Part shown: positions 1-64,000 of the stretch, piece by piece
Layout: every line of letters starts with the position of its first letter
Numbering within the stretch: the first letter of the stretch is position 1
Assembly (NCBI GenBank): GCA_030427445.1
Contig: JAUIBQ010000003.1
Span: forward strand, 1,931-65,930
Source: a bacterium
Lineage (GTDB): Bacteria; Patescibacteriota; Saccharimonadia; Saccharimonadales; SZUA-47
Length of the DNA: 64,000 bases
Reading direction: 5' to 3'
The notes under the pieces: model-generated
Told to the model about the DNA's origin: nothing
The model's input: the letters and a program-made list of their open reading frames with translations, nothing else
Databases searched by the model: none
Position numbers and translations under genes: made by a program

Positions 1-1067
1 GAAATACCGCTTGCCGCCCAGTTATGCCTGTACAAACTACCCGGTAAAGGATTAATTTCATTAAAGTAAACAATCCCTGCCTTGGTATCAACGAGCATAT
101 CAATACGAGCAATACCTTCACATCCCAGTGCACGGTAAACCGTAACACCCACTTCCTGTGCAGAAGCGATAAGCTTTTCAGGTAATACTGCGGGGATCTT
201 ACTGTAGCCTTGGGCGCCGGTTTTTGCGCCCATTTTTTTGCCACTCTTACCTTGATTAAGGTACTTTGTATCAAAATCAAACACACCGTCTTCCTTAGAT
301 AACGGTTGCTCTACACTACCGAGGGTTAACGATTCGTCCGCATTACCCACAATAGGTAGGGTTACTTCGACGAGATTCTGCACCGCTTCTTCTACTAGAA
401 CTTTGTCATCGTAACGAAGCGCTACTTCAATTGCGTTTATTAATTCTCGCTCATTTTCAACCCGTGAAATACCTATGCTTGAGCCTAGTGACGAGGGCTT
501 TACGAACAGTGGGTAAGATAGTTTTTTCTGAATCTCCTTTAGCCACGTGTCGTGATGTTGCGCGTATTCACGTGCTGTAAAAAACTGCATAGTTGGTGTG
601 AGCACCTTATGGGCTTCAGCGAGAAGTTTTGAGGTTACCTTATCCATAGCGATTGCTGATGCTTCCAAACCGCATCCAACGTAAGGTACGTTAGCCATTT
701 CAAGCAACCCCATCAATGACCCATCTTCACCGTACGTGCCGTGAGTAGCTGGAAACACAATATCTATCTTCTGATATTTCTTCCTTCCGGCAAACTGACT
801 AGACTTCACCAACGTTAATCCTTCGCCAAACTGAAGTTGTACCTGCGGTGCTTTATCACAAAAATCGTTAATCTCACCACTTTGATATAACGAAATGTCT
901 TTTAACTTCTCATCCCAAAACCATCGACCACTTTTATCAATATATATTGGCTCTACTTTATAATTTCCAGTGGCTTCTAGTGGCTTAATGACTGCTGAGA
1001 TTGCTGTGATGATTGATATATCGTGTTCAGCAGAACGACTGCCAAAAATAACCGCTATCTTTTTCAT
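1..1067 (-). CDS. ddl: D-alanine--D-alanine ligase (ATP-grasp); C-terminus runs off the window edge
   Basis: Not in the ORF track because it is open at the window edge. My reverse-strand translation from the ATG at 1067-1065 reads MKKIAVIFGSRSAEHDISIITA...FPATHGTYGEDGSLMGLLEMANVPYVGCG...LFVKPSSLGSSIGISRV. These are typical Ddl N-terminal and central motifs. Confidence 0.85.
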   Translation of the reverse strand, partial: MKKIAVIFGSRSAEHDISIITAISAVIKPLEATGNYKVEPIYIDKSGRWFWDEKLKDISLYQSGEINDFCDKAPQVQLQFGEGLTLVKSSQFAGRKKYQKIDIVFPATHGTYGEDGSLMGLLEMANVPYVGCGLEASAIAMDKVTSKLLAEAHKVLTPTMQFFTAREYAQHHDTWLKEIQKKLSYPLFVKPSSLGSSIGISRVENERELINAIEVALRYDDKVLVEEAVQNLVEVTLPIVGNADESLTLGSVEQPLSKEDGVFDFDTKYLNQGKSGKKMGAKTGAQGYSKIPAVLPEKLIASAQEVGVTVYRALGCEGIARIDMLVDTKAGIVYFNEINPLPGSLYRHNWAASGI

Positions 1068-1072
1068 GTTTC

Positions 1073-1110
1073 AATTGTAGCATACAATTATTGATGGTTA
1101 ATTGTATGCT
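1073..1110 (-). other. Mutually exclusive hairpins between the metzincin stop and the ddl start
   Basis: AGCATACAATT (1079-1089) is the perfect reverse complement of AATTGTATGCT (1100-1110), with a 10-nt loop. AATTGTA at 1073-1079 can instead pair with TACAATT at 1083-1089, with a 3-nt loop. The element lies 6 nt from the ddl ATG, which has no obvious SD. Confidence 0.4.
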
Positions 1111-1681
1111 AAGCATAATGAGTTCTTGAAAGGTCGGCCGCACACCCATCACAATGTCCTGCCTGAGTTGGGTTATCGCTGATGGCATTAAAAGCTCTTT
1201 GCATATCTACGACGTTATTAACTTCTTTCATCACGCAATTATCTACTGCGCAATGGCCCGCAAAAGACGAAGAATTATCATAGCGTTCCGAGCTAGGTTC
1301 TACTAGTCCGAAACTATGTCCTATTTCATGAACTGTAGTGGCAAATAATTGCTCTGGACTAAGCCTGTAGCTTGAGACAATGACCTGGCCTTGGCCAGTT
1401 TTAGACATGCCAAATAGAAAATTAACACTTCTGTGTCCTAAATCTTCCCCTGTTGCCACAATCGATAAAGCACCATTTTGCCAAGATTTAAGACCGTCGA
1501 TAATATTTGCATCAACTTGAGTCGTCTTTCCTAGCTTAGGGTAGTGGTCCACTTCTATCCATTTATCACAAACCAGACCACCTACGCCTGGCAAAACTAA
1601 GCTTGACGCTCTTACAGCAAGCTCTATTGCATCCACATAATCTTCTGGTAACTGAGAATCCCTGAACAAAAGTGTGTTCAT
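1109..1681 (-). CDS. Archaemetzincin-like zinc metalloprotease (peptidase M54-like)
   Basis: 190-aa ORF. HEIGHSFGL...HCAVDNCVM...CDGC matches the HExxHxxG...CxxxxCxM...CxxC archaemetzincin zinc signature, with an insertion after the Gly. Confidence 0.65.
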   Translation of the reverse strand: MNTLLFRDSQLPEDYVDAIELAVRASSLVLPGVGGLVCDKWIEVDHYPKLGKTTQVDANIIDGLKSWQNGALSIVATGEDLGHRSVNFLFGMSKTGQGQVIVSSYRLSPEQLFATTVHEIGHSFGLVEPSSERYDNSSSFAGHCAVDNCVMKEVNNVVDMQRAFNAISDNPTQAGHCDGCAADLSRTHYA

Positions 1682-1715
1682 ATCTATATATTATAACATA
1701 TATAAATCATATTTG

Positions 1716-3140
1716 TCAATGGTAGTTATCTGTCCAGTCATTTTGCATGAGGACAAGATCCCCGACTGCTAACCGATGCTCAAGACCTTCGTAATAACTC
1801 TTAGGGTTTAACTCAACTGACAGATCTCCTTTAAATCCTGCTTCAATAAGTGATTTTTCAATTATGCTCCGAACTGAATTATCCATAAGTACCACCTTAT
1901 CTGGTTTAGCTTTCGTTATAAGCTGGCCTATTTCTTCGTGGACACTCTGAGTCTTGTCTCCTTGCTCGACCAGGCCAGGTGTAACATACGTTTTACGCTC
2001 TGCAGGAAGAACTTCAAGTAATCGTAAACCTGCACGTACACCTTCAAGGTTACCGTTATATGTATCATCAATAACCCAAGCACCACTGATAAGTCTAGGT
2101 TGCATGCGATGTTCGTGTGGGGTTACACCCTTTAGAGCTTCTCTAATATCATCCCAGCCCATACTCGCAATCTCGTTAGCTAAGACAGAACTAAGCACCG
2201 CAACAGACACTAGGTGCTCGCCAATTAGACCCATTTGAAGTGTCTGTTTCTGCGCTCCTTTAGATATCGTAAATACGGTACCTTCAAGTGAGACAGAGAT
2301 TGAATCTATCTTCCAACCCAGAACTTCCTCGTCTGTGTATTTGTTCGATTCAATCTCAAGCATGTCTGCAACGAACTGACTAGCATAAATATTTTCACTT
2401 TTTACAAACTCTTGAATGCTCTTCAAGTCTTCTTTTAACAACTTTTCCGACTTGTAACTATCTAAGTGATTTGGAGCATATCCAGTTAGAATCGCAATAT
2501 CTGGGCTCACCAACCTAGATATACTAGAGATATCGCCAGGCTTAAACTCACCAAACTCTACAATCAAAAAATCATCGCTATTTTTAACGGTGTTAAGTAT
2601 CCACCTCGCATGACTCACGAGGACATTTTGATTCCCCGGAGTTGCAGATACAGGATGTTTGTACGACAGAATTGTGGTCAAAATCTCTTTCGTGGTTGTC
2701 TTGCCATAGCTTCCAAGGATAGCGATTTTCTTTGCTCTTGAATTTTTAAATCTTTCTGTAGCTCTCAGAATAAGACGCTTCCTGCCGAAGTGGTTGAGTG
2801 CATGACCTACTGTCAAAGCTGCAACGGTTATTGCAACCATCGCAAAAGGCACAAGCACAAATACACTCAAACTTAAAACATATAACGATTTTAGGGCTAA
2901 AAATCCAATGAGAAGAGCGGCACACAGATAGATGGTGTAGAGAACGGCTACCAGCAGCACAGCTCGCGTGGTGTAGTCCAGACGTTTACGTCTTTGCACA
3001 TTCAATAAACTCGGCAATCTCCTAAGCCATTTTAATAGTTCCCGAGGCTCATATTCTACTTGTTGAGCCATGTACACTATCATGGTAGGCGATGCTGGGC
3101 TATAAAAAGATAGCCAGAACCGAAGCAGTGTAGCCATCAT
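1716..3140 (-). CDS. Mur ligase family protein, MurF-like catalytic core fused to an N-terminal polytopic membrane domain
   Basis: 474-aa ORF. The first ~110 aa are hydrophobic helices. They are followed by the P-loop GSYGKTTTKE, then EFGEFKPGDI, PDIAILTGYAPNHL and IDDTYNGN. The ATG overlaps the upstream stop (ATGA at 3137-3140). Confidence 0.7.
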   Translation of the reverse strand: MMATLLRFWLSFYSPASPTMIVYMAQQVEYEPRELLKWLRRLPSLLNVQRRKRLDYTTRAVLLVAVLYTIYLCAALLIGFLALKSLYVLSLSVFVLVPFAMVAITVAALTVGHALNHFGRKRLILRATERFKNSRAKKIAILGSYGKTTTKEILTTILSYKHPVSATPGNQNVLVSHARWILNTVKNSDDFLIVEFGEFKPGDISSISRLVSPDIAILTGYAPNHLDSYKSEKLLKEDLKSIQEFVKSENIYASQFVADMLEIESNKYTDEEVLGWKIDSISVSLEGTVFTISKGAQKQTLQMGLIGEHLVSVAVLSSVLANEIASMGWDDIREALKGVTPHEHRMQPRLISGAWVIDDTYNGNLEGVRAGLRLLEVLPAERKTYVTPGLVEQGDKTQSVHEEIGQLITKAKPDKVVLMDNSVRSIIEKSLIEAGFKGDLSVELNPKSYYEGLEHRLAVGDLVLMQNDWTDNYH

Positions 3141-3907
3141 CGCAAAAACGTCCGTATTTCACTAAGTACTTTTTCTGGCTGGTCGACATGCAAGAAATGA
3201 CCAGCGTCAGGAATTATTTTTAAACGAGACTTTTTAATTGCACTAGCAAAATATTCTCCGTACGCTACTGGTGTTGCCGTATCTTTATCACCGTAGATGA
3301 GTATCGTGTCTTGGCGTATAGCTGTCGCTTGACTTCTAATATCTTCAGAAACAATCTTCTCAAAGGTGCTTCGCAAATCTTCTGCGACAAATACATCCGA
3401 CCCTATTGCCTTGTATGCACGCCTTTTCATTGTTTGTTGCACATGATGAGGCATAAGACGAGCTACTTGCTTAGCAGCCTTAGCAACCAGCCTGAGTGCT
3501 AGATTTCGCTTCGATGACGGATTACGCACACCTGAACTAGCCAATAAGACAAGTTTTTCACTCTTGAGTACGCCTCCAGAAGTGCCTTTCATTGCAATAG
3601 CGCCTCCGTTTGAATGCCCAATAAATGCATAGACCTCATTGACTTCAATTTTATTTAAAAATTCCCGAACAAACTCAGCATAGCGAGCTAAGTCGAAGGC
3701 CTCGCTCGGCTTCTGAGTTCCACCAAATCCCGGTAAATCAATCGATATACACCGGTATTTATCTTTAAGCGCGTCGCTAATAAAATTAAATGTCTCTTTA
3801 CTGTCGCCCCAGCCATGCAAAAAAACAAGCGCTTCTCCATCTCCAGACGAAGAATAACTCGTCAAAATATCTTGAACAACGACTGTTTTCATCATGCAGT
3901 GGTCCAA
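3137..3907 (-). CDS. Alpha/beta-fold hydrolase
   Basis: 256-aa ORF with HGWGDS, a GHSNGG nucleophile elbow (GxSxG) and a C-terminal DAGHF. It overlaps both flanking Mur-ligase genes (16 nt and 4 nt). Confidence 0.75.
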   Translation of the reverse strand: MDHCMMKTVVVQDILTSYSSSGDGEALVFLHGWGDSKETFNFISDALKDKYRCISIDLPGFGGTQKPSEAFDLARYAEFVREFLNKIEVNEVYAFIGHSNGGAIAMKGTSGGVLKSEKLVLLASSGVRNPSSKRNLALRLVAKAAKQVARLMPHHVQQTMKRRAYKAIGSDVFVAEDLRSTFEKIVSEDIRSQATAIRQDTILIYGDKDTATPVAYGEYFASAIKKSRLKIIPDAGHFLHVDQPEKVLSEIRTFLR

Positions 3908-5118
3908 AAAGTGCCTTTGATTTGCTTCCAGCGTTTTGACTGTCGTACGAGCGAGCTGGCATCTTCGGGATTTTTAAGAAGAAGTTTGACTGCCTCTTCA
4001 GCAAACACACCGTTTTGCGAGCCTTTACATAAAATAATAGTTTTATCCGATCGTGCATACGTCGCAAGTAGACTTTCTATAGCCTCAGCTGCTTCTTTGG
4101 GAGTGTCGCTGCGCACTACGTTACACCCATTTTTTTCTGCGCTCTTTGCAGTATGCGTGTTAGCTTCCTTGCCGAGCGTAACCACAAGATCAAGCTTCGT
4201 TTTATTACAGTACTCACCAATTTCTCTGTGCATTGAAGCGCTCGAACCACCCAACTCGTTCATACTGCCAAGCATGACTATTCGGTGAGTTGCTGGCACA
4301 GAATATAAATACTGGATTGCCGCGATGACTGCTTCGGGCGATGAGTTATACGTGTCATCAACCAAAGTAGACCCGTTTTTACCCTCATACTGGCGCATTC
4401 TCCCAGGAGGAGACTGAAATGTGATAACACCGTTTTTAACTTGCCCCATGTCTAATCCTTCGTGTTTCGCAATCCATAGTACAGCACCGAGTGCATCGTA
4501 GCTATGTTCACCGATGACTTTTAGCTCCTCATGCAGAATACCGTTCTCCGTAATAGACGAGGAATCGTAGTGAAACAGCTCTTTATTTTTTACAAGTTTT
4601 AAGTACGCACTATCTACCATCTTTTTGTTTACTAATACAGTGTCCGAGAACTGCTCAACTGCTAATTCTTCTCGAGCAACGGCATCGATCGTTTTAAAGT
4701 TCTCCATATGCTCAGGCGCGACGGCGGTCACCACTGCGATATCTGGTTGTAGCCATGCAAACTGCTCGATATCTCCCGGTCTATCTGTCCCAAGCTCCAG
4801 AACAAAATAATCAAAGTGATTCTTGGAGAAATAACTCATATATAATGACTTAAGAAGTAGCACCGCCCACGAAAACGGGTTCTTGGCATTCTTTGGTAAA
4901 TCATATCCAAGCACCGAAACAGCAACACCAAGATTAGTGTTATAGTTGTGTCTCGTCGAGCGAACCGAAACATTTGCTGACTTTAATACATGCGTAATAG
5001 CTTTTGTAGTGGACGTTTTACCTATTGAACCGGTTACTACGATGATTTTGGCAGGTGACACACGACGAAGATACTTTTGAGCTAATTTGCGAAGTACTAG
5101 TTCAAAAAATCCTGTCAT
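3892..5118 (-). CDS. murF: UDP-N-acetylmuramoyl-tripeptide--D-alanyl-D-alanine ligase-like (MurF-type Mur ligase, short N-terminus)
   Basis: 408-aa ORF with VTGSIGKTSTTKAI, LELGTDRPGDI, VTAVAPEHMENF, VDDTYNSSPEA and GSMNELG motifs. Confidence 0.7.
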   Translation of the reverse strand: MTGFFELVLRKLAQKYLRRVSPAKIIVVTGSIGKTSTTKAITHVLKSANVSVRSTRHNYNTNLGVAVSVLGYDLPKNAKNPFSWAVLLLKSLYMSYFSKNHFDYFVLELGTDRPGDIEQFAWLQPDIAVVTAVAPEHMENFKTIDAVAREELAVEQFSDTVLVNKKMVDSAYLKLVKNKELFHYDSSSITENGILHEELKVIGEHSYDALGAVLWIAKHEGLDMGQVKNGVITFQSPPGRMRQYEGKNGSTLVDDTYNSSPEAVIAAIQYLYSVPATHRIVMLGSMNELGGSSASMHREIGEYCNKTKLDLVVTLGKEANTHTAKSAEKNGCNVVRSDTPKEAAEAIESLLATYARSDKTIILCKGSQNGVFAEEAVKLLLKNPEDASSLVRQSKRWKQIKGTFWTTA

Positions 5119-5146
5119 TCTACCCTTCCCTTAGGATGTTTTCGTG

Positions 5147-6067
5147 TTAATTCGATTCAGGAGATAATCGTTGCTGGACTGCCTGCTGTAGCTCCTGGTA
5201 TGTGACATCTGTAGTTGGCTCTTCAGGACGTACTACGACTCCATAATTAGAATACTCTTCAACGATAGTTCCGTAGGCGACTTTTGTTATGACGCTATCT
5301 TTTGTACGAATCTCCACAGATGCACTCAACGTCCCTTCGCCAGCAGATGCTGGGTCAAGACCTAAGTCAGGGTATCCAGATGCTGTGAGAGCTATATTTA
5401 ACGCTTCTAGGTAAGGTCTGAGGGAGATGATGACAGGTATTTGTACAACTCCATCTTGTGTTAGAGCGTTATTTGCTTGAACTGTATACGCCTCTTTAAG
5501 TTTGCTTAGTACTTCAGCACGAACAGAGGAGTTGAGGTTCGCTATAGGTATAACAGAAACTAGACCACTCGCATACTGTTGTTGGTAGTTTTCAAGATTT
5601 TCAGATGGCGTCTCCTGAACTGCCCACTGGTCTATATACTCTCCCAACGACGTGCCTTCAGAAGATTCATAGTCTGTGTATCTTATGTAGTTGCTACCAT
5701 CGTAATACTGCTGAGCTTCTGTGCTAATCGTTAAATTAAAAGACTGAGCTGGGTTGTTCACTTCGGTCAAATAGTCTACGTGTATCAAACGTTCACCGCT
5801 CAAATATATACGCTGCATGTTGATGTCTTGTTGACCACTTGCACCTGATCGACTCGTCTTTACGACGCTCTGCGTACGAAGTGACGTTTCAACTGCAGAC
5901 CAGAATCGTCGCTCATTAAGCTTTTCTGCCTCATTGTAATCTGTTACATACCAAAATGATCCAAGACCAAGTAGTACGAGCACGGCAAGACTTGTAAAGC
6001 CGATCGACCACTTTTTCAGAGATATTGAGGTAAGTTTCTTATAAATTCTTTTAGGTAATTTCTTCAT
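5147..6067 (-). CDS. Hypothetical membrane-anchored extracytoplasmic protein
   Basis: 306-aa ORF. The basic N-terminus is followed by one hydrophobic helix (WSIGFTSLAVLVLLGLGSFWYV). No recognisable motif. It is the first gene of the wall-gene string. Confidence 0.6.
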   Translation of the reverse strand: MKKLPKRIYKKLTSISLKKWSIGFTSLAVLVLLGLGSFWYVTDYNEAEKLNERRFWSAVETSLRTQSVVKTSRSGASGQQDINMQRIYLSGERLIHVDYLTEVNNPAQSFNLTISTEAQQYYDGSNYIRYTDYESSEGTSLGEYIDQWAVQETPSENLENYQQQYASGLVSVIPIANLNSSVRAEVLSKLKEAYTVQANNALTQDGVVQIPVIISLRPYLEALNIALTASGYPDLGLDPASAGEGTLSASVEIRTKDSVITKVAYGTIVEEYSNYGVVVRPEEPTTDVTYQELQQAVQQRLSPESN

Positions 6068-6127
6068 GCCTGTAATTATAACAGTTTACGCACGTCATAC
6101 TATTTGATTGCTATAATTATGTTCACT

Positions 6128-6204
6128 GGGGCATTGGCGCAGTTGGCTAGCGCGCTTCCATGGCATGGAAGAGGTCAAGGGTTCAAATCCCTTATGCTCC
6201 ACCA
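6128..6204 (+). tRNA. tRNA-Ala (anticodon GGC)
   Basis: Cloverleaf read by eye: acceptor GGGGCAT/ATGCTCC with the G3:U70 alanine identity pair, D arm GCGC/GCGC, anticodon arm CTTCC-ATGGCAT-GGAAG, T arm AAGGG-TTCAAAT-CCCTT, encoded CCA. Confidence 0.9.
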
Positions 6205-6207
6205 CGC

Positions 6208-7302
6208 TTATTCTTGGACGGTGACTGTGTCTCCGATTCCGAAACCTAAATCAACAAGCTGATTCATGTTCGCCGGAGAAACTCTCACACAAGCGTGAGA
6301 GGGACGAGAAACATCACCTTGATGAATCGCAATCCCGCCATCGAAGAAACGTGCATTACCCATTGATCCAGCAGGTCCACCTAGAGTCTGAGAAGCATAG
6401 TCTGGTCCTTCAGTTCTGTACACTTGGTTCGTTCCAACTCTTGTATGAGCTCTACCTTTGTACAGATATCCGTCTTTTTCATAGGTATATATTCGGTCAT
6501 CTCCATGGGATATTCTTGTCTGCATGACAAGCTCACCGCCGTCGTAAGCCTTCAACGTGTCGTCACTTTTATCGACAATCACCTTGTCTATATCTACATC
6601 CTTATCCTCAACCGATATAACAGGTGCTTCCTTCTGAACTCCAAGAGCTGTTAACGTAACACTTCCTGCCAAACAATCAGACTCCCCAAATTCTCTTTGC
6701 TGAAACTCAGCAAACCCGAGGAGCGTTCTAGGGCCTATGATACCGTTTGCATTTCCGACATTTACCCCATTGCTGTTAAGTGCTTCCTGGACAGCTATCG
6801 CTTCAGTTCCATTATCTAGTAATAAGTCACCGTCAGAACCTGGGAGAACATCTGCAGCCCAAGTAGTTAGGCGTATTTCTTCACAAGCCTCAGTAGCATT
6901 TACAGATGCCGATTGCTCGACCTTAAGCTGGTCACTTTCACCAGCAAATGCATCGATCCCTTGCGCTTTTTCAGCTGCTAGTTGCGTAATTGCCCCTGCG
7001 TAGCCACATATCCTTGTGTTTGCATCTAGAGCACCGATAACTTTCAAATCTTGTTGTGCACGATAGACATGCTCTTGTTCGTACTGAGAGCTTACTTTAC
7101 CGTCAACTGTGATGCCTGGGTATCCTGCATCGACAAGCTCTTGTTCACTTGCTCGACTCACATTTTGCCCAACCTCAAACACTTCACATCCTTCAGGAAG
7201 AATTTTCGATGCATCATATTCGGCACCCACGTCTGAAGCGGCCATGCCATATGTAGCAGATGCTACTGCAGCCATTGTTGCTAGTTTGTTGAAATTTTTC
7301 AA
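6208..7302 (-). CDS. L,D-transpeptidase (YkuD domain) with peptidoglycan-binding repeats
   Basis: The C-terminal IHQGDVSRPSHACVRV is a YkuD-type catalytic His...Cys motif. The track ORF starts at 7338, but that ATG lies upstream of a strong -10. AGGAG (7313-7309) plus 6 nt plus TTG (7302-7300) gives MKNFNKLATMAAVASA, a signal-peptide-like N-terminus. Confidence 0.8.
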   Translation of the reverse strand: MKNFNKLATMAAVASATYGMAASDVGAEYDASKILPEGCEVFEVGQNVSRASEQELVDAGYPGITVDGKVSSQYEQEHVYRAQQDLKVIGALDANTRICGYAGAITQLAAEKAQGIDAFAGESDQLKVEQSASVNATEACEEIRLTTWAADVLPGSDGDLLLDNGTEAIAVQEALNSNGVNVGNANGIIGPRTLLGFAEFQQREFGESDCLAGSVTLTALGVQKEAPVISVEDKDVDIDKVIVDKSDDTLKAYDGGELVMQTRISHGDDRIYTYEKDGYLYKGRAHTRVGTNQVYRTEGPDYASQTLGGPAGSMGNARFFDGGIAIHQGDVSRPSHACVRVSPANMNQLVDLGFGIGDTVTVQE

Positions 7303-7328
7303 AATAAACTCCTGCCTATTATCTCTAT

Positions 7329-7357
7329 ATATTATCATACTATTTATATTTTGTCAA
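7329..7357 (-). promoter_or_regulatory. Sigma70-type promoter for the L,D-transpeptidase gene
   Basis: On the minus strand: TTGACA (7357-7352), a 17-nt spacer, then TAATAT (7334-7329). Confidence 0.55.
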
Positions 7358-7501
7358 TATGCTTGAGCTATAAAATAACCCCTGTTCTCACAGAGGTTAT
7401 CTCGGGTGTGCCCACCCAGGCTCACGGGCTGTTTTTTGTGTTGTTGTGTTTATTTTAAGCGGGGAGCCTGATACACCCGATTACATCTACTACTATCGCT
7501 T

Positions 7502-8044
7502 ATGCTTAGTAGAATGTCAAGATTCCTACAGTTTCAAGGATTTAGCCCTGCTAAGATATATGCAATGAATAAAAATCCGAATTTCTTAGCTGGCCGAGCA
7601 GTTGCATCTGTTGTTATACGGCGCTACGCTGGAAGTTTTACAATTCTTTTCGTCTCAATTAGTTTTGTAGGACTTGTAGTCACACTACTACTAGCCACAA
7701 TCTTCTCAGAGTGGTGGGCATTACTGATGGTGCTGTTTGTCCCACTACTAAGTATAAGTGGGCTACTTTACGTGGTCGTACGATTCATCTCATCGCGCAC
7801 AGCACCAAGAACACTAAGCAAGTCCGAACGAAAACAAACGCAAGAGTTTGTGAATGATGTACAGTACACCTACATTACTGCAAGAGCTATCAAAAGTTCG
7901 CCCACTGGAATTGGGCTTGCAGCTGCACTTGCGTATCTCACTGGTGGGAGGAATAAAGCTGTCAGATCCGTGATGAGTCCGATTGAGAGTTCAAAAGGAT
8001 TGAAAGAGAAGTTTGCAGACTTAGTAGAGCTTTTCTCACAGTAG
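7502..8044 (+). CDS. Hypothetical membrane protein
   Basis: 180-aa ORF with two to three hydrophobic helices. The real start is more likely the MNKNPNF methionine at 7565. Confidence 0.55.
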   Translation: MLSRMSRFLQFQGFSPAKIYAMNKNPNFLAGRAVASVVIRRYAGSFTILFVSISFVGLVVTLLLATIFSEWWALLMVLFVPLLSISGLLYVVVRFISSRTAPRTLSKSERKQTQEFVNDVQYTYITARAIKSSPTGIGLAAALAYLTGGRNKAVRSVMSPIESSKGLKEKFADLVELFSQ

Positions 8045-8593
8045 GGGCAGAACTGAAGGTGGGACCAGCTCAGCGACAGAAAGTCCCTGCTCATGTCGAG
8101 TCCTCACTTCAGTAGAGCTAGTAGTGAGCTGATCCACCTCTAGTATCTGAATATTATTGCCGTGGTCTTGTAGCTCATATCCAGGACGTTCAACAACCAA
8201 TAATGGCAAGTTTTCACGCAACCAATCCCCTCGCTCCCACTCGTGCATCGTATTTACACTGTCGCTACCGAATATCCATGTAAATGTAGCCTGAGGATTG
8301 TCTTCAGCCAGTCTTTCATAAGTAAGAAAGGTCTGTGACATCTCAGTATTTTTTAGTTCGACGTCGCATACCTGAGTTGTCGCCGTTGTGCTGAGACTAG
8401 CCAGCAATGCATGTGCGTAAGAGAGACGTTTTTCTACAGAAACTCCTATCTTTTTATCGTACCGTTCTCCACTTGGAAGTAACCAGAGCTCCATATCTCG
8501 CTCTACTGCATAGTCTGCGGCTGCTTGAGCAATTGCTTGATGAGCTACAGTAGGTGGATTAAATGCACCACCGTACACGATAACTTCTTTCAT
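8036..8593 (-). CDS. nadD: Nicotinate-nucleotide adenylyltransferase
   Basis: 185-aa ORF with N-terminal GGAFNPPTVAH (the GxFxPxHxxH nucleotidyltransferase motif) and NadD-like length. Adjacent NAD genes support the call. Confidence 0.85.
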   Translation of the reverse strand: MKEVIVYGGAFNPPTVAHQAIAQAAADYAVERDMELWLLPSGERYDKKIGVSVEKRLSYAHALLASLSTTATTQVCDVELKNTEMSQTFLTYERLAEDNPQATFTWIFGSDSVNTMHEWERGDWLRENLPLLVVERPGYELQDHGNNIQILEVDQLTTSSTEVRTRHEQGLSVAELVPPSVLPLL

Positions 8594-8612
8594 AGTGGTT
8601 GTCCTTTCTTAC

Positions 8613-8633
8613 TTAGTGTTCTATTGACACTAT
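8613..8633. promoter_or_regulatory. NrtR-type operator box 1 (TTAGTGT-N7-ACACTAt)
   Basis: The sequence is TTAGTGTTCTATTGACACTAT. It is part of a perfect 22-bp inverted repeat (8613-8634 versus 8647-8668) and contains a consensus TTGACA at 8624-8629. Confidence 0.65.
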
Positions 8634-8647
8634 ATATAATGTTTAGT

Positions 8648-8668
8648 ATAGTGTCAATAGAACACTAA
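8648..8668. promoter_or_regulatory. NrtR-type operator box 2 (exact inverted copy of box 1)
   Basis: ATAGTGTCAATAGAACACTAA is the reverse complement of box 1. It carries TATAGT (8647-8652), 17 nt from the plus-strand TTGACA, and the minus-strand TTGACA (8657-8652). Confidence 0.65.
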
Positions 8669-8681
8669 CTAGGAGAAAGCC

Positions 8682-10598
8682 ATGAATAAAAATTACGCTC
8701 CACAACAAGACCACATACGGGTTGCTGCCGCGACACCAGAAGTCAACATAAGTGATGTTGAAACAAACGTCAGTAGAATTAAACAGCTATACGAGCAAGC
8801 TGTAGAACAACATGTTACTCTTACTACCTTCCCCGAGATGTCTATCACCGGATATACGATTGGTGATCTAGTAATGCAAACCCAGCTTCTCGAAGATGCG
8901 CGCGAAGGTCTCGTTGAGCTCGCTGACCACACGAAAGATAAAAACGGTGCGATGATTGTAGGTCTGCCATTGCAGGTAAGAAATGGGCTGTACAACACCG
9001 CTGCCTTGCTTGCCGATGGAGAAGTAAAAGGAATCGTGCCAAAACTACATCTACCTACGTATCGTGAGTTTTATGAGAAACGCTGGTTTAGCGAAGGACC
9101 AGAAGAGCTTGAAGAAATTGAGGTTGGCGGTCAAACCACGACATTCGGTGCAAACCAGCTTTTTGAAGTAGCAGGTGCAGTTGTGGGTATAGAGATATGT
9201 GAAGATTTGTGGGTAGCGGACCAGAGAAACATACCACTCGTAACAAATGGAGCTGACATCATCGCCAACCCTTCTGCTTCTCCAGAAATCGCGACAAAAG
9301 GTGCATACCGTCGTGATCTCGTATCATTAACTGCCGGTAGAATCGCCGCTGGATATATCTACTCTGGAGCTGATCCAAGTGAATCAACAAGTGATATCGT
9401 CATGAGTGGTCACGCGCTTGTAAACGAGTTAGGTCGTCCGCTTGCAGAGCGCAAACCGTTCGATTTTAAAGCAGATCGGCTGACCATTGCTGACATTGAC
9501 CTCGGACATATTCGCTACCAACGAAGATTAGACAGCAACTTCCCTCAAGAAAGAAATTTTGCCACGCAAACGACTGAAGTCACCCGCACACAAGACACAC
9601 TGCAAAAAACAATTGACCCAGATGTGTTCATCCCGAAAGGCACGAGTGAAGAAGTCGCTGAGCGGCTTGAGGAAATCTTAACTATCCAAGCAGCTGGACT
9701 TAAAAAGCGCCTAGAGCACATCGGAGCTGAGCGAGTTATACTAGGCCTCTCAGGCGGGCTTGACTCTACACTTGCCCTACTGGTTGCTCTCAAGACAGCT
9801 CAGCTTATGGACAAACAGCCTGGCGACATCATAAAAACGCTTACCATGCCTGGTATGGCCAGTAGCGATCGCACTCAGAGCAACGCAACACGACTTGCCA
9901 ATAGTCTAGGCATCCCAAACGAAGAAATCCCTATCAGCTTCCTCGCGCAACATCAGCTTGAAGCCATCGGCCACGACACGCAAACACAAGATGTAACGTA
10001 CGAAAACACGCAAGCGCGACTTCGCACCAGCTTGCTGTTCAACAAGGGAAACAAAGAAAAAGGTATCGTGCTAGGCACGGGTGACTTGAGCGAAATCGCA
10101 ATCGGCTGGAGCACATACAATGGTGACCATATGTCAGGATACAACGTAAATGGGTCTATACCTAAAACACTCGTGCGACATCTTGTGGCTCATGGTCGAG
10201 ACACACTCGTCGATAACCAAGTGGCATATGAAATCTTGAGCGACGTACTGGATACGCCTATTTCTCCTGAGCTCACCAATGAAGTTGATGGTAATATCTC
10301 TCAGCATACTGAAGATATCATCGGACCTTACGAGCTTCACGATTTCTTCCTCTATTACCAAAATAGATGGGGTGATGCGCCCGCAAAAATTGCTTATCTA
10401 GCAAAGGCTGCGTTTGGTGAAAAATACGAAGCTGAGGAAATCGAAAAGTGGCTAGGAGTATTCACGACTCGCTACTACGGTAACCAATGGAAGCGCAACG
10501 CAATGCCAGACGGACCAAAAGTCGACACAGTCTCAATGAGCCCAAGGGGCGATTTACGGATGCCGGCAGATGCAACTCTCCCACAAAGCATGCTATAG
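8682..10598 (+). CDS. nadE: Glutamine-dependent NAD+ synthetase (CN-hydrolase domain plus NAD synthetase domain)
   Basis: 638-aa ORF. The N-terminal nitrilase-like domain contains ICEDLW. The C-terminal PP-loop is GLSGGLDS. AGGAG lies 7 nt upstream of the ATG. Confidence 0.9.
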   Translation: MNKNYAPQQDHIRVAAATPEVNISDVETNVSRIKQLYEQAVEQHVTLTTFPEMSITGYTIGDLVMQTQLLEDAREGLVELADHTKDKNGAMIVGLPLQVRNGLYNTAALLADGEVKGIVPKLHLPTYREFYEKRWFSEGPEELEEIEVGGQTTTFGANQLFEVAGAVVGIEICEDLWVADQRNIPLVTNGADIIANPSASPEIATKGAYRRDLVSLTAGRIAAGYIYSGADPSESTSDIVMSGHALVNELGRPLAERKPFDFKADRLTIADIDLGHIRYQRRLDSNFPQERNFATQTTEVTRTQDTLQKTIDPDVFIPKGTSEEVAERLEEILTIQAAGLKKRLEHIGAERVILGLSGGLDSTLALLVALKTAQLMDKQPGDIIKTLTMPGMASSDRTQSNATRLANSLGIPNEEIPISFLAQHQLEAIGHDTQTQDVTYENTQARLRTSLLFNKGNKEKGIVLGTGDLSEIAIGWSTYNGDHMSGYNVNGSIPKTLVRHLVAHGRDTLVDNQVAYEILSDVLDTPISPELTNEVDGNISQHTEDIIGPYELHDFFLYYQNRWGDAPAKIAYLAKAAFGEKYEAEEIEKWLGVFTTRYYGNQWKRNAMPDGPKVDTVSMSPRGDLRMPADATLPQSML

Positions 10599-11280
10599 TG
10601 ACACTATGTACGAAACCGAGTATGTTCCACCTACAGTAACTGTCGACGGTGTGATATTTCAAATCATTGACGGCGTACTGTATGTCGCATTGATTAAGCG
10701 TAGCGCTGAACCGTTTAAGGATAGCTGGGCTCTACCTGGAGGCTACAACGCCGCAGGTGAGACGACGCTTGAAGCACTTGAGCGCATCGTGAAACGTAAA
10801 GCTGGTATATCTATCAAAAAACAGACAAAGTTTGCTGAACAGCTATTTACGTTTGACACCGTAGCACGAGATCCACGAGGCCATGCGGTATCAGTAACCT
10901 ATATGGCTTGCGGGCTCGATATTTCTCCGCAGAACTCGTCAGAGCAAACACAGTTTTTCCCTGTAGATAACTTGCCAAAACTTGCGTATGACCACAAAGA
11001 TATCATTACGTACGCTCATGAACGACTTATTTCAAAGCTAAGCTACACAAATGTAGTTTACTCATTGTTGCCAGAGAAGTTCACGATGACAGCACTGCAG
11101 ACAGCCTACGAAGCAGTGTTCCAGCGGGAGCTAGATAAGAGAAACTTCCGGAAGAAGTTTGCACAACTCGACTTAATTAAAGAAACAGACGAGATGTTTA
11201 AAGAAGGTGCACACCGCCCTGCTCGGCTTTACACGTTTAAACAAAATACGCTCCAAACGCTTGTCAGGAGCTTTGACTAG
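10570..11280 (+). CDS. nrtR: NrtR-family transcriptional regulator (N-terminal Nudix-like domain plus C-terminal winged HTH)
   Basis: Nudix-fold N-terminal half (VIFQIIDGVLYVALIKR...WALPGGY). The C-terminal half, LQTAYEAVFQRELDKRNFRKKF...RPARLYTF, is typical of NrtR wHTH domains. The probable true start is the ATG at 10606 (MYETEY), 7 nt after the nadE stop. Confidence 0.75.
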   Translation: MQLSHKACYSDTMYETEYVPPTVTVDGVIFQIIDGVLYVALIKRSAEPFKDSWALPGGYNAAGETTLEALERIVKRKAGISIKKQTKFAEQLFTFDTVARDPRGHAVSVTYMACGLDISPQNSSEQTQFFPVDNLPKLAYDHKDIITYAHERLISKLSYTNVVYSLLPEKFTMTALQTAYEAVFQRELDKRNFRKKFAQLDLIKETDEMFKEGAHRPARLYTFKQNTLQTLVRSFD

Positions 11281-12244
11281 CAATTAACTGAGCGAAGGCT
11301 TTTCCAGCTGTAACTAATCTTTCACTCTGCTGAAGCTGAGTGATGTCAACTCCAGGATCTTCATCAGGATGCTCACATACCCACATACCTGCGATTAATG
11401 CCGCTGTACTGTCAGTATCCCCGCCTTCAGCTATAACTGCATCGATAAGCTCGTTGAATGGCGCACCTCTATTTCTGTCATAAGTCGCATATGCTACTGC
11501 TTGCACACACCACGATGCGAAAGACTCTTCAATATCATCATAGACATCATTTCCTAAATCGTGAGAGCGAATAGCCCGTGCAATTTTGCTATGTAGTGTC
11601 GATACTTCGTCAAAACGTTTCGTATGAGCTTCAGAAGCATACCAAGCGATATTTGACAGTAGCCTGTCATCATCACCCTTTATCAGTGTACGTAATATAT
11701 CTGCATGTGTTCTCGCATGAGCCATGCTCTGAAAATTACAGTGTGTGAGAGTTGTTGAATCATACACTGCGTGTAATCCGATATCTCTAGCGTCTGTACT
11801 GTTCGGGTTATGCTCATTAAAAATAACTAGTGGAGTCAGCCTCATAAGCGGTCCACAACCCATGGATTCTTCTTCACCTAGCCTAGCAAGATCACGCTTT
11901 GACATCGTTTCATCTACTTTTTCAATTGCTCGTTTCGTCGCACCACCCCAACCAGCATCCGACGTATCCATTTCAGTTCGTAGCCTATGTGCAAGATTCA
12001 TTAAGTTGAAACTTCTCGCAGTTGCAAGACTCTCCATCATCGCAAGTGTGTGCTGGGTGTCATCACTCCACGTGCCGACAGGCATACCTTGAAAATCAGG
12101 GAAATCTGGAGAGTGTACATCTGGTGCAATAAGCTCTGAAACCACGCCACCCAATTCCTCTATTTGCTGCTTTGTCTTTGCCTCATACGGTAAACCCTTT
12201 GCGTCTGCATATGCAGTTGTTGTTGCCAGATGATCATACTTCAT
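11264..12244 (-). CDS. ADP-ribosylglycohydrolase family protein
   Basis: 326-aa ORF with WSDDTQHTLAM near the N-terminus and GGDTDSTAALIAG near the C-terminus. These are the two metal-binding signature regions of the ARH/DraG family. The start overlaps the upstream gene stop by 4 nt. Confidence 0.75.
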   Translation of the reverse strand: MKYDHLATTTAYADAKGLPYEAKTKQQIEELGGVVSELIAPDVHSPDFPDFQGMPVGTWSDDTQHTLAMMESLATARSFNLMNLAHRLRTEMDTSDAGWGGATKRAIEKVDETMSKRDLARLGEEESMGCGPLMRLTPLVIFNEHNPNSTDARDIGLHAVYDSTTLTHCNFQSMAHARTHADILRTLIKGDDDRLLSNIAWYASEAHTKRFDEVSTLHSKIARAIRSHDLGNDVYDDIEESFASWCVQAVAYATYDRNRGAPFNELIDAVIAEGGDTDSTAALIAGMWVCEHPDEDPGVDITQLQQSERLVTAGKAFAQLIASQSS

Positions 12245-13116
12245 GCTGCCGTCTCCTCTCGAGTTAATGGTGGGCTTAGTTTTAATCTTTCACTAATATC
12301 TATGACATTAAGCAGTCGCTTCTCGTTGATATTCGTCCATTGCCCACCATTTGGAGATTGTTCAAGCTTCGGTGCCGTAATCATTCTCTCTTGTTTAACT
12401 AAATCTATATCATAAGGGTACACCATCCTCATCCAAGATAAATACTCTCGTACATCATTTGGGTTTTCGGGGTTACGCCTTGTGTACTCGATAATTGAAC
12501 AGTTTTTCATGTCTTGTGACTTATCGTTATCAAGTGCTACCAACTCTTCAGGAAGCATTCGCTCGATTAAATAACGATTTACAGATATAAATTCACCATG
12601 AGCAACAACGAGTACGCTCCCATCAGATACATCTCGGTGATACGTACCAAACGTATCACGTGCTCGCATCTGTACATCCGACAAGCTCTCAGCCCCATTC
12701 AACCCAGCGTAGAATGGGTTATTTTCTTGTGCGGTTACTGCAAACGGGAATTTTATTTTCCGTTCATCATACGGCGTCGCACCATACTCACCCCAATCGC
12801 GCTCACGAAAGCGATCATCGATATACCAATCTATCTTCGCTAGTCCACAAATATGTAATGCTGTCTCAGAAGCGCGCTGAAATGTAGATGCGTACCTCCT
12901 ATCAAAATCTTCAATCGGCATGATATTTTCACGAATCCACCTCCCCGCCATCTTTGCTTGCACGATACCCATAACTGAAAGTCGTTGCTCCCAGTCTGGT
13001 CGTGCATAGACTTCGTCATGATTTGGATGAATCTCGCCTTCTCGTTCTGCTTTATGTACGAGGTTCGCTTCAGACTCACCATGTCTCACGAATACTAATC
13101 TCTCTGGCATACTCAT
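12241..13116 (-). CDS. Histidine phosphatase family protein (phosphoglycerate-mutase-like)
   Basis: 291-aa ORF with LVFVRHGESEAN (the RHG catalytic motif) and a later VVAHGEF. It has a ~90-aa C-terminal extension with no recognisable motif. Confidence 0.7.
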   Translation of the reverse strand: MSMPERLVFVRHGESEANLVHKAEREGEIHPNHDEVYARPDWEQRLSVMGIVQAKMAGRWIRENIMPIEDFDRRYASTFQRASETALHICGLAKIDWYIDDRFRERDWGEYGATPYDERKIKFPFAVTAQENNPFYAGLNGAESLSDVQMRARDTFGTYHRDVSDGSVLVVAHGEFISVNRYLIERMLPEELVALDNDKSQDMKNCSIIEYTRRNPENPNDVREYLSWMRMVYPYDIDLVKQERMITAPKLEQSPNGGQWTNINEKRLLNVIDISERLKLSPPLTREETAA

Positions 13117-13150
13117 GATTTTTACTCCTTACATCCAATAAAATTTATAA

Positions 13151-13171
13151 TTAGTGTTGACATTACACTAA
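13151..13171. promoter_or_regulatory. NrtR-type operator box 3
   Basis: TTAGTGTTGACATTACACTAA has perfect 7-bp palindromic arms around N7. It contains TTGACA (13157-13162), a candidate -35 for pncA. Confidence 0.65.
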
Positions 13172-13192
13172 GTAAGATATACCATATACTTG

Positions 13193-13213
13193 TTATTGTC
13201 AATATGACACTAA
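13193..13213. promoter_or_regulatory. NrtR-type operator box 4
   Basis: TTATTGTCAATATGACACTAA has one arm mismatch. Its reverse strand carries TTGACA, a candidate -35 for the divergent phosphatase operon. The box centre is 42 bp from the box 3 centre. Confidence 0.6.
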
Positions 13214-13231
13214 GTAATAAGGAGGTTTGTC

Positions 13232-13900
13232 ATGAACAATAGAAAAAACACAGCACTAGGAATCATCGATGCGCAGAGAGGGTTTATGCCTGCTGCTGAA
13301 GGTGAGCGACTCGGTTTAGATGGGTTTGGTGAGCTGCCCGTACCAGATGGAGATACCGTGGTCTCCGCCCTTCAACCACTTATTCGTACACTGATGTCTG
13401 ATGAAACAGCAGTCGTCTTCACCACTCAAGATTGGCACCCAAATGGTACAGCTCACTTCGACGAGCAACCAAACTTTAGAACTACGTGGCCAACTCACTG
13501 TGAGCAAGACACCGACGGTGCAAAACTTCATCCCCACCTTGAAGGCGTGACAGCAAATGCCTTTTATAAAGGTGATGAGGTGCTTGCTAGAGGAGAGGAT
13601 GACACAAGTTATAGCGGATTTAACGCTAGAAGTTTTGAGGACGACACTGCCCTTCCTGAATTCCTGGAGAATAAAGATGTCCGTACGTTAATAGTCGCGG
13701 GGCTAGCATTAGATTACTGCGCTAAAGCAACTGCAATCGATTTCAAAACGAAAACGAACATGGACGTCGTGGTACTGACAGATGCGACAAAACCCGTTGC
13801 AGAAGAAACTGGCAAACTCGCTGTTGCAGAAATGCTTGAGCTTGGCATCCGATTCATGACCGTCGAAGAAGTCATCCAAGAGCTAGAAATGGAGGGTTGA
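13232..13900 (+). CDS. pncA: Nicotinamidase (isochorismatase family)
   Basis: 222-aa ORF with GIIDAQRGF (catalytic Asp region), QDWHP (metal site) and LALDYCAKAT (catalytic Cys). GGAGG lies 7 nt upstream of the start. Confidence 0.85.
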   Translation: MNNRKNTALGIIDAQRGFMPAAEGERLGLDGFGELPVPDGDTVVSALQPLIRTLMSDETAVVFTTQDWHPNGTAHFDEQPNFRTTWPTHCEQDTDGAKLHPHLEGVTANAFYKGDEVLARGEDDTSYSGFNARSFEDDTALPEFLENKDVRTLIVAGLALDYCAKATAIDFKTKTNMDVVVLTDATKPVAEETGKLAVAEMLELGIRFMTVEEVIQELEMEG

Positions 13901-13901
13901 G

Positions 13902-15164
13902 ATGGAAACGCTAGCTCAACAAAACGAACAAACACCTACGATTAGTACAGGGCTCGACTACTACAAGCCAACAATGAGTCAGGTTCAGTTTCTTAAACAC
14001 CCAAACGCCGATGTCTCTTTCACCTTAAAAAACAGGGGTAAAAACCGTCTTGCAGATCATGTTGATGTAGATGAGCTGACTACGAGGCTCGGTGAATTTG
14101 CACTTGGATGGCAAGATGTCGAAGTTGAATACCTTGCAACTCATGAACGACGGGACGGACAGCCTTTATTTGATGCCTGCTTCCTTGACTACTTGCGAGA
14201 AAATCAGCTTCCGCCAGTTGATGTACGCGTCGACGATGAGACGGATGACATCTCAGTAGAAACAACCGGCAAATGGCCACTTGTCACATTTTGGGAAACT
14301 GTCGTTATGAGCGAAATTAATGAACTATACTTTGAAGACTACATTGCGAGGAACGGCATAGACAAAGAAGAGCTGTTTGTTGAAGGCAATCGTCGACTAA
14401 CTGAGAAAATTGAACTTCTAAAATCACGCCCTGATATAAAATTTGCTGAGTTTGGTACACGACGGCGATTTAGCAGAGAGTGGCAGCGACACGTAGTTGA
14501 GCGGCTAAAGAACGAGTGTCCAGACAATCTTATCGGTACATCAAATGTAGCATTAGCCCAAGAGTTTGATCTCATGCCTATCGGAACTTACGCTCATGAG
14601 ATGCCAATGGTCTACGGAGCACTTGCTCAAAATGAAGACTACAGCCCGTTAGCCGGGCATGCATGGATGATGCGCGACTGGGAAGAAGTCTATGGAGACA
14701 ACCTATCAACTGCACTAACCGATACATACACTGATAACTTTTTCTTCGCTGAATTCACAGAAGAACAAGCAAAGCACTGGGCCGGCCTTCGACATGATTC
14801 TGGAGATCCTATCGCATTCGGTGAGAGAGTTATCGACTTTTACCACAGTCAGGGCATTGATCCAACAGAAAAGACAATCGTTTTCAGCGATGGACTTGAT
14901 ATGGAGACAATCCTCGAGATTGCTGATCATTTCAAAGACCAAGTGAACATCATATTCGGCTGGGGCACCACACTGACAAATGATTTAGGCTTAAAACCAA
15001 ACAACATCGTCATGAAAGCCACAGAAGCTGACGGCACTGGGACGGTGAAACTAAGCAACGAACCCGGTAAACACACTGGGGCCCCTGAAAATGTAGCAAG
15101 ATATCAGTTAGACGTCGAATATCGTAAACAAGCTCCAAAAAAGAAAGAACGGGTCGCAGTATGA
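13902..15164 (+). CDS. pncB: Nicotinate phosphoribosyltransferase
   Basis: 420-aa ORF with FGTRRRFS and HSGDP-type motifs. It starts 2 nt after the pncA stop. Confidence 0.85.
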   Translation: METLAQQNEQTPTISTGLDYYKPTMSQVQFLKHPNADVSFTLKNRGKNRLADHVDVDELTTRLGEFALGWQDVEVEYLATHERRDGQPLFDACFLDYLRENQLPPVDVRVDDETDDISVETTGKWPLVTFWETVVMSEINELYFEDYIARNGIDKEELFVEGNRRLTEKIELLKSRPDIKFAEFGTRRRFSREWQRHVVERLKNECPDNLIGTSNVALAQEFDLMPIGTYAHEMPMVYGALAQNEDYSPLAGHAWMMRDWEEVYGDNLSTALTDTYTDNFFFAEFTEEQAKHWAGLRHDSGDPIAFGERVIDFYHSQGIDPTEKTIVFSDGLDMETILEIADHFKDQVNIIFGWGTTLTNDLGLKPNNIVMKATEADGTGTVKLSNEPGKHTGAPENVARYQLDVEYRKQAPKKKERVAV

Positions 15165-15871
15165 AAGAGAAACTAACTGAGCGACGTGAAGCAATGAGAG
15201 AACATTGCCTCGAGATAATCGAACAGTCGTTAGCTGATTTCGACCCGTACGAAACAGAGCGATACAGTGGAGATGCGTCTACTGTTCCTGACGGGCCTTG
15301 GAACGTAGGGTCAAAGGAACCAATCTCGCCAAAAATAAAAGACAACTTAAGTGACTATGGGTGCCATTTTGATGATGAGTGTAAGCCAATTCACCCGTGG
15401 ATAGATGGTCTTTTAAAAACTACTGGAGTGGCTACAGGGACCGGACAATACTGGAACTGGGGGCCAAACTACACAGCTGACCCTATCGTCATCGCTAACT
15501 TAGATGATCCGCAGCTATTGCTAATAAAAAGAAGGAATAATCTCAAATGGGCTTTGCCGGGTGGATTTCTCGAACATGGTGATGATGCCGAAATGACAGC
15601 TCGAAAGGAAGCAAAACAAGAAAGCGACCTAACTCTTCCAGTGTACGAAGGGCTGGTTGTTTACGATGGGATAGTTGCTGATGAGCGAACAACTGCTCAT
15701 GCGTGGGCTCACACAACTGCCCTGCTCTGGATATTGGATGAAACTGTTGACGTAGTAGGGGGTGATGATGCTCTCGATGCTCAATGGTTCGATGTCAAGG
15801 AGCTCCCTAAACCACTCCATGGCTCTCACCAAAAACTAATTGAATTTGCGCTGCAGGATATAGGACTATGA
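15161..15871 (+). CDS. Nudix hydrolase, NUDT9-like ADP-ribose pyrophosphatase
   Basis: 236-aa ORF. YWNWGPNYTADPIVI resembles the WGPNxxADP signature of NUDT9-type ADPRases. The Nudix box is GGFLEHGDDAEMTARKEAKQES. There is a 4-nt overlap with pncB. Confidence 0.7.
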   Translation: MKEKLTERREAMREHCLEIIEQSLADFDPYETERYSGDASTVPDGPWNVGSKEPISPKIKDNLSDYGCHFDDECKPIHPWIDGLLKTTGVATGTGQYWNWGPNYTADPIVIANLDDPQLLLIKRRNNLKWALPGGFLEHGDDAEMTARKEAKQESDLTLPVYEGLVVYDGIVADERTTAHAWAHTTALLWILDETVDVVGGDDALDAQWFDVKELPKPLHGSHQKLIEFALQDIGL

Positions 15872-16809
15872 TCGAGCGACTGCCTAATCACCAACAAGCG
15901 TTCCTGGCCAATCGCTATCCAGAATTATCTGAACACCCTGATGACTCTGGTGGGCATATGGCCTACCATCGTTTGCTCTTGGCTCATCCTGAGTCTGATG
16001 AATCAGTATTCATCAAAGCTCACGACCCATCACTTCTTAGAGAAAAGTGGAGACAAGCGGAGATGTTGGCTTTCCTAGAAAAAGAAGCAAGAGTGTATGA
16101 ACATCTGAGGGGTCACCAGTTTTCTCGTATTCCTGAGTATATTGAATTTGATGAAAACATACTCGCATTGAGCGGGATGAGTGTCTCAAATGGCTGGTAT
16201 TGGCGAGCTCCGGCTGATGAACTGATGCAAGCCCACTACGTCCAAGATGTACTTACAGCTCTAGATGAACTCGAGCCACTTACGCCTCATACGCCTGAAG
16301 CAGGAGACGAAATCTCCATCGATATTTTCTATAATAACGGATGGGATATCCTCCGCAACACAGACGCAGACGAACTCGTTGAAACAAATATTGCACGCTG
16401 GGGCAAGGATCTACACCCAGAGACGGCACCACTGGCTCGGAGTCTCGTTGCGAACATTTCAGACTTCTCATTAAAACGAGCTGGAGTCATACCTACTGCA
16501 TTCAATCATCATGATGCGCGTCAAGCAAATATCGCTTGGCATCCCGAACACGGAGCTAAAATCGTCGATTGGTCATGGGCAGATGCTGGACTAAGTGGTG
16601 GCGACAAAACAATGTTCCTACTCGATCTTCATAAGTCAGATATAGATGTAACACCCTACATTGGTTACATAAATATTGACTATGCGAAGCTGGTGTTAGG
16701 CTATTGGCTCGCCCGTAGCAACACCCAGCACATGGAAGGTAACCATCAAGTCCGTATGCAACAATTTATCAGTGCAGTAAAAGCAAGTGAGTTGCTAGCT
16801 CAGTTTTAA
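15868..16809 (+). CDS. Phosphotransferase (APH/choline-kinase fold), substrate unknown
   Basis: 313-aa ORF with the catalytic-loop-like HHDARQANIAW and the metal-binding IVDWSWAD. There is a 4-nt overlap with the Nudix gene. Confidence 0.6.
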   Translation: MIERLPNHQQAFLANRYPELSEHPDDSGGHMAYHRLLLAHPESDESVFIKAHDPSLLREKWRQAEMLAFLEKEARVYEHLRGHQFSRIPEYIEFDENILALSGMSVSNGWYWRAPADELMQAHYVQDVLTALDELEPLTPHTPEAGDEISIDIFYNNGWDILRNTDADELVETNIARWGKDLHPETAPLARSLVANISDFSLKRAGVIPTAFNHHDARQANIAWHPEHGAKIVDWSWADAGLSGGDKTMFLLDLHKSDIDVTPYIGYINIDYAKLVLGYWLARSNTQHMEGNHQVRMQQFISAVKASELLAQF

Positions 16810-17346
16810 ACTTTTCAAAAATTTAGCAATTTGGTCAAACGGCTTCACTTTTTTATAGTAGACTTCAAATTCTTCTTCTGTCATTTCAGCCATAGTTTTT
16901 TCTGAACCATTTGGTTGAAACACCGAGTTCCACCCAAAGTCGCTCTCCCCTCGTGGTGATTCCACTATCACGCCCTTGAGAGATGACTCAAAAACCTTCA
17001 ATGTTTTTCCGTCATAGTATGCAATAGCTGCTCCAGCAGTCGCGGATTTATCTTCATAATTCTTTACCAAATTACACAATCCTGACGGGCCTAATTCTTC
17101 CAAAAAGAATTTTATGAATGGCCCTGGTAATTTACCGAGTGCATGAAAAGTCAGTCTCGTATCCTCAACAATCACAGGAACTTTCAAGTTTCTATATGCT
17201 GCCCTGACCTTATGCTCAACGATTTCAGTGAGATCCAAGCTTTGTATCTCATCCACATCAGCTTTCTTGTGTGGGATGTCTATCCCCACCATTTTCGAAA
17301 AGTATTTTGCTTTATTAGCATTTCCTGTGACGTAAACTACATTCAT
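16795..17346 (-). CDS. rdgB: Non-canonical purine NTP pyrophosphatase (RdgB/HAM1/ITPase family)
   Basis: 183-aa ORF with VTGNANKAKYF at the N-terminus, then EDTRL...LPGPFIKFF. This is ITPase-like. Confidence 0.7.
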   Translation of the reverse strand: MNVVYVTGNANKAKYFSKMVGIDIPHKKADVDEIQSLDLTEIVEHKVRAAYRNLKVPVIVEDTRLTFHALGKLPGPFIKFFLEELGPSGLCNLVKNYEDKSATAGAAIAYYDGKTLKVFESSLKGVIVESPRGESDFGWNSVFQPNGSEKTMAEMTEEEFEVYYKKVKPFDQIAKFLKSLKLS

Positions 17347-17351
17347 ACTAT

Positions 17352-20899
<3,548 letters not shown>

Positions 20900-20903
<4 letters not shown>

Positions 20904-21775
20904 AGCTTTCCGCCCATTTCACGCAGTCTAGCAATTCTCTCTTCAGTTGGTGGATGCGTACTGAAAAGTTTTCCGAAATTTTTTGCGCTCAATGGATTTG
21001 CGAAGAACAAGTGCGCAGAAGCGCTACTTACCTTTTTAACTCGTGGATTACCTGCAGATATTTTCTGCAATGCACTTGCGAGCCCATCTGGGTATCTGGT
21101 CGTCATCGCACCAGTTGCATCAGCTAAAAATTCTCGTTGGCGCGACACCGCTGCTTGGATAACACTTGCTATCAACGGAGCCAAGATAGCAGCAGCTATA
21201 CCCAAGAAGGCAAACAGTCCTGAGCGATTATCGTTGTCGCGGCTTGAAAATAGCGTAGAGCGGATAAAAATATCTGAAAGTAGCGACACAGCAATGACCA
21301 GGCCAAATACCACCATACTCACTCGTATATCATAGTTTTTGACATGTCCGAGCTCGTGCGCCATAACGCCTTCAAGTTCGTTTTTATCAAGTGTATCGAG
21401 CAAACCTTGAGTTATCGCAACATGTGCGTGATTCGGATCACGACCAGTTGCAAATGCATTTAGTGCAGTGTCATTGATGACATACACTTTTGGCATCGGT
21501 AAACCCATGGTAATTGATAGATTTTCAACCACCCTCCAGAGAGTTGGGTTATCAGATTTCTGAATTTCTTTCGCACCACTAAAACCCAGTGCTGCTTTTG
21601 CTGCACCAAAATAGCTAAACAAAGCATAGACTACTGAGCCGATTAATGCTCCGATCGTGATCGACCAGTTGTCCCAGTAGAGTCCAGCGACATATGACAA
21701 CGCACCTATCAACAGCAAAAACGATACTAACAAAAGTATCGTTTTACGCTTGTTCTGAGCTATTGCTGAGTACAC
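20900..21775 (-). CDS. htpX: Zinc metalloprotease HtpX (peptidase M48)
   Basis: 291-aa ORF with an HELGHV zinc motif flanked by TM helices. It has the usual LemA neighbour. Confidence 0.85.
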
Positions 21776-21788
21776 GTTTTTAAGTCCC

Positions 21789-22349
21789 TTAAAACTTAAC
21801 GTCGACTGGCTTTTCAGCTACTGCTTGCTCAGCTTCATCAAGCTCGAAGAACTCTCGTGACTTAAAGCCAAGCATGCCCGCAAAGATGACGGTAGGAAAT
21901 ACCTGAAGCTTTGTGTTAAATTCACGAACTGCAGCATTGTAAAATCGTCGTGCTGCTTGAATCTTGTCTTCAGTGTCTACAAGCTCAGCTTGCAACTCTT
22001 TAAAGTTCTCATTTGCTTTGAGCTCTGGGTAAGCCTCCGCGACTGCGAAAAGACTTTTTAAAGCCCCACTTAGCATGTTGTCAGCTTCAGCTGTCTCTTG
22101 TACGCCTGAAGCATTTGCCATCGCTGCACGTGCCTTAGTAACTTCTTCAAAAGTACCTTTTTCGTGTTTTGCATATCCTTTAACTGTTTCAACCAAGTTC
22201 GGTATAAGATCGATTCTTCTTTTAAGTTGAACAGTAATGTCGCTCCACGCTTCATCTACACGGATTTTTGCTTTAACAAGTCCGTTATACACGGCTATAA
22301 AGAAGATTGCGAGTACCGCAACCAATCCTAAGATTACATACAATATCAT
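21789..22349 (-). CDS. lemA: LemA family protein
   Basis: 186-aa ORF with an N-terminal TM helix, then YNGLV...[19 protein letters not shown]...RRFYN. This is LemA-like. Confidence 0.8.
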
Positions 22350-22444
22350 TTATATTCCTCCTCTAACTTATAGTTTAAGTATAGCAAAAGTATCCCCTCA
22401 CTTACACTATTTTTACAACAAAAACCATGGTCTCTTATCGGCAA

Positions 22445-23548
22445 CTAAATGTCGAAATGGCCGAGTGATTGAGCTAAATGCACCTTACCAACCTCGATTT
22501 TATCTTTCATAAAGTCAGTCTTTTCCCATGAGTAACGCCGTATACGTAGAGTCATCTTAGATAGGACATAGCGTAATCGAAGCAATTCGAATCTTTCATC
22601 AAAATGTTCTGGCTTATCCGCAATCTGCCAGTAGCCGTCAAGGAAACCTTTTAATCTTTGTGGGTCAAAGAATGTGCTCCAGCACGCAATATCACTAACA
22701 GGATCGCCACCAACACACTCATCCCAGTCTATAATCCCAGTAACATCATCGCCATCTGTTAGCAGGTTCCAATCTGCGAAGTCATTATGCACTAATATAG
22801 CTTGCTGTACGTCCAATAGAGAATTGCCCGAACCATACAAAGTTGTAACAGATTGTGCTTGCTCGGCGGTAAGTACACCTTCTTTTGTTAAGACTTCAAG
22901 ATTAAAGGGCAAGCCAGCCCGAACTGCATCGCCGAATGTCTGATGTAATCCAACTAGTTCGCCAAGTTTAGCCCTTTCATTATTAAAAGGACCGAATCCA
23001 TCAACTTGTACTTGGTGTAGTCGAGCCATCATTTTACCAATTTGTGGTAACAACTTAGCTTCATCATCAGGATGTAGCTCTAACCATTTCTTAATGGCTG
23101 TGCCAGATAACTTTTCGATAACTTGAAATGCAAAATCATCTCCACCCTCGTAATCGTGGACTGCTAAAGTGTCATAACTGGGTAGACCAGCCTCTATTGC
23201 TTTATTTGCAGCTACTGACTCAGAATGAAAATAACCATTCTTTAAACCTTTAGGATGACAACGAATGATTACTTCTTTACCCGATACAAGTTCGCCTACT
23301 CTAACCGAATTTACATTTCCTAGATTAGTTTGAGCTTCTAGGTCCAAAGGTTCAACTCTAGCCAGCTTATCTTCTCTGATTACACCGTTCACAGCAACTA
23401 CAAGTTCTTCATCTGTAAAATAACGATGTCTGTCAGCCCATATATGACCAGCTTGTTCTGGGTCAACTGCACGGTCTGTCTGCCAATAAAAAATATCTTG
23501 TCTATCAGCTATGCCAACGTTGATTTTATCCATGTCAGGTCTAGTCAT
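22445..23548 (-). CDS. Phosphotransferase family protein (APH/kinase-like fold)
   Basis: 367-aa ORF with LVHNDFADWNLL (catalytic loop) and IIDWDE (metal binding). Confidence 0.6.
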   Translation of the reverse strand: MTRPDMDKINVGIADRQDIFYWQTDRAVDPEQAGHIWADRHRYFTDEELVVAVNGVIREDKLARVEPLDLEAQTNLGNVNSVRVGELVSGKEVIIRCHPKGLKNGYFHSESVAANKAIEAGLPSYDTLAVHDYEGGDDFAFQVIEKLSGTAIKKWLELHPDDEAKLLPQIGKMMARLHQVQVDGFGPFNNERAKLGELVGLHQTFGDAVRAGLPFNLEVLTKEGVLTAEQAQSVTTLYGSGNSLLDVQQAILVHNDFADWNLLTDGDDVTGIIDWDECVGGDPVSDIACWSTFFDPQRLKGFLDGYWQIADKPEHFDERFELLRLRYVLSKMTLRIRRYSWEKTDFMKDKIEVGKVHLAQSLGHFDI

Positions 23549-23600
23549 TGGTTGCTCATCATGAATCTTTGATAGTTTAATAACTATATAAATTACTTAT

Positions 23601-23686
23601 TGGTGCGGATGAGAGGACTTGAACCTCCACGAGAAAATCTCACTACGACCTCAACGTAGCCTGTCTACCAGTTCCAGCACATCCGC
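23601..23686 (-). tRNA. tRNA-Leu (anticodon GAG), long variable arm
   Basis: The reverse complement reads GCGGATG...CTACG-TTGAGGT-CGTAG, then a long variable arm, then GGAGG-TTCAAGT-CCTCT-CATCCGC-A-CCA. Confidence 0.9.
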
Positions 23687-23747
23687 ATGGAATTGAAAGT
23701 CGAAGAGTATTATAGCAACTAAACTCTTCTCATTCCAGTGATTACTA

Positions 23748-23776
23748 TTGATTAAATTCTTTTTCTAGGGTAGAAT
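23748..23776 (+). promoter_or_regulatory. Candidate promoter for tRNA-Val
   Basis: TTGATT (23748-23753), a 17-nt spacer, then TAGAAT (23771-23776). It ends 15 nt upstream of the tRNA 5' end. Confidence 0.45.
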
Positions 23777-23791
23777 TACTTGAGTAAAAAT

Positions 23792-23868
23792 GGGTGATTA
23801 GCTCAGTTGGCTAGAGCATCTCGTTTACACCGAGAGGGTCGGGGGTTCAAGTCCCTCATCACCCACCA
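23792..23868 (+). tRNA. tRNA-Val (anticodon TAC)
   Basis: Acceptor GGGTGAT/ATCACCC, D arm GCTC/GAGC, anticodon arm TCTCG-TTTACAC-CGAGA, T arm GGGGG-TTCAAGT-CCCTC, encoded CCA. Confidence 0.9.
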
Positions 23869-23876
23869 AATAAAAC

Positions 23877-23902
23877 AGTCGATCTAAAAGGTCGACTTTT
23901 TT
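23877..23902 (+). terminator. Rho-independent terminator after tRNA-Val
   Basis: AGTCGA-TCTAAAAGG-TCGACT hairpin followed by a T6 run. Confidence 0.7.
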
Positions 23903-23932
23903 AATTGTGACAAGAGGGGCTTGAATCCGTGA

Positions 23933-24028
23933 GGGGGATGAGTGCCAGAGAGGCACTCTGAGTAGGAGCGTCACTTGGAAACTCGTTTTCTAAGCCAGCG
24001 ACGATGCCAAGTCCCTCATCACCCACCA
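23933..24028 (+). pseudogene. Degenerate tRNA-Val duplicate (pseudo-tRNA or tRNA-like RNA)
   Basis: The 3' 21 nt CAAGTCCCTCATCACCCACCA (24008-24028) are identical to 23848-23868 of tRNA-Val. The 5' GGGGGATGAG resembles GGGTGATTAG, and GCGTCACTTGG..CTCGTTT resembles GCTCAGTTGG..CTCGTTT of the intact gene. No T arm or anticodon arm can be folded. Confidence 0.55.
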
Positions 24029-24036
24029 GATAAATA

Positions 24037-24066
24037 ACCGGTCTTCATAAAAGAGACCGGTTTTTT
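24037..24066. terminator. Strong, possibly bidirectional, rho-independent terminator
   Basis: ACCGGTCT-loop-AGACCGGT is a perfect 8-bp stem. It is followed by T6 on the plus strand and by a TTATTTAT-rich stretch on the minus strand. Confidence 0.75.
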
Positions 24067-24111
24067 AAATGGTGTGAAAATATAAGAAGTTAAAAGTGCA
24101 AATGGCGTGGA
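24065..24111 (-). repeat. Conserved stop-codon-proximal element, copy 1 (47 nt)
   Basis: The 24-mer AGTTAAAAGTGCAAATGGCGTGGA (24088-24111) is identical to 51055-51078. The flanking TTAAATGGTG and TGAAA..TAAG.AG are also shared. The element ends 2 nt before the stop codon of the minus-strand gene 24114-24548. Confidence 0.7.
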
Positions 24112-24113
24112 TT

Positions 24114-24548
24114 TTATTGCCAAACTGCTAAAATTGCACCCATCACTGAAAGGGCAAAAATATCACCACCAAGCACAATCAACCAGTATTTCAATGACCG
24201 TTGCTCGAACTGCGACATCATGAGCTTATTCATGCCCAATAACCCGACCGCGACCATAGCGCCAAACAATGCTCCTTGGTATAGTTCATCAAGAACTAGA
24301 ACTTTGACAAGCAACCCCATGGCGACTGCAGTTACAAGTGTTGACAGAAACGACAAGCCCATGACCTTGCCCATGCCGTCTTTTGAGCCTTCATCCATCT
24401 TCTTTTTACTGAAGCCTATTTCTTTGCCCCATTGGTATGCCAAAACTGGCTTGCTATACCAAATAGCCCCACTCACAAATGCCGCAATTGCAGCTATAAG
24501 AACTGCTAAAACATTCAGCTCCCCTAAGTAATCTATAAATACTTGCAT
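24114..24548 (-). CDS. DUF1761-like small membrane protein
   Basis: 144-aa ORF with 4 hydrophobic helices. The N-terminal SGAIWYSKPVLAYQWGKEIG resembles the DUF1761 signature (recalled from memory). Confidence 0.55.
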   Translation of the reverse strand: MQVFIDYLGELNVLAVLIAAIAAFVSGAIWYSKPVLAYQWGKEIGFSKKKMDEGSKDGMGKVMGLSFLSTLVTAVAMGLLVKVLVLDELYQGALFGAMVAVGLLGMNKLMMSQFEQRSLKYWLIVLGGDIFALSVMGAILAVWQ

Positions 24549-24621
24549 AAACTCTTCCTTTTCTTACTGCCTATGTTAAGCAAGAGTATACTGCACATCC
24601 ACTTTTGTATCTACTAAAAAG

Positions 24622-26256
24622 CTATTTTCCTCTGGGGAAGAATGAGTGTTGATCAATAATCGTATAGTGTTCTCGTAGTAACGGTTTAAGCGTATCTTGG
24701 TGAGTTTGCTGCATGACACCAGGGTTTAACATTGAATAAGGGTCGAATACCTTTTTGATTTTTTTCATTAAAGCTAGCTGCTCTTCACTCATAAATTTCG
24801 GCAATTGTGCATTGAGCAGACGACCACTCTTAACCGCACCCGCTATAGTTCCGCGATATTCAGCAACCAAAGAATAATATGCATCAATTAGTTTGAACAC
24901 TTTTTGCCTATCTCCGAGCTGAGAAACGTTAAACAACGGCACAGCATGCACAACTCCAAGCCCCGCTTGGCCATATAGTATCGCAGGACGACCCGTCACG
25001 GTCGCGATCAAATCTTTTGCTTTTAATAGGAAATCAGATAGAGCTCCTACAGGGATGGTCGCTCCTGGGATTACTGGCAATGGCCGCAAATCATTCTCGC
25101 TATGCGCTAAAAATAATCCTGCGAGATGACTAGCAGCCTGCCATTGTTCAAAGTTTTCGTCATCTGTTATCACTACATCATCTGTTAATTTCTCTAAGAT
25201 TTTGTGCATCTTTTTAACATCACGTTTACCCATATTGTCACCTTCGTTATAGGTGATGAACAACGTGATTGCTGGCGTACTGTTTCCAAATGTACTCTTC
25301 AAAACACTTGGATTCGTTTTCTTTGCATAGTCGACAACACTTTCGTCTAAGAAGTCTACGCTCAAAGGAGTCTTCTTTAATGAGTTAATTTCATCGACAG
25401 CTGCAAAAGCATGTGATGCATCATCGAAAAATGCCACAACCATTTCGCGCTTTGGGTCATGCTGACGTGCAAGTAATGTAGCCTCAGTGACCAGACCAAG
25501 CGTACCTTGAGCACCAACAAATAAAGGCGTTAAATCAAATGAGCCATCAGATAATTTAACTTCTGCTATAGAATAACCAGCGAACCCATTTTCAGATGAG
25601 CGGATAGATTCTATAAGATCACTGTTCTCTTCTATTAAGCTATCTAATGATCGATATACTTCACCTTCAAATGAAGCTAGACCAAGCTTTTTGTTCAGCT
25701 CACGCTTGCTTAACCGACCAGTTTCGATAATCTCACCATTCGCTAAAACAACACGCAACTTATGAGTAAGCTCACTGATAGGGCCATACGCATACGCCTC
25801 ACCGACTAAATCATTGTTTCCGATAATTCCTCCTACTGTCACGCGCTCGTCGTCGACAGGAAAACTAGGGATATAGCGACCGTGAGTGTACAAGGTTTGC
25901 TGCAACTTACCAGCATTTGCGCCAACCTGAACAGTTACATCACCAGATTTCGGGTCAAGCTGGATGATTTTATTCATGTGTGCCGTTGTTGACAAAACAA
26001 TACCGTCTCCTAACGAAGCACCGGTTTGGTCACGGCCTTTTCCACGAATTGTGATTGGTATGATTTTCCCGCGTTCTGCAAGCTGCCAGCTAAAACGAGC
26101 CGTTTTACGTATGTCTTGTTCGTTCCTCGGGTGCGCGACCAATATAGGCTTAACACTAAGGATGCTTTCATCTGTCGAGAAATGCTCTAGGACATCAGGG
26201 CTAGTTAGTATTTCTCCAGTTAAATGTTGCTGTAAATAATGTGCAACTTTGTTCAT
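24622..26256 (-). CDS. FAD-linked oxidase (GlcD / D-lactate dehydrogenase-like)
   Basis: 544-aa ORF with an N-terminal FAD_binding_4-like region (VAHPRNEQDI...IRGKGRDQTGASL) and a C-terminal FAD-oxidase_C-like region. Confidence 0.65.
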   Translation of the reverse strand: MNKVAHYLQQHLTGEILTSPDVLEHFSTDESILSVKPILVAHPRNEQDIRKTARFSWQLAERGKIIPITIRGKGRDQTGASLGDGIVLSTTAHMNKIIQLDPKSGDVTVQVGANAGKLQQTLYTHGRYIPSFPVDDERVTVGGIIGNNDLVGEAYAYGPISELTHKLRVVLANGEIIETGRLSKRELNKKLGLASFEGEVYRSLDSLIEENSDLIESIRSSENGFAGYSIAEVKLSDGSFDLTPLFVGAQGTLGLVTEATLLARQHDPKREMVVAFFDDASHAFAAVDEINSLKKTPLSVDFLDESVVDYAKKTNPSVLKSTFGNSTPAITLFITYNEGDNMGKRDVKKMHKILEKLTDDVVITDDENFEQWQAASHLAGLFLAHSENDLRPLPVIPGATIPVGALSDFLLKAKDLIATVTGRPAILYGQAGLGVVHAVPLFNVSQLGDRQKVFKLIDAYYSLVAEYRGTIAGAVKSGRLLNAQLPKFMSEEQLALMKKIKKVFDPYSMLNPGVMQQTHQDTLKPLLREHYTIIDQHSFFPRGK

Positions 26257-26433
26257 CCCGTTAGAAATCTCCTAGTACTTTTTGTAACATATTTTTCATA
26301 ATAATGATTATATTCTAAAACCTGTCAATTATCTCTTTTCTTACGGGATTTACGTTTTTTACTCCCCTATTACTTCGAGATTATTTTCTATAGTGTAGCA
26401 TAAGCACGTTCACTTTACACCTATAGCAGCCAG

Positions 26434-28344
26434 TTATTCAACTAGTTTTGGCACTTTGTCATTTCTTACTTTCCATTGAGATACAGAGCGATATCGATCA
26501 CTACTAGAACGCATAGGTGAGTTATCAAAGTCAGTAAATGTCCCTCGAACGACCATCGTAAACCGTGGTTGATAGATGCCAAAAGCTGGTGCTTCGTCAC
26601 GCCACGCTTGAAGGAATGGCTCGTATTTTACTTTTCTGAGCTCAATGTCGTTTCGTGTTCGTCCAGCTTCGAGTGCTTCATCAGCATCATCGTTACTGAA
26701 TTCCGAAAGATTCAGTCCGCTTCCTGTTGTTGAATCGACTTGAGAACTATGCCAGTACGCGAACACGTCCGGATCGTAGCCGATAGAAATCCCGTAGAGC
26801 AACACATCATAATCATGCCGTGCTATTGCACCTGATTGTATATCAGATTCACTTTGCAAGAAGACATTAACATTAACGCCAACCTCACTCCAATCTTCTT
26901 GGATTTGACCTATTACGTCTGAATACTCACCCAGTGACTGTGAGAACAACCGAACTGTCAACTCAACTCCATCTTTTTCACGTATACCGCGCTCGTTTTC
27001 TATCCATCCAGCACCTTCCAGAGCTGCCTTAGCAGCCTCTTGATCATAGGTAAGCTGAACTAAGTCAGGGTCGTATGTATCTTGACTACGTAAAAACGGA
27101 CTATTAACAGGCAATGTGTCAAACCCAAGCGCTTCTCGTGCCTTAGCAACATCTACCGCTTGCACAAGAGCTCTCCGAACCTCTTTAGATGAGAGTTGAG
27201 GAGTTGAGTTGTTAAAAAATGCCATCACTGAGCTAGTCAGTGGTGCCGTGACTACAGAAACATCATCTTCAGCGATAATATCCTCTCGTATTGAATCTAA
27301 ACCGACCATAGACTGAATCGTATCTGCCTTAAATGCATCTATCATCAAGTCTTCATTACGATACGTTCTAATTATCACACTGTCGACCATCGGTTTATCA
27401 GAAAAGTACAAATCATTGCGCTGTAGCACAATTCGCTCACTTCGCTTCTCCACATCATTCGTGTTACTCACTGCGACATTTCCAAATATGAACTCACCAG
27501 TACCTACAGGGCTGGAAGTATTAAATTCTGTACTTCTTAACTCTTGAGGATCAAAATCAGCTAACACATGCTCGGGGACAACCCCGTTTGTGAGCGAGTA
27601 GTGAAACGCGCTATAGATATTTGGTAGCTGGAAACGAACAGTATAGTCGTCTATCTTAGAGACTTTAACCGATCGCCAACTATTATAAAGTGGTGAACGC
27701 GCATCAGGATTCTGGATAGTTCTATAGGTAAATATCACGTCATCTGCAGTAAACGGCTCTCCGTCATGCCATTGAACATCACGTCGCAAATCCACTGTGT
27801 AGATTTTTTGAGTTGAATCAATCGTATATTTTGTTGCTAATCTTGGTTGAAGTGACCCATCGCCGTTAGTCACAAATAAACTCGCATACAGTAACCTTGA
27901 AACAGCAGCATCCACTCCGCTAGTAGCATATAGAGGATTTGAGTTCGTAAAGCTGCCAATCATACCTTCACGATACACTCCTCCGCCGACAGCAGCTGTT
28001 TTTAGGTAGTATTGATCAAGAGAAGAAACCTGCCACCACGCTCCTGCGATAAGCAAGCCAACTAAAATAACCCAGCTCATTACGAATCGCCGCACTTTAT
28101 AGAGTCTGTTTAGCCGCTTAAGAAAATGTACATCGACTGACTGGTCCATTTGTTCACGCGCTTTATCAGCACTTTTTTTCTGACGACGAACGATGCTTCT
28201 AATTTTACGCTTTGTTTTTGCTACTTTTTTCACAGACGTGACTTGTTGAGCAGTGGTAATTTGTGACTGAGGTTTCTTTTCAACAGGAGATACATCTCTT
28301 TTTTGAGCTTGTACACTACGTTTCTTTCTTGGTTGAAAATCCAT
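26434..28344 (-). CDS. ABC-transporter family-5 (peptide/nickel type) substrate-binding protein, membrane-anchored
   Basis: 636-aa ORF. A long basic N-tail and one TM helix are followed by an SBP_bac_5-like body (LATKYTIDSTQKIYTVDLRRDVQWHDGEPFTADDV). Confidence 0.7.
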   Translation of the reverse strand: MDFQPRKKRSVQAQKRDVSPVEKKPQSQITTAQQVTSVKKVAKTKRKIRSIVRRQKKSADKAREQMDQSVDVHFLKRLNRLYKVRRFVMSWVILVGLLIAGAWWQVSSLDQYYLKTAAVGGGVYREGMIGSFTNSNPLYATSGVDAAVSRLLYASLFVTNGDGSLQPRLATKYTIDSTQKIYTVDLRRDVQWHDGEPFTADDVIFTYRTIQNPDARSPLYNSWRSVKVSKIDDYTVRFQLPNIYSAFHYSLTNGVVPEHVLADFDPQELRSTEFNTSSPVGTGEFIFGNVAVSNTNDVEKRSERIVLQRNDLYFSDKPMVDSVIIRTYRNEDLMIDAFKADTIQSMVGLDSIREDIIAEDDVSVVTAPLTSSVMAFFNNSTPQLSSKEVRRALVQAVDVAKAREALGFDTLPVNSPFLRSQDTYDPDLVQLTYDQEAAKAALEGAGWIENERGIREKDGVELTVRLFSQSLGEYSDVIGQIQEDWSEVGVNVNVFLQSESDIQSGAIARHDYDVLLYGISIGYDPDVFAYWHSSQVDSTTGSGLNLSEFSNDDADEALEAGRTRNDIELRKVKYEPFLQAWRDEAPAFGIYQPRFTMVVRGTFTDFDNSPMRSSSDRYRSVSQWKVRNDKVPKLVE

Positions 28345-28387
28345 GTTGATTTTTTACTCTACACCCCACTATTAAGTCATCATTCGA

Positions 28388-28609
28388 CTAGGCGAAGATT
28401 AGCTGCAGCAATATTGATAACGCAAATACTGTAGCTGAGATAATCGTAAGGTTAAAAATAGTTTTGTCAGAACCTCGACGCGTCATGTTCATTTCTGAAC
28501 TTCCAGTTCCTCCAAGGCCAGCTCCAAGGCCAGCTCCACGTACTTGCACCAAGATTAATATCGTCATAATAACGACGCTGACGATTGTGATTATATTCCA
28601 AATACTCAT
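28388..28609 (-). CDS. secG: Preprotein translocase subunit SecG
   Basis: 73-aa ORF with two TM helices flanking a Gly-rich loop (RGAGLGAGLGGTGSS). SecG-like size and topology. Confidence 0.7.
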   Translation of the reverse strand: MSIWNIITIVSVVIMTILILVQVRGAGLGAGLGGTGSSEMNMTRRGSDKTIFNLTIISATVFALSILLQLIFA

Positions 28610-28618
28610 GTATTCCCC

Positions 28619-28984
28619 TTATTCAGTTTCAAAAATACTCGTTACTACCCATTGTACCAAGCCAACGACTAAACCGGTAATTAAAGCAACTCCGAAACCT
28701 TCAACTTCAAGTGGACCGTATAAACGTGCAGCAAGCAACACCATAAGCGCATTAATGACTACCATAAAAATACCAACGGTTATCAAAACTGCTGGTAAAG
28801 TAAGAAAAACTACCAACGGCCTAATGAATGTATTAACCAAAGCTAAAAATAGACCAGCGAACACTACAGCGCTAAAACGACCTTCAAAGCTAATACTGTC
28901 GCTACCGAGTAGCTCAGAAGCGATCCACAATCCAACGCTTGACACAGCCCAACGTGTGGCAAATTTTGCTATTAGTTTTTTCAT
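28619..28984 (-). CDS. Phage-holin-4-like / YvlD family membrane protein
   Basis: 121-aa ORF with 4 TM helices. The pattern RWAVSSVGLWIASELL...LALVNTFIRPLVVFLTLP resembles the PF04020 family (from memory). Confidence 0.5.
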   Translation of the reverse strand: MKKLIAKFATRWAVSSVGLWIASELLGSDSISFEGRFSAVVFAGLFLALVNTFIRPLVVFLTLPAVLITVGIFMVVINALMVLLAARLYGPLEVEGFGVALITGLVVGLVQWVVTSIFETE

Positions 28985-28997
28985 AATCTGGTGTTTA

Positions 28998-30194
28998 TTA
29001 TAACAGTTTTGGGATTGATTCGGAGAGGTTTTTTATGCCGTTCTTTGTTATCACCACATTATCTTCAATCCTAATTCCAATTCCTTCATCTGGTAAGTAG
29101 ATCCCTGGTTCTACTGTGAGTACTGAATTCTCTACAAGCGGCTCGTCGTACAACCCTGCGTCGTGAACGTCGAGCCCGAGAAAATGGGAAAATCCATGAG
29201 GATAGCGGTCAATATTCACACCCAATTTTTTAAAGATTCGTTTCGCTTCATTCTCAGTTTTTTCCTGATAGTCTCGCAACTTAATTCCTGGCTTTAACTG
29301 GTTCATCGCAAAATCTTGCAGCTCTAAAACTGCCTTGTATAGGTCCTGTTGTCGCTGAGTAGGCTTCCCTATGGTCCAAGTTCGTGAAATATCAGCTGCA
29401 TAGCCATTGACCTTCGCTCCAACGTCGAGTAACAAGAGCTCATCGCCTATCAGCGCTTCAGAGTTACTGTTATAGTGAATGATACTCGCATTTTTTCCAC
29501 CAGCTATTATCGGCTCATATGCATGACCTTGACTATTACGACTGAAAAATCCTGCAGTGATTGCATTTTCTACTTCTTTTTCATTATTAAAATCGCCCAA
29601 CTTTGCTTTAACTTCTTCCAACGTATCAGCCGTGATGTCGATCGCTCGTTGGATCGCTTGTATTTCGACGTTTTGCTTCACTTGGCGAAGTCGCCCAAGT
29701 TCTTTTCTGACATCAATAATCTCGTCAGGGCTTGATACAAGTTCTCGTAACTTTGCCTCGAGCATTTTTCTAGCAGGATTTGCGTAAAACCCGTACGGCT
29801 CAACTCGCTCTGGAAGCGGGGCGAGATGACAAATAGCAAGATTCTTTTTCTCAGCTTCTTTAACAAAATTCGAAAGCTCACTTACGGCTCCATATGTACC
29901 GATACCGCTTATTTTTTTAAAATCAGCGTGGCTCTGTGCACCATCCCATTCTTTTTGGTACTCATTTTGCTCCGGCAACAAAAGTGTCGAGCTATTTTTA
30001 CTCGTATCGATTATCAATATCGCGTCTGGCGCGTTTAGACCCGTGAGATACCAAAAGTTACTGTCTTGTCGAAACTTGTACGGCAGATCGGCTGATTCTT
30101 GAAGTGACACATGCGCTGGTATACAAATCAAAGAGTTTGGGAGCAACGCTGCCAATCTCTCACGATTATTTTTAAAAAAGTTTGAATTAAACAT
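28998..30194 (-). CDS. Xaa-Pro aminopeptidase (peptidase M24B)
   Basis: 398-aa ORF with LLDVGAKVNGYAADISRT, HGFSHFLGLDVHD, VLTVEPGIY and GIRIEDNVVIT metal-ligand motifs. Confidence 0.8.
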   Translation of the reverse strand: MFNSNFFKNNRERLAALLPNSLICIPAHVSLQESADLPYKFRQDSNFWYLTGLNAPDAILIIDTSKNSSTLLLPEQNEYQKEWDGAQSHADFKKISGIGTYGAVSELSNFVKEAEKKNLAICHLAPLPERVEPYGFYANPARKMLEAKLRELVSSPDEIIDVRKELGRLRQVKQNVEIQAIQRAIDITADTLEEVKAKLGDFNNEKEVENAITAGFFSRNSQGHAYEPIIAGGKNASIIHYNSNSEALIGDELLLLDVGAKVNGYAADISRTWTIGKPTQRQQDLYKAVLELQDFAMNQLKPGIKLRDYQEKTENEAKRIFKKLGVNIDRYPHGFSHFLGLDVHDAGLYDEPLVENSVLTVEPGIYLPDEGIGIRIEDNVVITKNGIKNLSESIPKLL

Positions 30195-30233
30195 TGCTCC
30201 ACATTATAAACGAAGTGAATGTTGCTTTAAGTT

Positions 30234-31748
30234 CTATATTGCACTTTTCTTATGAGCGCGGATGTACTGTTTTAAAATCGCCGCTTTCTTCTCGCCGAGT
30301 ATTTTCTCAAGGTCAGCAGTACGTGCTTGCATGACACCGCGTACGCTACCAAATTCACGGATGAGTTTTTTACGCGTTGCTACACCTATGCCGGGCACTT
30401 CATCGAGCCAACTCGTCGTCTGTCTGTTTCGCTTCAGCGTCGAGTGGTAAGTGACCGCAAACCGATGTGATTCATCACGTACACGCTGTAGTAGCTTCAC
30501 AACATCTGTATTTTTACCAAGCTCGACAAGGATAAACTCTTCATTCTCAGTGACTCTACTGTCAAATTGCAATTTTTTCGCAATTTGTATGTTAAATGTG
30601 ACATTTGAAGTTTCTTTATGGATGACGATTTCTTCTTCACGCTTCGCAAGGCCAATCATTGGTGTGTCGTGACCGAGCTCGTTGCGTGCACGGATTGCTG
30701 CCTGCAACTGCCCTTTACCTCCATCTATCAAAAATAGATTTGGTTTACCCCACTGTTTTACATTTTTAGGACTAAGCCTGCGAGAAATCACTTCATGCAT
30801 ATGCGCAAAATCGTCATTGCCTTTGATCCGCATCTTGAACTTTCGGTAATCACTTTTCAGCGGCATACCGCTCACAAACACTACCATACTTGCCACATTA
30901 TCAGTTCCTGACATATGCGATATGTCGTAACCTTCAATTCGCCTCGGTGGACTTTCTAGCCCCAGTAATTCTTGTAAACCTTGTAGCCCCCTATCCTTAC
31001 TTAAATCCATAAACTCTCTGTCACTAAATATAATTTGTTTCTTCAAGCTGTTTAGTTCATAGAGCTTATTTCGCAAGGCTGCTGCCTTTTCGAAGTCTTG
31101 CTCTTTTGCTGCAAGCTTCATTTCTTTTTCAATAGCTCGAACGATTTTTACACGATTTCCGCGTAGATAAGACATTAAGATTCGCAAGTTCTTACGGTAC
31201 TCTTCTAGACTTGTTTTGCCAGTTGCGATGCCTGGATCAAGTCCAATCTGTTCATAGAGCTTTGAACCCATTGTTGCTTCTTTTTCGCGAGTTGCAAACG
31301 GGAAAATTCTCCTGAGTAATCGCAACGCTCTCTTAACCGCATATCCTTGGATGTACGGTCCAAAATACTCAGCACCGTCATCAAGTGGACGACGCGTCAT
31401 AGTGACGGTCGGGTGTTGACTATTGATGTCTATCCGCACATATTGCAGACTCTTATCATCACGAAGCAAGATGTTGTAAGGAGGCTGATACCGACGTATC
31501 ATCTCCGCTTCAAGGAATAGTGCATCAATCTCCGTCTCAACCTCTATCCACTCCAAGTCGACGATTTCTTCAACTAAAGCTTCGGTCTTCGGGTCACGTG
31601 CACGTGATTTTTGGAAATATTGACGAACACGGTTTCGTAACACCGCTGCTTTACCGACATAAATAATCTCATCCTTGGAGTTTTTATGGAAATACACTCC
31701 AGGAGTTTTTGGTAATTCTTTAAGTTTTTCAGCTAGAGCTTTGTTCAC
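30234..31748 (-). CDS. uvrC: Excinuclease ABC subunit C (short form)
   Basis: 504-aa ORF with a GIY-YIG N-terminus (GVYFHKNSKDEIIYVGKA...RVRQY), a UVR region, an RNase-H-like endonuclease domain and a C-terminal HhH. Confidence 0.85.
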   Translation of the reverse strand: MNKALAEKLKELPKTPGVYFHKNSKDEIIYVGKAAVLRNRVRQYFQKSRARDPKTEALVEEIVDLEWIEVETEIDALFLEAEMIRRYQPPYNILLRDDKSLQYVRIDINSQHPTVTMTRRPLDDGAEYFGPYIQGYAVKRALRLLRRIFPFATREKEATMGSKLYEQIGLDPGIATGKTSLEEYRKNLRILMSYLRGNRVKIVRAIEKEMKLAAKEQDFEKAAALRNKLYELNSLKKQIIFSDREFMDLSKDRGLQGLQELLGLESPPRRIEGYDISHMSGTDNVASMVVFVSGMPLKSDYRKFKMRIKGNDDFAHMHEVISRRLSPKNVKQWGKPNLFLIDGGKGQLQAAIRARNELGHDTPMIGLAKREEEIVIHKETSNVTFNIQIAKKLQFDSRVTENEEFILVELGKNTDVVKLLQRVRDESHRFAVTYHSTLKRNRQTTSWLDEVPGIGVATRKKLIREFGSVRGVMQARTADLEKILGEKKAAILKQYIRAHKKSAI

Positions 31749-31765
31749 TCTACTATTTTATCAAT

Positions 31766-32308
31766 TTAACAAACTTCAAGTTCTACAGTTTTACCAATTG
31801 AATCAGGACTAGCCAAAAAACTATTTAAAGCATCTCGTGCTTCACCGCTCATGTTTCTGTAAAAATCTTCTTCTGCGCTCAAAGAATTATTACCAGTAAC
31901 TCTTCCAATGATCGCTAACGGGTTGTCATTATTGTTTACCACTGTTTCACCAACGTAACAATCCCCCGAAGTAGCTGGTTCATTAGTAGTCTCTCCAGCA
32001 CCAATACGCAATTCTTGACCACTTAAATCTATATCTATGTCTGGAGCGCTCAAGCTAATATCTTCAGTTCCAAAAGCACCAGTAAATGCATTCCAGTTCC
32101 CTTTAGCTACTTCAGTTAGTCCACCTTCTCTAAAATCAGTAATATTTTCTGCACAACCTCTAAAGCCACCTGCAATCGCAGCAAATACTGCAAATGCAGC
32201 AACTTTTGTTCCATAACCACCTAGACGCAGTCTTGGGTTCTCGCCACTTTCATTAACATAGTTCTTCACTTTTTGACGACGTGTAGTGTCGTTCTCTGTA
32301 TAAGACAT
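31766..32308 (-). CDS. Hypothetical membrane-anchored protein
   Basis: 180-aa ORF with one hydrophobic helix (VAAFAVFAAIAGGF). No recognisable motif. Confidence 0.5.
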   Translation of the reverse strand: MSYTENDTTRRQKVKNYVNESGENPRLRLGGYGTKVAAFAVFAAIAGGFRGCAENITDFREGGLTEVAKGNWNAFTGAFGTEDISLSAPDIDIDLSGQELRIGAGETTNEPATSGDCYVGETVVNNNDNPLAIIGRVTGNNSLSAEEDFYRNMSGEARDALNSFLASPDSIGKTVELEVC

Positions 32309-32365
32309 TATTTAAAACTCCTTGAATTTAGTTCAGTTTATAACTTTTGAGCATTTTTGTCAATA

Positions 32366-33106
32366 CTATTCTAGACTACCATACATCTCTGAAAGATTTT
32401 GATAGATTTTGTTCACCATATCTAATCGGTCACGAACTCCATCAGGATTGTTACGCCACGGTGCAAAGCGTCCGTCATTACTTAAGCCGTTGTCATGATG
32501 TGGGCCATTTTTTGCCCATTCATATAATTGATAGGCGTGGTCTGCATTTGCTTGCGGATGAAAATTCATTCTCCAGTCTCTAATACCTTCACATGATATA
32601 TCTCCATTTGGCTGACAATATATTTGAGATGTACCCACAGAACGATCTCCACTCAGATTCCAATTAACGTCTCCTACTGCTCCAGGATGATAATTAGATT
32701 CTTTGCCATCGATTGCTGTCTTAATAACTAAGTCATTTCCCCTAAACCCTGCAATATAGTTGTAGCGCATAGCATCCTCAACAGAAATTTGCTCACCTAG
32801 AATAACACTCGTACCTCTTTCTTGGGCAATTCTCAGTGCTTCGCCAGGATCAACCACTTGGTAAGGTGCTAGATCATTCTGCATGTTTTGAGCAATTTCG
32901 TTTGAAGGTGTCTTCTCATAAGTAGTACCTCCATTAGCAATATTGTCAGCAAAATCCACAGCACTTGCTGCGGCTTTCGATATATCAGTGTCTGGATTTC
33001 CTGAACAATATCCTAAACTGAATAATGCCACTCCTCCTACTAAATAATACTTAACTCTCATAGGAGGTATTCGTGCATCTAAAACTGAACGTAATATATC
33101 TGCCAT
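32366..33106 (-). CDS. Hypothetical secreted protein, possibly lysozyme-like/SLT-type
   Basis: 246-aa ORF with an N-terminal anchor. ESNYHPGAVGDVN...SVGTSQI and a C-terminal W-rich region loosely resemble transglycosylase/lysozyme-like domains. This is a weak call. Confidence 0.35.
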   Translation of the reverse strand: MADILRSVLDARIPPMRVKYYLVGGVALFSLGYCSGNPDTDISKAAASAVDFADNIANGGTTYEKTPSNEIAQNMQNDLAPYQVVDPGEALRIAQERGTSVILGEQISVEDAMRYNYIAGFRGNDLVIKTAIDGKESNYHPGAVGDVNWNLSGDRSVGTSQIYCQPNGDISCEGIRDWRMNFHPQANADHAYQLYEWAKNGPHHDNGLSNDGRFAPWRNNPDGVRDRLDMVNKIYQNLSEMYGSLE

Positions 33107-33153
33107 ATCTTTATATTATAGCATAGATTTGGTTTTTAAGCAATAGTGTTTTG

Positions 33154-34008
33154 TTATACTAACTCTTTAGTAGCGCAATCTTTACAGATAACATGTAGTT
33201 TACGGCGGACATTCGTTGAATTCATGAGATTTGAGGTGTTTTTACCGCATTTTTCGCAACTCGCGATGTCTTTTGATTTATCAGAAAACGCCATCTGCAT
33301 CCGGTCGTCAAAGACGAATAGCTTGCCCTCCCATAATCCTTCATCGGCATACTTTTCGCCGTATCGGACAATGCCACCATCCATCTGATAGACCTCGTCA
33401 TAGCCACGATTTTTCATCATGGCACTTAAGATTTCACAGCGTATTCCGCCTGTACAATACGTAACAATCGGCTTATCCTTGTGCTTCGCGATCTCTCCCT
33501 CTTCAATATCTTTTATAAAATCGCGAGATGTTTCAGTTTTTGGCACGATGGTGTTTTTGAATTTCCCGATTTGCGCTTCATACATATTCCGTCCATCGTA
33601 GAAAATCACATCGTCGCCCTTTTCTTCAACTAATTTATGAAGTTCTTCAGGTTTTAGATGGACACCACCGTTTTCTATACCGTTTTTACCTACTACTATT
33701 TCGTCAGATGCATTGAATGCAACGATTTCTGGCTTCACTTTTACCTTAAGCTTCGGGAAATCTTCTACGTCTTTGCTACCGTCACTCCACTTAAAATCAA
33801 TACCTTTGAAATCATCAGTTTCGTTCATTGCTCTGCAGTAGGCTTTGAGATCTTGCATATCTCCCCCAAGTGTTCCGTTGATACCGTGCGGGCTTATCAA
33901 GATACGACCCTTTAGCCCGAGGCGCATGCAGAGCTCTTTCTGCCAGCGCTTTGCCATCTCTGGGTCAGCAATCGGTGTAAATTTATAATAAAGAATAATT
34001 TTTTTCAT
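33154..34008 (-). CDS. trhO: Rhodanese-domain protein, UPF0176/TrhO family (tRNA U34 hydroxylase-like)
   Basis: 284-aa ORF with an N-terminal UPF0176 region, rhodanese active site YCTGGIRCE and a C-terminal Cys cluster. Confidence 0.75.
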   Translation of the reverse strand: MKKIILYYKFTPIADPEMAKRWQKELCMRLGLKGRILISPHGINGTLGGDMQDLKAYCRAMNETDDFKGIDFKWSDGSKDVEDFPKLKVKVKPEIVAFNASDEIVVGKNGIENGGVHLKPEELHKLVEEKGDDVIFYDGRNMYEAQIGKFKNTIVPKTETSRDFIKDIEEGEIAKHKDKPIVTYCTGGIRCEILSAMMKNRGYDEVYQMDGGIVRYGEKYADEGLWEGKLFVFDDRMQMAFSDKSKDIASCEKCGKNTSNLMNSTNVRRKLHVICKDCATKELV

Positions 34009-34023
34009 GAATCTAGTTGTTAG

Positions 34024-36075
34024 CTAGTTAGAGCAGTCTTGGCTGCTCGTAACGATTGTTTCTCGGTTATTACCACACAAGATTATATCACTTTTATCTG
34101 ATTTCAGCGAGCCCATGATGAGCCACAGCACACATGCGATCACTACCACGAACAGAAGCGCTATCCAACCAGTTTTGCGCTTAATCAACGAACCGTTTTG
34201 TGCTTTTTTCAGCAATGTACCTAGCTCTGAAGCCTGTGCACTTTCTTCTGCATATCGTTGGAAGTATGCTTGTTTTTCTTCGTCGGTTTCAAGTGTAAAT
34301 GGATCTTTATGATAAAAATCATCAGCTATTTCCCGCGCGTACTCAGCCGCAGCTCTTTGCTTCGCCTCTTCACTAACGGGTTTTTCCTGAGCTGTTCTCG
34401 CTTGCTCTAGTTTCTCGCGGTGTTTAGCAAGTTCTTTTTCGTCTGGTTTAATGCTATTTCTGATGATTGTCTCATAGCTTCCAGTCCCTTTCCGCCAATA
34501 TCTCTTTGTCGTCTCAAGTAATGTCTGTTGATCAATTCTTTTTTCATTAAAAGCATCAACCACTCTGACACCATCCACAACGATGTCTTTAGCCTGCACT
34601 TTCAACTCTTGCTCGGTCATCTGCTCGAAGCGCTTACGCGTATTCTCTGAACCGTCTATTTTACGTCGTTCGACAAACATATTCAGCCCGCTCAAGTGAA
34701 CTTCGGCCATCTTTTTGATGCTCCCTTCTTCGTGGAGCCGTTCAGTCGTCTTACGTTTCTCGCTAACTTTCTGTCTTTCCTGCTGCTTTCGTACAAAAAC
34801 CTGGATACGTTCTTTGTTTGTTTTTTCTATTGGTTTCTCCTCGTTAGTCTGCTTGTCGTTCTTGCTCGCCTCTTTTGGTTCCGGACTTTTTTTACGTAGC
34901 TCACTCTTTAGGCGAGTTGTCTCCTCGGCGTGCCGCATAGCTACTTCGCGCACTCTTTCTTCACGATATGCAATCTCATCATGTAGTTTTGCTACATCTT
35001 TCTCTAAGTTGTCGATTTTCGGTTGCAGTTTTTTCTCTGTGCGTTTCCTGCCACCACGACGTCCTATGACGTACCCGACTATGCCACCAATCAGCAGATG
35101 TTTGGCTCGTTTTCTTCGATACCACGTAGAAGATTCTACTCTGCTAAGTGAATTGTCGTGCGCCGATGAAGCGACAGTATGGTTTGGTGAGTTAGGTGGA
35201 ATATTCAGGTTAAAATGTTGGCCTCCGTAATTCGGTGGAGGTCCTCCGCCAAGTGGTGGCGGGGTGTTTGGAGGTTGCTGTGGGCTAAAAGGTCCGCTTG
35301 GCTGAGTGTGATGTTGATTTTGATTGTTGTTATTCGGCTGCTGAGGAGGCTGTTGATGCACATTGTGGCCACCCATGTGTTGCGCTTGCTGTTGTTGAGT
35401 TGGTTGTTGCTGAACCTGCGCAGTAGTCGAGTCATCTTCTTCGTCTACTACTTCTTTATCAGAAGCTACATCGATCGAGGGCTCGCTGAACTCTGTTGCG
35501 TACTCGAGATCTTCAAGAGTTTCCTGCTCAGCATTGTCTAACATATCTTCAGTGAGGTCTTCACCACTACCGATATGTCGCTCAACACTTGTCAAGAATG
35601 CCGCTGCCGCGAGCTCCCCGGCTTCTTCAGGAGAATCCGGCTCAACTCGCGTTAAATTATCTGCAACATCTTCTTGTCTCGCTTGAGTGACATGCGAAGC
35701 AATTTCCCGCGCTTCAGCCTCTGAAATATCTTCTTCAGTCTGGTCATTTTCCACGCCATTTTGCTCTTTTACTTCTTTCGATTCAACAGCATTTTCATTT
35801 TTGCTAACTGTATCAAAATGTCCTTTATCTTCTTTTTTCTCGTTTGCATCGTCGAAAAAGCTCTTCTTATCTTGCTCGTCAGTGTCTTTTTGTTTGGGAG
35901 CGAAAAAGGACGCTTTTCTGTTTTCCGGGGCCTTCGTGTCTTTCTCGGTAGTCTTTTTTTCGGATTTTTTAGATGATTTCTTGTCACGCGAAGACTCACT
36001 CCCGGAAAGGCCTTTTTCGGGATTATGCTTCAATCGTTCATTATCATCTGTCATAGTCTCCACACATTTTAACAA
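34024..36075 (-). CDS. Large low-complexity membrane protein (acidic/lysine-rich regions, Q/N/P-rich core)
   Basis: 683-aa ORF. It contains QQQPTQQQQAQHMGGHNVHQQPPQQPNNNNQNQHH...PPPLGGGPPPNYGG, a mid-protein TM helix (LLIGGIVGYVIG) and a C-terminal TM helix. The probable start is MTDDNERL at 36054. Confidence 0.6.
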   Translation of the reverse strand: MLKCVETMTDDNERLKHNPEKGLSGSESSRDKKSSKKSEKKTTEKDTKAPENRKASFFAPKQKDTDEQDKKSFFDDANEKKEDKGHFDTVSKNENAVESKEVKEQNGVENDQTEEDISEAEAREIASHVTQARQEDVADNLTRVEPDSPEEAGELAAAAFLTSVERHIGSGEDLTEDMLDNAEQETLEDLEYATEFSEPSIDVASDKEVVDEEDDSTTAQVQQQPTQQQQAQHMGGHNVHQQPPQQPNNNNQNQHHTQPSGPFSPQQPPNTPPPLGGGPPPNYGGQHFNLNIPPNSPNHTVASSAHDNSLSRVESSTWYRRKRAKHLLIGGIVGYVIGRRGGRKRTEKKLQPKIDNLEKDVAKLHDEIAYREERVREVAMRHAEETTRLKSELRKKSPEPKEASKNDKQTNEEKPIEKTNKERIQVFVRKQQERQKVSEKRKTTERLHEEGSIKKMAEVHLSGLNMFVERRKIDGSENTRKRFEQMTEQELKVQAKDIVVDGVRVVDAFNEKRIDQQTLLETTKRYWRKGTGSYETIIRNSIKPDEKELAKHREKLEQARTAQEKPVSEEAKQRAAAEYAREIADDFYHKDPFTLETDEEKQAYFQRYAEESAQASELGTLLKKAQNGSLIKRKTGWIALLFVVVIACVLWLIMGSLKSDKSDIILCGNNRETIVTSSQDCSN

Positions 36076-36236
36076 AAAGTTTTTGCTTTACAGAGAAAAC
36101 TGGTTTATAGTTATGCATCAAGATATATAACGAAGCGTGCAAAAAACCTAGTTGGTCGGGGAACCGTAATGACCAACAACCCTAAACAAAAACAATCCAT
36201 TAAAAACAAACAACTAGTAACCTGGGAGATTTTGAT

Positions 36237-38030
36237 ATGGGTAAGGCTACCGCCGAATCTAACAAAATGACTATTCGCGTGTATTGGGAGCACGCGAAGA
36301 AGTACAAAAAACAGCTATTAACCATCTACCCTACGATGGTTGTTGCTCAAGTTGTTGAAGATTTTATCCAGCCAGTACTGATAAGCGGCATCATCACAAA
36401 CATCGCCCAAGGCAACACTGACGAGCTTCAGCTAAGCGTTGTGTGGCCTATCCTTGTTGTCATAGCGTTCACAGAAATTTTTGGACACCTTCTGTGGAAC
36501 CGTTTTATCATCCCACTATTCTGGCGCACCCAAGAAATGATCCAGCGCGACCTTGCGATGACTGTATTTAAACACTTGCAAACGATGAGCTATCGGTTTT
36601 ACTCAGATAGATTCGCGGGAAGCCTGGTAAACCAAGCAAATAAGTTTGTCGGATCATTTGAGCGACTTACTGACGCGTTAACGTGGAATGTCTTTAAATT
36701 AATTGTTGCAGCTCTAGCGACATTTGTTATTTTAATGCCAAGAATCCCAGCCGTAGCCATAGCTATACTTGTGATTGCGCTGATTTACATACCACTTGTA
36801 TGGCAATTCAGAAAAGGCCAACTTCCATACAACAGAAAATGGGCAACTGCTGAGTCTAGACGCACGGGACAGCTCGCAGACACAATCAGCAACATCCTTG
36901 CAGTGAAATCCTTCTCTAACTCAACGTTTGAACAGAAACTCATGCAAGATCGAGTGGATGATGTCTTTGGCAGTTCTATGGATACGATGCGATTCACGAT
37001 GAACCACGAACTACCAATTGGCTTCGTGCAGCGTTCAATCAATGTCATCACGATCGTCATTTCTATATTGCTCGCAATAAATGGAAATGTCGAAGTAGGT
37101 ACAATTTACCTTGCACTCACCTTCACCATGACAATCATGCGTAAATTATGGGATCTGAACAACACCTTCAGGCAGTTCAACCGTGTGTTTGGTGATGCAA
37201 GTGACATGGCAATGATTCTCGCTATCTCTCCTGAAGTAGATGACCATAAAGACACCAAGGATTTTAAAGCAGTAACTGGAGCTATCGGTTTTAGTGGTGT
37301 AACGTTTTGGTACCCCGAAAGAACTGAGTCAGAGAGCTTATTTACGGACTTTAACTTAAACATTAAAAGTGGTGAGAAGATTGGCTTAGTCGGCCCATCT
37401 GGTGGTGGCAAGACCTCGATTACAAAGCTTCTTCTTCGCTTCATGGACGTACAAAAAGGACAGATATTAATCGACGGGCACAATATCTCTGAAATATCCC
37501 AAGACGACCTACGACGTGCTATCTCATATGTACCACAAGAACCTCTACTATTCCATCGCTCAATCCGTGAGAACATTGCATATGGAAAAGATTCTGCAAC
37601 TGAAAATGACATCATTGAAGCAGCTAAAAAAGCACATGCACTTGAGTTTATTAACGATCTCCCTGACGGCATGGAAACACTTGTAGGTGAGCGTGGAGTA
37701 AAGCTTTCTGGTGGTCAGAAACAGCGTATAGCTATCGCGAGATCCATGCTGAAAGACGCACCTATAGTAGTACTGGATGAGGCGACGTCTGCACTTGACT
37801 CTGAGAGTGAAGTCGCGATTCAGGATGCTCTCAAAGAGTTAATGAAAAGCAAGACAGCCATTGTCATTGCGCATAGATTAAGCACGATACAAAATATGGA
37901 CAGGATTATCGTGCTTGATAATGGTGAGATTGTCGAAGAAGGAACGCACAGCCAGCTACTAAAAAATAAAAAAGGCACATACGCCAAGCTCTGGTCACAC
38001 CAGTCTGGCGGGTTCCTCCAAGATGACTAA
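36237..38030 (+). CDS. ABC transporter, fused permease/ATPase (MsbA/exporter type)
   Basis: 597-aa ORF with a six-helix TMD, Walker A GPSGGGKTS, signature LSGGQKQR and Walker B VVLDEATSALD. Confidence 0.9.
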   Translation: MGKATAESNKMTIRVYWEHAKKYKKQLLTIYPTMVVAQVVEDFIQPVLISGIITNIAQGNTDELQLSVVWPILVVIAFTEIFGHLLWNRFIIPLFWRTQEMIQRDLAMTVFKHLQTMSYRFYSDRFAGSLVNQANKFVGSFERLTDALTWNVFKLIVAALATFVILMPRIPAVAIAILVIALIYIPLVWQFRKGQLPYNRKWATAESRRTGQLADTISNILAVKSFSNSTFEQKLMQDRVDDVFGSSMDTMRFTMNHELPIGFVQRSINVITIVISILLAINGNVEVGTIYLALTFTMTIMRKLWDLNNTFRQFNRVFGDASDMAMILAISPEVDDHKDTKDFKAVTGAIGFSGVTFWYPERTESESLFTDFNLNIKSGEKIGLVGPSGGGKTSITKLLLRFMDVQKGQILIDGHNISEISQDDLRRAISYVPQEPLLFHRSIRENIAYGKDSATENDIIEAAKKAHALEFINDLPDGMETLVGERGVKLSGGQKQRIAIARSMLKDAPIVVLDEATSALDSESEVAIQDALKELMKSKTAIVIAHRLSTIQNMDRIIVLDNGEIVEEGTHSQLLKNKKGTYAKLWSHQSGGFLQDD

Positions 38031-38039
38031 TAATTATAC

Positions 38040-38258
38040 CTAGTCTTCAACCTCATTAAACCACTCATCAGGCATAGGTATTGTATTTGCACCCACTACA
38101 TCTCTCTTACGTTGCTCGCCAATAACTCTTTCGTGTCTTTTAAGCTCATCGTCTAAAGCCTGTTGTTCTCTTGGGTCATAGTCAAGAGGCTTCCCCGACA
38201 TAGTCTTGGAAGCCTCTTCAATAAGTTCTTCTGCTCGCTTAGGTGAGAGCTCGCTCAT
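38040..38258 (-). CDS. Hypothetical small acidic protein
   Basis: 72-aa ORF with its stop 9 nt from the convergent ABC-transporter gene stop. No motif. Coding status rests on length and position only. Confidence 0.4.
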   Translation of the reverse strand: MSELSPKRAEELIEEASKTMSGKPLDYDPREQQALDDELKRHERVIGEQRKRDVVGANTIPMPDEWFNEVED

Positions 38259-38266
38259 TACTTTGT

Positions 38267-38935
38267 TTATTCTGATTTATTGTCAGAGTCGTCTTCTGAA
38301 GATTCGTCGGAGTCACCGCCGTTGTTACTTGGGACATCTGCAGCATCCACGTCTTCATCTTCTTCTGGTTCTTCGACTGCTCGTGGTTCTTCAACAACTG
38401 CCAGTGTTAGTTCAGATTCTGAAATCATCTCAACACCTTTGGCAACGTCTTTGATGTCCGCTACTGTAAGTGAGTCTCCAGGATTTACAAGTGTTTCAGC
38501 AGAAACTTCAAAAGACTCTGGGAGGTCAGCAGGCTTCGCTTTAACTACGACGTGATCGTTTGGTCGTACTAAGAAATTACCTGTCTGCTCAGCTGGTACA
38601 TCTCCTACGATGTGTACTGGGATTTCAGCTTCGACTTCCCTGTCAGCTCGAACCGCGTGAAATTCTACGTGCATATACGTGTTCTTTGCAGGGTCGACAT
38701 GAACGTGCTTAATCATAGCGAGACGCTCTTTGCCTTCGATTTTAAGATGTACTGGCTGTCCGTATCCTGCGCTAGCAAATGCTTTTACAAATGGCTGGTA
38801 TTCGACTTTAACATTCACTGAATCTTTTCCGTGTTGGTAAATAGTTGCAGGGATAAATCCTTCTGCTCGCACGGCTGATACTTTTTTGCCCGTTATTTCT
38901 CGTTTTTGTGCTGCTAATTCAATATTAGTCGACAT
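38267..38935 (-). CDS. rplY: 50S ribosomal protein L25 / general stress protein Ctc, with acidic C-terminal tail
   Basis: 222-aa ORF with the N-terminal L25 fold signature (RAEGFIPATIYQHGKDS...). The C-terminal 45 aa are rich in E, D and S. Confidence 0.8.
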   Translation of the reverse strand: MSTNIELAAQKREITGKKVSAVRAEGFIPATIYQHGKDSVNVKVEYQPFVKAFASAGYGQPVHLKIEGKERLAMIKHVHVDPAKNTYMHVEFHAVRADREVEAEIPVHIVGDVPAEQTGNFLVRPNDHVVVKAKPADLPESFEVSAETLVNPGDSLTVADIKDVAKGVEMISESELTLAVVEEPRAVEEPEEDEDVDAADVPSNNGGDSDESSEDDSDNKSE

Positions 38936-39019
38936 TTTTCTCTCAATCCTATAGCAGACTTGTAATCACATGCTGCTTCTTTAAATAATTACGTTTCGAA
39001 AGTGTATTATAACAGATTT

Positions 39020-39388
39020 TTACGACTCAAAAAAGAGCCTGCCATCGAGAGCATACTCAATAACAGTCTCTTCCGACATCTGACGATTTTTATCTTTCCG
39101 TGTAAATCGCACCCCACCTGCTGCTTTATGTTTTAGCGACTCATCTCTAGAACTCCCTGGAACTGGAACAGTATCCATGAGAGATTCACCATACGCTCGC
39201 TCGAAAGTCGGGAGTACATCTTGCCAAACTTTATAATCCTCGTATGTACCTACTAATTGAACGTATGCGTGCCCCAAAACCACAGCAAGCTTTTGCTTGT
39301 CATCATCTGTAAAAAACGGATATACGCTTAACACATCACTAAAAAGCTGAGATGGATGATCAAGATATTGTTCAGTTATGGCACTCAT
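39020..39388 (-). CDS. Hypothetical protein
   Basis: 122-aa ORF immediately downstream of uvrA. No recognisable motif. Confidence 0.5.
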   Translation of the reverse strand: MSAITEQYLDHPSQLFSDVLSVYPFFTDDDKQKLAVVLGHAYVQLVGTYEDYKVWQDVLPTFERAYGESLMDTVPVPGSSRDESLKHKAAGGVRFTRKDKNRQMSEETVIEYALDGRLFFES

Positions 39389-39418
39389 AATACTAAGATA
39401 TAAAAAGTAATTATTATA

Positions 39419-42229
39419 TTATAGCACTTTTTTAAGATATTGTCCAGTGAAGCTGTCTTTTACTTTGGTGATTTGCTCTGGCGTTCCTGTTGCAAGAACT
39501 TTACCACCTCCTGAGCCACCTTCAGGCCCCATGTCTATGATGTGGTCTGCATTCTTAATCACATCTAAGTTGTGCTCGATAATCACCATGCTGTTGCCAC
39601 CGTCTACGAGAGCGTGTAAGACCTCGAGGAGACGGTTGACATCATCCATATGGAGTCCTGTTGTCGGCTCATCAAGTACGTAGAGTGTGCGGCCTGTGGA
39701 GCGCTTGGAAAGCTCTGTTGCTAGCTTCACTCGTTGTGCTTCTCCACCACTTAAAGTTGTTGCCGATTGACCTAATCGCATGTAACCCAAGCCTACCTGC
39801 ACGAGCGTTCCTAATTTTCTCTCAATCGAAGGAATTGCATTAAAGAACTCATGCGCCTGCTCAACTGTCATCTCCAAGATGTCAGCGATAGTTTTCCCTT
39901 TATAGCGTATCTCCAACGCTTCGCGGTTATAGCGTTTGCCTTTACACACTTCACACTGCACATACACATCCGGCAAAAAGTGCATCTCGATTTTTATAAC
40001 GCCGTCGCCCTGGCAGTTTTCACACCGACCACCCTTCACATTGAAGCTAAAGCGCCCTGCCTTATAACCACGAATCTTTGCTTCGGGCGTACTTGCAAAC
40101 AAGTCACGAATCGGTGTAAAGAGACCTACATATGTTGCAGGGTTAGAACGTGGAGTACGACCGATTGGTGATTGATCAATAATAATTACCTTATCAAGGT
40201 TATCAATACCCTCAATATCGTCGTGCCGCCCTACAGCTTCGTGAGCACGGTTTAATCGTACATGCAGCTCCTTCGCTAAAATATCATTCACAAGAGTGCT
40301 TTTACCCGACCCGCTCACACCACTCACAACAACCATCTTTCCAAGCGGGAACTCAACGTCAATGTTCTTAAGGTTGTGCTCACGTGCGCCTTTGATAACT
40401 AAGCTTTTATCATTGCCTTTTCTACGTTTTTTAGGTGTTTTAATCGATTTCTCACCGCGCAAGTATTGGCCAGTGATACTTTCCTTCACTTTCTCGACTT
40501 GATCTGGCTTGCCCTGAGCAACGACTTTTCCTCCATGTACTCCAGCTTTCGGTCCGATATCGACGAGGTAATCAGCAGTACGAATAGTGTCCTCGTCGTG
40601 TTCGACAACTATTACTGTATTTCCAAGCTCTTTAAGTCGTTTCAACGTCTGGATTAGTCGATCATTATCTCGCTGGTGAAGGCCGATCGATGGCTCGTCT
40701 AATACGTAAAGCACGCCCTCAAGCCCTGATCCGATCTGCGTCGCGAGGCGGATACGCTGCGCTTCACCACCACTGAGCGTACTTGCGCTACGAGCAAGCG
40801 TGAGGTAGCCAAGGCCGACTTGGTCTAAGAATCGCAAGCGGTCTTTAATCTCTTTCATGATTTGTTTCGCGATATCCATTTCTTGCTCAGAAAGTTTTAA
40901 TGAATCAAAAAACGCAACAGCATCTGCAACTGGACGCTCACAGACAGACATGATTGATTCACCATGCACTGTCACTGCTAACACTTCTGGCTTAAGGCGT
41001 TGACCCTTACAAACATGGCATGGGCGCTCGACCATAAATCGCTCAATCTCCCGTCGCATAAAGTCACTGTCAGTCTCTTTGTGACGACGCTCCAAGTTAG
41101 GTATGACTCCTTCATACGTTGTGTCAAAATGTCGACCACTCCCTAATGACACCGAATATTTCTCTCGTCCAGTTCCATACAGGATTTTTTCTAGCTGTGA
41201 TTCTTCAAGCTCACTTGTCGGGCTCTGCAATGAGAAGTTATATCGCTCAGCGACAGCCGCCATTTTCTTCATATTCCATGCATCTGGCGCCATTCGGTTA
41301 TACGGACGGATTGCACCCTCAGCAATCGTGAGCTTACCGTTTGGCAATACTAATTCAGGGTCGACTTCAAGTCGATTTCCCAACCCCGTACATGTGGGAC
41401 ATGCTCCATGAGGTGAGTTGAAGCTGAACGTTCGCGGCTCCATCTCAGGCGCATTAAAATCAGGATACTCAGGATTGTAGTAGCGCTGTGAAAACCGATG
41501 TACTTCACCATCGTCTTCAACATCAACCACGACCAACTGTCCGTCGGCAAGACCTAAAGCATTCTCCACTGCCTGGAAAATACGACTCTTCTGCTTCTCA
41601 TCATTCACGACACGGTCAACAACTATCTCAATGGTGTGTTTGTACTTTTTATCTAGCTCTGGGAACTCATCAAGTGCGTAAATCACGCCGTCCACACGGA
41701 CTCGAGCATAGCCCTGACGCTGGTACAGTTCCGGCACATGTGCATGCTCACCCTTTTTATCAACGATTACTGGCGCTAAAATCATCAATCTGTGCCCTTC
41801 TGGCAAACTTTCGACTCCCTTGGCGATATCCTCAATCGTCATTTCCTGAATCGGCTCGCCATCGGGCCCATGAGCAATACCAATACGCGCATAGAGCAAA
41901 CGTAAATAATCATAAATTTCTGTCACAGTCGCTACTGTCGAGCGAGGGTTACGGCTCGTAGACTTTTGGTCTATAGATATCGCCGGGCTCAAGCCTTCGA
42001 TGTAGTCGACATCTGGCTTTTCCATAAGCCCTAAGAACTGTCGAGCATACGCGCTCAAACTCTCAACATACCGTCGCTGGCCTTCAGCATAAATCGTGTC
42101 AAAAGCAAGCGAAGATTTACCTGATCCGCTCAACCCAGTAATAACTACAAGTGAGTTTCTCGGGATTTCAATATCTATGTTTTTCAGGTTGTGCTCTCGA
42201 GCACCCTGTACTTTTATCACCTCTGACAT
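39419..42229 (-). CDS. uvrA: Excinuclease ABC subunit A
   Basis: 936-aa ORF with two ABC modules (GLSGSGKSS and GVSGSGKST; two LSGGE signatures) and zinc-finger Cys pairs. Confidence 0.95.
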
Positions 42230-42278
42230 CGTCTATCTAGTATAGAGCCCTGAGACTCCCAAGGTCAACTATCGCTAC

Positions 42279-43040
42279 CTACGATTCGTGAGAGATATCA
42301 ATCTCTCCTGATTTGAAGTCGCAGGTGGGATCAATTAAATGTGCAAAAAATTGCTTTCTGACAAATTCTAGCACTCCTATGTCGAAACTCTGCTTACTTG
42401 GGTCATGTAAGTATACGCTTGCGATAGGGATAGATTTTTCGATACCGATATTTTCTGCATCTTTTTCGATGCCCATTGAGTTGATCTCCGGATACCCCTC
42501 TAACATTATAGTATTAACTTCATCGGTCACAATATCAAGTGCTGTAACAGATTGTTCATCCGTAAGATGCGTTAACTGAGTTAAAACGACTACCTTGTGT
42601 TTGTCTTCTTTATCTTTGACTGGATCAACTATTTTAACATCGTCAAATTTGTGAGACATTTCGCCAACGGTACATCTACCTATCTCTCCCGCCATACGTT
42701 TCCCAATCCTTGTCGGCATATCATCGCCACCAATTGCACCGATTGGTCTGTAGTTAGGGTCTTCATTTGTTATGAAACTAATAATTTCAGGTGGCGCATT
42801 TTGGATACCACCCTTGACCATGGAGCGGGCATAGTGCACGTATCGTAGGTCTGTGGTTGGACGAATTAAAATTGGTATAGCTCGTTGAGCTTGCTGTGTT
42901 TCATCATCAGTAACCCATCCACCTATCAAACCCAATTTCTTGACGAGCAATCGGTTGACGCCGCTTACTGCGTCACTTATGGCACTAGGTTCAACTGCAA
43001 CCATCGGAGTTGCGACCTCAACACTTATATTTTTTCCCAT
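42279..43040 (-). CDS. Hypothetical protein
   Basis: 253-aa ORF with no motif. It has its own consensus promoter and essentially no 5' leader. Confidence 0.55.
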   Translation of the reverse strand: MGKNISVEVATPMVAVEPSAISDAVSGVNRLLVKKLGLIGGWVTDDETQQAQRAIPILIRPTTDLRYVHYARSMVKGGIQNAPPEIISFITNEDPNYRPIGAIGGDDMPTRIGKRMAGEIGRCTVGEMSHKFDDVKIVDPVKDKEDKHKVVVLTQLTHLTDEQSVTALDIVTDEVNTIMLEGYPEINSMGIEKDAENIGIEKSIPIASVYLHDPSKQSFDIGVLEFVRKQFFAHLIDPTCDFKSGEIDISHES

Positions 43041-43051
43041 TATTGTGGGCG

Positions 43052-43080
43052 ATTATACTATTTTTATGCTTTTTTATCAA
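43052..43080 (-). promoter_or_regulatory. Consensus-like promoter giving a near-leaderless transcript for 42279-43040
   Basis: On the minus strand: TTGATA (43080-43075), a 17-nt spacer, TATAAT (43057-43052), then only 11 nt to the ATG at 43040. No SD is present. Confidence 0.55.
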
Positions 43081-43976
43081 TTAGAAGGTATTTCATGTAT
43101 GCCTAATGGCTGGAAAACAGTCGGTGCCATTGGTAGTAGAGGTCGACTAATTACAGTATCTTCATTTCTAGATTTCTCGTCTACTCTAAACACTGGTAGC
43201 CTAAAGGCAACATCTTCAAACCCAATCTCCGGTGCACCAGGCAAGCGTCTTGCGAAAATACTATTAATTATATCTATGTCTTGCTCGATGATCTCATCTG
43301 CTGGATGAGTTTCTTTACTGACTGAGAGCTCTATCAGTCCAGTACCTGCTGTGTCATCAAATATTCTGTTCCTGAGTGGTGCTACAAGTTCTAACTTTCT
43401 TGGGTCTTTTCCAGCTTGAAGGTCATGAAAGTCTGCCTGTATTTCTTTCTTCTTTTGTCGAAACGCTTCTTTACGGCCACGAGGTGTAAGTTTTGTATTT
43501 CTTCTACTACCATTACCGTCCATGAAGCAATCGAAAAGATTTGCCATCATATTAGGTGTCAGATATTGCAACATCAGAGCATCTGATGTCACAGCTTCAC
43601 CGAACTGTTGATTAGCATCCTTATAACCCATCCTACTCACATATTCTGCAATAGGATGATGCCCTGGCTTAGCACCACTAGATCTGACCCGTGGCAATAC
43701 TAAACGTCCAAGTGCTATCTGGACATCTTGTGTTCTTCTGAGTCGTTCATTGTACTCCTGTCTGTCCTCTCGATTCGCTGAACGATGCATCCCATCACGT
43801 GCTCGTTTTTCATGTCCTTTTTGAAAACCTAAACTTGAAGCCATCTGCGACACCCCTTTTTGTTTTATCTCTACTTGCTTATAAGATACTGCTAACCTCA
43901 TTAGAATACAAGCATAAGGACTGTGATATTTATCATGTGCGCTATAATAAAGCGCATGGATAAAAGACCTGAGCAA
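43077..43976 (-). CDS. Hypothetical basic protein
   Basis: 299-aa track ORF. The likely real start is MASSLGFQKGHEK at 43844, because the longer form overlaps the divergent gene. No motif. Confidence 0.5.
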   Translation of the reverse strand: MLRSFIHALYYSAHDKYHSPYACILMRLAVSYKQVEIKQKGVSQMASSLGFQKGHEKRARDGMHRSANREDRQEYNERLRRTQDVQIALGRLVLPRVRSSGAKPGHHPIAEYVSRMGYKDANQQFGEAVTSDALMLQYLTPNMMANLFDCFMDGNGSRRNTKLTPRGRKEAFRQKKKEIQADFHDLQAGKDPRKLELVAPLRNRIFDDTAGTGLIELSVSKETHPADEIIEQDIDIINSIFARRLPGAPEIGFEDVAFRLPVFRVDEKSRNEDTVISRPLLPMAPTVFQPLGIHEIPSN

Positions 43977-44423
43977 ACTAAGTCTAAAGACGCGAAGATA
44001 CGAGAGCGGAATAACCCTTTGTGGAAAGTTGTTTTAACGGACGCAGCAGGTGTTGGCTGCCTACTGTTGGTTCCGTTTCTTGGACCACTTCCTGGACCAG
44101 GTGGCATACCACTTCTTCTTGCAGGCTTCGGTTTTCTAGCAGTTAACCACGATTGGGCTGACTCAGCCGTCGACTATGTTAAAGAGCGTTCAGAGAGCTT
44201 ACGAAATGTGATATTTCCGGATGTGAAGTGGATACAATGGTTATGGGACATTTTCTGCGTGCTACTGCTTGTGGGCGGAACTTTCATGAACCTGCAAGTT
44301 GAGCATTGGTTCTGGAAGGGCATTAGCTATGGAGTCATGGCCGGATCAACAACACTATTTTTAATGAATCGTCACCGTATAGACTGGCTTGATAAACAAC
44401 TTCGTCGTACAGGTAAAAAATAA
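43923..44423 (+). CDS. PGPGW-type small membrane protein
   Basis: 166-aa ORF. GPLPGPGGIPLLLAGFGFLA resembles the PGPGW transmembrane family. The likely start is the ATG at 43956 (MDKRPEQ), 7 nt after a TATAAT (43943-43948), which would make it leaderless. Confidence 0.5.
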   Translation: MIFIMCAIIKRMDKRPEQTKSKDAKIRERNNPLWKVVLTDAAGVGCLLLVPFLGPLPGPGGIPLLLAGFGFLAVNHDWADSAVDYVKERSESLRNVIFPDVKWIQWLWDIFCVLLLVGGTFMNLQVEHWFWKGISYGVMAGSTTLFLMNRHRIDWLDKQLRRTGKK

Positions 44424-44438
44424 TCGTTTACAATAGTA

Positions 44439-44467
44439 TTGACTTTTTACATACTTTGTGGTATCAT
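44439..44467 (+). promoter_or_regulatory. Promoter with extended -10 for 44548-44847
   Basis: TTGACT (44439-44444), a 17-nt spacer ending in TGG, then TATCAT (44462-44467). An ~80-nt leader follows. Confidence 0.55.
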
Positions 44468-44547
44468 GAAATTATAGGGATTTACTAATAGTTAACTTTT
44501 ATCACAGGTGGAGGGCTGCTGGTTCTAAGAGAGGTGGTTGTCTACCA

Positions 44548-44847
44548 ATGTGGCAATTTATTATTTCTGGCTATGTGCCGGGGACAGATTTTCAAGTAAC
44601 GTTTGAAGCATGGACATTTTTTGTAACTGTTCTATGCTCCGCTGTATTACTATTTTTCATACTTCGATTTTCTGTATATGGCTCGATATCTTTTGTAGCT
44701 AACCACGACTTCACGACGCCTAACATATCTCAGCCACTTAACACACTAAAATCAGACATTACTACATTGGCTAAAAAAGCCGACAAGAAACTTAAGAAAA
44801 TTTATTCTGATAGCGACTATTTACGAGTTATCACTCGGCTCTGGTAG
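44548..44847 (+). CDS. Hypothetical small membrane protein
   Basis: 99-aa ORF with one to two hydrophobic helices. Its 3' end overlaps the convergent sbcB 3' end by 27 nt. Confidence 0.45.
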   Translation: MWQFIISGYVPGTDFQVTFEAWTFFVTVLCSAVLLFFILRFSVYGSISFVANHDFTTPNISQPLNTLKSDITTLAKKADKKLKKIYSDSDYLRVITRLW

Positions 44848-46254
44848 TATCGACTCTGCATACAGCTGAAGCTCAGTTAATAAGTATTCTTGGTCTGGAG
44901 TAGCGGTTTTTGCGAGTTCTTGGAGGCGTTTAGAAAAACGAGCTACTTTACTATTGGCACCACCCTTATAAAACACCGCTTGTTTATATCCTTCCCACCA
45001 TTCTCGTTGTTCAGGACTTAGTTTTTCTGGGAAATTCCTAGCGATGTAGAATGGTATGAGCTCTCTAACTTTCTTTGTTTTTACTTCATTCATAACTTTC
45101 GCTATATTATCAATGTTTGAACGCACGAGCTCCAGCTCCTGTTGAGCACGACCATCATAAAATCCACCATCATAGATTTGCTCATCCGCATTCTCGCTCA
45201 ACTCGAAACGTTGTTGCTGCTCGTTTTCAATGATGTCCAATGCTTTTTGACACTTATCCAAAAACTCTTTGTTTTTTAGAAGTGTATTTGCTCTCTTCAC
45301 TATTTCTTGAGTATGTATCGACAGCCTTTCCTGTGAAGCCACGTCAACAACTCCGAGTGGAGCGACTGCCGGACATTTATTCGCCATCATTGTCTTAAGC
45401 GGTGCTGTCTCGATGTTTTCGTCAAAACGAGCCTGCCAGTGCTTTACTAGCTCATCGACTGATTTCCTCATCCACTTTTCTGGATCTTCACGCAGGTTAA
45501 ACACGATAAATCCATCTCGACGCGGATGCTTAAATAAACTTACAACAGGGTTAGTCTTCAAAAACTCGCTTGAATACTTACCAGATGTATACACGAAAGG
45601 CTCAGGCTTCTCCGCAAGTTCAATGACTTTACTTTTCTGCCTCATCTGCAATAAATACTGGAACATCTGAGGTTGTGCTTCTTTCGCTTTTTGAGCTAAA
45701 GAAATCAACGCTTGTACATCACTAAGCGCGTCGTGAGCGTTTTCATGCAATAGTCCGTTTTCTTTCGCCATTAACTCTAGCTTGACTGTTGGCTTGCCAT
45801 TCAGATCAGGCCATTTGATACCATCAGGTCTTAAAGCTCGCATCATACGCATGACATCGAGCAGATCCCAACGACTTTTTCCATCTTTCCATTGCCACTG
45901 ATACGGATCAAATAAGTCTCGGTACATTAACCGACGCATAAACTCATCGTCAAATCGCACGGAATTATAACCAAGCATAATCGTGTCTGGCGTCGCGACG
46001 TTTTTTTGCACATACTCTGCAAGTTCTGCTTCTGTGATGCCTTCGCTTAAGGCTTTTTGCGGAGTGATACCATGCACCAACACTGCATCAGGTTCAGGTA
46101 ATACATCGTCGGCAATTTTAACTAAGATATTATCTGGCTCTCCGATAGGCTGCAAGTGCTCATCAGTTCTCTGGCCGGCAAACTGCATAATCCGCCCGTT
46201 TCGCGGACTTCCACTACTTGTTTCCAGATCGTAAAAGTAAAAACTAACTGCCAT
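44821..46254 (-). CDS. sbcB: Exodeoxyribonuclease I
   Basis: 477-aa ORF with a DEDDh exonuclease N-terminus (FYDLETSS...GYNSVRFDDEF...HDALSD) and an ExoI-type C-terminal domain. Confidence 0.85.
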   Translation of the reverse strand: MAVSFYFYDLETSSGSPRNGRIMQFAGQRTDEHLQPIGEPDNILVKIADDVLPEPDAVLVHGITPQKALSEGITEAELAEYVQKNVATPDTIMLGYNSVRFDDEFMRRLMYRDLFDPYQWQWKDGKSRWDLLDVMRMMRALRPDGIKWPDLNGKPTVKLELMAKENGLLHENAHDALSDVQALISLAQKAKEAQPQMFQYLLQMRQKSKVIELAEKPEPFVYTSGKYSSEFLKTNPVVSLFKHPRRDGFIVFNLREDPEKWMRKSVDELVKHWQARFDENIETAPLKTMMANKCPAVAPLGVVDVASQERLSIHTQEIVKRANTLLKNKEFLDKCQKALDIIENEQQQRFELSENADEQIYDGGFYDGRAQQELELVRSNIDNIAKVMNEVKTKKVRELIPFYIARNFPEKLSPEQREWWEGYKQAVFYKGGANSKVARFSKRLQELAKTATPDQEYLLTELQLYAESILPEPSDNS

Positions 46255-46292
46255 ATAACAGTTAGTTTACCATTTAGTGACTGCGATTCATG

Positions 46293-47018
46293 TTACTCTG
46301 CTTCAGCTACAGGAGATTCTAGAGCTTCTAGCTGGTCTGCTAATGCCCTTAAATCGTCAGCGCTTGAAGCTTTCACGTAAAAATCAGTAATCGCTCCTCC
46401 CATTGTATTAGGGAATGCACTTCTTATGTGAGCTTGGAAAGGATCAAGTACCTCTACTCTACCAAAAATTCTGTTTCTGCCGTCAAGCCCAGCAGCTTCT
46501 ATAGCACGCTTTACTTTTGCAATCTCTGCTTGAGTTTGAGCTTCTTGCTCTAAAGCCACCCCTAGGATTACTCTCCGTCCACTGGCGTTTACACAATCTT
46601 CATCAGAAGGGTATGTATTTTTTTCATCATATGGCTTAGAAATCTTTTTGGGAAGATATTCTTTACGTAGCAGTGCATCAATTTTAGTGGTTTGTTGTTT
46701 ATTTAAATCAGGTTCATAAAACCTAGGAAGAATTCCATCAGGGTATTCAATTATTGACTCGCTTATAAAGTCAGTACTATCAACTTGGGTATCGACTCGC
46801 CTCGGCAATCGAGGAATTCCGACAGAAGGTACTGTGCTCATCCAATCCCACGTTGGGTAACCATCTTCGATGTGAGCTAAATCACTTCTAGTAGTTGGTT
46901 CCGGAAAGCCGTATTGTTCTAATAATTCAGCATCTCTTCTTCGTTCTTCTTCAAATCCACTAGGCATGAATGGTATTTCATGTTCAGGTGTATTTTTTTC
47001 GCCAAATGCTCCAGCCAT
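46293..47018 (-). CDS. Hypothetical protein
   Basis: 241-aa ORF with no recognisable motif. Confidence 0.5.
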   Translation of the reverse strand: MAGAFGEKNTPEHEIPFMPSGFEEERRRDAELLEQYGFPEPTTRSDLAHIEDGYPTWDWMSTVPSVGIPRLPRRVDTQVDSTDFISESIIEYPDGILPRFYEPDLNKQQTTKIDALLRKEYLPKKISKPYDEKNTYPSDEDCVNASGRRVILGVALEQEAQTQAEIAKVKRAIEAAGLDGRNRIFGRVEVLDPFQAHIRSAFPNTMGGAITDFYVKASSADDLRALADQLEALESPVAEAE

Positions 47019-47061
47019 TTATTAATCTCCTAATAAATAATTTTATGGGACATATTATACA

Positions 47062-48507
47062 TTATTTACTATTTTTATGCAATTTTATATATGTTTCAAT
47101 GTCAAATTTTCTTTTAAGCCCGCTGTAGTTCATGTAGCGGATTTTGCCGAAGACTTCACGTTCTGTCCATGGACGATCGTGTACTCCGCATACCGACCAC
47201 ATGATACCCACGTACCCGTTTGGATCCCCGCCATCAAGATGATACTTGTCATTTAACTCGACTAAAATATCGACTGCTGTCTGCGCATCTGGAGTCCATT
47301 CTTTCACCTTCTTTGCCCAATACATCCTCATATAACCGTGTATTTTACCCGTACTCGTCATTTGTCGCTGAGCCGCGTTCCATGCCTCGTCATGTGTCTC
47401 TGCATTTTGCAATTCTTCTTTTGAATACTGATGCTCTCGCTTATCAGCATCGTGCTCACGAATAGTTTCCTGAGCCCAATCGTGAGCTCCACTAACAAGC
47501 AAGTAGTCGTCTTTGTAATAACAAAAATTGTCTGACAGTTCTTTCCTGACAATCATTTCTTCCAGCAAGACAGCCGCACTAGCTACCTTTTTATTCGAAA
47601 ACGAATTAGCTTGGGGCATCTTTTTAGACTCCAGCAAATGCAAGCTAGCACCTGCTCCGTTTACGACTGCTTGCAACTCTAGCGCTACGCGTAGACTCGA
47701 CAACTGACCGAAATGAAGATATGGGCTTAAGCCAGAAAGTGCATCTTTTGTTGGATCATTTCTGTCGTGTGCATATACTTCAAGCTTGTTATGAATGAAG
47801 TCGGCTAGTTTTTTTCGAGCAGCATGCTCACCTGGCTTGAAATCATATGAAATCCCAGTCGACACCAATTTATCTAAAATCGCATCAATATCCTTCTGCT
47901 GACTCCTTATCGAAGATGTCTTGCCTTTGAAATCATGAGGATGCTTGACTATATCATCAGGTGCTATTAGGTACTCACCAAAATACTTATGAACCTTAGG
48001 CCTAAATGTCGCAGCAGAAAACTCTTTTTTATCACTTGCTACCCAGCACGGAATCATATTGTGCGTGTCGACAACATACATCGGTATGTCTGGGTTCGAC
48101 TCAACCAATGAGTCGAGTAATGTACGAGGACCAGATAGCGGGTTAAAGTCGAAAAACACTACAGAAGGTTTTGACTCCTCAAAGAAACTGCCAAGCTCCT
48201 GTGAGGACTTACCAACAATCAGATGAAACACTATATTTTTATCTTTCAGTTCCTTTTCAACTACGCCCAAACCCTGCAGCATAAATTCATACTGCTCTTT
48301 CGTGCGGTGTCCTGTCGACTGATACAAACAGAAAGTAACAATGAGAGGGAGACTCTTTTCTATAGCGTGCTTCTGCGCAGCGATAAGTGCATGATTATCA
48401 TCAACTCGTTGGTCACGACTCATGACGTAGACAACACAATCGCCACTACCATTTGTGTCTGGCTTATTGATACATCTAATCCGAGAAGCAAGAGGTTGAT
48501 CAAACAT
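47062..48507 (-). CDS. phr: Deoxyribodipyrimidine photolyase, class II CPD type
   Basis: 481-aa ORF. The C-terminal GKIHGYMRMYWAKKVKEW...DPNGYVGIMWSVCGVHDRPWTEREVFGKIRYMNYSGLKRKFD is characteristic of class II photolyases. Confidence 0.8.
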   Translation of the reverse strand: MFDQPLASRIRCINKPDTNGSGDCVVYVMSRDQRVDDNHALIAAQKHAIEKSLPLIVTFCLYQSTGHRTKEQYEFMLQGLGVVEKELKDKNIVFHLIVGKSSQELGSFFEESKPSVVFFDFNPLSGPRTLLDSLVESNPDIPMYVVDTHNMIPCWVASDKKEFSAATFRPKVHKYFGEYLIAPDDIVKHPHDFKGKTSSIRSQQKDIDAILDKLVSTGISYDFKPGEHAARKKLADFIHNKLEVYAHDRNDPTKDALSGLSPYLHFGQLSSLRVALELQAVVNGAGASLHLLESKKMPQANSFSNKKVASAAVLLEEMIVRKELSDNFCYYKDDYLLVSGAHDWAQETIREHDADKREHQYSKEELQNAETHDEAWNAAQRQMTSTGKIHGYMRMYWAKKVKEWTPDAQTAVDILVELNDKYHLDGGDPNGYVGIMWSVCGVHDRPWTEREVFGKIRYMNYSGLKRKFDIETYIKLHKNSK

Positions 48508-48519
48508 AGCTATTAGTAT

Positions 48520-49652
48520 TTACGATTTATTATATTTCTCTGTAATCTTTTTGACTGTGTCTGCAACGTTATGCTGGTCTTTCGTTGTACTCACCCAGTA
48601 CCACCACTCAGCTCCCCAGGTATCGATATATGTCATGGAGGTTTGTTGAGCATACGAAATAGCGAGCTTCAGCTCCTCAGGATTCATCGACTTAAATTGC
48701 TCCTCCACGCTCATTTTCCACGTAGCACTCGGACCCCACGGCTCCATCTGGAGTTCGTGGATGACGGTATCTCTGTTTTTAATCAATAAAGTCAGATATC
48801 TTCGCACCTTATAGGCCTTAGGTTTGATGGATGTTTTAGTGTATTTCTTTTTATCTGAGCTATAGATGTTTCGGTAGACACTCGTCGAGTAAATATCTGG
48901 AGTGGGCGTGAGTAGAGGGAGACTGATAACTTTTGCAGTCGACATTATAATTGGTCGCAGTGGATCCAATTTCCTAATTACATTGAACTCTTTGTTTAGT
49001 CGTTTACGATCAAAATTAAATGATTCTCCAAAACTTCTAAGCCAAAATTCATTTTCCAGCTGCCAACTTTGAATCGTCGCGTTATCTATGTAGTGCTCAA
49101 TAACTCTTCTGTGATACTTTATATATTTTTGTTCAACCTCTTCATTTGAGAGTTCTTTTGTCCATTCCGGCAGGTGAGTTTCAGGCCACCTCGGTTGGCG
49201 CATGCCTATCGCGAGCGAGACGTACCCTCCGGCTTTTTCTATCATTTCTATTTGCTTATCAAGATCGGTGAAATCTATGTCGCCTTCGGTTGCTTCATAG
49301 ACATCCCAATAACTCATCAATCTAAATCGTCGAAACCCAAGACCTATCGTATACTCCAGCGCCTTCTGCCAATCCTCACCATAATGCCCACATTCTTTTA
49401 TAGAAAAGCTCACACCTACGTCTGACTGACCGGTAATCGAATCGACATTCTTAAACATTTCTATCGGTCGCCCAAGAGCATCAACAAAACGCAGTGCACT
49501 AGCAATGCAGACTATCATCAACGAAGTAATGAACAAGATTACCCACACCGAAAGTGACACACCACCAATCATAAAAACACTAAGCAAAAACATCCCTGAC
49601 GACAGAAATACTAATGAGCTTTGTAGTAGTTCTGATTTTTTCGTCTTATGCA

Positions 49653-49653
<1 letters not shown>
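48520..49653 (-). CDS. Membrane-anchored TIM-barrel glycoside hydrolase (clan GH-A-like)
   Basis: 377-aa ORF with two N-terminal TM helices. It shows the W..YE...G.ydF..lD pattern, and WQLENEF is a candidate acid/base NE motif. Confidence 0.45.
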
Positions 49654-50933
<1,280 letters not shown>

Positions 50934-50993
50934 TCATTATAGATGAGATGAGAAAAAGTATAAAGTTTTGAAGCTCAGCAATAAATCATAAAA

Positions 50994-51078
50994 TTAAATG
51001 GTGCAAAGCCCCGTAGTAATGCAAGGCATTTGCTAACGGGGTGAAATCTTAAGGAGTTAAAAGTGCAAATGGCGTGGA
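50994..51078 (-). repeat. Conserved stop-codon-proximal element, copy 2 (85 nt, with a 38-nt hairpin insertion)
   Basis: Same ends as copy 1 (TTAAATGGTG ... AGTTAAAAGTGCAAATGGCGTGGA). It also carries an internal CCCCGT...ACGGGG hairpin (51009-51041). The element ends 2 nt before the stop codon of 51081-52049. Confidence 0.7.
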
Positions 51079-51080
51079 AA

Positions 51081-52049
51081 TTAGTAGATATAGCTATAAT
51101 ACGCTGCTTGCTGTGCAGTGAGAACTCGATACGAAACAACATTCCAACCAGCATAGTTCATTTCACTAATACGTACGCTACCATCGCCGTAGACTTCTTC
51201 TACATATCCGACGTGCCCATAGTAATCACTCGGCGGTGTCCAAATGACTGCACCTGCTTGCGGTGTATTTCCTACTCCGAGTCCAGCACGCTGTGCAAGT
51301 ACTTTCCACGTACTTGCGTTACCTAAGTTTGCCGGGATTGGTTTGCCGGCTTGTGCACGCTTGTTTGCTGCATACCACGTACAATAGCCGTATACATAAC
51401 CGTTGTAGCCATAGACTGCGGATGTACCGAATCGAAATCCGCTATAGGACGGAACTGAACGTCGTACTGGCGCTGGTACTTCTCCATTTGGTATGACGAT
51501 TTTCTGTCCTTCTTTCAGACCTGTAATCTCTGCATCATTAAATGCTATGATCGCCTTTTCATTGGAGTTATAGTTATCAGCAATCTTTTCTGCTGTATCA
51601 CCTGACTTTACCGTGTAGACAATACCGTTCACTGGTGGGATTAACAAGGTGTCCCCTGCATCTAAACTGTCCCCTGAAAGATCGTTTGACCATTTTATAG
51701 AGTTGCTTGAAATACCAAACTCTTCTGCTAATGATGAAACTGTATCGCCTTCTTTGACTGTGTATTCTGATAAGTCACTAATTGATCGACTCTCAGTTGA
51801 AACTATTTGTGGTTTAGCAACAACTTGTGAATCAGCTGGAACTATTTCTAACTGTGAGTTTACCGTGTCGGCGTTATTTTTAACTGCCGTGGTCTCCTCA
51901 AGACGAGCAAGCTCGGCTATCGATACTGCAATGTCAGCAGATGAGAGCTTATCGAGTGGATCGACTTCTTTTTCTTCAGTTACAGCATCTAAGACAACAG
52001 TACTTTCACGGTCTTCGCTCGTCGTTCCTAATGCAACAAAACCAACCAC
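51081..52049 (-). CDS. Peptidoglycan hydrolase with three LysM repeats and a C-terminal CHAP domain
   Basis: LysM repeats are YTVKEGDTVSSLAEEFG, YTVKSGDTAEKIADNY and similar. CHAP is shown by GYCTWYAANKR...GHVGYVE. The track GTG start cuts a TM helix in half. The frame stays open to 52190, and AAGGAG plus 5 nt plus ATT at 52172 would restore a basic tail and TM anchor. Confidence 0.85.
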   Translation of the reverse strand: MVGFVALGTTSEDRESTVVLDAVTEEKEVDPLDKLSSADIAVSIAELARLEETTAVKNNADTVNSQLEIVPADSQVVAKPQIVSTESRSISDLSEYTVKEGDTVSSLAEEFGISSNSIKWSNDLSGDSLDAGDTLLIPPVNGIVYTVKSGDTAEKIADNYNSNEKAIIAFNDAEITGLKEGQKIVIPNGEVPAPVRRSVPSYSGFRFGTSAVYGYNGYVYGYCTWYAANKRAQAGKPIPANLGNASTWKVLAQRAGLGVGNTPQAGAVIWTPPSDYYGHVGYVEEVYGDGSVRISEMNYAGWNVVSYRVLTAQQAAYYSYIY

Positions 52050-52407
52050 TCCGAGAACAACTAAAAGATTGACTGCAAATAAACCATTTCGCAGTAAACG
52101 CCGTTTTCCTCTTGTGATTTTACGTGATATGTTCCGTGCTGTTTTACCAACACCAAATTGTCGCGTTTTAATACTTTCTCCTTTATGAACTCATGCCTGT
52201 AGAGAATTTTCTCAGAGATTCATAGGTTTATCTTATGATGCGCTTTTAATACGTTATTTGTATAGTGGTGTAAGCCAGTTTGAGCTTACAAATGTGCTAT
52301 TTAGGCACATACTGTTTGTTTTACATCATTTATTAAGGTAAACCACACCGTACCAGACGCCAACACTTTATGTAACTGAGTGTGTATATCTGTTAGTGTT
52401 AACGAGA

Positions 52408-52437
52408 ATTATACCGCTTTTTTACCGGTTATGTCAA
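52408..52437 (-). promoter_or_regulatory. Consensus sigma70-type promoter upstream of the LysM-CHAP gene
   Basis: On the minus strand: TTGACA (52437-52432), an 18-nt spacer, then TATAAT (52413-52408). This predicts a ~225-nt 5' leader. Confidence 0.6.
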
Positions 52438-52451
52438 TAAAACTGTCGCTT

Positions 52452-53468
52452 TTAGAGGAGACAACCGACGCCGTGATCTACTTGCAGTTGTTCATGCTCG
52501 CTCAGAGTATATGAGAAACGTGTCACACAGTCATTACCAGTTACAAAATAGAGATAATCACTATCTGAAGGTGAGGCTACAGCCTCGAGACTACTTATGC
52601 TGACATTACTGAGTGGACCAGGTGGTAAACCCGGTATCTCATAAGTGTTGTAGTTTGCAGGATATGGGTCAGTTGCATTAGATTCTAACGCAATATTATT
52701 TTCTAGACGAGACAGAAACACTTGGGCAACTAGTGGTTTCTCGTCGAGATTGCTCACTTCTTTTTCAACTATCGACGCTAAAATGATAGCTTCGTGTACA
52801 GTTAGACCTTTTTCAGCAAAAGAAGCTTTCATCGCTGGGGTAATTGCTGCATACATCGCATCTAACGATGCCTCTACTACTTCTCGAGCATCTGTTGTCT
52901 TACTTGTGGCATATGTATCAGGATATAAATAGCCCTCCAGGTCGGCAGTATCTGGCAAGTATTCAACTACTAGCGGGTGACTACTATAAGAAGATGGCTT
53001 AAGTGCGGTTGTCGCTGCCTGAGATGAATACCCTCTCTCTTCGAGCGCTTGCTTGATTTCACCAAGTCGAGATCCAGGTACAAAAGTAATGAAGTTTTGC
53101 GATACATCACCACTGATTAGTCGAGAGATGACTTTTTTAGATGATTCGGTTTTATCAAACTCATAGCTACCTGCTTGGATTATGTCGTCTGAATGATAGA
53201 GTCTTGTGTAGAGTTGAAGCGCCAATGACGACTTAACGATGCCCTGTAGCTCCAATCGAGCTGCAATCTGCTCAACTGTCTCACCTTCTTCGATAGTTAT
53301 ATCTATAGGGTCTGACGCTACTTGCGGCGCTTGAAGTGAGGTATTAAACCAAATAAAAGCACTCAACACTAGCAGTACTACGATGATAGCCACAACAAAC
53401 AAAACCTTACAGATTCGCACGGCGATATGAGGCTTTGATCGGTATGGTTTGTGTGAGTGGAAAGTCAT
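52452..53468 (-). CDS. mltG: Endolytic murein transglycosylase MltG (YceG-like)
   Basis: 338-aa ORF with an N-terminal TM anchor, a LysM-like subdomain and an ASIVEKE catalytic-Glu region. It follows ruvX, as in many genomes. Confidence 0.8.
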   Translation of the reverse strand: MTFHSHKPYRSKPHIAVRICKVLFVVAIIVVLLVLSAFIWFNTSLQAPQVASDPIDITIEEGETVEQIAARLELQGIVKSSLALQLYTRLYHSDDIIQAGSYEFDKTESSKKVISRLISGDVSQNFITFVPGSRLGEIKQALEERGYSSQAATTALKPSSYSSHPLVVEYLPDTADLEGYLYPDTYATSKTTDAREVVEASLDAMYAAITPAMKASFAEKGLTVHEAIILASIVEKEVSNLDEKPLVAQVFLSRLENNIALESNATDPYPANYNTYEIPGLPPGPLSNVSISSLEAVASPSDSDYLYFVTGNDCVTRFSYTLSEHEQLQVDHGVGCLL

Positions 53469-53912
53469 TTATTTTATTTTGTGTTGGACTACGTCTTTTA
53501 AGGTTATAAAATCTTCTGCAATGATTCCTGCAGCAACCGAGTCAATCCCAGCGGATATCTCGCCGGCTCGTTCTTTTGCTGCTTCAGTAGTACCGGCCTC
53601 ATCAATTGCATACACTTCAAAAGCGTCACCAGACTGCTCACACAGTGTGTCAATGAATGCACGCGTTATCCTCGTCTGTTCACTGTCTTGCCCGTCTAAC
53701 CCTCTAGGCACACCGATGACGATACCATGTGATGATAAACTTCTAGCGATTTCTAGTAGCTCGCCAATAACCTGGTCGTCGTTAGTTCTTTCTATCACTG
53801 GTAAATACTCTGCAATTTGAGCGTGGGAGTTGATGCGCGCAACGCCAACTCTCTTAAGTCCGTAATCAACAGCGAGAAACTCGCCTTCTGCTTGTGAACT
53901 ATGCTGGCTCAC
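53469..53912 (-). CDS. ruvX: Putative pre-16S rRNA nuclease / Holliday junction resolvase-like YqgF
   Basis: 147-aa ORF with the LAVDYGLKRVGVA N-terminal motif and an RNase-H-like fold pattern. Confidence 0.8.
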   Translation of the reverse strand: MSQHSSQAEGEFLAVDYGLKRVGVARINSHAQIAEYLPVIERTNDDQVIGELLEIARSLSSHGIVIGVPRGLDGQDSEQTRITRAFIDTLCEQSGDAFEVYAIDEAGTTEAAKERAGEISAGIDSVAAGIIAEDFITLKDVVQHKIK

Positions 53913-55594
53913 TGTGACTGCACTTCAATCGTTATTTTTTCTGCGCTCTTAGGAGTTGTGGTAATCCACATCGGACTATAGTTCACTTCAGCGGACACAA
54001 CCCCATCAATTGACTCTAACCTGTCGATTATCTCACCTCGTTTTTTGCCTGCAAACTCTTCTGCGAGAGCATCGACATCAAGAGATGGACCTATTACAGC
54101 TACAGTTGAGAATGAGTAATCGTTTTCTCCAGTTGATTCAAATGTAATTCCACTGAGACCATTGTCGCTAACATTTTTTGTTTCATTTTCTTCAGATAGT
54201 GTTTCGGCTAAAACAGCATCTAAAATTACGCTCATATCACTATCTTTGTATCCAGTGAGCTCATACTCTACAGTTTGCTTAACGGTCACTGATTCTCCTT
54301 CTTCTCCAGCAATTGGGGAGATAGCGTATTTTGGCTCTTTTATGTCTAGTGTTACGTCCATCGCGGTGTAGCCAGCTTCTGTTAACTTCTGACGCAACTC
54401 TTGTAGTGCTTCTCCTCGAGCTGCTTCACCCAAAGAAGCTTTAGCTACAGCCACATCTTCATCACTTACTACTGTGATGATTTCAGTTGTACCGCCCGAT
54501 GCATCACCAACTGCATCTACGTCCGAACGACCGGATACTGTAAAGCTCGTATTCTTAGCAGTATCGTATTCTTCGCCAGATTCTTGAGCGATTATGGCGA
54601 CTGTATCACCGTTGAAATTGAGGCACGAACCATCAAAAGAGTCAAAGCTAAAACTTGCATCTTCTTGTGTGATATACGTTTTTCCGTCTGCACTTACACC
54701 TGTCCCTTTCGGAACATTTGAAGGAGAAGATATCGCACCGCATACTTGAGCACTCATTGTCACCTTTCCTTCTGCTTTTTCACCAATATTCTTTTCACCC
54801 GTCGCTTCTTCAGTAGCTTCATTTGTTTTTTCTGTTGTCACTCGTAAAGCTGGCAAAACTCGCTCATCAACATTAACTGTTGCATCTTCACTATAATCAA
54901 GTGTAATAGAATCACTAACGGGTATGCTCTGAGTGTTGGTCTGAACCGAGATCGTAGCTTTAGGCATCACAACAAAGCCAATGTACCAAAGAATAACTAG
55001 TGTGATAAATCCAACTACTCCAAGGATAAGTTTAGTCTGAAACGAGCCAAAATCAGGGACTTTAAACTTCTTGTTTTTTGCTTTCACCGCAGCTACTGTC
55101 GCTGCGGAAGTGGCTTCTTTATCCTCAGACACTTCTTTTGCCGTGTCCTCAGACACACCATCATCAGACAAAGAAGAATCTGTCGTTTTAGTAGCAGCTG
55201 CCATCCCAGCCCCCATAGCAACCACGGCATCAGGAGCATCGTCACCATCAACATCTTCGATGTTTACAGTTGGTATAAACGGTTTAGAATTGGCAGTTTC
55301 TGCCACATGCACGCCCGCTACGCCCGCAAGTGTATGAATAGACTTATCGGCAGTGACTAAAGCAATGTTTTTCTTTTGCTTAGTAGCTGCGCGTTTTAGT
55401 AGTTTCATATTTACTATGCTTTGAAGCACTTGTGCATTTTTTGGTAACACGATAGCTACGATACTGCTTGATGACTTCTTAACACTGTTTATTAATGCTG
55501 TGATGTCATCTTCATTATCAACATAGATTGTGTCTTTTTGCACTTTCTTAAGTGGCGTTTTTAACTTCGGTGTCGGTTTGCTTTTTGCGGTCAT
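53909..55594 (-). CDS. Hypothetical large membrane-anchored extracytoplasmic protein
   Basis: 561-aa ORF. A cytoplasmic N-domain, an acidic/Ala-rich linker and one TM helix (LILGVVGFITLVILWYIGFVV) precede a beta-rich ectodomain. It is coupled to the ftsA-like gene by a 4-nt overlap. Confidence 0.6.
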   Translation of the reverse strand: MTAKSKPTPKLKTPLKKVQKDTIYVDNEDDITALINSVKKSSSSIVAIVLPKNAQVLQSIVNMKLLKRAATKQKKNIALVTADKSIHTLAGVAGVHVAETANSKPFIPTVNIEDVDGDDAPDAVVAMGAGMAAATKTTDSSLSDDGVSEDTAKEVSEDKEATSAATVAAVKAKNKKFKVPDFGSFQTKLILGVVGFITLVILWYIGFVVMPKATISVQTNTQSIPVSDSITLDYSEDATVNVDERVLPALRVTTEKTNEATEEATGEKNIGEKAEGKVTMSAQVCGAISSPSNVPKGTGVSADGKTYITQEDASFSFDSFDGSCLNFNGDTVAIIAQESGEEYDTAKNTSFTVSGRSDVDAVGDASGGTTEIITVVSDEDVAVAKASLGEAARGEALQELRQKLTEAGYTAMDVTLDIKEPKYAISPIAGEEGESVTVKQTVEYELTGYKDSDMSVILDAVLAETLSEENETKNVSDNGLSGITFESTGENDYSFSTVAVIGPSLDVDALAEEFAGKKRGEIIDRLESIDGVVSAEVNYSPMWITTTPKSAEKITIEVQSQ

Positions 55595-56892
55595 GATCGA
55601 AGTATCCTATTTATTTTCTGCCTTATTGACCCTTTTGGAGAATCGTCGTCATTATCTTGCTCGATAGTATCAACACCAACTCTGAGTAACCCCATAGCCG
55701 TGATAAATGTATGGTCTTTAATCTTTTCAGTAGTATCTACGATACCATTTATTGTTGCTGGGTTGATATATTTCACGGTCGGTTTTCGCGTAAAAGGAAG
55801 CTCTTTATACCAATCTTGCTTTTCTAGCTCTTCGAATAACACCGAAAGGCTTGCACCGCCACCATATAAAAATATGTGATGAGGTAGATGCTCCAGTGCT
55901 GTAAATTCCTCTAAGGCAAGCTCCACACCTGACTGCCAGACATCAGTAATACTTTCTAAAGAATCTACCAGCTTCTTTCTTTGTTTTTCTGGGACTGCTC
56001 CCTTACCAAAAGCTATTTTCAGGTTTTCTGCTTGATCATGGGGTATAGATAAGTCCCTAGAAATAGCTTTCGTGAACGCACGACCACCAATACCAAACAT
56101 TTTTGTTCCCTGTACGCCACCCTCATCGATAACTGCTATATCAGTAGTACCTCCACCGATGTCCATCAAAACGGCACTTAGCGTGGACTCCTCATTATCT
56201 CCGAGTACAGACCGAGCAACAGCGAACGGCTCTGCAGCGACAGCAATCAAGTCCATATCTAGCTGCTGCACAACACGCTCAATGGCTCCGATGTGAATCA
56301 GTGGTGCAAAAGCGGTGTAGAGCTGCACGGTAACTTCTTTGCCTTGAAAGCCTACGGGGTTTGTCACAACATATCCGTCAATCTCCATACTTACAAGTGC
56401 ACTGTTGATGAGCTGGATATCGACATCCTTGCCACCAAGCTCTTGTTTAATCTTGCGTGCTGATTGCTCTTTAGCACGAGTCTGTACTCGCTCGATAATC
56501 TGCTCGATTTCGTCAACATCTAATGGCGCTTTTCCGTCTGCACGTCGTACACGTACTTTGGTTGTCGTACCTTTGACAAGCTCACCGGCAAGACCGACCA
56601 CAACAGCACGGGGCGAAACCCCAGCCTGCTCTTCGGCTTGAGAGAGTGCACTGTTACAGTTCGCAGCCACCGCTGCGATGTCAGCAATAGCGCCTGATTG
56701 CATATCTTGCAGCCCTTGATGAGCACGGCCCACACCAACAATTTCGACATTTTCATCGTTTATTTTTGCGATAAGAGCTTTTACATTCTCTGTACCAATA
56801 TCAAGAGCGACCACGAAATTTTCTTTCTCAGAATCATCATCGTCTTCAAAGATAGGAATATATTCCTTAACCCTTTTCAGAATATCTAGCAT
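55591..56892 (-). CDS. ftsA: Actin-fold cell-division ATPase, FtsA-like
   Basis: 433-aa ORF with ALDIGTENVKA (phosphate 1), MDIGGGTTDIAV (phosphate 2) and GIGGRAFTKAIS...AENLK motifs. Confidence 0.7.
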   Translation of the reverse strand: MLDILKRVKEYIPIFEDDDDSEKENFVVALDIGTENVKALIAKINDENVEIVGVGRAHQGLQDMQSGAIADIAAVAANCNSALSQAEEQAGVSPRAVVVGLAGELVKGTTTKVRVRRADGKAPLDVDEIEQIIERVQTRAKEQSARKIKQELGGKDVDIQLINSALVSMEIDGYVVTNPVGFQGKEVTVQLYTAFAPLIHIGAIERVVQQLDMDLIAVAAEPFAVARSVLGDNEESTLSAVLMDIGGGTTDIAVIDEGGVQGTKMFGIGGRAFTKAISRDLSIPHDQAENLKIAFGKGAVPEKQRKKLVDSLESITDVWQSGVELALEEFTALEHLPHHIFLYGGGASLSVLFEELEKQDWYKELPFTRKPTVKYINPATINGIVDTTEKIKDHTFITAMGLLRVGVDTIEQDNDDDSPKGSIRQKINRILRS

Positions 56893-56947
56893 ATGCGGTT
56901 TATTATAGCACGCTGAAAGAAGTTTTTAACTGCGAAAATACAGTAAT

Positions 56948-57175
56948 TTAAAGTCCACCACCGCCAAAGACCCGTGGCTTATGCCAGCCTCCGAGACGAA
57001 GTCCTGAATCATTGCGTACTACTTGCAAAGTAGCGATACTTCCTGCATTGCCGGCGACTTCATCATCGGCACCAGAGTCGATATCCCCAAAACATACGTC
57101 AGTAGGCATCGGAACAATGTCAGTGGGCATCCAGAATTGTCCTATTGGAGGTAAAGTTTCACCAACTTCCGGCAT
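56948..57175 (-). CDS. Hypothetical small protein
   Basis: 75-aa ORF whose ATG overlaps the upstream stop (TAATG at 57177-57173), which suggests translational coupling. It ends in GGGGL. No motif. Confidence 0.4.
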   Translation of the reverse strand: MPEVGETLPPIGQFWMPTDIVPMPTDVCFGDIDSGADDEVAGNAGSIATLQVVRNDSGLRLGGWHKPRVFGGGGL

Positions 57176-57600
57176 TAACTGCGTATCCTTTTTGTAATAC
57201 GATCAAACCCTCTAGTTATTATCTGCGAGACACTCAGGTCTGTTGTTAAGCCAATACAGAATATTTCTGCAAAAGTAAAATCTTTAGGCAAATAAAATTC
57301 TACAGGTAGTTCTCTGGAGTACACATCTTGTTTTCCATCGTCGTTGAAACATCCTTCTTGAAAAGCAACACTGGCATCCCGACCATCATTTGTCATAGCA
57401 AATGAAATAACAACATTAGGCATATCACCCACAATTCGATAATCTACATCATACCCGAGAGGCTTTTCATCGTCATAAAATTCTTCAAGTGAAGAACCAA
57501 ACAGTATAGACCTTGCATCAGCTTCACGTTTAGACACAAATATACCTCTTGCATCCGGTGCTGGACTAAGCTTTTGAACTGGTCTTTCAAGAAGTGACAT
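57175..57600 (-). CDS. Hypothetical protein
   Basis: 141-aa ORF with no motif. No SD is visible, and an AT-rich -10-like GATATA/TATAAA lies immediately upstream of the ATG. Confidence 0.5.
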   Translation of the reverse strand: MSLLERPVQKLSPAPDARGIFVSKREADARSILFGSSLEEFYDDEKPLGYDVDYRIVGDMPNVVISFAMTNDGRDASVAFQEGCFNDDGKQDVYSRELPVEFYLPKDFTFAEIFCIGLTTDLSVSQIITRGFDRITKRIRS

Positions 57601-57677
57601 GTATTTATATATCAGTTTTGTTTAGCTTTATTTTGGTTAAGCTTGATATCACCATACACCCATCAACACTCAAAATG

Positions 57678-57693
57678 TGTGATGTACATCACA
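57678..57693. promoter_or_regulatory. Perfect 16-bp palindrome TGTGATGTACATCACA (CRP/FNR-type consensus)
   Basis: It matches TGTGA-N6-TCACA exactly. It is centred ~86 bp upstream of the 57600 ATG and ~32 nt downstream of the alaS stop. I found no other TGTGA-N6-TCACA by eye in the window. Confidence 0.4.
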
Positions 57694-57724
57694 AAAACTA
57701 TGCATTAGCATTTTTTACAACACT

Positions 57725-59671
57725 CTACTGAAGTACGGCTTTGATTCTTCGAATTCCTGCAGAGCTTGATTGTTCTTTTATAATCTTAAATCGTTTGCCA
57801 TCTTCGTGGAGTTGAGCTGTGTGGTCAACGTGTGGGCCACCACATATCTCAAAGCTAAATGGACGCTTATCTTCTGGCTCATCAGGATTTTTCATAGAGT
57901 AGACTTTTACGACATCCCCGTAACGGTCACCAAATTGTCCTAGTGCGCCTAATGGACCTGTGGCTTCAGTCGTTGGATATTCTGCGAAGCTTACCTGTAA
58001 ATCATTTTCAATCTGCTCGTTAACGATATCTTCAACTTGCTGGATTTGCTCAGGTGTCATTTTTTCAGGATGAGAAAAGTCAAATCGCAGTCGTTCTTCT
58101 GTGATATTAGAGCCATGTTGTACGACATGATCGCCAAGTACGTCACGAAGTGCCTGGTACATCAAGTGCGTAGCAGTGTGGTACTTCTTATGTTGAAGCG
58201 TCTGCCCACCAAGACCACCTTTAAATGTGCCTTTAGCGGCAGTTTGTGAACGCTCGCGTTGCTCTTGCATCTTATTGTCAAACTGCTCTTTCCAGTTTTC
58301 ATCTAAATTAATGTTTCGTTTTTCGGCCTCTTCAACTGAAAGTTCTGTTGGGAATCCATACGTATCGTAGAGGGTAAAGATTTCGTTGCCAGTTACCTTG
58401 CCGTCTTCAGCTAATTTTTCAAACTCACGTAAACCTTTTCTAAGTGTTTGTTTAAACGCCTTTTCCTCTTTTACCAGCACAGAAATAACTTCTTCTTCAC
58501 TCGCTTTCACTTCTGGGAAGTCGTCTCGATACATTTCTGTCATTACAGGGGCGATTTCCTCGACAAAGTTATGCTCAACACCGAGGTCAAATGCCTTGAG
58601 GATAGCTCGGCGCATTAACCGACGCATGACGTACCCTTGCTGTTTATTGCTTGGCTTCACGCCGTCGACTGCCAAGAACATTGCACCTCTTAAATGGTCA
58701 GCGATGACTCGCATAGATTTCATCTCTTCCATCCAGCAATCAGGCATAGTGTCATATCCCAAGTCCCCAGGAGAGAAGTCGTATTTTTTACCTGAAAGTT
58801 GTTCGAGTTTTTCTACAATTGGCCACAGAACACTGATTTTAAATACATCTGGACAGTTGATGGCTGCAGCTGCGATTCGCTCTAATCCACCACCAAAGTC
58901 GACGTTCTGGTTTGGCAATTCTTCAAAGCCTGATTCAGTGCGCTTGTACTGCATGAAAACTTGGTTGCCGATTTCGATAAACCGTCCAGAATCATTTGCT
59001 GGATGAGCCTTACCCCACTGTTTTTCATCGTGCAGTTCTTCACCGAAGTCATAGAACACTTCGCTGTCTGGGCCACAAGGGTCACCAACAGGTGTTTGCT
59101 CAATCCCCCCACCACGACTCCACCAGTTTTCCTGGTCGTCGTAGTAGAAGATTCTTCCGCCTTGCATTCCGAGCTTATCGCCATTGTCAGCCGTGCCTAG
59201 ATCGACAATTTTGTTATCGATACCTTTTTCAGCAAACAGCTCTTGCCAAATCTCAGCAGAATCAGTGTCTTTCGGGATGCCATTTTTCTCATCACCGATA
59301 AAGCACGTCACGTATATTTTGCTTGGGTCCAAGCCAACTTCGTCGACTAAGAATTCAAAAAACCAGCGAATCTGTTCTTTCTTAAAGTAATCACCAAGTG
59401 ACCAGTTACCTAGCATCTCGAAAAATGTCGTGTGCCGGTTATCGCCTACATCATCGATGTCTTGTGCTCGCAAGCACGTCTGGCTGTCGACTAGTCGCAC
59501 TCCTTCTGGGTGATCTTGGCCAAGCAAATATGGCATGAGTTGCTGCATGCCCGAACCTGTAAAAAGTGTTGTCGCATCTTCTTTAGGAGTTAACAGTGCC
59601 CTGGGGATAATTTTATGGCCACGCTCTTCAAAAAATTGTAAATATCTATTTCGTATATCTTGTGCATTCAT
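57725..59671 (-). CDS. alaS: Alanine--tRNA ligase (short form lacking the C-Ala domain)
   Basis: 648-aa ORF with a class II catalytic core, a tRNA-recognition region and an editing domain (HTATHLM...CGGPHV). It ends shortly after the editing domain. Confidence 0.9.
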   Translation of the reverse strand: MNAQDIRNRYLQFFEERGHKIIPRALLTPKEDATTLFTGSGMQQLMPYLLGQDHPEGVRLVDSQTCLRAQDIDDVGDNRHTTFFEMLGNWSLGDYFKKEQIRWFFEFLVDEVGLDPSKIYVTCFIGDEKNGIPKDTDSAEIWQELFAEKGIDNKIVDLGTADNGDKLGMQGGRIFYYDDQENWWSRGGGIEQTPVGDPCGPDSEVFYDFGEELHDEKQWGKAHPANDSGRFIEIGNQVFMQYKRTESGFEELPNQNVDFGGGLERIAAAAINCPDVFKISVLWPIVEKLEQLSGKKYDFSPGDLGYDTMPDCWMEEMKSMRVIADHLRGAMFLAVDGVKPSNKQQGYVMRRLMRRAILKAFDLGVEHNFVEEIAPVMTEMYRDDFPEVKASEEEVISVLVKEEKAFKQTLRKGLREFEKLAEDGKVTGNEIFTLYDTYGFPTELSVEEAEKRNINLDENWKEQFDNKMQEQRERSQTAAKGTFKGGLGGQTLQHKKYHTATHLMYQALRDVLGDHVVQHGSNITEERLRFDFSHPEKMTPEQIQQVEDIVNEQIENDLQVSFAEYPTTEATGPLGALGQFGDRYGDVVKVYSMKNPDEPEDKRPFSFEICGGPHVDHTAQLHEDGKRFKIIKEQSSSAGIRRIKAVLQ

Positions 59672-59817
59672 GTGAATATCGTTTCTAGGTTAAGTTTATA
59701 AGGATTATAGAAAAAGGAGATTACGCCCCAAGGGCATTCGCGCGAGCAGAACCAAGAGTATTTCTATACTTCATTGACCTCAATTATAACAGAGGTGTGA
59801 ATTATCGTAAATTTTGT

Positions 59818-60990
59818 TTAATATGGTGTGATTTTAAGTAAAACATCTGTTGCGTCACCGTTATCGGTTGTCACATATAGCGCGCCATCATCTGATTGAT
59901 AGACGGAGCGGATTCTGCCGTATTTACCCTTGTACCACTCTTCTTGGCCTTCAATGTTGCCATTTTCATCAAAAGAGAACACTCGAATATGCTGAGTTTT
60001 TAGCATCGCTACTAACAACGCACCATCATACTGACCCCACTGTTCACCATACATAAATGTCGCGCCAGACGGAGCAAGTGTCGGACTACCGGATGACCAT
60101 AGTGCCTCAACTGCATTTGGGAATTCATCTTTATCGGTCATCGGGACACGCTCGTTATAGCCCGGTACCGGGTCCCAACCGAAATTAGCACCGCGCATTA
60201 TTTCGTTTATTTCATCATCTACATCTGGTCCGTGCTCTGTCGTAACACCGACGAATGGCTCTCCATCATCAGTGAAAGCTATCCCTTGGGTATTGCGGTG
60301 CCCATAACTATACACTCGATTATCACCTTCACTAGTAGGGTTACCGGGTGCCGCGTTGCCATCGCGATCCACTCGCAGTAGCTTCCCTGCAAGTGATGAC
60401 CTGTCTTGAGGGTTGGAGCCAATTGCCACATCTCCAGTTCCAATCCACAAGTAGTTGTCTGGCCCAAAGCGTGGTCTACATCCTGAGTGACGACCATCAA
60501 ATGTCGATCTGTTCACTGGGATGTCAGTCACAATATCCTCCTGATTTGTAAGCTCTTCACCTGTCCATTCCCACCGACTAACCCGAATATCACTGTTTGT
60601 CGCATAGCAAGCATACACAAAACTGTTGTCTTTAAACTCGCTGTCCGCCGTAAGCCCCATCAAACCACCTTCACCACTTGGATTTACTAATGGGATATCA
60701 AGAACCAACTCAACTCCATTTTCGGAAACTTTACTAATCTGACCATCATCCTCAGTGAAGAGTACTGTCTGATCTGGCAAAACGACGACATCCCACGGTT
60801 TTGTGAGCGACTCAGCAAGCACTTCCACAGTAAAATCTTCAACCGAAACTTCTTTAACTGTATTATCGACTGTTTCAATCAATGTCAACTCTACTTGTTC
60901 TTCTTGGCTTCGGCTATCCATAATCCACCATGCACCAACGAGAACACCGACTAAAACTACAAAAATGCCAAGTTTTTTCACAATGCTCAT
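59818..60990 (-). CDS. PQQ-dependent sugar (glucose/sorbosone) dehydrogenase-like beta-propeller, membrane-anchored
   Basis: 390-aa ORF with an N-terminal anchor and HSGCRPRFGPD, GHRNTQGIAF and NFGWDP motifs typical of the soluble aldose dehydrogenase family. Confidence 0.7.
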   Translation of the reverse strand: MSIVKKLGIFVVLVGVLVGAWWIMDSRSQEEQVELTLIETVDNTVKEVSVEDFTVEVLAESLTKPWDVVVLPDQTVLFTEDDGQISKVSENGVELVLDIPLVNPSGEGGLMGLTADSEFKDNSFVYACYATNSDIRVSRWEWTGEELTNQEDIVTDIPVNRSTFDGRHSGCRPRFGPDNYLWIGTGDVAIGSNPQDRSSLAGKLLRVDRDGNAAPGNPTSEGDNRVYSYGHRNTQGIAFTDDGEPFVGVTTEHGPDVDDEINEIMRGANFGWDPVPGYNERVPMTDKDEFPNAVEALWSSGSPTLAPSGATFMYGEQWGQYDGALLVAMLKTQHIRVFSFDENGNIEGQEEWYKGKYGRIRSVYQSDDGALYVTTDNGDATDVLLKITPY

Positions 60991-61020
60991 GCTTACAAGT
61001 GTAGCATGTGCGAGTATTTC

Positions 61021-62091
61021 TTAGGTGATTATTCCTCCGCCTAGACAGACTTCATTCGCGTATAGTACTGCTGATTGCCCAGGAGTACACGCTCTGATCT
61101 TTTCTGAAAGTGCAATCTTACACATACCCTCATCGATACTATCGATTTTCGCTGCAATAAGTGGTGCTCGGTGGCGAGTACGTACGAGTACGTCATCCCC
61201 TACATTTGGCATGTGCTTTATCCAATGTGTAGAACCTAAAGTCAATGTATCGCTCCACAACTCCTTAGAGTCAATCGCATTCGTAACATACACTTCATTT
61301 TTCTGCATATTTTTACCCGTAACGTAGTACGGCAGCCCACCTCCGATGTCCAAACCGTGCCTTTGACCGATGGTATAAAAGATTGCTCCTTCATGCTGTC
61401 CAATAATTACTCCGTCGTCGGTCAGAATGTAGCCTGGCTTTATGTATTTGCTTGCGTCGCCTTGTTTTGTTAAATACGTCGTCAAGAATTCTTTGATACC
61501 GACTTTGCCTACGAAACAAATACCCATTGATTCTTTCTTTTCAGCTGTGAATAACCCTCGCTTTTTAGCTTCAGCACGAACTTCTTGTTTCGTCATTTCT
61601 CCAAGCGGGAAAAGTGTGTTTTCCAATGCTTCTGAGGTAACTCTGTACAGAAAATACGTCTGATCTTTGTTAGCGTCCGTCGCTTGCAGTAACTCGCCTT
61701 TGCTGGTTTGTGCATAATGACCAGTGGCTATCATATCTGCACCATCTGCACGCGCTGTATCATAAAATAGCTTAAACTTAATCTCCTGATTGCACATGAT
61801 GTCAGGATTCGGCGTAATCCCTGCAGTAAATCCATCAATCATATACTGCACAACTCGGTCGAAATACTCTTGTTCAAAATCATACATCTTAAACGGTATG
61901 CCGAGTGAGACAGCTACTCTCTTAGCATCCATATAGTCATCGCGCCATGGGCAAGGAAAGCCAGGCAAATCTTTCGACCAATTTTTCATATAAACGCCGG
62001 TAACGTCGTAACCCTGCTCTACCAAAAGCGCAGCTGTGAGCGAACTATCCACTCCTCCAGACATACCGACATAGACTTTTTTCATAACCAT
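61021..62091 (-). CDS. mnmA: tRNA 2-thiouridine(34) synthase
   Basis: 356-aa ORF with PP-loop GMSGGVDSS, catalytic Cys regions (MCNQEIKF, GICFVG) and a C-terminal beta-barrel. Confidence 0.9.
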   Translation of the reverse strand: MVMKKVYVGMSGGVDSSLTAALLVEQGYDVTGVYMKNWSKDLPGFPCPWRDDYMDAKRVAVSLGIPFKMYDFEQEYFDRVVQYMIDGFTAGITPNPDIMCNQEIKFKLFYDTARADGADMIATGHYAQTSKGELLQATDANKDQTYFLYRVTSEALENTLFPLGEMTKQEVRAEAKKRGLFTAEKKESMGICFVGKVGIKEFLTTYLTKQGDASKYIKPGYILTDDGVIIGQHEGAIFYTIGQRHGLDIGGGLPYYVTGKNMQKNEVYVTNAIDSKELWSDTLTLGSTHWIKHMPNVGDDVLVRTRHRAPLIAAKIDSIDEGMCKIALSEKIRACTPGQSAVLYANEVCLGGGIIT

Positions 62092-62139
62092 ACTATTATA
62101 GATGAAAAGTCAATTTTCGTCGAGGTATGTAGCCAGGTT

Positions 62140-63093
62140 TTATATATCTTCGAATGGATGCTCGCCGTTGATGATGCGTCGCTTCATAACTGAAAGCATA
62201 TGTCGCTTGCCAAGCCAAAAAGTAGATACAACGAAAGGCAAAAGCAATGCTGCCGGCCACCATATAATTCTAGTCCTAATACCACTAATACCACCGGACG
62301 CATCATCTGAGTCACTCTGTCCGTCACCGCTATTAGTTTGACTTAAAGGTCCGTTTGCCACTGCAACAACCTGCAAAAACGCAGCCGCGCCGTTGTTGTC
62401 TACTACCTTAATCACAACATTGAACACACCCGGTTCGCTGTATACATGCTCTAAATCTATAGTGCCAGCAAACGGCTGAGAGAAAAGTTCAAGCTCACTC
62501 TCATCTCCCCAGTCGACAGAGAAAGCATACGGACCTGCTCCGCCACTAAGAATAATTGGCCATGTCAGTGTGTCTCCTGGGTCAGCACCTCTTTTCGCAT
62601 AGTTCGATGTGAGAGTTACTCGTGCTGGAGCACCGACATCATTTTGATTGTATTGTATCGTCACGATATTAGAGTCAGGACCTGGCTGATCTAGGTCGTC
62701 AAACACTCGAGCAACGAGCTCATTATCACCAACGAATAAATCAGTTTCAATCGTGTAGTTTCCGCCAACACAAACTGTCGATCCTGCAAAAACATTATTC
62801 TTAAACAACTTGACTAATAATCCATCAGGGCAAAGACCTGTAACTTCGATAGGCAAGTCAGTACCACTCAAATCCTGACCGTTCGTAGGAAATGTAATCG
62901 TCGCTCCAGTCGTGGGCGGCGGAGCACTTATCTGGCCAGTAAGACCAACAGACCCTGACTGCTCAGGGTCTGAAGACTGTGCACTTGCTGTCCCGGCACC
63001 TAATATCAAGAAAAATGCAGCACTCGCAAACATCACGAGCAGTACATATCTGAATATTACAGACCAAGACTCTATTAGAGATTGTGGTTTCAT
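62140..63093 (-). CDS. Secreted PKD-domain protein with C-terminal membrane anchor
   Basis: 317-aa ORF with a signal peptide, a PKD-like VDWGDESE...LEHVYSEPGVFNVVIKVVDNNG and a C-terminal TM helix. Confidence 0.6.
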   Translation of the reverse strand: MKPQSLIESWSVIFRYVLLVMFASAAFFLILGAGTASAQSSDPEQSGSVGLTGQISAPPPTTGATITFPTNGQDLSGTDLPIEVTGLCPDGLLVKLFKNNVFAGSTVCVGGNYTIETDLFVGDNELVARVFDDLDQPGPDSNIVTIQYNQNDVGAPARVTLTSNYAKRGADPGDTLTWPIILSGGAGPYAFSVDWGDESELELFSQPFAGTIDLEHVYSEPGVFNVVIKVVDNNGAAAFLQVVAVANGPLSQTNSGDGQSDSDDASGGISGIRTRIIWWPAALLLPFVVSTFWLGKRHMLSVMKRRIINGEHPFEDI

Positions 63094-63198
63094 TTATTTA
63101 TTTTTAAGTTGTTTTTGTGTAAATAGTTTACATAAACAGTATACCCGCTCATACATATAAGCACAAGCGGGTATTTTATTATTAGTAGCTTTTAGTTA

Positions 63199-64000
63199 TT
63201 ACTTACGACGAGTAGTTTTGGTGACATACTTTCGGTACATGAACCATGCAAGTACACCGATTAAGAACAATGTTCCGAGCACTGCTGCTATAAACCACAC
63301 TGGAAGGTACCAGAAAGTGCCTTCAACATTAAACAATGCTCCAGATGAACCGTGTGAGATACTTCCTCTTATAGTGTATCTTCCAGGCCAAGTTATAGGT
63401 GAGGACTCTTCAGTTACTTGCTCACCATTGACTGTAGATACTTCAACGTTTACAAATGGCTCTTCAAACCGTCGTGTTGATTCAGGAAGAACATTTTGTC
63501 GTGGAGGACCATCGTTAAGCTCATACTCGAATACGTCATTTCCTCGCCAGTCTTCGACTTGAACTTTACCGAATGGCTGTGAGAATCCGTTGCCAAGGTT
63601 ATTGATTGTAATTCCAAGAACATCAGGTTTCTTAGTGAAAATTGTACCTGATTTTAATCCTTCGTTAGAGTTTAAGTATGCCTTTACTTCAGTGATTTCA
63701 ATTTTTTCAGTGATATCACCAGGAACTTCTAGCAGTACAAGTGAACCGACAGATGCCACTAGCGCTACCTGGCCATCGCCTCTTTGACCTTGTGGTGATG
63801 CACGGTACTCTATTGATCCGAAGTAAGCTCCAGGAGCTGCGTTATCGCTTACAGTGACAGGGAATGAAACTTCTTTCTCTTCTCCTGGCTCTAGGTCAAA
63901 ACTCTCAGGAACTGTTACAAATTCTCGTAGTGAGTACTGACTCACTGAGCTATCATCAGCTAAGAATTGTGGCTGGTTTGTTACACCATCTGACTCAAAG
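63199..64000 (-). CDS. Hypothetical surface protein with C-terminal TM anchor; N-terminus beyond the window end
   Basis: The track starts it at a GTG (63945), but the frame stays open to position 64000 (FESDGVTNQPQFLADDSSV...). It has a beta-rich body, then WFIAAVLGTLFLIGVLAWF plus a basic tail. Confidence 0.55.
   Translation of the reverse strand, partial: FESDGVTNQPQFLADDSSVSQYSLREFVTVPESFDLEPGEEKEVSFPVTVSDNAAPGAYFGSIEYRASPQGQRGDGQVALVASVGSLVLLEVPGDITEKIEITEVKAYLNSNEGLKSGTIFTKKPDVLGITINNLGNGFSQPFGKVQVEDWRGNDVFEYELNDGPPRQNVLPESTRRFEEPFVNVEVSTVNGEQVTEESSPITWPGRYTIRGSISHGSSGALFNVEGTFWYLPVWFIAAVLGTLFLIGVLAWFMYRKYVTKTTRRK

What the first reader, a model, noticed from the sequence alone, without database searches (positions are those of the whole stretch)
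1..6067. Coupled cell-wall cluster: two MurF-like ligases (one membrane-fused), an alpha/beta hydrolase, an archaemetzincin-like protease and ddl
Six co-directional genes are joined by overlaps or gaps of at most ~40 nt. They are a membrane protein, a MurF-like ligase (408 aa), an alpha/beta hydrolase, a second MurF-like ligase, an M54-type Zn protease, and ddl. In the second ligase the usual N-terminal domain is replaced by ~110 aa of transmembrane helices. Two MurF-type ligases bracketing a hydrolase and sitting next to a Zn peptidase and a D-Ala-D-Ala ligase recall stem-peptide remodelling logic (ligase, dipeptidase, alternative adding enzyme). However, the peptidase family is not VanX/VanY-like. 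A membrane-tethered Mur ligase is unusual, because Mur ligases are normally soluble cytoplasmic enzymes. It could act on a lipid-linked or other non-canonical acceptor.
Basis: partly seen in the sequence, partly recalled or inferred. Interest (0 to 1): 0.55.

Follow-up and report, generated by a model that had tools for sequence, protein, structure and literature searches.

The report
Membrane-anchored MurF paralogue cell-wall module
This stretch of a Saccharibacteria (TM7) genome holds the cell's ordinary, though truncated, D-Ala-D-Ala-adding enzyme next to a conserved and unstudied trio (an esterase-like hydrolase, a membrane-anchored copy of that enzyme and a special D-Ala-D-Ala ligase) whose role in wall synthesis is unknown.

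Summary
Six co-directional genes on the minus strand are joined by 4-nt overlaps or gaps of 28-41 nt. Both ligases are MurF-like by NCBIfam, PDB profile and fold.

- Ligase 1 (408 aa) also lacks the MurF N-terminal domain. Its family is the only MurF-like protein in the complete genome of Southlakia epibionticum, where it is essential. It is therefore the housekeeping MurF.
- The conserved unit is not "two ligases bracketing a hydrolase". It is alpha/beta hydrolase, then membrane-anchored ligase 2, then a long Ddl. This order is invariant in 80/80 species-representative Saccharibacteria genomes. The hydrolase and ligase 2 genes overlap in 77/83 loci. Ligase 1 is adjacent in only about 20%.
- The archaemetzincin-like gene is specific to this genome and has its own perfect promoter.

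Where the trio is missing at this locus, ligase 1 is followed directly by a short Ddl.

Ligase 2 has a conserved cytoplasmic N-module and a two-helix membrane hairpin (AlphaFold pLDDT 93), and all catalytic residues are intact. Most likely it is a membrane-tethered enzyme that adds the Ddl dipeptide, working with an esterase-type partner. Its acceptor is unknown. I found no description in the literature. I rate it a new variant of a known kind.

The parts
1..1067 (-). ddl, long DdlA-type D-Ala-D-Ala ligase. This is the 5' part only: 355 of 390 codons, and the gene runs off the window start. A class IV (D-amino-acid) aminotransferase gene follows outside the window.
   Evidence: Pfam Dala_Dala_lig_N and Dala_Dala_lig_C. 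Full gene and downstream Aminotran_4 seen in L004. Best PDB match is S. aureus Ddl, 176 bits, with the omega-loop K-Y kept and a Gly/Lys-rich insertion.
1109..1681 (-). Archaemetzincin-like Zn metalloprotease, 190 aa. Motifs present: HEIGHSFG, C-x4-C-x-M and C-x2-C, with insertions. It is a lineage-specific insertion and not part of the conserved module.
   Evidence: NCBIfam NF033823 scores 43.8 bits, below the 145 cutoff. PDB archaemetzincins at E = 8e-5. Found only in L004/L005, which are this same genome, among 86 loci.
1690..1719 (-). Sigma-70-type promoter-like site, TTGACA-18-TATAAT with an extended TG. It lies 9 nt upstream of the metzincin ATG and overlaps the ligase 2 stop codon.
   Evidence: 12/12 consensus match, the only perfect one in 8.7 kb. 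Sequence read.
1716..3140 (-). Ligase 2: membrane-anchored MurF paralogue, 474 aa. Domains 2 and 3 of MurF (residues about 135-474) follow a membrane module.
   Evidence: TIGR01143 murF scores 164.6 bits, below the 288.6 cutoff. PDB profile best match is E. coli MurF, 126 bits. AlphaFold pLDDT 93; Foldseek top matches are MurF 3zl8 and 4qf5. Catalytic residues are invariant.
2808..2969 (-). Two-helix transmembrane hairpin of ligase 2 (residues 58-111). The second helix runs on into the linker to the P-loop.
   Evidence: Hydropathy in 120/120 homologues. AlphaFold helices 58-83 and 87-133. K/R-rich flanks and a loop of 3.6 residues.
2970..3140 (-). Conserved cytoplasmic N-module of ligase 2 (residues 1-57; motif VYMxQQVEY...W...R; three short helices).
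   Evidence: Invariant Q26, W38, R51 and nearly invariant P18, Y23, M24, Q27-Y30. Found only at the N-termini of this family among 1.84 billion representatives. Also present on some ligase 1 orthologues.
3137..3895 (-). Alpha/beta hydrolase, 252 aa. Esterase/lipase-like serine hydrolase with a strongly cationic lid. Obligate neighbour of ligase 2.
   Evidence: Pfam Abhydrolase_1 and Abhydrolase_6. Invariant S95, D205 and H233. AlphaFold pLDDT 88; Foldseek top matches are esterases, PlaF, PhaZ and ABHD6. The lid has 12.7 K/R against 1.7 D/E. A 4-nt overlap with ligase 2 occurs in 58/83 loci.
3892..5118 (-). Ligase 1: housekeeping MurF of Saccharibacteria, 408 aa, lacking the N-terminal (domain 1) region.
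   Evidence: TIGR01143 scores 190.6 bits, below the 288.6 cutoff. PDB profile best match is S. pneumoniae MurF, 132 bits, aligned from MurF residue 85. The P-loop is at about residue 29 in the family. The domain 3 motif GxMxELG..S..H is kept. The orthologue type is essential in S. epibionticum.
5147..6067 (-). 306-aa protein with one N-terminal transmembrane segment and no known domain. First gene of the string.
   Evidence: No Pfam or NCBIfam family. Relatives lie upstream of the module in about 41 of 86 loci.
6128..6204 (+). tRNA-Ala(GGC) on the opposite strand. It marks the upstream boundary of the gene string.
   Evidence: ARAGORN.
6208..7338 (-). L,D-transpeptidase (PG_binding_1 and YkuD domains). 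Upstream cell-wall neighbour in a separate transcription unit.
   Evidence: Pfam. The same neighbour is seen in L003, L007 and L087.

Best explanation
The region is the D-Ala-D-Ala branch of peptidoglycan precursor synthesis in a Saccharibacterium. It is built from two layers.

Layer 1 is ligase 1, the housekeeping MurF. In this phylum it has lost the N-terminal domain.

Layer 2 is a conserved, translationally coupled accessory module: alpha/beta hydrolase, then ligase 2, then long Ddl, often followed by a D-amino-acid aminotransferase. Within it:
- Ligase 2 is an active ATP-dependent MurF-type amide ligase.
- A two-helix hairpin holds it at the cytoplasmic face of the membrane.
- It takes the dipeptide made by its dedicated Ddl.
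- It adds that dipeptide to a muramyl-peptide-type carboxylate acceptor at the membrane.
- It works as a pair with an esterase-type serine hydrolase that acts on the same substrate or product.

The archaemetzincin-like gene is an unrelated, separately transcribed insertion.

Shown: gene content, domain loss, membrane anchor, intact active sites, module conservation and coupling, and ligase 1 as the sole and essential MurF in a related complete genome.

Inferred: that ligase 2 uses D-Ala-D-Ala, that it acts at the membrane on a wall precursor, and that the hydrolase is a functional partner. The acceptor (UDP-linked, lipid-linked or host-derived) is not resolved.
For: Both ligases are MurF-type:
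- Their best NCBIfam family is murF: 190.6 and 164.6 bits, against at most 62 bits for any non-MurF family.
- Their best PDB profile matches are MurF: 132 and 126 bits, against about 50 bits or less for MurC, MurD and MurE.
- The ligase 2 model (pLDDT 93) matches MurF structures best.
- Every residue invariant in E. coli, S. pneumoniae and T. maritima MurF that belongs to the P-loop, the Mg/ATP site or domain 3 is invariant in both families. These are G107, S108, G110, K111, T112, N134, N136, E158, H188, R316, D331, Y333, N334, E363 (D/E in ligase 2), G365 and H372.

Ligase 1 is MurF:
- In the S. epibionticum ML1 tables the PF08245 proteins are MurC, MurD, MurE, one MurF with the domain starting at residue 29, MurT and FolC.
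- That MurF is scored essential.
- There is no Ddl, Aminotran_4 or YkuD domain in that genome (PMC10633639 supplements).
- In L087, L088 and L090, ligase 1 is followed within 0-4 nt by a short Ddl.

Module conservation:
- The order hydrolase, ligase 2, Ddl is found in 80/80 species-representative loci.
- The hydrolase and ligase 2 overlap by 4 nt in 58/83 loci and overlap at all in 77/83.
- The median gap from ligase 2 to ddl is about 47 nt.
- The Ddl linked to the module is always the long type, with a Gly/Lys-rich omega-loop insertion.

Membrane placement:
- The hairpin is present in 120/120 homologues, with positive-inside flanks.
- The hydrolase lid carries a net charge of about +11.

The metzincin is unique to this genome and has its own promoter.
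Against: - There is no biochemical or genetic datum on ligase 2 or the hydrolase.
- Ligase 2 departs from MurF in domain 3: PGLV(D/E)QG replaces GDMxELG, and YNG replaces YNA. The incoming substrate may therefore differ.
- The hydrolase looks like an esterase or lipase, not a peptidase, and no ester is known in the canonical pathway.
- Gene linkage to ddl could reflect operon history only.
- The module is dispensable in at least one Saccharibacterium (S. epibionticum). It is replaced by a plain short ddl at the same locus in others, so it is not required for making a wall.
- I could not check whether this window's own genome has a further MurF elsewhere.
Confidence: 0.5

Rival explanations
1. 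Plain isozyme. Ligase 2 catalyses exactly the MurF reaction (UDP-MurNAc-tripeptide plus D-Ala-D-Ala). It is only tethered to the membrane so that it can hand the product to MraY. The hydrolase is an unrelated housekeeping esterase that shares the operon.
For: - All MurF catalytic residues are kept.
- Linkage to ddl is constant.
- Some ligase 1 orthologues carry the same membrane module, so tethering as such is compatible with MurF function.
- Published work argues for channelling of Mur products to the membrane (PMC10214165).
Against: - It does not explain why two paralogues only 27% identical are both kept across the phylum.
- It does not explain why the hydrolase gene overlaps ligase 2 in 77/83 loci with an invariant catalytic triad.
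- It does not explain why domain 3 motifs differ from both MurF and ligase 1.
Confidence: 0.2
2. Van-like remodelling. The cluster builds an alternative stem-peptide terminus using an alternative dipeptide or depsipeptide. The Zn protease and/or the hydrolase removes the normal terminus.
For: - There are two MurF-type enzymes and a hydrolase next to a Ddl.
- An esterase could in principle cleave a D-Ala-D-Lac ester.
- The Ddl omega loop, which governs second-substrate choice, carries an unusual insertion.
Against: - The Zn protease is present in one genome only and is separately transcribed.
- The Ddl keeps the Lys-Tyr typical of D-Ala-D-Ala ligases. It scores higher against S. aureus Ddl (176 bits) than against VanA (166) or D-Ala:D-Lac ligase (141).
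- No VanH-type dehydrogenase, VanX or VanY lies in the neighbourhoods.
Confidence: 0.07
3. Non-peptidoglycan product. Ligase 2 works like PgsB/CapB or MurT. It is a domain-1-less Mur-family ligase at the membrane that modifies or polymerises something other than the UDP precursor. Candidates are a lipid II side-chain carboxylate, a teichoic-type polymer, a lipid or a poly-amino acid. The hydrolase acts as an acyl- or peptidyl-transferase, or as an esterase.
For: - Mur-family members that lack the N-terminal domain act on non-UDP substrates (established knowledge; PMC11915815).
- The membrane anchor parallels PgsB.
- Obligate pairing with a second enzyme parallels MurT-GatD.
- Cationic surfaces on the hydrolase lid and the Ddl loop suggest an anionic membrane or polymer partner.
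- A D-amino-acid aminotransferase is often next door.
Against: - Ligase 2 gives no hit to PgsB (TIGR04012) or MurT models, and only 15.7 bits to a cyanophycin synthetase model, while MurF models score 165 bits.
- It has a Mur_ligase_C domain, not DUF1727.
- No PgsC, PgsA or GatD genes are adjacent.
- Ligase 1 also lacks domain 1 yet is evidently MurF, so domain loss alone is not diagnostic in this phylum.
Confidence: 0.18
4. Swapped roles. Ligase 2 is the true MurF and ligase 1 does something else.
For: - ddl is always next to ligase 2 and only sometimes next to ligase 1.
- Ligase 2 keeps K115 and G133 of canonical MurF where ligase 1 does not.
Against: - S. epibionticum has only the ligase 1 type, and it is essential there.
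- In L087, L088 and L090, ligase 1 is directly coupled to a Ddl with no ligase 2 at the locus.
- Ligase 1 keeps the MurF domain 3 motif better.
Confidence: 0.05

Closest known systems
MurF (UDP-MurNAc-tripeptide:D-Ala-D-Ala ligase, EC 6.3.2.10; TIGR01143)
   Same: - The central ATPase domain and the C-terminal domain.
- All conserved catalytic and domain 3 residues.
- The best sequence, profile and fold matches are to MurF.
- The genes are linked to ddl.
   Different: - Neither paralogue has the N-terminal precursor-binding domain that defines the three-domain muramyl ligases.
- Both score below the family cutoff.
- The position of the carbamylated Lys202 is replaced: invariant Glu in ligase 1, invariant Asp one residue earlier in ligase 2.
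- Ligase 2 carries an N-module plus a transmembrane hairpin, and has altered domain 3 motifs.
MurT-GatD (lipid II isoglutaminyl synthase)
   Same: - It is a Mur-family ligase without domain 1.
- It acts at the membrane on a lipid-linked precursor.
- It depends on a partner enzyme encoded by the adjacent, co-translated gene.
   Different: - MurT has a DUF1727 C-terminal domain and a glutaminase partner, and it is soluble.
- Ligase 2 has Mur_ligase_C, an alpha/beta-hydrolase partner and a membrane anchor.
- Saccharibacteria have a separate MurT-GatD pair (SEML1_0702/0703).
PgsB/CapB (poly-gamma-glutamate synthase)
   Same: It is a membrane-associated Mur-family amide ligase that lacks the MurC-F type N-terminal domain.
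   Different: - Ligase 2 has no detectable similarity to the PgsB model.
- No PgsC or PgsA partners are present.
- Ligase 2 is clearly of MurF lineage.
Mpl/LdcA recycling route (murein peptide ligase plus L,D-carboxypeptidase, then MurF)
   Same: A hydrolase and an extra Mur ligase are used to rebuild a full stem peptide from salvaged pieces. This logic is attractive for an epibiont that depends on its host.
   Different: - Mpl is MurC-like and soluble.
- LdcA belongs to peptidase family S66, not the alpha/beta hydrolases.
- Nothing here shows that salvage occurs.
VanA/VanH/VanX-type clusters
   Same: A Ddl-family ligase is clustered with hydrolases that touch the stem-peptide terminus.
   Different: - There is no VanH, VanX or VanY.
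- The Ddl has the D-Ala-D-Ala-type omega-loop Tyr.
- The Zn protease is an archaemetzincin-like insertion found in one genome only.

Membership tests
MurF (TIGR01143 / EC 6.3.2.10) | Score above the curated family cutoff (288.6 bits) | tested here: not met
   Ligase 1 scores 190.6 bits and ligase 2 scores 164.6 bits. murF is still the best family for both.
MurF (TIGR01143 / EC 6.3.2.10) | [quoted passage not shown] | tested here: not met
   The ligase 1 P-loop is at residue 30 and its alignment to S. pneumoniae MurF starts at MurF residue 85. In ligase 2, residues 1-133 are three short helices plus a transmembrane hairpin. The defining feature is taken from PMC11915815 and PMC10214165.
MurF (TIGR01143 / EC 6.3.2.10) | Conserved P-loop, Mg/ATP residues and domain 3 residues (E. 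coli G107-T112, N134, N136, E158, H188, R316, D331, Y333, N334, E363, G365, H372) | tested here: met
   These residues are invariant in 63 ligase 1 and 61 ligase 2 sequences. E363 is D/E in ligase 2.
MurF (TIGR01143 / EC 6.3.2.10) | Carbamylated lysine (E. coli K202) | tested here: not met
   The aligned column is an invariant Glu (E151) in ligase 1. In ligase 2 it is Leu, with an invariant Asp (D238) one residue earlier. That K202 is the carbamylated residue is my own recollection of the literature; I did not check it here.
MurF (TIGR01143 / EC 6.3.2.10) | Adds D-Ala-D-Ala to UDP-MurNAc-tripeptide | not testable with these tools
   The only evidence is indirect. Ligase 1-type MurF is the sole MurF-like protein in S. 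epibionticum and is essential there. Ligase 1 is directly coupled to ddl in L087, L088 and L090.
MurT (lipid II isoglutaminyl synthase subunit) | C-terminal DUF1727 domain (PF08353) and an adjacent GatD glutaminase | tested here: not met
   Both ligases have PF02875, not PF08353. The MurT model gives 27 bits for ligase 1 and no hit for ligase 2. The neighbours are an alpha/beta hydrolase and ddl.
PgsB/CapB | Match to TIGR04012 and adjacent pgsC/pgsA | tested here: not met
   Ligase 2 gives no hit and ligase 1 gives 15 bits against a cutoff of 222.7. No such neighbours are present.
FPGS/FolC and cyanophycin synthetase | Best match to the folC or cphA models | tested here: not met
   folC gives 22 bits for ligase 1 only. 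The cyanophycin synthetase models give 27 and 22 bits for ligase 1 (TIGR02068, NF010623) and 15.7 bits for ligase 2 (NF010623 only). These compare with 165-191 bits for murF.
D-Ala-D-Ala ligase (Ddl) | Dala_Dala_lig_N and Dala_Dala_lig_C domains, and an omega-loop Lys-Tyr (Tyr216 type rather than the His or Phe of D-Ala-D-Lac ligases) | tested here: met
   Pfam E-values are 2e-42 and 2e-29. The K-Y aligns with S. aureus Ddl and is conserved in 74/76 module-linked Ddl sequences. The link between this residue and specificity is established knowledge; activity was not tested.
Archaemetzincin (MEROPS M54) | HEXXHXXGX3CX4CXMX17CXXC signature and a score above the family cutoff | tested here: inconclusive
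   HEIGHSFG, C-x4-C-x-M and C-x2-C are present. The spacers are 18 residues instead of 3, and 25 instead of 17 (read from the sequence). NF033823 scores 43.8 bits, below 145. The best PDB matches are archaemetzincins at E = 8e-5.
Van-type resistance/remodelling cluster | VanH-type dehydrogenase plus a VanX or VanY D,D-peptidase next to the ligase | tested here: not met
   None is found among the called genes of 11 annotated loci or the 83 loci screened for this cluster's gene families.

The most novel reading that the evidence does not exclude
The hydrolase, the hairpin-anchored ligase 2 and the Lys/Gly-loop Ddl form a membrane-bound machine. It completes or repairs stem peptides on a lipid-linked or host-derived muramyl-peptide, for example undecaprenyl-PP-MurNAc-tripeptide or a salvaged precursor from the actinobacterial host. 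This would be a MurF-type dipeptide addition that takes place after the UDP stage, or independently of it. No Mur ligase is known to do this.
Probability: 0.15. Interest if true: 0.8.

Novelty: new variant of a known kind. Interest (0 to 1): 0.6.

Why it matters
Mur ligases are textbook soluble, three-domain cytoplasmic enzymes and antibiotic targets.

Here a whole phylum of host-dependent, ultra-small bacteria runs its MurF step with an enzyme that lacks the precursor-binding domain. Many of its members also keep a second MurF paralogue. That paralogue is anchored in the membrane, is translationally coupled to an esterase and travels with its own unusual Ddl.

Working out the module's substrate would show several things:
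- how a MurF can work without domain 1;
- whether part of stem-peptide assembly can happen at the membrane;
- how epibionts that import wall precursors from their hosts finish or recycle them.

Across Saccharibacteria the locus appears in three states: module present, a short ddl instead, or nothing. This may be a readable marker of how much wall chemistry a lineage still performs itself.

Tried and rejected
- I searched the window for further Mur ligases with phmmer. None was found, so the murC-E question could not be answered from the window.
- The whole genome of the window's organism could not be retrieved. The look-up of the ligase 2 protein found no record. I used the published gene and Pfam tables of S. 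epibionticum as a proxy.
- I searched the ligase 2 N-module against 1.84 billion representatives, hoping to find it on other enzymes. There were only 42 hits, all at the N-termini of this family or of fragments, so this gave no functional clue.
- The structure and PDB searches of the hydrolase returned only generic esterases, lipases and C-C hydrolases. Peptidase, thioesterase and acyltransferase roles can be neither assigned nor excluded.
- A Foldseek search of AFDB50 for tethered Mur ligases outside the phylum was unavailable.
- Literature searches found no paper that mentions Mur ligases together with Saccharibacteria, CPR or a membrane anchor.
- I did not attempt a rooted phylogeny of ligase 1, ligase 2 and MurF. 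Cross-family HMM scores (about 110 bits) are no higher than the scores to PDB MurFs (126-132 bits), so the catalytic domains do not say whether the two are sister paralogues. Only the shared N-module suggests a common tethered ancestor.
- I rejected the idea that the transmembrane segment is a start-codon artefact, and the idea that the metzincin is part of the system.

Full report
**1. What is in the sequence**

Everything in the finding lies on the minus strand. Read 5' to 3', the genes are:

| Gene | Coordinates | Size and notes |
|---|---|---|
| Membrane protein | 6067..5147 | 306 aa, one N-terminal hydrophobic segment |
| Ligase 1 | 5118..3892 | 408 aa |
| Alpha/beta hydrolase | 3895..3137 | 252 aa |
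| Ligase 2 | 3140..1716 | 474 aa |
| Zn protease | 1681..1109 | 190 aa |
| ddl | 1067..1 | runs off the window |

The spacings are 28 nt, an ATGA overlap, another ATGA overlap, 34 nt and 41 nt.

The same DNA occurs on an 818-kb metagenomic scaffold (L004). It shows that ddl is 390 aa and is followed by a class IV, D-amino-acid-type aminotransferase.

Upstream, a tRNA-Ala gene on the opposite strand (6128..6204) separates the string from an L,D-transpeptidase gene (7338..6208).

The protease is archaemetzincin-like: it scores below the family cutoff, but its best PDB matches are archaemetzincins.

The closest relatives of all proteins come from Candidatus Saccharibacteria / Saccharimonadales. 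The rest of the window is ordinary Saccharibacteria housekeeping DNA and holds no further Mur ligase.

**2. Both ligases are MurF-type, and both lack domain 1**

- For both, the best NCBIfam model is murF. Scores are 190.6 and 164.6 bits against a cutoff of 288.6. Models of MurC, MurD and MurE, pseudomurein ligases, CfbE, MurT, FolC, CphA and PgsB score 62 bits or less.
- Family profiles built from 63 and 61 homologues hit PDB MurF chains best, at 132 and 126 bits. MurC, MurD and MurE follow at about 50 bits or less.
- The ligase 1 alignment to S. pneumoniae MurF begins at MurF residue 85. Its P-loop is at residue 30, and at about residue 29 in almost all of the 120 listed homologues. It therefore has no N-terminal domain.
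- Ligase 2 has 133 residues before the first strand of the ATPase domain. AlphaFold (pLDDT 93.3) models them as three short helices (2-39), then helix 58-83 and helix 87-133, the last running straight into the catalytic domain.
- The 55-117 stretch is strongly hydrophobic in 120/120 homologues.
- The flanks of the two helices hold about 5 and 6 Lys/Arg, and the connecting loop is about 3.6 residues with almost none. This gives an N-in/C-in hairpin with the catalytic domains in the cytoplasm.
- The soluble N-module has invariant Q26, W38 and R51 and a near-invariant VYMxQQVEY motif.
- Foldseek places the ligase 2 model nearest to T. maritima and A. baumannii MurF.
- The two paralogues are only 27% identical.

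**3. Both look catalytically competent, with a shared oddity**

I aligned both families with E. coli, S. pneumoniae and T. maritima MurF (sequences taken).

- Every residue invariant in the three MurFs that belongs to the P-loop, the NxN motif, the Mg-binding Glu158, His188, Arg316, the DxYN motif, the ELG motif or His372 is invariant in both families.
- The exception is Lys202. As I recall from the literature, this is the carbamylated lysine of MurD, MurE and MurF. I did not check that here. Ligase 1 has an invariant Glu at this column. Ligase 2 has an invariant Asp one position earlier.
- Ligase 1 keeps the MurF domain 3 signature G-x-M-x-E-L-G...S...H.
- Ligase 2 has P-G-L-V-(D/E)-Q-G...T...H, and YNG instead of YNA/S. 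Its pocket for the incoming substrate is related but not identical.

**4. Which one is the cell's MurF**

I could not retrieve the window's genome. The published gene, Pfam and Tn-seq tables for the complete genome of Southlakia epibionticum ML1 could be searched (PMC10633639 supplements). Six proteins there carry the Mur ligase middle domain:

| Protein | Locus tag | Notes |
|---|---|---|
| MurC | SEML1_0747 | has its N-terminal domain |
| MurD | SEML1_0230 | |
| MurE | SEML1_0049 | 403 aa; domain starts at residue 22, so it also lacks domain 1 |
| MurF | SEML1_0599 | 426 aa; domain starts at residue 29 (the ligase 1 architecture); next to leuS as in this window; scored essential |
| MurT | SEML1_0702 | with GatD |
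| FolC-like | SEML1_0359 | |

That genome has no ligase 2-like protein and no Ddl, Aminotran_4 or YkuD domain. A Saccharibacterium can therefore build its wall with the ligase 1 type as its only MurF.

Three further loci (L087, L088, L090) have ligase 1 followed within 0-4 nt by a short (300-305 aa) Ddl, with no hydrolase or ligase 2 at the locus.

I conclude that ligase 1 is the housekeeping MurF. That SEML1_0599 is an orthologue of ligase 1 rests on its architecture and synteny; I could not compare the sequences.

**5. The truly conserved unit**

A scan of one genome per species found hundreds of loci with relatives of ligase 2. The limit of 600 matched stretches was reached. The 80 best are full-length, 37-45% identical and almost all labelled Saccharibacteria.

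I called ORFs in these loci and classified them with HMMs built here.

- The order hydrolase, ligase 2, Ddl is present in every locus where the DNA extends far enough.
- The hydrolase stop and the ligase 2 start overlap by exactly 4 nt in 58 of 83 loci, and overlap at all in 77 of 83.
- ddl follows at a median of about 47 nt. Occasional inserted genes widen this gap to as much as 1.8 kb.
- Ligase 1 is adjacent in only 18 loci.
- The aminotransferase follows ddl in about a quarter of loci.
- The 306-aa membrane protein family lies upstream in about half.
- The metzincin occurs only in the two loci that come from this same organism.

In the window, the metzincin is preceded by the only perfect sigma-70-type promoter match in 8.7 kb: TTGACA-18-TATAAT with TG, at 1719..1690, 9 nt before the ATG. 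It is therefore an independently transcribed insertion between ligase 2 and ddl.

**6. Features that tie the trio together**

- The Ddl next to ligase 2 is always a long (379-418 aa) enzyme like S. aureus Ddl or DdlA. It keeps the omega-loop Lys-Tyr of D-Ala-D-Ala ligases. It scores higher against Ddl (176 bits) than against VanA (166) or D-Ala:D-Lac ligase (141).
- Its omega loop carries an 18-28 residue Gly/Lys-rich insertion in 74 of 76 loci. The short Ddl that pairs with ligase 1 has none.
- The hydrolase family (about 250 aa) has an invariant Ser95-Asp205-His233 triad and an HGW oxyanion motif.
- The hydrolase core is modelled confidently, and its nearest structures are generic esterases and lipases: PA hydrolase 3om8, the membrane phospholipase PlaF, aryl esterases, PhaZ and ABHD6.
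- The hydrolase lid is modelled with low confidence and carries about 12.7 Lys/Arg against 1.7 Asp/Glu.

A transmembrane hairpin, a cationic lid and a cationic loop together suggest an assembly at the anionic inner face of the membrane. This is inference.

**7. Evolution**

Seven ligase 1 orthologues have an N-terminal extension with two hydrophobic helices and a motif resembling the ligase 2 N-module. They clearly belong to the ligase 1 clade, scoring about 455 bits on the ligase 1 HMM against about 130 on the ligase 2 HMM. The ligase 2 N-module HMM hits one of them at E = 3e-14 and two more weakly.

The module is found nowhere else among 1.84 billion representative proteins. A tethered, domain-1-less MurF may thus be ancestral in this phylum, with the anchor later lost from ligase 1 in many lineages, including this one.

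The locus between ligA/ykuD and leuS exists in at least three states:
- ligase 1, hydrolase, ligase 2, long ddl, sometimes dat (this window, L001, L091);
- ligase 1, short ddl (L087, L088, L090);
- ligase 1 alone, with no ddl in the genome (S. epibionticum).

**8. Interpretation**

The best-supported reading has three parts:
- Ligase 1 is the ordinary, though truncated, MurF.
- The hydrolase, ligase 2 and long Ddl form an accessory functional module.
- Ligase 2 is an active, membrane-tethered MurF-type ligase that consumes the dipeptide of its own Ddl and works with an esterase-type partner.

The acceptor, and the bond handled by the hydrolase, remain unknown.

Rivals are a mere tethered isozyme, a non-peptidoglycan or lipid-stage function analogous to MurT or PgsB, a Van-like remodelling system, and swapped roles. 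The last two are poorly supported, as set out in the rival explanations section.

**9. Comparison with what is known, and novelty**

Published descriptions define MurC-F as soluble cytoplasmic enzymes with three domains, the N-terminal one binding the UDP-MurNAc precursor (PMC11915815, PMC10214165).

Neither paralogue meets that architecture or the curated MurF score cutoff, yet both are of MurF descent. Public records call ligase 2 a 'hypothetical protein', a 'Mur ligase family protein' or MurF.

Full-text searches found no paper dealing with Mur ligases in Saccharibacteria/CPR or with membrane-anchored Mur ligases.

I rate it a new variant of a known kind. It is widespread in one phylum, clearly under selection, and its biochemical role is open.

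Noticed in passing
window 6128..6204 (+): A tRNA-Ala(GGC) gene sits on the opposite strand between the L,D-transpeptidase gene and the 306-aa membrane protein gene. The gene string of the finding therefore starts a separate transcription unit.
   Followed up: yes
window 1690..1719 (-): A perfect sigma-70-type promoter match (TTGACA-18-TATAAT with TG) overlaps the ligase 2 stop codon. It lies only 9 nt before the metzincin ATG, which implies a nearly leaderless, independently transcribed gene.
   Followed up: partly
window 1..1067 (-); L004:14052-15224; 76 ddl ORFs in L001-L086: The Ddl linked to ligase 2 carries a conserved 18-28 residue Gly/Lys-rich insertion in the omega loop, just after the specificity-related Lys-Tyr. 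An example is KYMQGGKKGGKGK..GAQGYSQIPA. S. aureus Ddl has 8 residues at this point.
   Followed up: partly
L087:9206-10108, L088:9212-10129, L090:8211-9122: In Saccharibacteria loci that lack the hydrolase and ligase 2, ligase 1 is followed directly by a short DdlB-like Ddl (300-305 aa) without the loop insertion. This looks like a cassette-level alternative to the three-gene module at the same syntenic site.
   Followed up: partly
L038:4347-6026, L057:7587-9209, L060:2351-4030, L063:2445-4247, L073:7617-9245, L078:3350-4981, L084:7424-9166: These ligase 1 (MurF) orthologues carry an N-terminal extension of about 120-180 residues with two hydrophobic helices and a motif related to the ligase 2 N-module. 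In some lineages, therefore, both paralogues are membrane-anchored.
   Followed up: partly
S. epibionticum ML1 tables (PMC10633639 supplements): SEML1_0049, 0599: The annotated MurE (403 aa, Mur_ligase_M at 22-224) also lacks the N-terminal domain, while MurC and MurD keep theirs. The genome has no Ddl, Aminotran_4 or YkuD domain and no annotated racemase, so D-amino acids and D-Ala-D-Ala presumably come from the host.
   Followed up: partly
window 3892..5118 and 1716..3140 (-): At the column of E. coli MurF Lys202, ligase 1 has an invariant Glu. Ligase 2 has an invariant Asp one residue earlier. From memory, Lys202 is the carbamylated lysine, and the replacement resembles the way MurC substitutes a carboxylate.
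   Followed up: partly
window 3137..3895 (-), residues 120-170: The lid of the alpha/beta hydrolase is strongly cationic across the family (about 12.7 K/R against 1.7 D/E in 51 residues) and is modelled with low confidence. The rest of the protein is neutral to acidic.
   Followed up: partly
window 8036..15871: This stretch is an NAD salvage and turnover island: a NadD-like nucleotidyltransferase, NadE, an NrtR-like Nudix regulator, an ADP-ribosylglycohydrolase, a histidine phosphatase, a PncA-like isochorismatase, NAPRTase and a Nudix protein. It is absent from the otherwise syntenic ligA-to-ykuD stretch in L003 and L087.
   Followed up: no
window 34024..36075, 53909..55594, 42279..43976 (-): Large ORFs of 683, 561, 253 and 299 aa have no Pfam family.
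   Followed up: no
window 32366..33106, 51081..52049, 52452..53468 (-): Further cell-wall enzymes lie elsewhere in the window: an SLT_3 lysozyme-like protein, a LysM-LysM-CHAP amidase/peptidase and a YceG/MltG-like protein.
   Followed up: no

Follow-up and report, generated by a model that had tools for sequence, protein, structure and literature searches.

The question raised by this locus is what a perfect inverted repeat is doing between two genes for the last steps of NAD synthesis: whether it acts as a nucleic-acid structure, as a pair of operators, as promoter sequence, or as the last two at once. The window, by which we mean the whole 64,000-nucleotide stretch of Saccharibacteria DNA that was analysed, contains nadD and nadE as divergent genes separated by an 88-bp spacer that runs from the nadD start codon (8593, minus strand) to the nadE ATG (8682). 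Reading the sequence directly, the left arm of the repeat at 8613–8634 is TTAGTGTTCTATTGACACTATA and the right arm at 8647–8668, TATAGTGTCAATAGAACACTAA, is its exact reverse complement, with 12 nt separating the two. The perfect inverted repeat is 22 bp in length, and a repeat search lengthens it to 28 nt with 93% complementarity (8607–8634 and 8647–8674). The initial annotation of this DNA had reported the 88-bp spacer, which agrees with the two start codons, and the position, length and 12-bp separation of the arms, which are correct to the base. It had also described each arm as a 21-bp imperfect palindrome of the form TTAGTGT-N7-ACACTAt, and a pattern scan with TTAGTGT-N7-ACACTAA bears this out, finding a single mismatch in each arm, at the innermost position. 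We refer to the two 21-bp sites as box L (TTAGTGTTCTATTGACACTAT, 8613–8633) and box R (ATAGTGTCAATAGAACACTAA, 8648–8668).

The genes around the repeat were assigned by HMM searches with Pfam and NCBIfam/TIGRFAM profiles, and the searches agree with the initial annotation in placing nadD and nadE on the two sides of the spacer and a Nudix–winged-helix protein of the NrtR type after nadE. The nadD product (8036–8593, minus strand; 185 aa), a nicotinate-nucleotide adenylyltransferase, matches PF01467 and TIGR00482 (E = 5e-29, below the equivalog cut-off). The nadE product (8682–10598, plus strand; 638 aa) is a glutamine-dependent NAD synthetase that scores 703 bits against a cut-off of 473 with NF002730 and contains CN_hydrolase and NAD_synthase domains. 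The nrtR gene (10606–11280, plus strand) starts 7 nt past the nadE stop codon, and therefore nadE and nrtR are probably co-transcribed and nrtR is probably autoregulated. Beyond nrtR, the searches identify an ADP-ribosylglycohydrolase (ARH; 11264–12244) and a His_Phos_1 phosphatase (12241–13116) on the minus strand, followed on the plus strand by pncA (13232–13900), pncB (13902–15164), a second Nudix protein (15161–15871) and an APH-like kinase (15868–16809). The NAD-gene context of nrtR is therefore a divergent nadD and nadE–nrtR pair next to a divergent ARH–His_Phos and pncA–pncB pair, and this synteny is kept in relatives.

The initial annotation had left the NrtR family assignment to an HMM search, and both parts of the 224-aa protein are found by such a search. 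The winged helix matches PF21906 (NrtR_WHD) with 88.6 bits against a cut-off of 27, and the Nudix-fold domain matches PF00293 (E = 1.6e-10, residues 39–146 of the longer ORF) and can be aligned with its counterparts in 5bs6 and 3gz5. The 224-aa frame agrees with the homologues, which are 224–225 aa in length and, where named, come from Candidatus Saccharibacteria, as do the related contigs. Solved structures matched over the full length are BtAraR (5bs6, E = 2e-32) and Shewanella NrtR (3gz5/3gz6, E = 1e-26). The profile NF050029, ‘ADPR responsive transcriptional repressor’, is also matched with E = 4.5e-41, but the score of 141 bits is below its 400-bit equivalog cut-off and, judged by these profile scores, the window NrtR is a member of the family and not an NF050029 equivalog. 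Its Nudix signature is degenerate, with R60-I-V-K-R-K where REUxEE is expected. Degenerate Nudix motifs are typical of non-catalytic sensor NrtRs (PMC2330246, PMC6800001), and the loss of the catalytic motif is consistent with a sensor role for the window NrtR.

The protein also allows a prediction of the DNA sequence that it reads. In the BtAraR–DNA crystal, a dimer covers 25 bp, and residues K179, R180, N181, K184 and R205 define GTGT in AAGTGT-N7-ACAC (PMC4666351). All five are identical in the window NrtR (K178, R179, N180, K183 and R204), the sole contact residue that differs being H203 in place of BtAraR K204, and the DNA-contact positions are invariant in 44 Saccharibacteria orthologues. 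Because the GTGT-reading residues of BtAraR are kept, the window NrtR is expected to read precisely the GTGT/ACAC cores of the boxes. The operator rule given in the initial annotation, a 21-bp palindrome with a GT-N7-AC core, is the one stated by Rodionov et al. 2008 (PMC2330246).

To score such sites, we used a position weight matrix made from 134 boxes of related loci, with the window's own genome left out. The training sites were picked by their similarity to the consensus and the bit scores are in that respect partly circular, but with this matrix box L scores 23.4 bits and box R 24.2 bits, and the four boxes of the window (starting at 8613, 8648, 13151 and 13193) score 23.0–26.0 bits, compared with 8.7 bits for the runner-up in the 64 kb and 15.2 bits for the best site in 30 shuffled windows. 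The initial annotation had counted four boxes, and all are present. They are the only high-scoring boxes in the window, all of them lie in two divergent NAD-gene spacers, and a chance origin is excluded. We also searched 60 loci (787 kb) from other phyla, which were fetched solely through NrtR homology and in which shuffle-based enrichment is not circular. These contain 32 boxes with at most one mismatch where 0.2 are expected from shuffles, and 10 of the 32 are located within 250 bp upstream of nrtR. A fifth site in the window, TTAGTTTTAATCTTTCACTAA at 12276–12296, was treated as chance. It falls within the 3′ end of His_Phos, 32 nt before the ADP-ribosylglycohydrolase gene begins, has two mismatches that both fall in the GT/AC core, scores 8.5 bits, which is below the shuffle maxima, and is absent from two relatives (L081 and L082).

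These results bear on which protein uses the boxes. The binding of NrtR is a prediction from sequence, and NadQ, another transcription factor of NAD genes, shares the C-terminal winged-helix domain (PDB 7q91, E = 2e-14), so one could suppose that the boxes are operators for another regulator, such as an NAD-responsive factor encoded elsewhere in the genome. We regard this as very unlikely: in loci from different phyla that were retrieved solely by NrtR, the box accompanies nrtR and often lies directly upstream of it; its GTGT-N7-ACAC core is the motif read by conserved NrtR-family residues in the crystal structure; and it obeys the published rule for the family. We therefore take NrtR to be the probable ligand of the boxes in what follows.

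The boxes also coincide with promoter elements. The predicted nadE–nrtR promoter (8624–8652, plus strand) has a −35 element TTGACA at 8624–8629 and a −10 element TATAGT at 8647–8652, with 17 nt between them, and the predicted nadD promoter (8629–8657, minus strand) has TTGACA at 8657–8652 and TATAGT at 8634–8629 with the same 17-nt spacing. The initial annotation had proposed both, and a promoter scan returned both with exactly these coordinates and 11 of 12 matches each. All four predicted promoter hexamers of the spacer fall within the two NrtR boxes, in a stretch of 56 bp. In box L, the −35 of the nadE promoter is combined with the −10 of the nadD promoter, and box R has the −35 of the nadD promoter together with the −10 and the predicted start site of the nadE promoter. 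The left-arm 11-mer TTGACACTATA serves three functions on paper: it provides the nadE −35, it forms the inner half-site for NrtR, and its complementary strand carries the nadD −10. The inner T to A change is the sole departure of each box from the family consensus, and it is the change that gives TATAGT its essential A at position 2.

From the positions of these elements we infer that nadE–nrtR transcription starts at ∼8659 on the plus strand, with a leader of 23 nt that contains AGGAG (8671–8675), and that nadD transcription starts at ∼8622 on the minus strand. The promoters had been described as face-to-face, and this is wrong: because the starts at ∼8659 and ∼8622 point outward, the promoters are divergent and the transcripts would not overlap. 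With start sites predicted in this way, the nadD and nadE–nrtR promoters are overlapping, or interdigitated, divergent promoters.

To follow the boxes and promoters in other genomes, we assembled 80 loci from one-genome-per-species contigs by NrtR alignment and added ten loci of closer relatives by exact protein look-up; individual loci are given L numbers here. Among the closer relatives, five lineages with 70–82% NrtR identity, the arms of the nadD–nadE spacer are conserved whereas the 12-nt centre and the flanks have diverged. Box L is kept in L081, L082, L085, L088 and L090, and box R in L081, L082, L085 and L090 but not in L088/L089, where it is degenerate. The four loci with both boxes (NrtR identity 70–82%) have them exactly 35 bp apart, centre to centre. 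More distant Saccharibacteria (60–65% identity; L001, L003, L004, L009 and L010) also have two boxes with an embedded TTGACA, at a spacing of 47–50 bp, and across lineages the spacing ranges from 33 to 51 bp. Absence of the boxes upstream of NAD genes in related genomes, which the initial annotation had named as evidence against its reading, is thus not observed, and the boxes are conserved there.

The promoters are conserved along with the boxes. The left-arm 11-mer is invariant in all six aligned sequences, both hexamers of the nadE promoter are conserved in the spacer alignment, and so is the nadD promoter, whose −35 in L081 is TTTACA. In L088/L089 (70% NrtR identity), nadE begins where the right box would be and this box has decayed for that reason, but both −35/−10 pairs are kept with 17-nt spacing. 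In the 3990–4040 region of this locus, the nadE ATG (4036) is located exactly 7 nt after the −10 TACACT, which suggests that the nadE mRNA is leaderless. Since L088/L089 have lost the right box yet keep both promoters, two boxes are not obligatory. A separate observation concerns the gene behind the spacer: in L081, L085 and L090 the nadE position is occupied by a short NAD synthase (∼275 aa) without the CN_hydrolase glutaminase domain, which is presumably ammonia-dependent and which sits behind the same two-box spacer.

The conservation data also bear on whether the promoters have been correctly assigned. The NrtR half-site TAGTGT is itself −10-like, and any N7 that ends in TTG will make TTGACA with the ACA of the half-site. 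NrtR might therefore bind the boxes while TTGACA and TATAGT are mere by-products of the operator, with transcription starting elsewhere or from other elements. This is improbable in our judgement. The 88-bp spacer leaves no room for other promoters with normal leaders, and the left-arm TTGACA is invariant, in contrast to the freedom that the family matrix otherwise shows across N7. The L088/L089 spacer retains both −35/−10 pairs at exactly 17 nt despite its decayed right box. Consensus-type promoters are enriched in the window, with six found at 11 or more of 12 matches where 1.6 are expected, two of the six being the nadD/nadE pair, and the pncA spacer has the same design of a −35 within a box and conserved −10s. 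The reading in which the four hexamers are genuine promoter elements is the more probable one. Elsewhere in the window, two minus-strand promoter-like sites with TTGACA and a 17-nt spacing (within 7329–7520; the sites begin at 7520 and 7357, 10 of 12 matches each) are located upstream of an L,D-transpeptidase (YkuD) gene at 6208–7338, in keeping with the impression of a genome with sigma-70 promoters of the consensus type.

Perfect identity of the arms is peculiar to the present genome and is not a maintained property, because the arms of L081, L082 and L090 differ from each other at one to three positions. These inter-arm differences, which are mostly in the N7 positions, also argue against concerted evolution or a recent duplication of one arm. 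As judged from the alignment, the symmetry reflects two sites that are each kept to one consensus rather than selection for a palindrome as such.

We consider it extremely unlikely that the repeat matters as a nucleic-acid structure, whether as a DNA cruciform or as an RNA hairpin for attenuation, termination or transcript stability. Were both arms transcribed, the spacer would fold with −39.4 kcal/mol (z = −8.1), but both predicted start sites lie inside the arms and neither mRNA would have both of them. In L085, one position does change on both arms together (left T to C, right A to G). Over six relatives, however, 17 unpaired cells are found versus 2 compensatory ones, 11 of the 22 pairs depart only through unpaired cells, and the covariation score of the arms is no better than that of slid controls. 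Divergent genes would not require a terminator between them, and no T-run follows the stem on either strand. The right arm is missing from L088/L089, and in many loci the 21-bp box is found singly, with no partner. A hairpin role was ruled out on the combined grounds that pairing is without compensatory upkeep, terminator features are lacking and the arms occur singly elsewhere. A search of the spacer against Rfam found nothing above threshold; the only matches were sub-threshold miRNA precursor models, which rules out a known RNA family, including the NAD riboswitches.

The operator and promoter arrangement recurs at the second box pair, which is located in the 115-bp spacer between the His_Phos_1 gene (minus strand) and pncA (plus strand). 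Box A (TTAGTGTTGACATTACACTAA, 13151–13171) is a perfect consensus site that scores 26.0 bits and has the −35 of the predicted pncA promoter at its centre. Box B (TTATTGTCAATATGACACTAA, 13193–13213) has one mismatch, scores 23.0 bits and contains the −35 of the predicted minus-strand His_Phos–ARH promoter. The predicted pncA–pncB promoter (13157–13185, plus strand) consists of TTGACA, 17 nt and TACCAT, the −10 of the relatives being TATCAT, and the predicted His_Phos–ARH promoter (13174–13202, minus strand) consists of TTGACA at 13202–13197, 17 nt and TATCTT at 13179–13174, where relatives keep TAnnnT. Between the boxes are two back-to-back −10 elements that are conserved in relatives, and each box again spans elements of both promoters, the −35 of one and the start region of the other. 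Six relatives all carry box A unchanged, including its central TTGACA, and the TTAGTGTTGACAnTACACTAA form is widespread in Saccharibacteria; box B is conserved in relatives and is always 42 bp from box A. The layout is that of the nadD/nadE spacer, two boxes and two promoters, with 7 bp of additional length (13151–13213).

The genes on the two sides of this spacer form the rest of the candidate regulon. On the basis of the boxes and gene order, His_Phos–ARH (11264–13116) is probably an operon under NrtR control with a link to ADP-ribose turnover, with the same gene order in L081 and L082, and pncA-pncB-Nudix-kinase (13232–16809) is a probable NrtR-controlled salvage operon, with the same order in L085 and L086. 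The stop codon of pncB overlaps the start codon of the Nudix gene that follows. The product of this gene is 236 aa in length; its Nudix domain is C-terminal and its Nudix box non-canonical. The APH-like kinase that comes next (313 aa) is just under the Pfam cut-off. This Nudix and kinase pair follows pncB in L085 and L086 too. In L081 and L082, a PnuC-like transporter takes its place after pncB, and L081 also has a NadR-like AAA_28 protein. The composition of the salvage operon thus appears to vary between lineages.

We think it likely that NrtR dimers occupy the two boxes and thereby shut down both of the overlapping promoters, that of nadD and that of nadE–nrtR, and that nrtR is autoregulated as a result. 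In this mechanism, NrtR, encoded two genes downstream of the repeat, would act on sigma-70-type promoters. One dimer would bind to each box and cover the −35 of one promoter plus the −10 and start of the other. If the footprint is ∼25 bp, as in BtAraR, only ∼10 bp of the core region would be left uncovered. Because each box covers elements of both promoters, either dimer alone would block RNA polymerase at both. The nadD gene and the nadE–nrtR operon would be repressed together, with nrtR repressing its own gene, and the second box pair would allow repression of His_Phos–ARH and pncA-pncB-Nudix-kinase. When the effector builds up, NrtR would be released and both promoters would open, although polymerase could be present on only one of the two at a time because the nadD and nadE–nrtR promoters overlap.

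In published work, NrtR sites either overlap promoter elements or are located after the promoter and ahead of the start codon, and ADP-ribose suppresses DNA binding by NrtR in vitro (PMC2330246). The inducer here is most likely ADP-ribose, a product of NAD consumption, because it is the established effector of NAD-type NrtRs and because the regulon includes genes for ARH and for a Nudix protein. Members of the family need not share an effector, and BtAraR, the closest solved relative, responds to L-arabinose and not to ADP-ribose (PMC4666351). There is no support for cooperativity between the two dimers, which may well be absent, because the spacing varies from 33 to 51 bp and a distance of 35 bp does not correspond to whole helical turns. 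Models involving helical phasing or cooperative binding as a tetramer were dropped in view of these spacings across lineages.

A more far-reaching reading can be put forward only tentatively. The 56-bp cassette could be a co-evolved minimal bidirectional switch in which polymerase chooses between nadD and nadE–nrtR, and its NrtR–operator module could be shared with DPANN-labelled contigs. If so, one dimer on either box would silence both genes, and promoter choice would couple the nadD to nadE–nrtR expression ratio. The design would be one that is kept across a subclade of Saccharibacteria and relaxed to a 47–50-bp spacing in others, and it would provide a natural model for the compaction of regulatory regions in ultra-small genomes. 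The DPANN-labelled NrtR–operator pair would imply that a complete module has been transferred between domains.

Several contigs labelled as archaeal (Woesearchaeota or Methanosarcinales; L036, L041, L044, L045, L058, L079 and also L027) encode NrtR homologues of 40–46% identity. TTAGTGT-N7-ACACTAA boxes are found in such contigs directly upstream of nrtR or pncB (L045 at 7967, L036 at 7943 and L044 at 881), and L045 has a full NAD-salvage cluster with pncA-like, NadR-like, ARH and NAD kinase genes. These contigs could reflect inter-domain transfer of the regulator–operator module, or they could be mis-binned.

Saccharibacteria and other CPR bacteria are for the most part uncultured, salvage-dependent epibionts in which very few regulons of transcription factors have been described, and a literature search found no NrtR regulon for Saccharibacteria. 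The locus offers a clean predicted regulon, with a defined operator, four sites and about ten genes for NAD salvage, the last two steps of NAD synthesis and ADP-ribose turnover. The boxes and their embedded hexamers are also strong indirect evidence that these bacteria use canonical TTGACA/TATAAT promoters. The regulator family, the operator rule, the target genes, autoregulation and the control of divergent pairs are already known, and knowledge of NrtR and of NAD regulation is unchanged.

The control logic has precedents outside the family. In Tn10 tetR/tetA, with two operators, and in E. coli bioA/bioBFCD, with BirA, one repressor on palindromic operators in a short common control region shuts two overlapping divergent promoters, in the tetR case including its own. 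The bio promoters are truly face-to-face, with overlapping transcripts. Both systems differ from the nadD/nadE locus in having unrelated protein families and effectors, and transcript overlap of the bio type is not predicted here.

Within the family, the regulons listed in Table 1 of PMC2330246 include nadD, nadE, pncAB and draG, with divergent pairs such as nrtR-nadD<#>pncA-pncB-nadE. The nearest known case is the divergent nrtR-nadD2 and pncA-pncB-nadE pair of P. aeruginosa, where experiments have shown that NrtR binds the shared intergenic region and that an nrtR mutant derepresses both sides (PMC6363681, citing Okon 2017). Known NrtR regulons and the predicted one at this locus have in common a Nudix–winged-helix repressor in a NAD cluster, a 21-bp GT-N7-AC operator that overlaps promoters, nadD, nadE and pncAB as targets, one intergenic region serving two divergent operons, and control of the regulator's own gene. 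The link to a draG-like ADP-ribosylglycohydrolase is also found in the Streptomyces NrtR regulon. The best solved relative, BtAraR of Bacteroides thetaiotaomicron (5bs6/5dd4, PMC4666351), has an identical K, R, N and K in its helix and R in its wing, an AGTGT-N7-ACAC operator core, and tandem pairs of 21-bp sites that each bind one dimer. It differs in being an L-arabinose sensor for arabinose utilisation genes, and its tandem sites, with a separation of 3 or 42 bp, act on one operon, with no divergent pair. Unlike the known NrtR regulons, the present one is hosted by Saccharibacteria (Patescibacteria/CPR), and two operators and two complete promoters are predicted within 56 bp. The sole distinctive feature of the locus is this compaction, with all four predicted promoter hexamers inside the two operators, an example of promoter and operator sequence in double duty. 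The analysis as a whole is a well-supported computational identification of an NrtR regulon and its operator in Saccharibacteria.

Follow-up and report, generated by a model that had tools for sequence, protein, structure and literature searches.

NrtR repressors are described as binding 21-bp palindromes with a GT-N7-AC core, located either on top of promoter elements or in the stretch from the promoter to the start codon (Rodionov et al. 2008, PMC2330246). In vitro, ADP-ribose was the ligand that dissociated NrtR from DNA most effectively (PMC2330246). Published regulons include nrtR-nadD<#>pncA-pncB-nadE in Pseudomonas and nrtR1-draG-SCO1765 in Streptomyces (PMC2330246), and they provide a precedent for NrtR control of pncAB, nadD/nadE, and an ADP-ribosylglycohydrolase. 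The tandem prs-nadV sites of Shewanella each bind NrtR separately, yielding two shifted complexes in EMSA, with ADP-ribose acting as an anti-repressor (PMC2330246). Effectors differ within the family, from ADP-ribose to NAD for Corynebacterium glutamicum NdnR and arabinose for Bacteroides thetaiotaomicron AraR (BtAraR), whose tandem sites at Bacteroides araM are 3 bp or 42 nt apart (BtAraR paper).

The arrangement reported here belongs to this ordinary, known class of system and is a standard NrtR regulon (PMC2330246). Within the window, i.e., the whole 64-kb stretch of DNA analyzed, two palindromic boxes occupy the 115-bp region 13117-13231, exactly the gap between the start of ORF 12241-13116 on the minus strand and that of ORF 13232-13900 on the plus strand (Table 1). 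A first-pass annotation of this DNA had noticed two 21-mers fitting TTAGTGT-N7-ACACTAA with centers 42 bp apart, and one TTGACA per box, one on each strand. The sequence check bears out both points, with centers at 13161 and 13203, TTGACA at 13157-13162 (+) in box 1, and TGTCAA at 13197-13202, hence TTGACA on the minus strand, in box 2. The gene identities given by that annotation (His_Phos_1, ADP_ribosyl_GH, isochorismatase/PncA, and NAPRTase/PncB) also hold in Pfam and NCBIfam searches. The boxes span 19 to 81 bp upstream of pncA and 35 to 97 bp upstream of the phosphatase gene; each is 21 bp long, with GT at positions 6-7 and AC at positions 15-16, which matches the NrtR GT-N7-AC signature. 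The locus thus combines the features by which NrtR operators are recognized: a 21-bp GT-N7-AC palindrome, an encoded NrtR, overlap with predicted promoters, and conservation in relatives. Judging from the sequence, the sites at 13151-13171 and 13193-13213 are almost certainly bound by the NrtR repressor. To the whole reading, in which the boxes would be NrtR operators that block both divergent promoters and are released by ADP-ribose, we assign a probability of about 0.88.

Table 1. Predicted features of the window and genes linked to boxes in related loci (L numbers)
Feature	Position	Strand	Evidence or remark
nadD	8036-8593	-	Pfam/NCBIfam
Second box pair	8613-8633 and 8648-8668	.	between nadD and nadE
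nadE, glutamine-dependent	8682-10598	+	Pfam/NCBIfam
nrtR, cognate regulator	10570-11280	+	Pfam NrtR_WHD PF21906 2.9e-25 and NUDIX PF00293 1.6e-10; last gene of the nadE operon
ARH/DraG-family ADP-ribosylglycohydrolase gene (ARH)	11264-12244	-	Pfam ADP_ribosyl_GH PF03747 5.7e-34
His-phosphatase-superfamily gene, 291 aa	12241-13116	-	Pfam His_Phos_1 PF00300 2.5e-25; first gene of the minus-strand operon
Weak box-like site, TTAGTTTTAATCTTTCACTAA	12276-12296	.	2 mismatches; in the phosphatase ORF at its 3' end; ARH starts 32 nt downstream
Box 1, phosphatase-proximal, TTAGTGTTGACATTACACTAA	13151-13171	.	0 mismatches to TTAGTGT-N7-ACACTAA
Predicted sigma-70-type promoter, pncA-pncB-Nudix-kinase	13157-13185	+	TTGACA-17-TACCAT, 10/12 matches, promoter scan
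Predicted sigma-70-type promoter, His-phosphatase/ARH operon	13174-13202	-	TTGACA-17-TATCTT, 10/12 matches, promoter scan
Box 2, pncA-proximal, TTATTGTCAATATGACACTAA	13193-13213	.	1 mismatch to TTAGTGT-N7-ACACTAA
pncA (nicotinamidase)	13232-13900	+	Pfam Isochorismatase 1.8e-18
pncB (nicotinate phosphoribosyltransferase, NAPRTase)	13902-15164	+	NF003704 386 bits (cutoff 379); TIGR01514 308 bits (cutoff 270)
NUDT9-like Nudix gene, putative ADP-ribose pyrophosphatase	15161-15871	+	top solved-structure match 1q33, 6e-12
APH-fold kinase-like gene, 313 aa	15868-16809	+	weak Pfam APH 2.3e-4, below cutoff; last in the plus-strand operon
L001			box-linked: ARH, single box 24 nt upstream
L002			box-linked: nadD<>nadE-nrtR
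L003			box-linked: nrtR
L005			box-linked: nrtR; NUDT9-like Nudix gene, box pair upstream
L019			box-linked: ARH, box in the phosphatase-ARH gap
L020			box-linked: pnuC-nadR-like operon
L021			box-linked: ARH, own box pair shared with the divergent pnuC-nadR-like operon

As in the NAD regulons of PMC2330246, 21-bp GT-N7-AC sites lie over the predicted promoters of pncA-pncB and nadD/nadE in divergent intergenic regions, and nrtR, with its degenerate Nudix signature, is located inside its own regulon. Unlike those regulons, the one in the window belongs to a Candidatus Saccharimonadia (Patescibacteria) lineage, has the group-specific consensus TTAGTGT-N7-ACACTAA, and adds a His-phosphatase, an ARH, a NUDT9-like Nudix protein, and an APH-like kinase. 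The two adjacent sites and the conserved ADP-ribose-contacting arginines are reminiscent of Shewanella oneidensis NrtR (3GZ5/3GZ6/3GZ8). However, the similarity to that protein is distant (E = 8e-27), and the Shewanella targets are the nadV/prs salvage genes with a single promoter, versus two overlapping divergent ones here. In Streptomyces nrtR1-draG-SCO1765, too, NrtR control is predicted for an ADP-ribosylglycohydrolase gene, linking the regulator to the release of protein-bound ADP-ribose; yet draG is cotranscribed there with nrtR, apart from the NAD synthesis genes, whereas here ARH follows the His-phosphatase gene and its operator region is shared with pncA-pncB. B. thetaiotaomicron AraR (5BS6, 5DD4), the nearest solved relative (2e-32), likewise has tandem 21-bp sites, but it senses l-arabinose and controls pentose genes.

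In the 64-kb window, TTAGTGT-N7-ACACTAA finds 4 matches at up to one mismatch, versus 0.02 expected, and none of 100 shuffles reached 4; at up to two mismatches, there are 5 matches versus 0.36 expected. All four of the stricter matches fall within two NAD-gene intergenic regions, and the claim of the first-pass annotation that the boxes are of the same operator type as the nadD/nadE pair stands, since one consensus covers all four sites within one mismatch. The mismatch histogram is bimodal, with the intergenic boxes at 0, 1, 1, and 1, then one site at 2 and two at 3, and the background beginning at 4. A position-weight matrix built from 24 boxes of the window and its relatives gives the consensus T-T-A-G-T-G-T-N7-A-C-A-C-T-A-A, in which T5, G6, C16, and A17 are invariant. 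The weak site at the end of the phosphatase ORF deviates at G6 and at A15 (47/48), and its membership in the regulon is doubtful. We rejected the idea that this site is a relic of the phosphatase-ARH intergenic operator of L019, as alignment at the protein level places it in coding sequence, some 35 nt upstream of the corresponding position. Sites at 54874 and 54898 (within ORF 53909-55594) and at 57216 (within ORF 57175-57600) are off-consensus at conserved core positions and were dismissed as chance occurrences.

The regulator, left unnamed in the text of the first-pass annotation, is the NrtR encoded at 10570-11280, about 2 kb from the boxes at 13151-13213. With NCBIfam model NF050029, it scores 140.9 bits, under the equivalog cutoff of 400, and its product is therefore a member of the family and not an equivalog. 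Its matches among solved structures include BtAraR (2e-32) and Shewanella NrtR 3gz5 (8e-27). In its longest form, the nrtR ORF shares 29 nt with the end of nadE; the sequence and its alignment with relatives suggest that the true start is probably the ATG at 10606, 8 nt past the nadE stop. On translation, the Nudix signature is degenerate (GGYNAAGETTLEALERIVKRKAGI), with RIVKRK instead of REUxEE of the reference GX5EX7REUXEEXGU, a perturbation that is typical of the NrtR family though not obligatory, and the same degeneracy is present in relatives. The non-hydrolyzing NrtRs of Synechocystis and Shewanella also have degenerate Nudix signatures. The altered signature of the window NrtR is a sequence feature indicating a ligand-sensing rather than a catalytic Nudix domain.

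In Shewanella NrtR, Arg41 contacts the phosphate of ADP-ribose, and Arg98 contacts ribose and phosphate oxygens, while BtAraR has Gly at the position of Arg98 (BtAraR paper). HMMER alignments put the arginine of LIKR-S in the window NrtR opposite Arg41 and that of RDP-R-GH opposite Arg98, a placement based on a +3 offset between the PDB-chain and the paper numbering, which was derived from three reference residues. Both equivalents are invariant among the eight aligned NrtRs. Their conservation makes a nucleotide sugar, for instance ADP-ribose, a more likely ligand than a simple sugar, and ADP-ribose is probably the effector. The same NrtR operators might instead answer to another ligand, such as NAD as a co-repressor (NdnR-like), 2'-phospho-ADP-ribose, or NaAD, given that effector specificity varies among members of the family and that the closest solved structure by sequence is the arabinose sensor BtAraR, not an ADP-ribose sensor. 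In addition, pADPR, NaAD, and NADP(H) also weakened the DNA binding of Shewanella NrtR in vitro (PMC2330246). Nevertheless, the window NrtR, encoded among NAD genes, retains both ADP-ribose-contacting arginine equivalents, unlike BtAraR, and a regulon rich in ADP-ribose-related genes (ARH, NUDT9-like Nudix) fits an ADP-ribose signal. We consequently consider a different ligand unlikely and retain ADP-ribose as the predicted effector.

The promoter scan also reports symmetric predicted promoters, TTGACA-17-TATAGT, one per strand, in the gap between nadD and nadE. Positions 8607-8674 form a large inverted repeat, with 28-nt arms that are 93% complementary and 12 nt apart. As this region is an inverted repeat with mirror-image promoters, its two boxes are reverse complements of one another, spacers included. 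The same layout of the box pair is found in the related locus L002.

In the 115-bp gap, the two predicted promoters are the top-scoring pair of the consensus scan. On the plus strand, TTGACA at 13157-13162 is followed after 17 nt by TACCAT at 13180-13185; on the minus strand, TTGACA at 13202-13197 is followed after 17 nt by TATCTT at 13179-13174. This agrees with the earlier proposal, in which the -35 element of each divergent promoter falls within one box and the second box lies at or beyond the transcription start. By this geometry, the pncA transcript would start at about 13192, on the border of box 2, which would then cover approximately +1 to +21, and the phosphatase transcript would start near 13167, inside box 1. 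Because the predicted core promoters interdigitate, each box holding the -35 element of one and the start region of the other, the occupancy of either box should hinder both. Promoter-like sites as such are not in excess (9 in the 5 kb scanned versus a shuffled expectation of 8.4). The pncA promoter with its -35 element inside the phosphatase-proximal box is retained in L019, L020, and L021, whereas conservation does not extend to the minus-strand -35 element inside box 2; in relatives, the phosphatase promoter appears as an extended -10-like element just downstream of the phosphatase-proximal box. TATAAA at 13144-13149 (-) resembles that element, but as an alternative phosphatase promoter it was rejected: its -35 matches only 2/6, and the scanner did not report it.

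The -35-like hexamer embedded in each box raises the question of whether the palindromes are a symmetric bidirectional promoter architecture, or 5' UTR hairpins, rather than protein operators. Indeed, the pncA leader transcript would include box 2, which could fold into a 7-bp stem, and the nadD/nadE region is a single large inverted repeat with 28-nt arms. However, conservation falls on the outer half-sites TTAGTGT/ACACTAA and not on the -35 hexamer, and several boxes lack TTGAC altogether (e.g., L001 3989, L019 866, and L021 5906). Half-sites are, moreover, conserved on either side of the start sites, and they also precede unrelated genes. An Rfam scan of 8000-17500 matched no family and returned sub-threshold chance matches only, and a known riboswitch or leader RNA was rejected on this basis. 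An architecture of promoters or hairpins alone is thus extremely unlikely, and we favor NrtR operators.

Conservation in relatives was a check that the first-pass annotation had proposed. A scan of a genome collection with NrtR yielded 18 loci, the five closest of which are Candidatus Saccharimonadia/Saccharibacteria MAGs with 58 to 64% identity; the lineage of the window is therefore most likely Saccharimonadia. A metagenome scan with the phosphatase yielded four loci (L019 to L022, 39 to 53% identity). The box pair lies directly upstream of the phosphatase ortholog in all four and is shared with a divergent pncA(-pncB) in three. In the five-way alignment of these loci with the window, box 1 and its embedded TTGAC are invariant and the half-sites of box 2 are conserved, whereas the flanks are poorly conserved. 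The pncA-pncB-Nudix-kinase synteny is kept in L021. These data give strong comparative support to the earlier assertion that the minus-strand phosphatase/ARH operon is under the regulator of the salvage genes, further backed by the box or boxes that ARH carries of its own where it is a separate unit in relatives (Table 1).

Box pairs vary in spacing from 34 to 50 bp center to center, which led us to reject fixed helical phasing, does not support a fixed cooperative geometry, and argues for independent dimers over a fixed higher-order complex. Other box-linked genes in the relatives extend the picture. In L020 (3814-4546) and L021 (8439-10211), a box-preceded operon encodes pnuC (NMN_transporter) and a nadR-like protein (cytidylyltransferase plus AAA_28). 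In the same two loci (L020 1172-2779, L021 6828-8435), the phosphatase gene is followed by a codirectional gene for a 535-aa protein with weak methyltransferase-domain matches, which takes the place of ARH, so the operon partner of the phosphatase is variable. Homologs of pnuC, nadR, and this methyltransferase-like gene, all of them linked to boxes in L020 and L021, were not found in the 64-kb window.

Could the boxes serve another NAD regulator encoded outside the window, such as NiaR, NadR-HTH, NadQ, or an unknown factor, with nrtR nearby only incidentally? Our scan covers 64 kb of the genome, and since many genomes group their NAD genes with nrtR, colocalization alone is weak evidence. The motif geometry, however, is that of the NrtR family (21 bp, GT-N7-AC), in contrast to the NadR operator TGTTTA-N6-TAAACA. 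Box-like sites also flank nrtR itself in 11 of the 18 loci, across Saccharimonadia, Sungbacteria, Gammaproteobacteria, and Bacteroidota, often where no neighboring NAD gene was found. Across the 18 loci, which include Sungbacteria, Gammaproteobacteria, and Bacteroidota, the density of sites with up to three mismatches within 150 bp of nrtR is 50 times that elsewhere (16/30 matches, in a zone making up 2.2% of the sequence; binomial p = 4e-19), a figure somewhat inflated by AT-rich intergenic composition. Finally, the wHTH segment of NrtR (FDKRNFRK, RPA-LY-F) is conserved across nrtR loci together with the motif. Another regulator is therefore highly unlikely, and the encoded NrtR is the candidate that we retain.

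We propose that one NrtR dimer would occupy each box, probably as a repressor rather than an activator. In the NrtR family, repression is deduced from sites that overlap the promoter or lie in the interval from there to the start codon, and the boxes here fall in the same class of positions. At low ADP-ribose, the four boxes would be occupied and four transcription units shut; the two dimers in the divergent gap would cover the -35 element of each promoter and the start region of the other, so that RNA polymerase would be excluded from both operons. Upon non-redox consumption of NAD, free ADP-ribose would accumulate and bind to the catalytically dead Nudix domain of NrtR, which would then dissociate from DNA, and the salvage, final-step, and ADP-ribose-handling genes would be derepressed together. 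PncA, PncB, NadD, and NadE would rebuild NAD from nicotinamide, while ARH could free further ADP-ribose from modified substrates, and the NUDT9-like Nudix enzyme could clear ADP-ribose and reset the switch. Since nrtR is within the nadE operon and would be derepressed with nadE, the circuit would be autoregulated.

The four plus-strand genes abut or overlap, as do the two minus-strand genes, and each set is thus most simply a single operon. PncA matches the NCBIfam nicotinamidase/pyrazinamidase model (3.2e-26, under the curated cutoff). The phosphatase carries the N-terminal RHG catalytic motif (FVRHGESE, residues 8-15) of branch 1, and its scores against the NCBIfam CobC, PspA, and dPGM equivalog models are all far below cutoff. 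The ARH start overlaps the phosphatase stop codon (ATGA); its match is full length, spanning 7-275 of the 287 PF03747 profile positions, and it scores far below the NCBIfam equivalog cutoffs for DraG or Tri1. The structure matched best by the Nudix protein, 1q33, is an ADP-ribose pyrophosphatase that we take to be human NUDT9. Its Nudix box is altered (ARKEAKQES), whereas the homologs in L021 (ARRELIEET) and L005 (LREVHEETG) retain REUxEE; judging from this alteration, the protein of this organism may have lost some or all of its ADP-ribose pyrophosphatase activity. No solved-structure relative of the product of 15868-16809, an uncharacterized kinase-like protein of the NAD regulon, was found by sequence; in L021 (38% identity), the gene likewise follows pncA-pncB-Nudix. 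The roles of the phosphatase, ARH, Nudix, and kinase proteins in ADP-ribose handling are presumed from membership in their families.

What is new here is modest: the lineage, the group-specific consensus, and the phosphatase and ARH as conserved members of the Saccharimonadia regulon. Our literature search returned no paper mentioning NrtR together with Saccharibacteria; combining NrtR with "ADP-ribosylglycohydrolase" returned only a virus survey, and the spelling used in the founding paper, "ADP-ribosyl-glycohydrolase," escapes that search. The understanding of NrtR-type regulation is unchanged by these results. They assign a regulator, the operator consensus TTAGTGT-N7-ACACTAA, and a coherent regulon in a lineage of the Candidate Phyla Radiation for which, to our knowledge, very few pairs of transcription factor and operator are known. 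They also give a guilt-by-association hint toward NAD/ADP-ribose metabolism for three genes with poor annotation, those of the 291-aa His-phosphatase, the ARH homolog, and the APH-like kinase. As a tentative and rather doubtful extension, the Saccharimonadia NrtR could also control a conserved ADP-ribose-processing module, comprising the CobC-like His-phosphatase, the ARH hydrolase, the NUDT9-like Nudix protein, and the APH-fold kinase, that would recycle ADP-ribose/phospho-ADP-ribose or nicotinamide/nicotinate ribotides by an undescribed route. If so, the enzymes that make and destroy the ligand of the repressor would sit within its regulon, and the module would represent a lineage-specific cofactor-economy pathway for genome-reduced epibionts unable to make NAD de novo.

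Two further observations concern these genes in relatives. In L019 (1821-2786), the ARH homolog is divided between two ORFs (1821-2444 and 2451-2786) and is either a frameshifted pseudogene or the product of an assembly error. In L001 (664-1976; Saccharimonadia MAG HM.17), a 208-aa His_Phos_1 gene, whose product resembles the window phosphatase only remotely (27% identity), lies between nadE and nrtR in an apparent single operon; this nadE-phosphatase-nrtR arrangement is an independent link between the His_Phos_1 family and NrtR.

Follow-up and report, generated by a model that had tools for sequence, protein, structure and literature searches.

A conserved 47-nt non-coding element that follows two unrelated genes in Saccharibacteria

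The window analysed here (the whole 64-kb stretch of DNA) holds two copies of a 47-nt non-coding element, both on the + strand, behind two unrelated minus-strand genes (Table 1). Related genomes carry the element at orthologous sites, always just past the stop codon and in the same orientation, and it is under purifying selection. We tentatively propose that it acts as RNA, serving as a single-stranded docking site in the 3' UTR that would control mRNA 3'-end formation or stability. This role seems to us possible rather than probable.

Two copies of the element in the window

A 24-nt exact core (AGTTAAAAGTGCAAATGGCGTGGA) is found at 24088-24111 and again at 51055-51078, both times on the + strand, while 100 shuffles give an expectation of 0 occurrences. 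The two copies also share a distal 10-mer (TTAAATGGTG; 24065-24074 in copy 1 and 50994-51003 in copy 2), and their four mismatches fall within the 13 nt adjoining the core (24075-24087 versus 51042-51054). These coordinates agree with the initial annotation, which described a ~47-nt element whose same-strand recurrence shares an exact 24-nt core and a 10-nt distal end, except that it had spread the four mismatches over 22 adjacent nucleotides. In the sense of the genes, the element reads TCCACGCCATTTGCACTTTTAACT(T/C)CTTA(TAT/AGA)TTTCACACCATTTAA.

Both copies stop 2 nt short of the TTA that corresponds to the TAA of a minus-strand ORF, and these ORFs are the DUF1761 and LysM-CHAP genes, as first reported. 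Similarity between the copies begins past the stop codons, and the C-termini of the two proteins are unrelated (...ILAVWQ versus ...YYSYIY), which upholds the earlier statement that this is not a coding duplication. Copy 1 contains a direct repeat, AAATGG(T/C)GTG, at 24067-24076 and 24100-24109, 33 nt apart. The repeat had been noted before and is indeed present, but it is good only in the window genome and its closest relative and drops to 6-7 matches in 10 elsewhere. The ends of the element, TCCACGCC and CACCATTTAA, are likewise direct and not inverted.

Table 1. Positions of the element copies and neighbouring features in the window
Feature	Coordinates	Strand	Remarks
Bidirectional terminator hairpin	24036..24062	.	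Common to the convergent DUF1761 and tRNA-Val genes
Copy 1	24065..24111	-	mRNA sense TCCACGCCATTTGCACTTTTAACTTCTTATATTTTCACACCATTTAA; orthologous copies in L002/L004, L005, L013, L015
DUF1761 membrane-protein gene (PF08570)	24114..24548	-	TAA 24114-24116, 2 nt upstream of copy 1
Weak third match	35750..35794	+	32/45 ungapped; inside the CDS of a 683-aa gene, opposite orientation
obg promoter TTTATA-17-TATAAT	50936..50964	-	-35 hexamer follows copy 2 by about 30 nt
Copy 2, distal end ACCATTTAA	50994..51002	-	Split off by the 38-nt insertion
Insertion within copy 2, 38 nt	51003..51040	-	CCCCGT...ACGGGG hairpin; missing from L006, L007
Copy 2, stop-proximal 38 nt	51041..51078	-	TCCACGCCATTTGCACTTTTAACTCCTTAAGATTTCAC; blocks 1, 2 and start of block 3; orthologues L006, L007
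LysM-CHAP peptidoglycan hydrolase gene	51081..52049	-	TAA 51081-51083, 2 nt upstream of copy 2

Copy 1 occupies the entire interval between the stop codon of the DUF1761 gene and its terminator and is therefore part of the mRNA. It lies between stop codon and terminator in all four genomes whose sequence reaches the hairpin. The position of this terminator and its hairpin are kept in relatives, but its sequence is not. Copy 1 adjoins a duplication of the tRNA-Val 3' end that carries an insert of ~133 nt. No promoter is close by, and that of a tRNA-Leu gene is ~190 bp away (read from the L002 sequence).

Copy 2 is interrupted in the window by a 38-nt hairpin insertion. The orthologous copies L006 and L007 have no such insertion, so it is recent and specific to the window genome. 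The sequence of its hairpin is found a single time in the window and is absent from the related loci searched. This hairpin has no proper U-tract and is not called by the terminator scan. The initial annotation placed both copies between a stop codon and a terminator hairpin; that description holds for copy 1, but at copy 2 the hairpin is the insertion within the element itself. L006 and L007 have no hairpin terminator between LysM-CHAP and obg, whereas L014, a locus without the element, has a hairpin after the LysM-CHAP stop codon (seen by eye). This pattern fits an element that would substitute for a terminator. The true start of the LysM-CHAP gene is probably further upstream, at ATT 52172.

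On its downstream side, copy 2 lies at about -68 to -112 relative to the obg promoter. The -10 hexamer of this promoter is only 8 nt before the ATG, so the obg mRNA would be leaderless. The promoter is conserved, and copy 2 ends ~30 bp upstream of its -35 hexamer in the window genome as well as in L006 and L007.

Conservation among related genomes

Orthologous loci were retrieved by exact-protein look-up. The window genome is called W here. Genome A comprises L002/L003/L004 and L006 (L003 and L006 are one contig), genome B comprises L005 and L008 (one sample), genome C comprises L013 and L007 (one sample), and genome D is L015; that B and C each represent a single genome is an assumption. The LysM-CHAP homologues are named Candidatus Saccharibacteria, and contigs of 0.78-0.94 Mb carry the close relatives. 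Five genomes have copy 1 at the orthologous site (W, L002/L004, L005, L013 and L015), with DUF1761 identity falling from 97% to 76% in the relatives. Copy 2 is present in three genomes: W, L006 (94%) and L007 (89%). L008 (84%), which has an extra gene at the site, and L014 (73%), which has its hairpin there, lack copy 2. The distant DUF1761 loci L016 and L017 also lack the element, and a convergent gene abuts there. Because copy 2 is confined to a subclade and missing in two more distant genomes, it is, on this distribution, a single later duplication, and copy 1 is older. The range of the element is narrow, covering roughly one genus of Saccharibacteria.

The eight copies (two in W plus those of its relatives) are 46 or 47 nt long and align without gaps from block 1 through block 3. 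The conserved blocks are T(C/T)CACGCC(A/G)TTTG, TAACT(C/T)CTTA and TTTCAC(AC/TT)CATTT, and the variable stretches between them measure 5-6 nt and then 3 nt. In length they differ only by one base, which falls between stop codon and block 1, and the distance from the stop codon to the CAC of block 1 is 3-4 nt in 8/8 copies, all in the same orientation. This single-base variation bears on whether the element is coding, either as a read-through extension of both proteins (xPRHLHF followed by a stop) or as a short ORF of the other strand (MQMAW...). The frame past both stop codons does read (N/F/I)PRHLHF-stop in W and A, and the + strand offers AAGGAG, 6 nt and then GTG CAA ATG GCG TGG. However, the 1-nt differences in L005, L007 and L015 shift the frame, the + strand starts are lost in L002 (CTT, ACG), L013 and L015, and the ORFs are 4, 4, 11 and 87 aa long with no common product. 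Frame shifts and lost start codons effectively refute both peptides, and we regard a coding function as extremely improbable.

W shares 33-36 of 47 element positions with genomes B, C and D in ungapped comparison (70-77%), and gapped alignment gives 72-79%, above every shuffle. Over the same distances, the four-fold degenerate sites of flanking genes are 32-34% identical and thus saturated (29-39% for DUF1761 alone), and neither the FAD-oxidase/DUF1761 spacer nor the terminator sequence rises above shuffle level. The binomial probability of the element identity is 1e-7 to 2e-9 and stays at or below 4e-4 at a generous chance identity of 45%. Since the element is conserved where synonymous sites are saturated and the neighbouring spacers and terminator have diverged, it is under purifying selection. 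The initial annotation had weighed a lack of conservation in relatives as grounds for dismissing the element; we find it kept at orthologous sites despite this saturation.

Comparison with genome A is less informative. W and A form a recombination mosaic in which identity is 92-100% for DUF1761, obg and the tRNAs and 57-80% for the FAD oxidase and YceG genes, so W-A identity alone proves little. At locus 2, the element matches at 45/47 positions, whereas the ~30-nt spacer right after it is visibly rearranged; this spacer is flanked by stretches that are 93% and 98% identical. The promoter and obg are ~98% identical, and the whole stretch from the element to obg 74%. At copy 1, 6/47 positions differ within a tract that is otherwise 94-99% identical.

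Searches for further copies cover the window together with ~170 kb of related loci. The nhmmer profiles detect no copy in these ~230 kb beyond the orthologous sites, except for a marginal match at 35750-35794 (Table 1). This match has E = 0.015, then E = 0.063 with a better profile, and a binomial estimate of ~0.01. It is in a lysine/glutamate-rich coding stretch whose peptide is common to genome A but not to B or C, and the orthologous proteins show no insertion signature at this point. It is probably a chance match helped by pyrimidine-rich composition. Larger collections were scanned with degenerate patterns that cover all eight instances. In the GTDB set of one genome per species, the strict pattern has 0 hits and a looser pattern has one, in an Anoxychlamydiales MAG, without extended similarity; the JGI metagenomes give three pattern hits and the viral contigs one, again without extended similarity. 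We regard all of these as chance hits.

The initial annotation could match the element to no known motif, and Rfam gives the same answer: at the gathering threshold the window yields two tRNA matches only, and permissive scans of both loci return sub-threshold noise only. Compared by eye with dif, DnaA box, boxA, IHF, parS, Ter and attC sites, the element shows partial likeness, none of which is conserved over the eight copies. We also considered whether the copies could be the attL and attR of a 27-kb island and rejected this, as gene order is conserved and the LysM-CHAP-obg junction is intact in relatives without copy 2.

These results also bear on whether the element is a functionless relic, either a duplicate left by illegitimate recombination or the remnant of a mobile element, that merely looks conserved because of recent recombination or gene conversion. 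Only two copies were found, both in plastic regions (the tRNA-Val duplication with its insert and the 38-nt insertion), the mosaic makes the near-identity of W and A uninformative, and copy 1 has six differences in an otherwise near-identical tract, all of which favours a relic. Conservation against B, C and D nevertheless persists, and because the adjacent DUF1761 four-fold sites and the terminator sequence differ there, no recent transfer tract extends over the element. The element has neither terminal inverted repeats nor a target-site duplication, the ~230 kb hold no extra copies, the genome, metagenome and viral collections have no hits with extended similarity, and the paralogues of genome C are not closer to each other than orthologues are (30/47 versus 33-35/47). 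A relic is therefore an improbable explanation in our judgement. Concerted evolution of the two copies was likewise rejected, since only the AC/TT state of block 3 hints at it and the pairwise matrix does not bear it out.

Composition, structure and candidate roles

The mRNA strand of the element has a GC skew of -0.33 to -0.73 in 8/8 copies, versus ~+0.1 for the genome on that strand, and the 3' flanks with copy 1 and copy 2 are the two with the greatest excess of C over G among 21 in the window. The C excess is in the conserved blocks and not in the variable columns, so it reflects motif content rather than a general avoidance of G.

In minimum free energy folds of W1, W2, L006 and L013, the greater part of the element is unpaired. 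There is no stable hairpin in the element itself, and a terminator scan of the copy 1 region calls only the separate hairpin at 24036-24062. RNAalifold predicts zero consensus pairs in the element. The best candidate stem has 73.8% of cells paired versus 71.9% in shuffled alignments, and 113-337 of 500 shuffles reach the observed value (with eight sequences, a comparison of low power). The initial annotation had pointed to covariation analysis as a check, and covariation proves not to be significant among the eight copies. The sole candidate for a stem is AU-rich and closes a CU(C/U)C loop. In copies A1 (10 pairs) and D1 (7 pairs), lineage-specific changes strengthen this small AU stem via G-U pairs (read by eye), and these pairs are valid on the mRNA strand only.

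We favour the docking site in the 3' UTR, at the tentative level stated above, because of the orientation and register relative to the stop codon, the position of copy 1 inside a transcript, the excess of C over G, the lack of predicted structure and the lack of any other separator between LysM-CHAP and obg in L006 and L007. The element would have arisen downstream of the DUF1761 gene in a narrow saccharibacterial clade and would then have been copied once, from the stop codon on, to the 3' flank of LysM-CHAP in a subclade. In the transcript, it would present the blocks U(C/U)CACGCC(A/G)UUUG, UAACU(C/U)CUUA and UUUCAC(AC/UU)CAUUU at fixed spacing, as C-rich, G-poor, unstructured RNA that becomes exposed once the ribosome leaves the stop codon. 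A trans-acting partner could then bind, either an RNA-binding protein (Rho-like, KH-type or a ribonuclease) or a complementary RNA, and the docked factor would set the end or the lifetime of the transcript. Transcription of DUF1761 might thereby be kept out of the antisense tRNA-Val gene, and transcription of LysM-CHAP out of the leaderless obg promoter. Conservation of 70-77% at fixed spacing is not usual for rut sites or generic docking sites, which means that the proposal requires a more specific partner. No Rho gene was seen in the related loci examined, and we found nothing usable in the literature on Saccharibacteria sRNAs or Rho.

The fixed register behind two unrelated genes, which was central to the initial annotation, is seen as described, but a single duplication event underlies it. 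By chance, ~3-5% of placements would match the register to within 1 nt, and microhomology at TAA(A) would be another source of such a match. The functions that the annotation drew from the register, in termination, 3'-end processing or as an sRNA, are plausible. The argument from orientation and register to a docking site accordingly hangs on that single event.

The same conservation could reflect a double-stranded DNA site, such as an operator, an activator site or a roadblock, for a putative lineage-specific protein that would contact CAC(G/A)CCATTT half-sites 33 bp apart and a central TAAC-N3-TTA. Sequence and spacing are conserved rather than structure, the 33-bp spacing is present in all copies, and it puts the direct repeats ~3 helical turns apart. 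Copy 2 is also suitably placed next to the conserved obg promoter in all three genomes that have it, and a protein roadblock could stand in for the hairpin terminator that is missing from L006 and L007. The position of copy 2 near this promoter is in fact explained equally well at the level of DNA. Copy 1, however, has no nearby promoter; downstream of it come a terminator and the antisense tRNA-Val gene. Only in W and A do the half-sites agree at 8-9 of 10 positions; in B, C and D they agree at 6-7 of 10. Pfam shows no evident regulator gene beside either locus, and a site in DNA would require neither a set orientation nor a stop-codon register. We consider such a site unlikely, though it has more to recommend it than the other alternatives.

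A somewhat less likely role is that of a seed region in sibling 3'UTR-derived sRNAs, which would be cut near the stop codon and act in trans, with the C-rich blocks, including the anti-Shine-Dalgarno-like CUCCUUA, pairing with the ribosome-binding regions of targets. Copy 1 has the corresponding layout, a conserved unstructured stretch followed by a terminator that is conserved in structure and not in sequence, and the two copies share a core as sibling sRNAs do. Block 2 complements the ribosome-binding sites of AAGGAG type in these genomes, and the reverse complement of the element, UAAGGAGUUAAAAGUGCAAAUGGCGUGGA, resembles a translation initiation region (AAGGAG, 6 nt, GTG/TTG, ATG) in W, A2, B1 and C2 by eye. 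At 35750-35761, 12 nt of the mRNA from the 683-aa gene are perfectly complementary to block 1. This marginal site is the only candidate target with extended complementarity in the 64 kb, and neither its E-value nor the conservation of its peptide favours it. The anti-SD-like loop is not conserved, being altered in 4/8 copies (CUUC, CUCA, CACU), and pairing of the element with the translation start of its own gene is no better than in shuffled controls. Copy 2 moreover lacks a terminator hairpin in L006 and L007.

Relation to known elements and significance

By the family-defining features examined, the element belongs to no described family, and in its possible working it may most resemble 3'UTR-derived sRNAs and rut sites. 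Type II 3'UTR-derived bacterial sRNAs include CpxQ, SroC and SdhX. Like these, copy 1 runs from the stop codon to an intrinsic terminator, with sequence kept in the single-stranded part and structure in the terminator only. Unlike them, copy 2 has no terminator in 2/3 genomes, and the element has no sequence similarity to described sRNAs in Rfam. The Firmicutes sRNAs RsaE/RoxS and LhrC carry C-rich seeds (UCCC/CUCC) in loops. The element is similar in having CU(C/U)C between short AU-rich complementary arms and in complementing AAGGAG-type sites, but its loop and stem are inconsistently conserved and its strongest conservation is in the flanking blocks.

The resemblance to rut sites lies in a C-rich, G-poor, unpaired RNA just past the stop codon, at a place where read-through would be harmful because an antisense tRNA gene or the next promoter follows. 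Copy 2 in the relatives without a hairpin terminator is also reminiscent of Rho-dependent terminators. However, rut sites, like generic protein-docking sites, are normally not block-conserved at fixed spacing, whereas this element is conserved block by block, and at 47 nt it is shorter than a classical rut region.

As a short repeat behind the stop codons of unrelated genes, the element also recalls REP/BIME, BOX, RUP, Correia and attC sequences. Whereas REP/BIME, BOX, RUP and Correia repeats number tens to hundreds, two copies of this element were found. It differs from REP and MITE repeats in being non-palindromic and in lacking terminal inverted repeats and a flanking duplication, and from mobile repeats in general in being positionally orthologous and selectively conserved. 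Compared with an integron attC, only L005 fits RYYYAAC (ATTTAAC), and there is no GTTRRRY partner and no palindrome.

A conserved regulatory motif in a 3' flank or 3' UTR is neither surprising in kind nor, in this case, broadly distributed. Should the element be no more than an operator of this clade or a minor motif of 3' UTRs, its importance would be local, given its narrow range and low copy number. A much more ambitious interpretation, which we think has only a slim chance of being correct, is that Saccharibacteria would here show their first recognisable module of regulatory non-coding RNA: a sequence-specific 3'-UTR signal that is read in single-stranded form right after translation termination, recruits a lineage-specific termination or processing factor in genomes largely without hairpin terminators, and is released as a pair of sibling sRNAs. 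To our knowledge, almost nothing has been described of non-coding regulation, termination or mRNA 3'-end biology in the CPR bacteria, which are ultra-small and host-dependent. Some Saccharibacteria can now be cultured and transformed, and a short, selectively conserved and precisely placed element behind a membrane-protein gene and a cell-wall hydrolase gene offers a concrete and testable handle on this biology.

Sequences within and beside the element copies

The final 27 nt of tRNA-Val, which lies next to copy 1 of the conserved 47-nt element, are repeated in the window, and an insert of ~133 nt with its own terminator separates the two repeats. The orthologous locus of the closest relative (L002) is without this insert, and that of another relative (L005) carries a different insert of ~170 nt at the same tRNA-Val 3'-end site (about 10505-10700). 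The arrangement looks like a scar of integration and excision at the tRNA 3' end. This candidate scar directly adjoins copy 1.

The insertion that splits copy 2, behind the LysM-CHAP gene, has TTTCAC at its left junction and a similar sequence, CTTTGCAC, at its right end; this resemblance suggests that the insertion is duplication-associated. Two motifs within it, GCATTTGC and TTTGCAC, recall block 1, the stop-proximal conserved part of the element. A further match to the element includes a perfect 12-mer, TCCACGCCATTT, and encodes the peptide NAVESKEVKEQNGVE, in which NAVE and NGVE recur at a 33-nt period equal to that of the element's direct repeat. This match is probably due to chance because its statistics are marginal.

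Positions of features in the window and, for obg, in relatives
Feature	Position	Description
tRNA-Val 3' end	23848-23874	first repeat
tRNA-Val 3'-end repeat	24008-24034	second repeat
Terminator	23877-23897	belongs to ~133-nt insert
Insertion in copy 2	51003-51040	38 nt, hairpin-forming; this genome only
Element match	35750-35794	45 nt, 32/45 positions; inside 683-aa gene, orientation opposite to host gene
obg upstream region	50925-50964	L006 about 11058-11099; also L007, L008, L014
TTGACA palindrome family	8606-8674; 13139-13220	regions 4.5 kb apart

Predicted gene starts and a putative operator

In all five genomes examined (the window, L006, L007, L008 and L014), a TATAAT box occurs 8-10 nt before the obg ATG and a Shine-Dalgarno sequence is absent. 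As judged from these upstream sequences, the obg mRNA appears to be leaderless.

The LysM-CHAP gene probably starts at a non-canonical ATT (52172), since its reading frame is open from 52190, upstream of the mechanical GTG start (52049), AAAGGAG precedes the ATT, and the resulting 363-aa protein matches homologues of 363-373 aa. The upstream frame encodes a basic stretch and a hydrophobic helix. The leader would therefore be about 230 nt rather than 400 nt; Rfam gave no match to it.

A family of palindromic sequences of roughly 25-28 nt (for example TCTTACTTAGTGTTCTATTGACACTATA / TATAGTGTCAATAGAACACTAACTAGGA, 93% complementary) lies around a TTGACA box in two intergenic regions. It looks like a putative shared operator that overlaps promoters.

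Mosaic identity to the closest relative

Positions 12800-62000 were compared with loci L002 and L006 of the closest relative, and the two genomes form a mosaic. DUF1761, the tRNAs, obg and 9.6 kb beyond the tRNAs fall in tracts with 92-100% nucleotide identity. Between these lie tracts at 57-80% (FAD oxidase, YceG) in which four-fold sites are saturated. This alternation indicates that diverged Saccharibacteria lineages have recently undergone homologous exchange.
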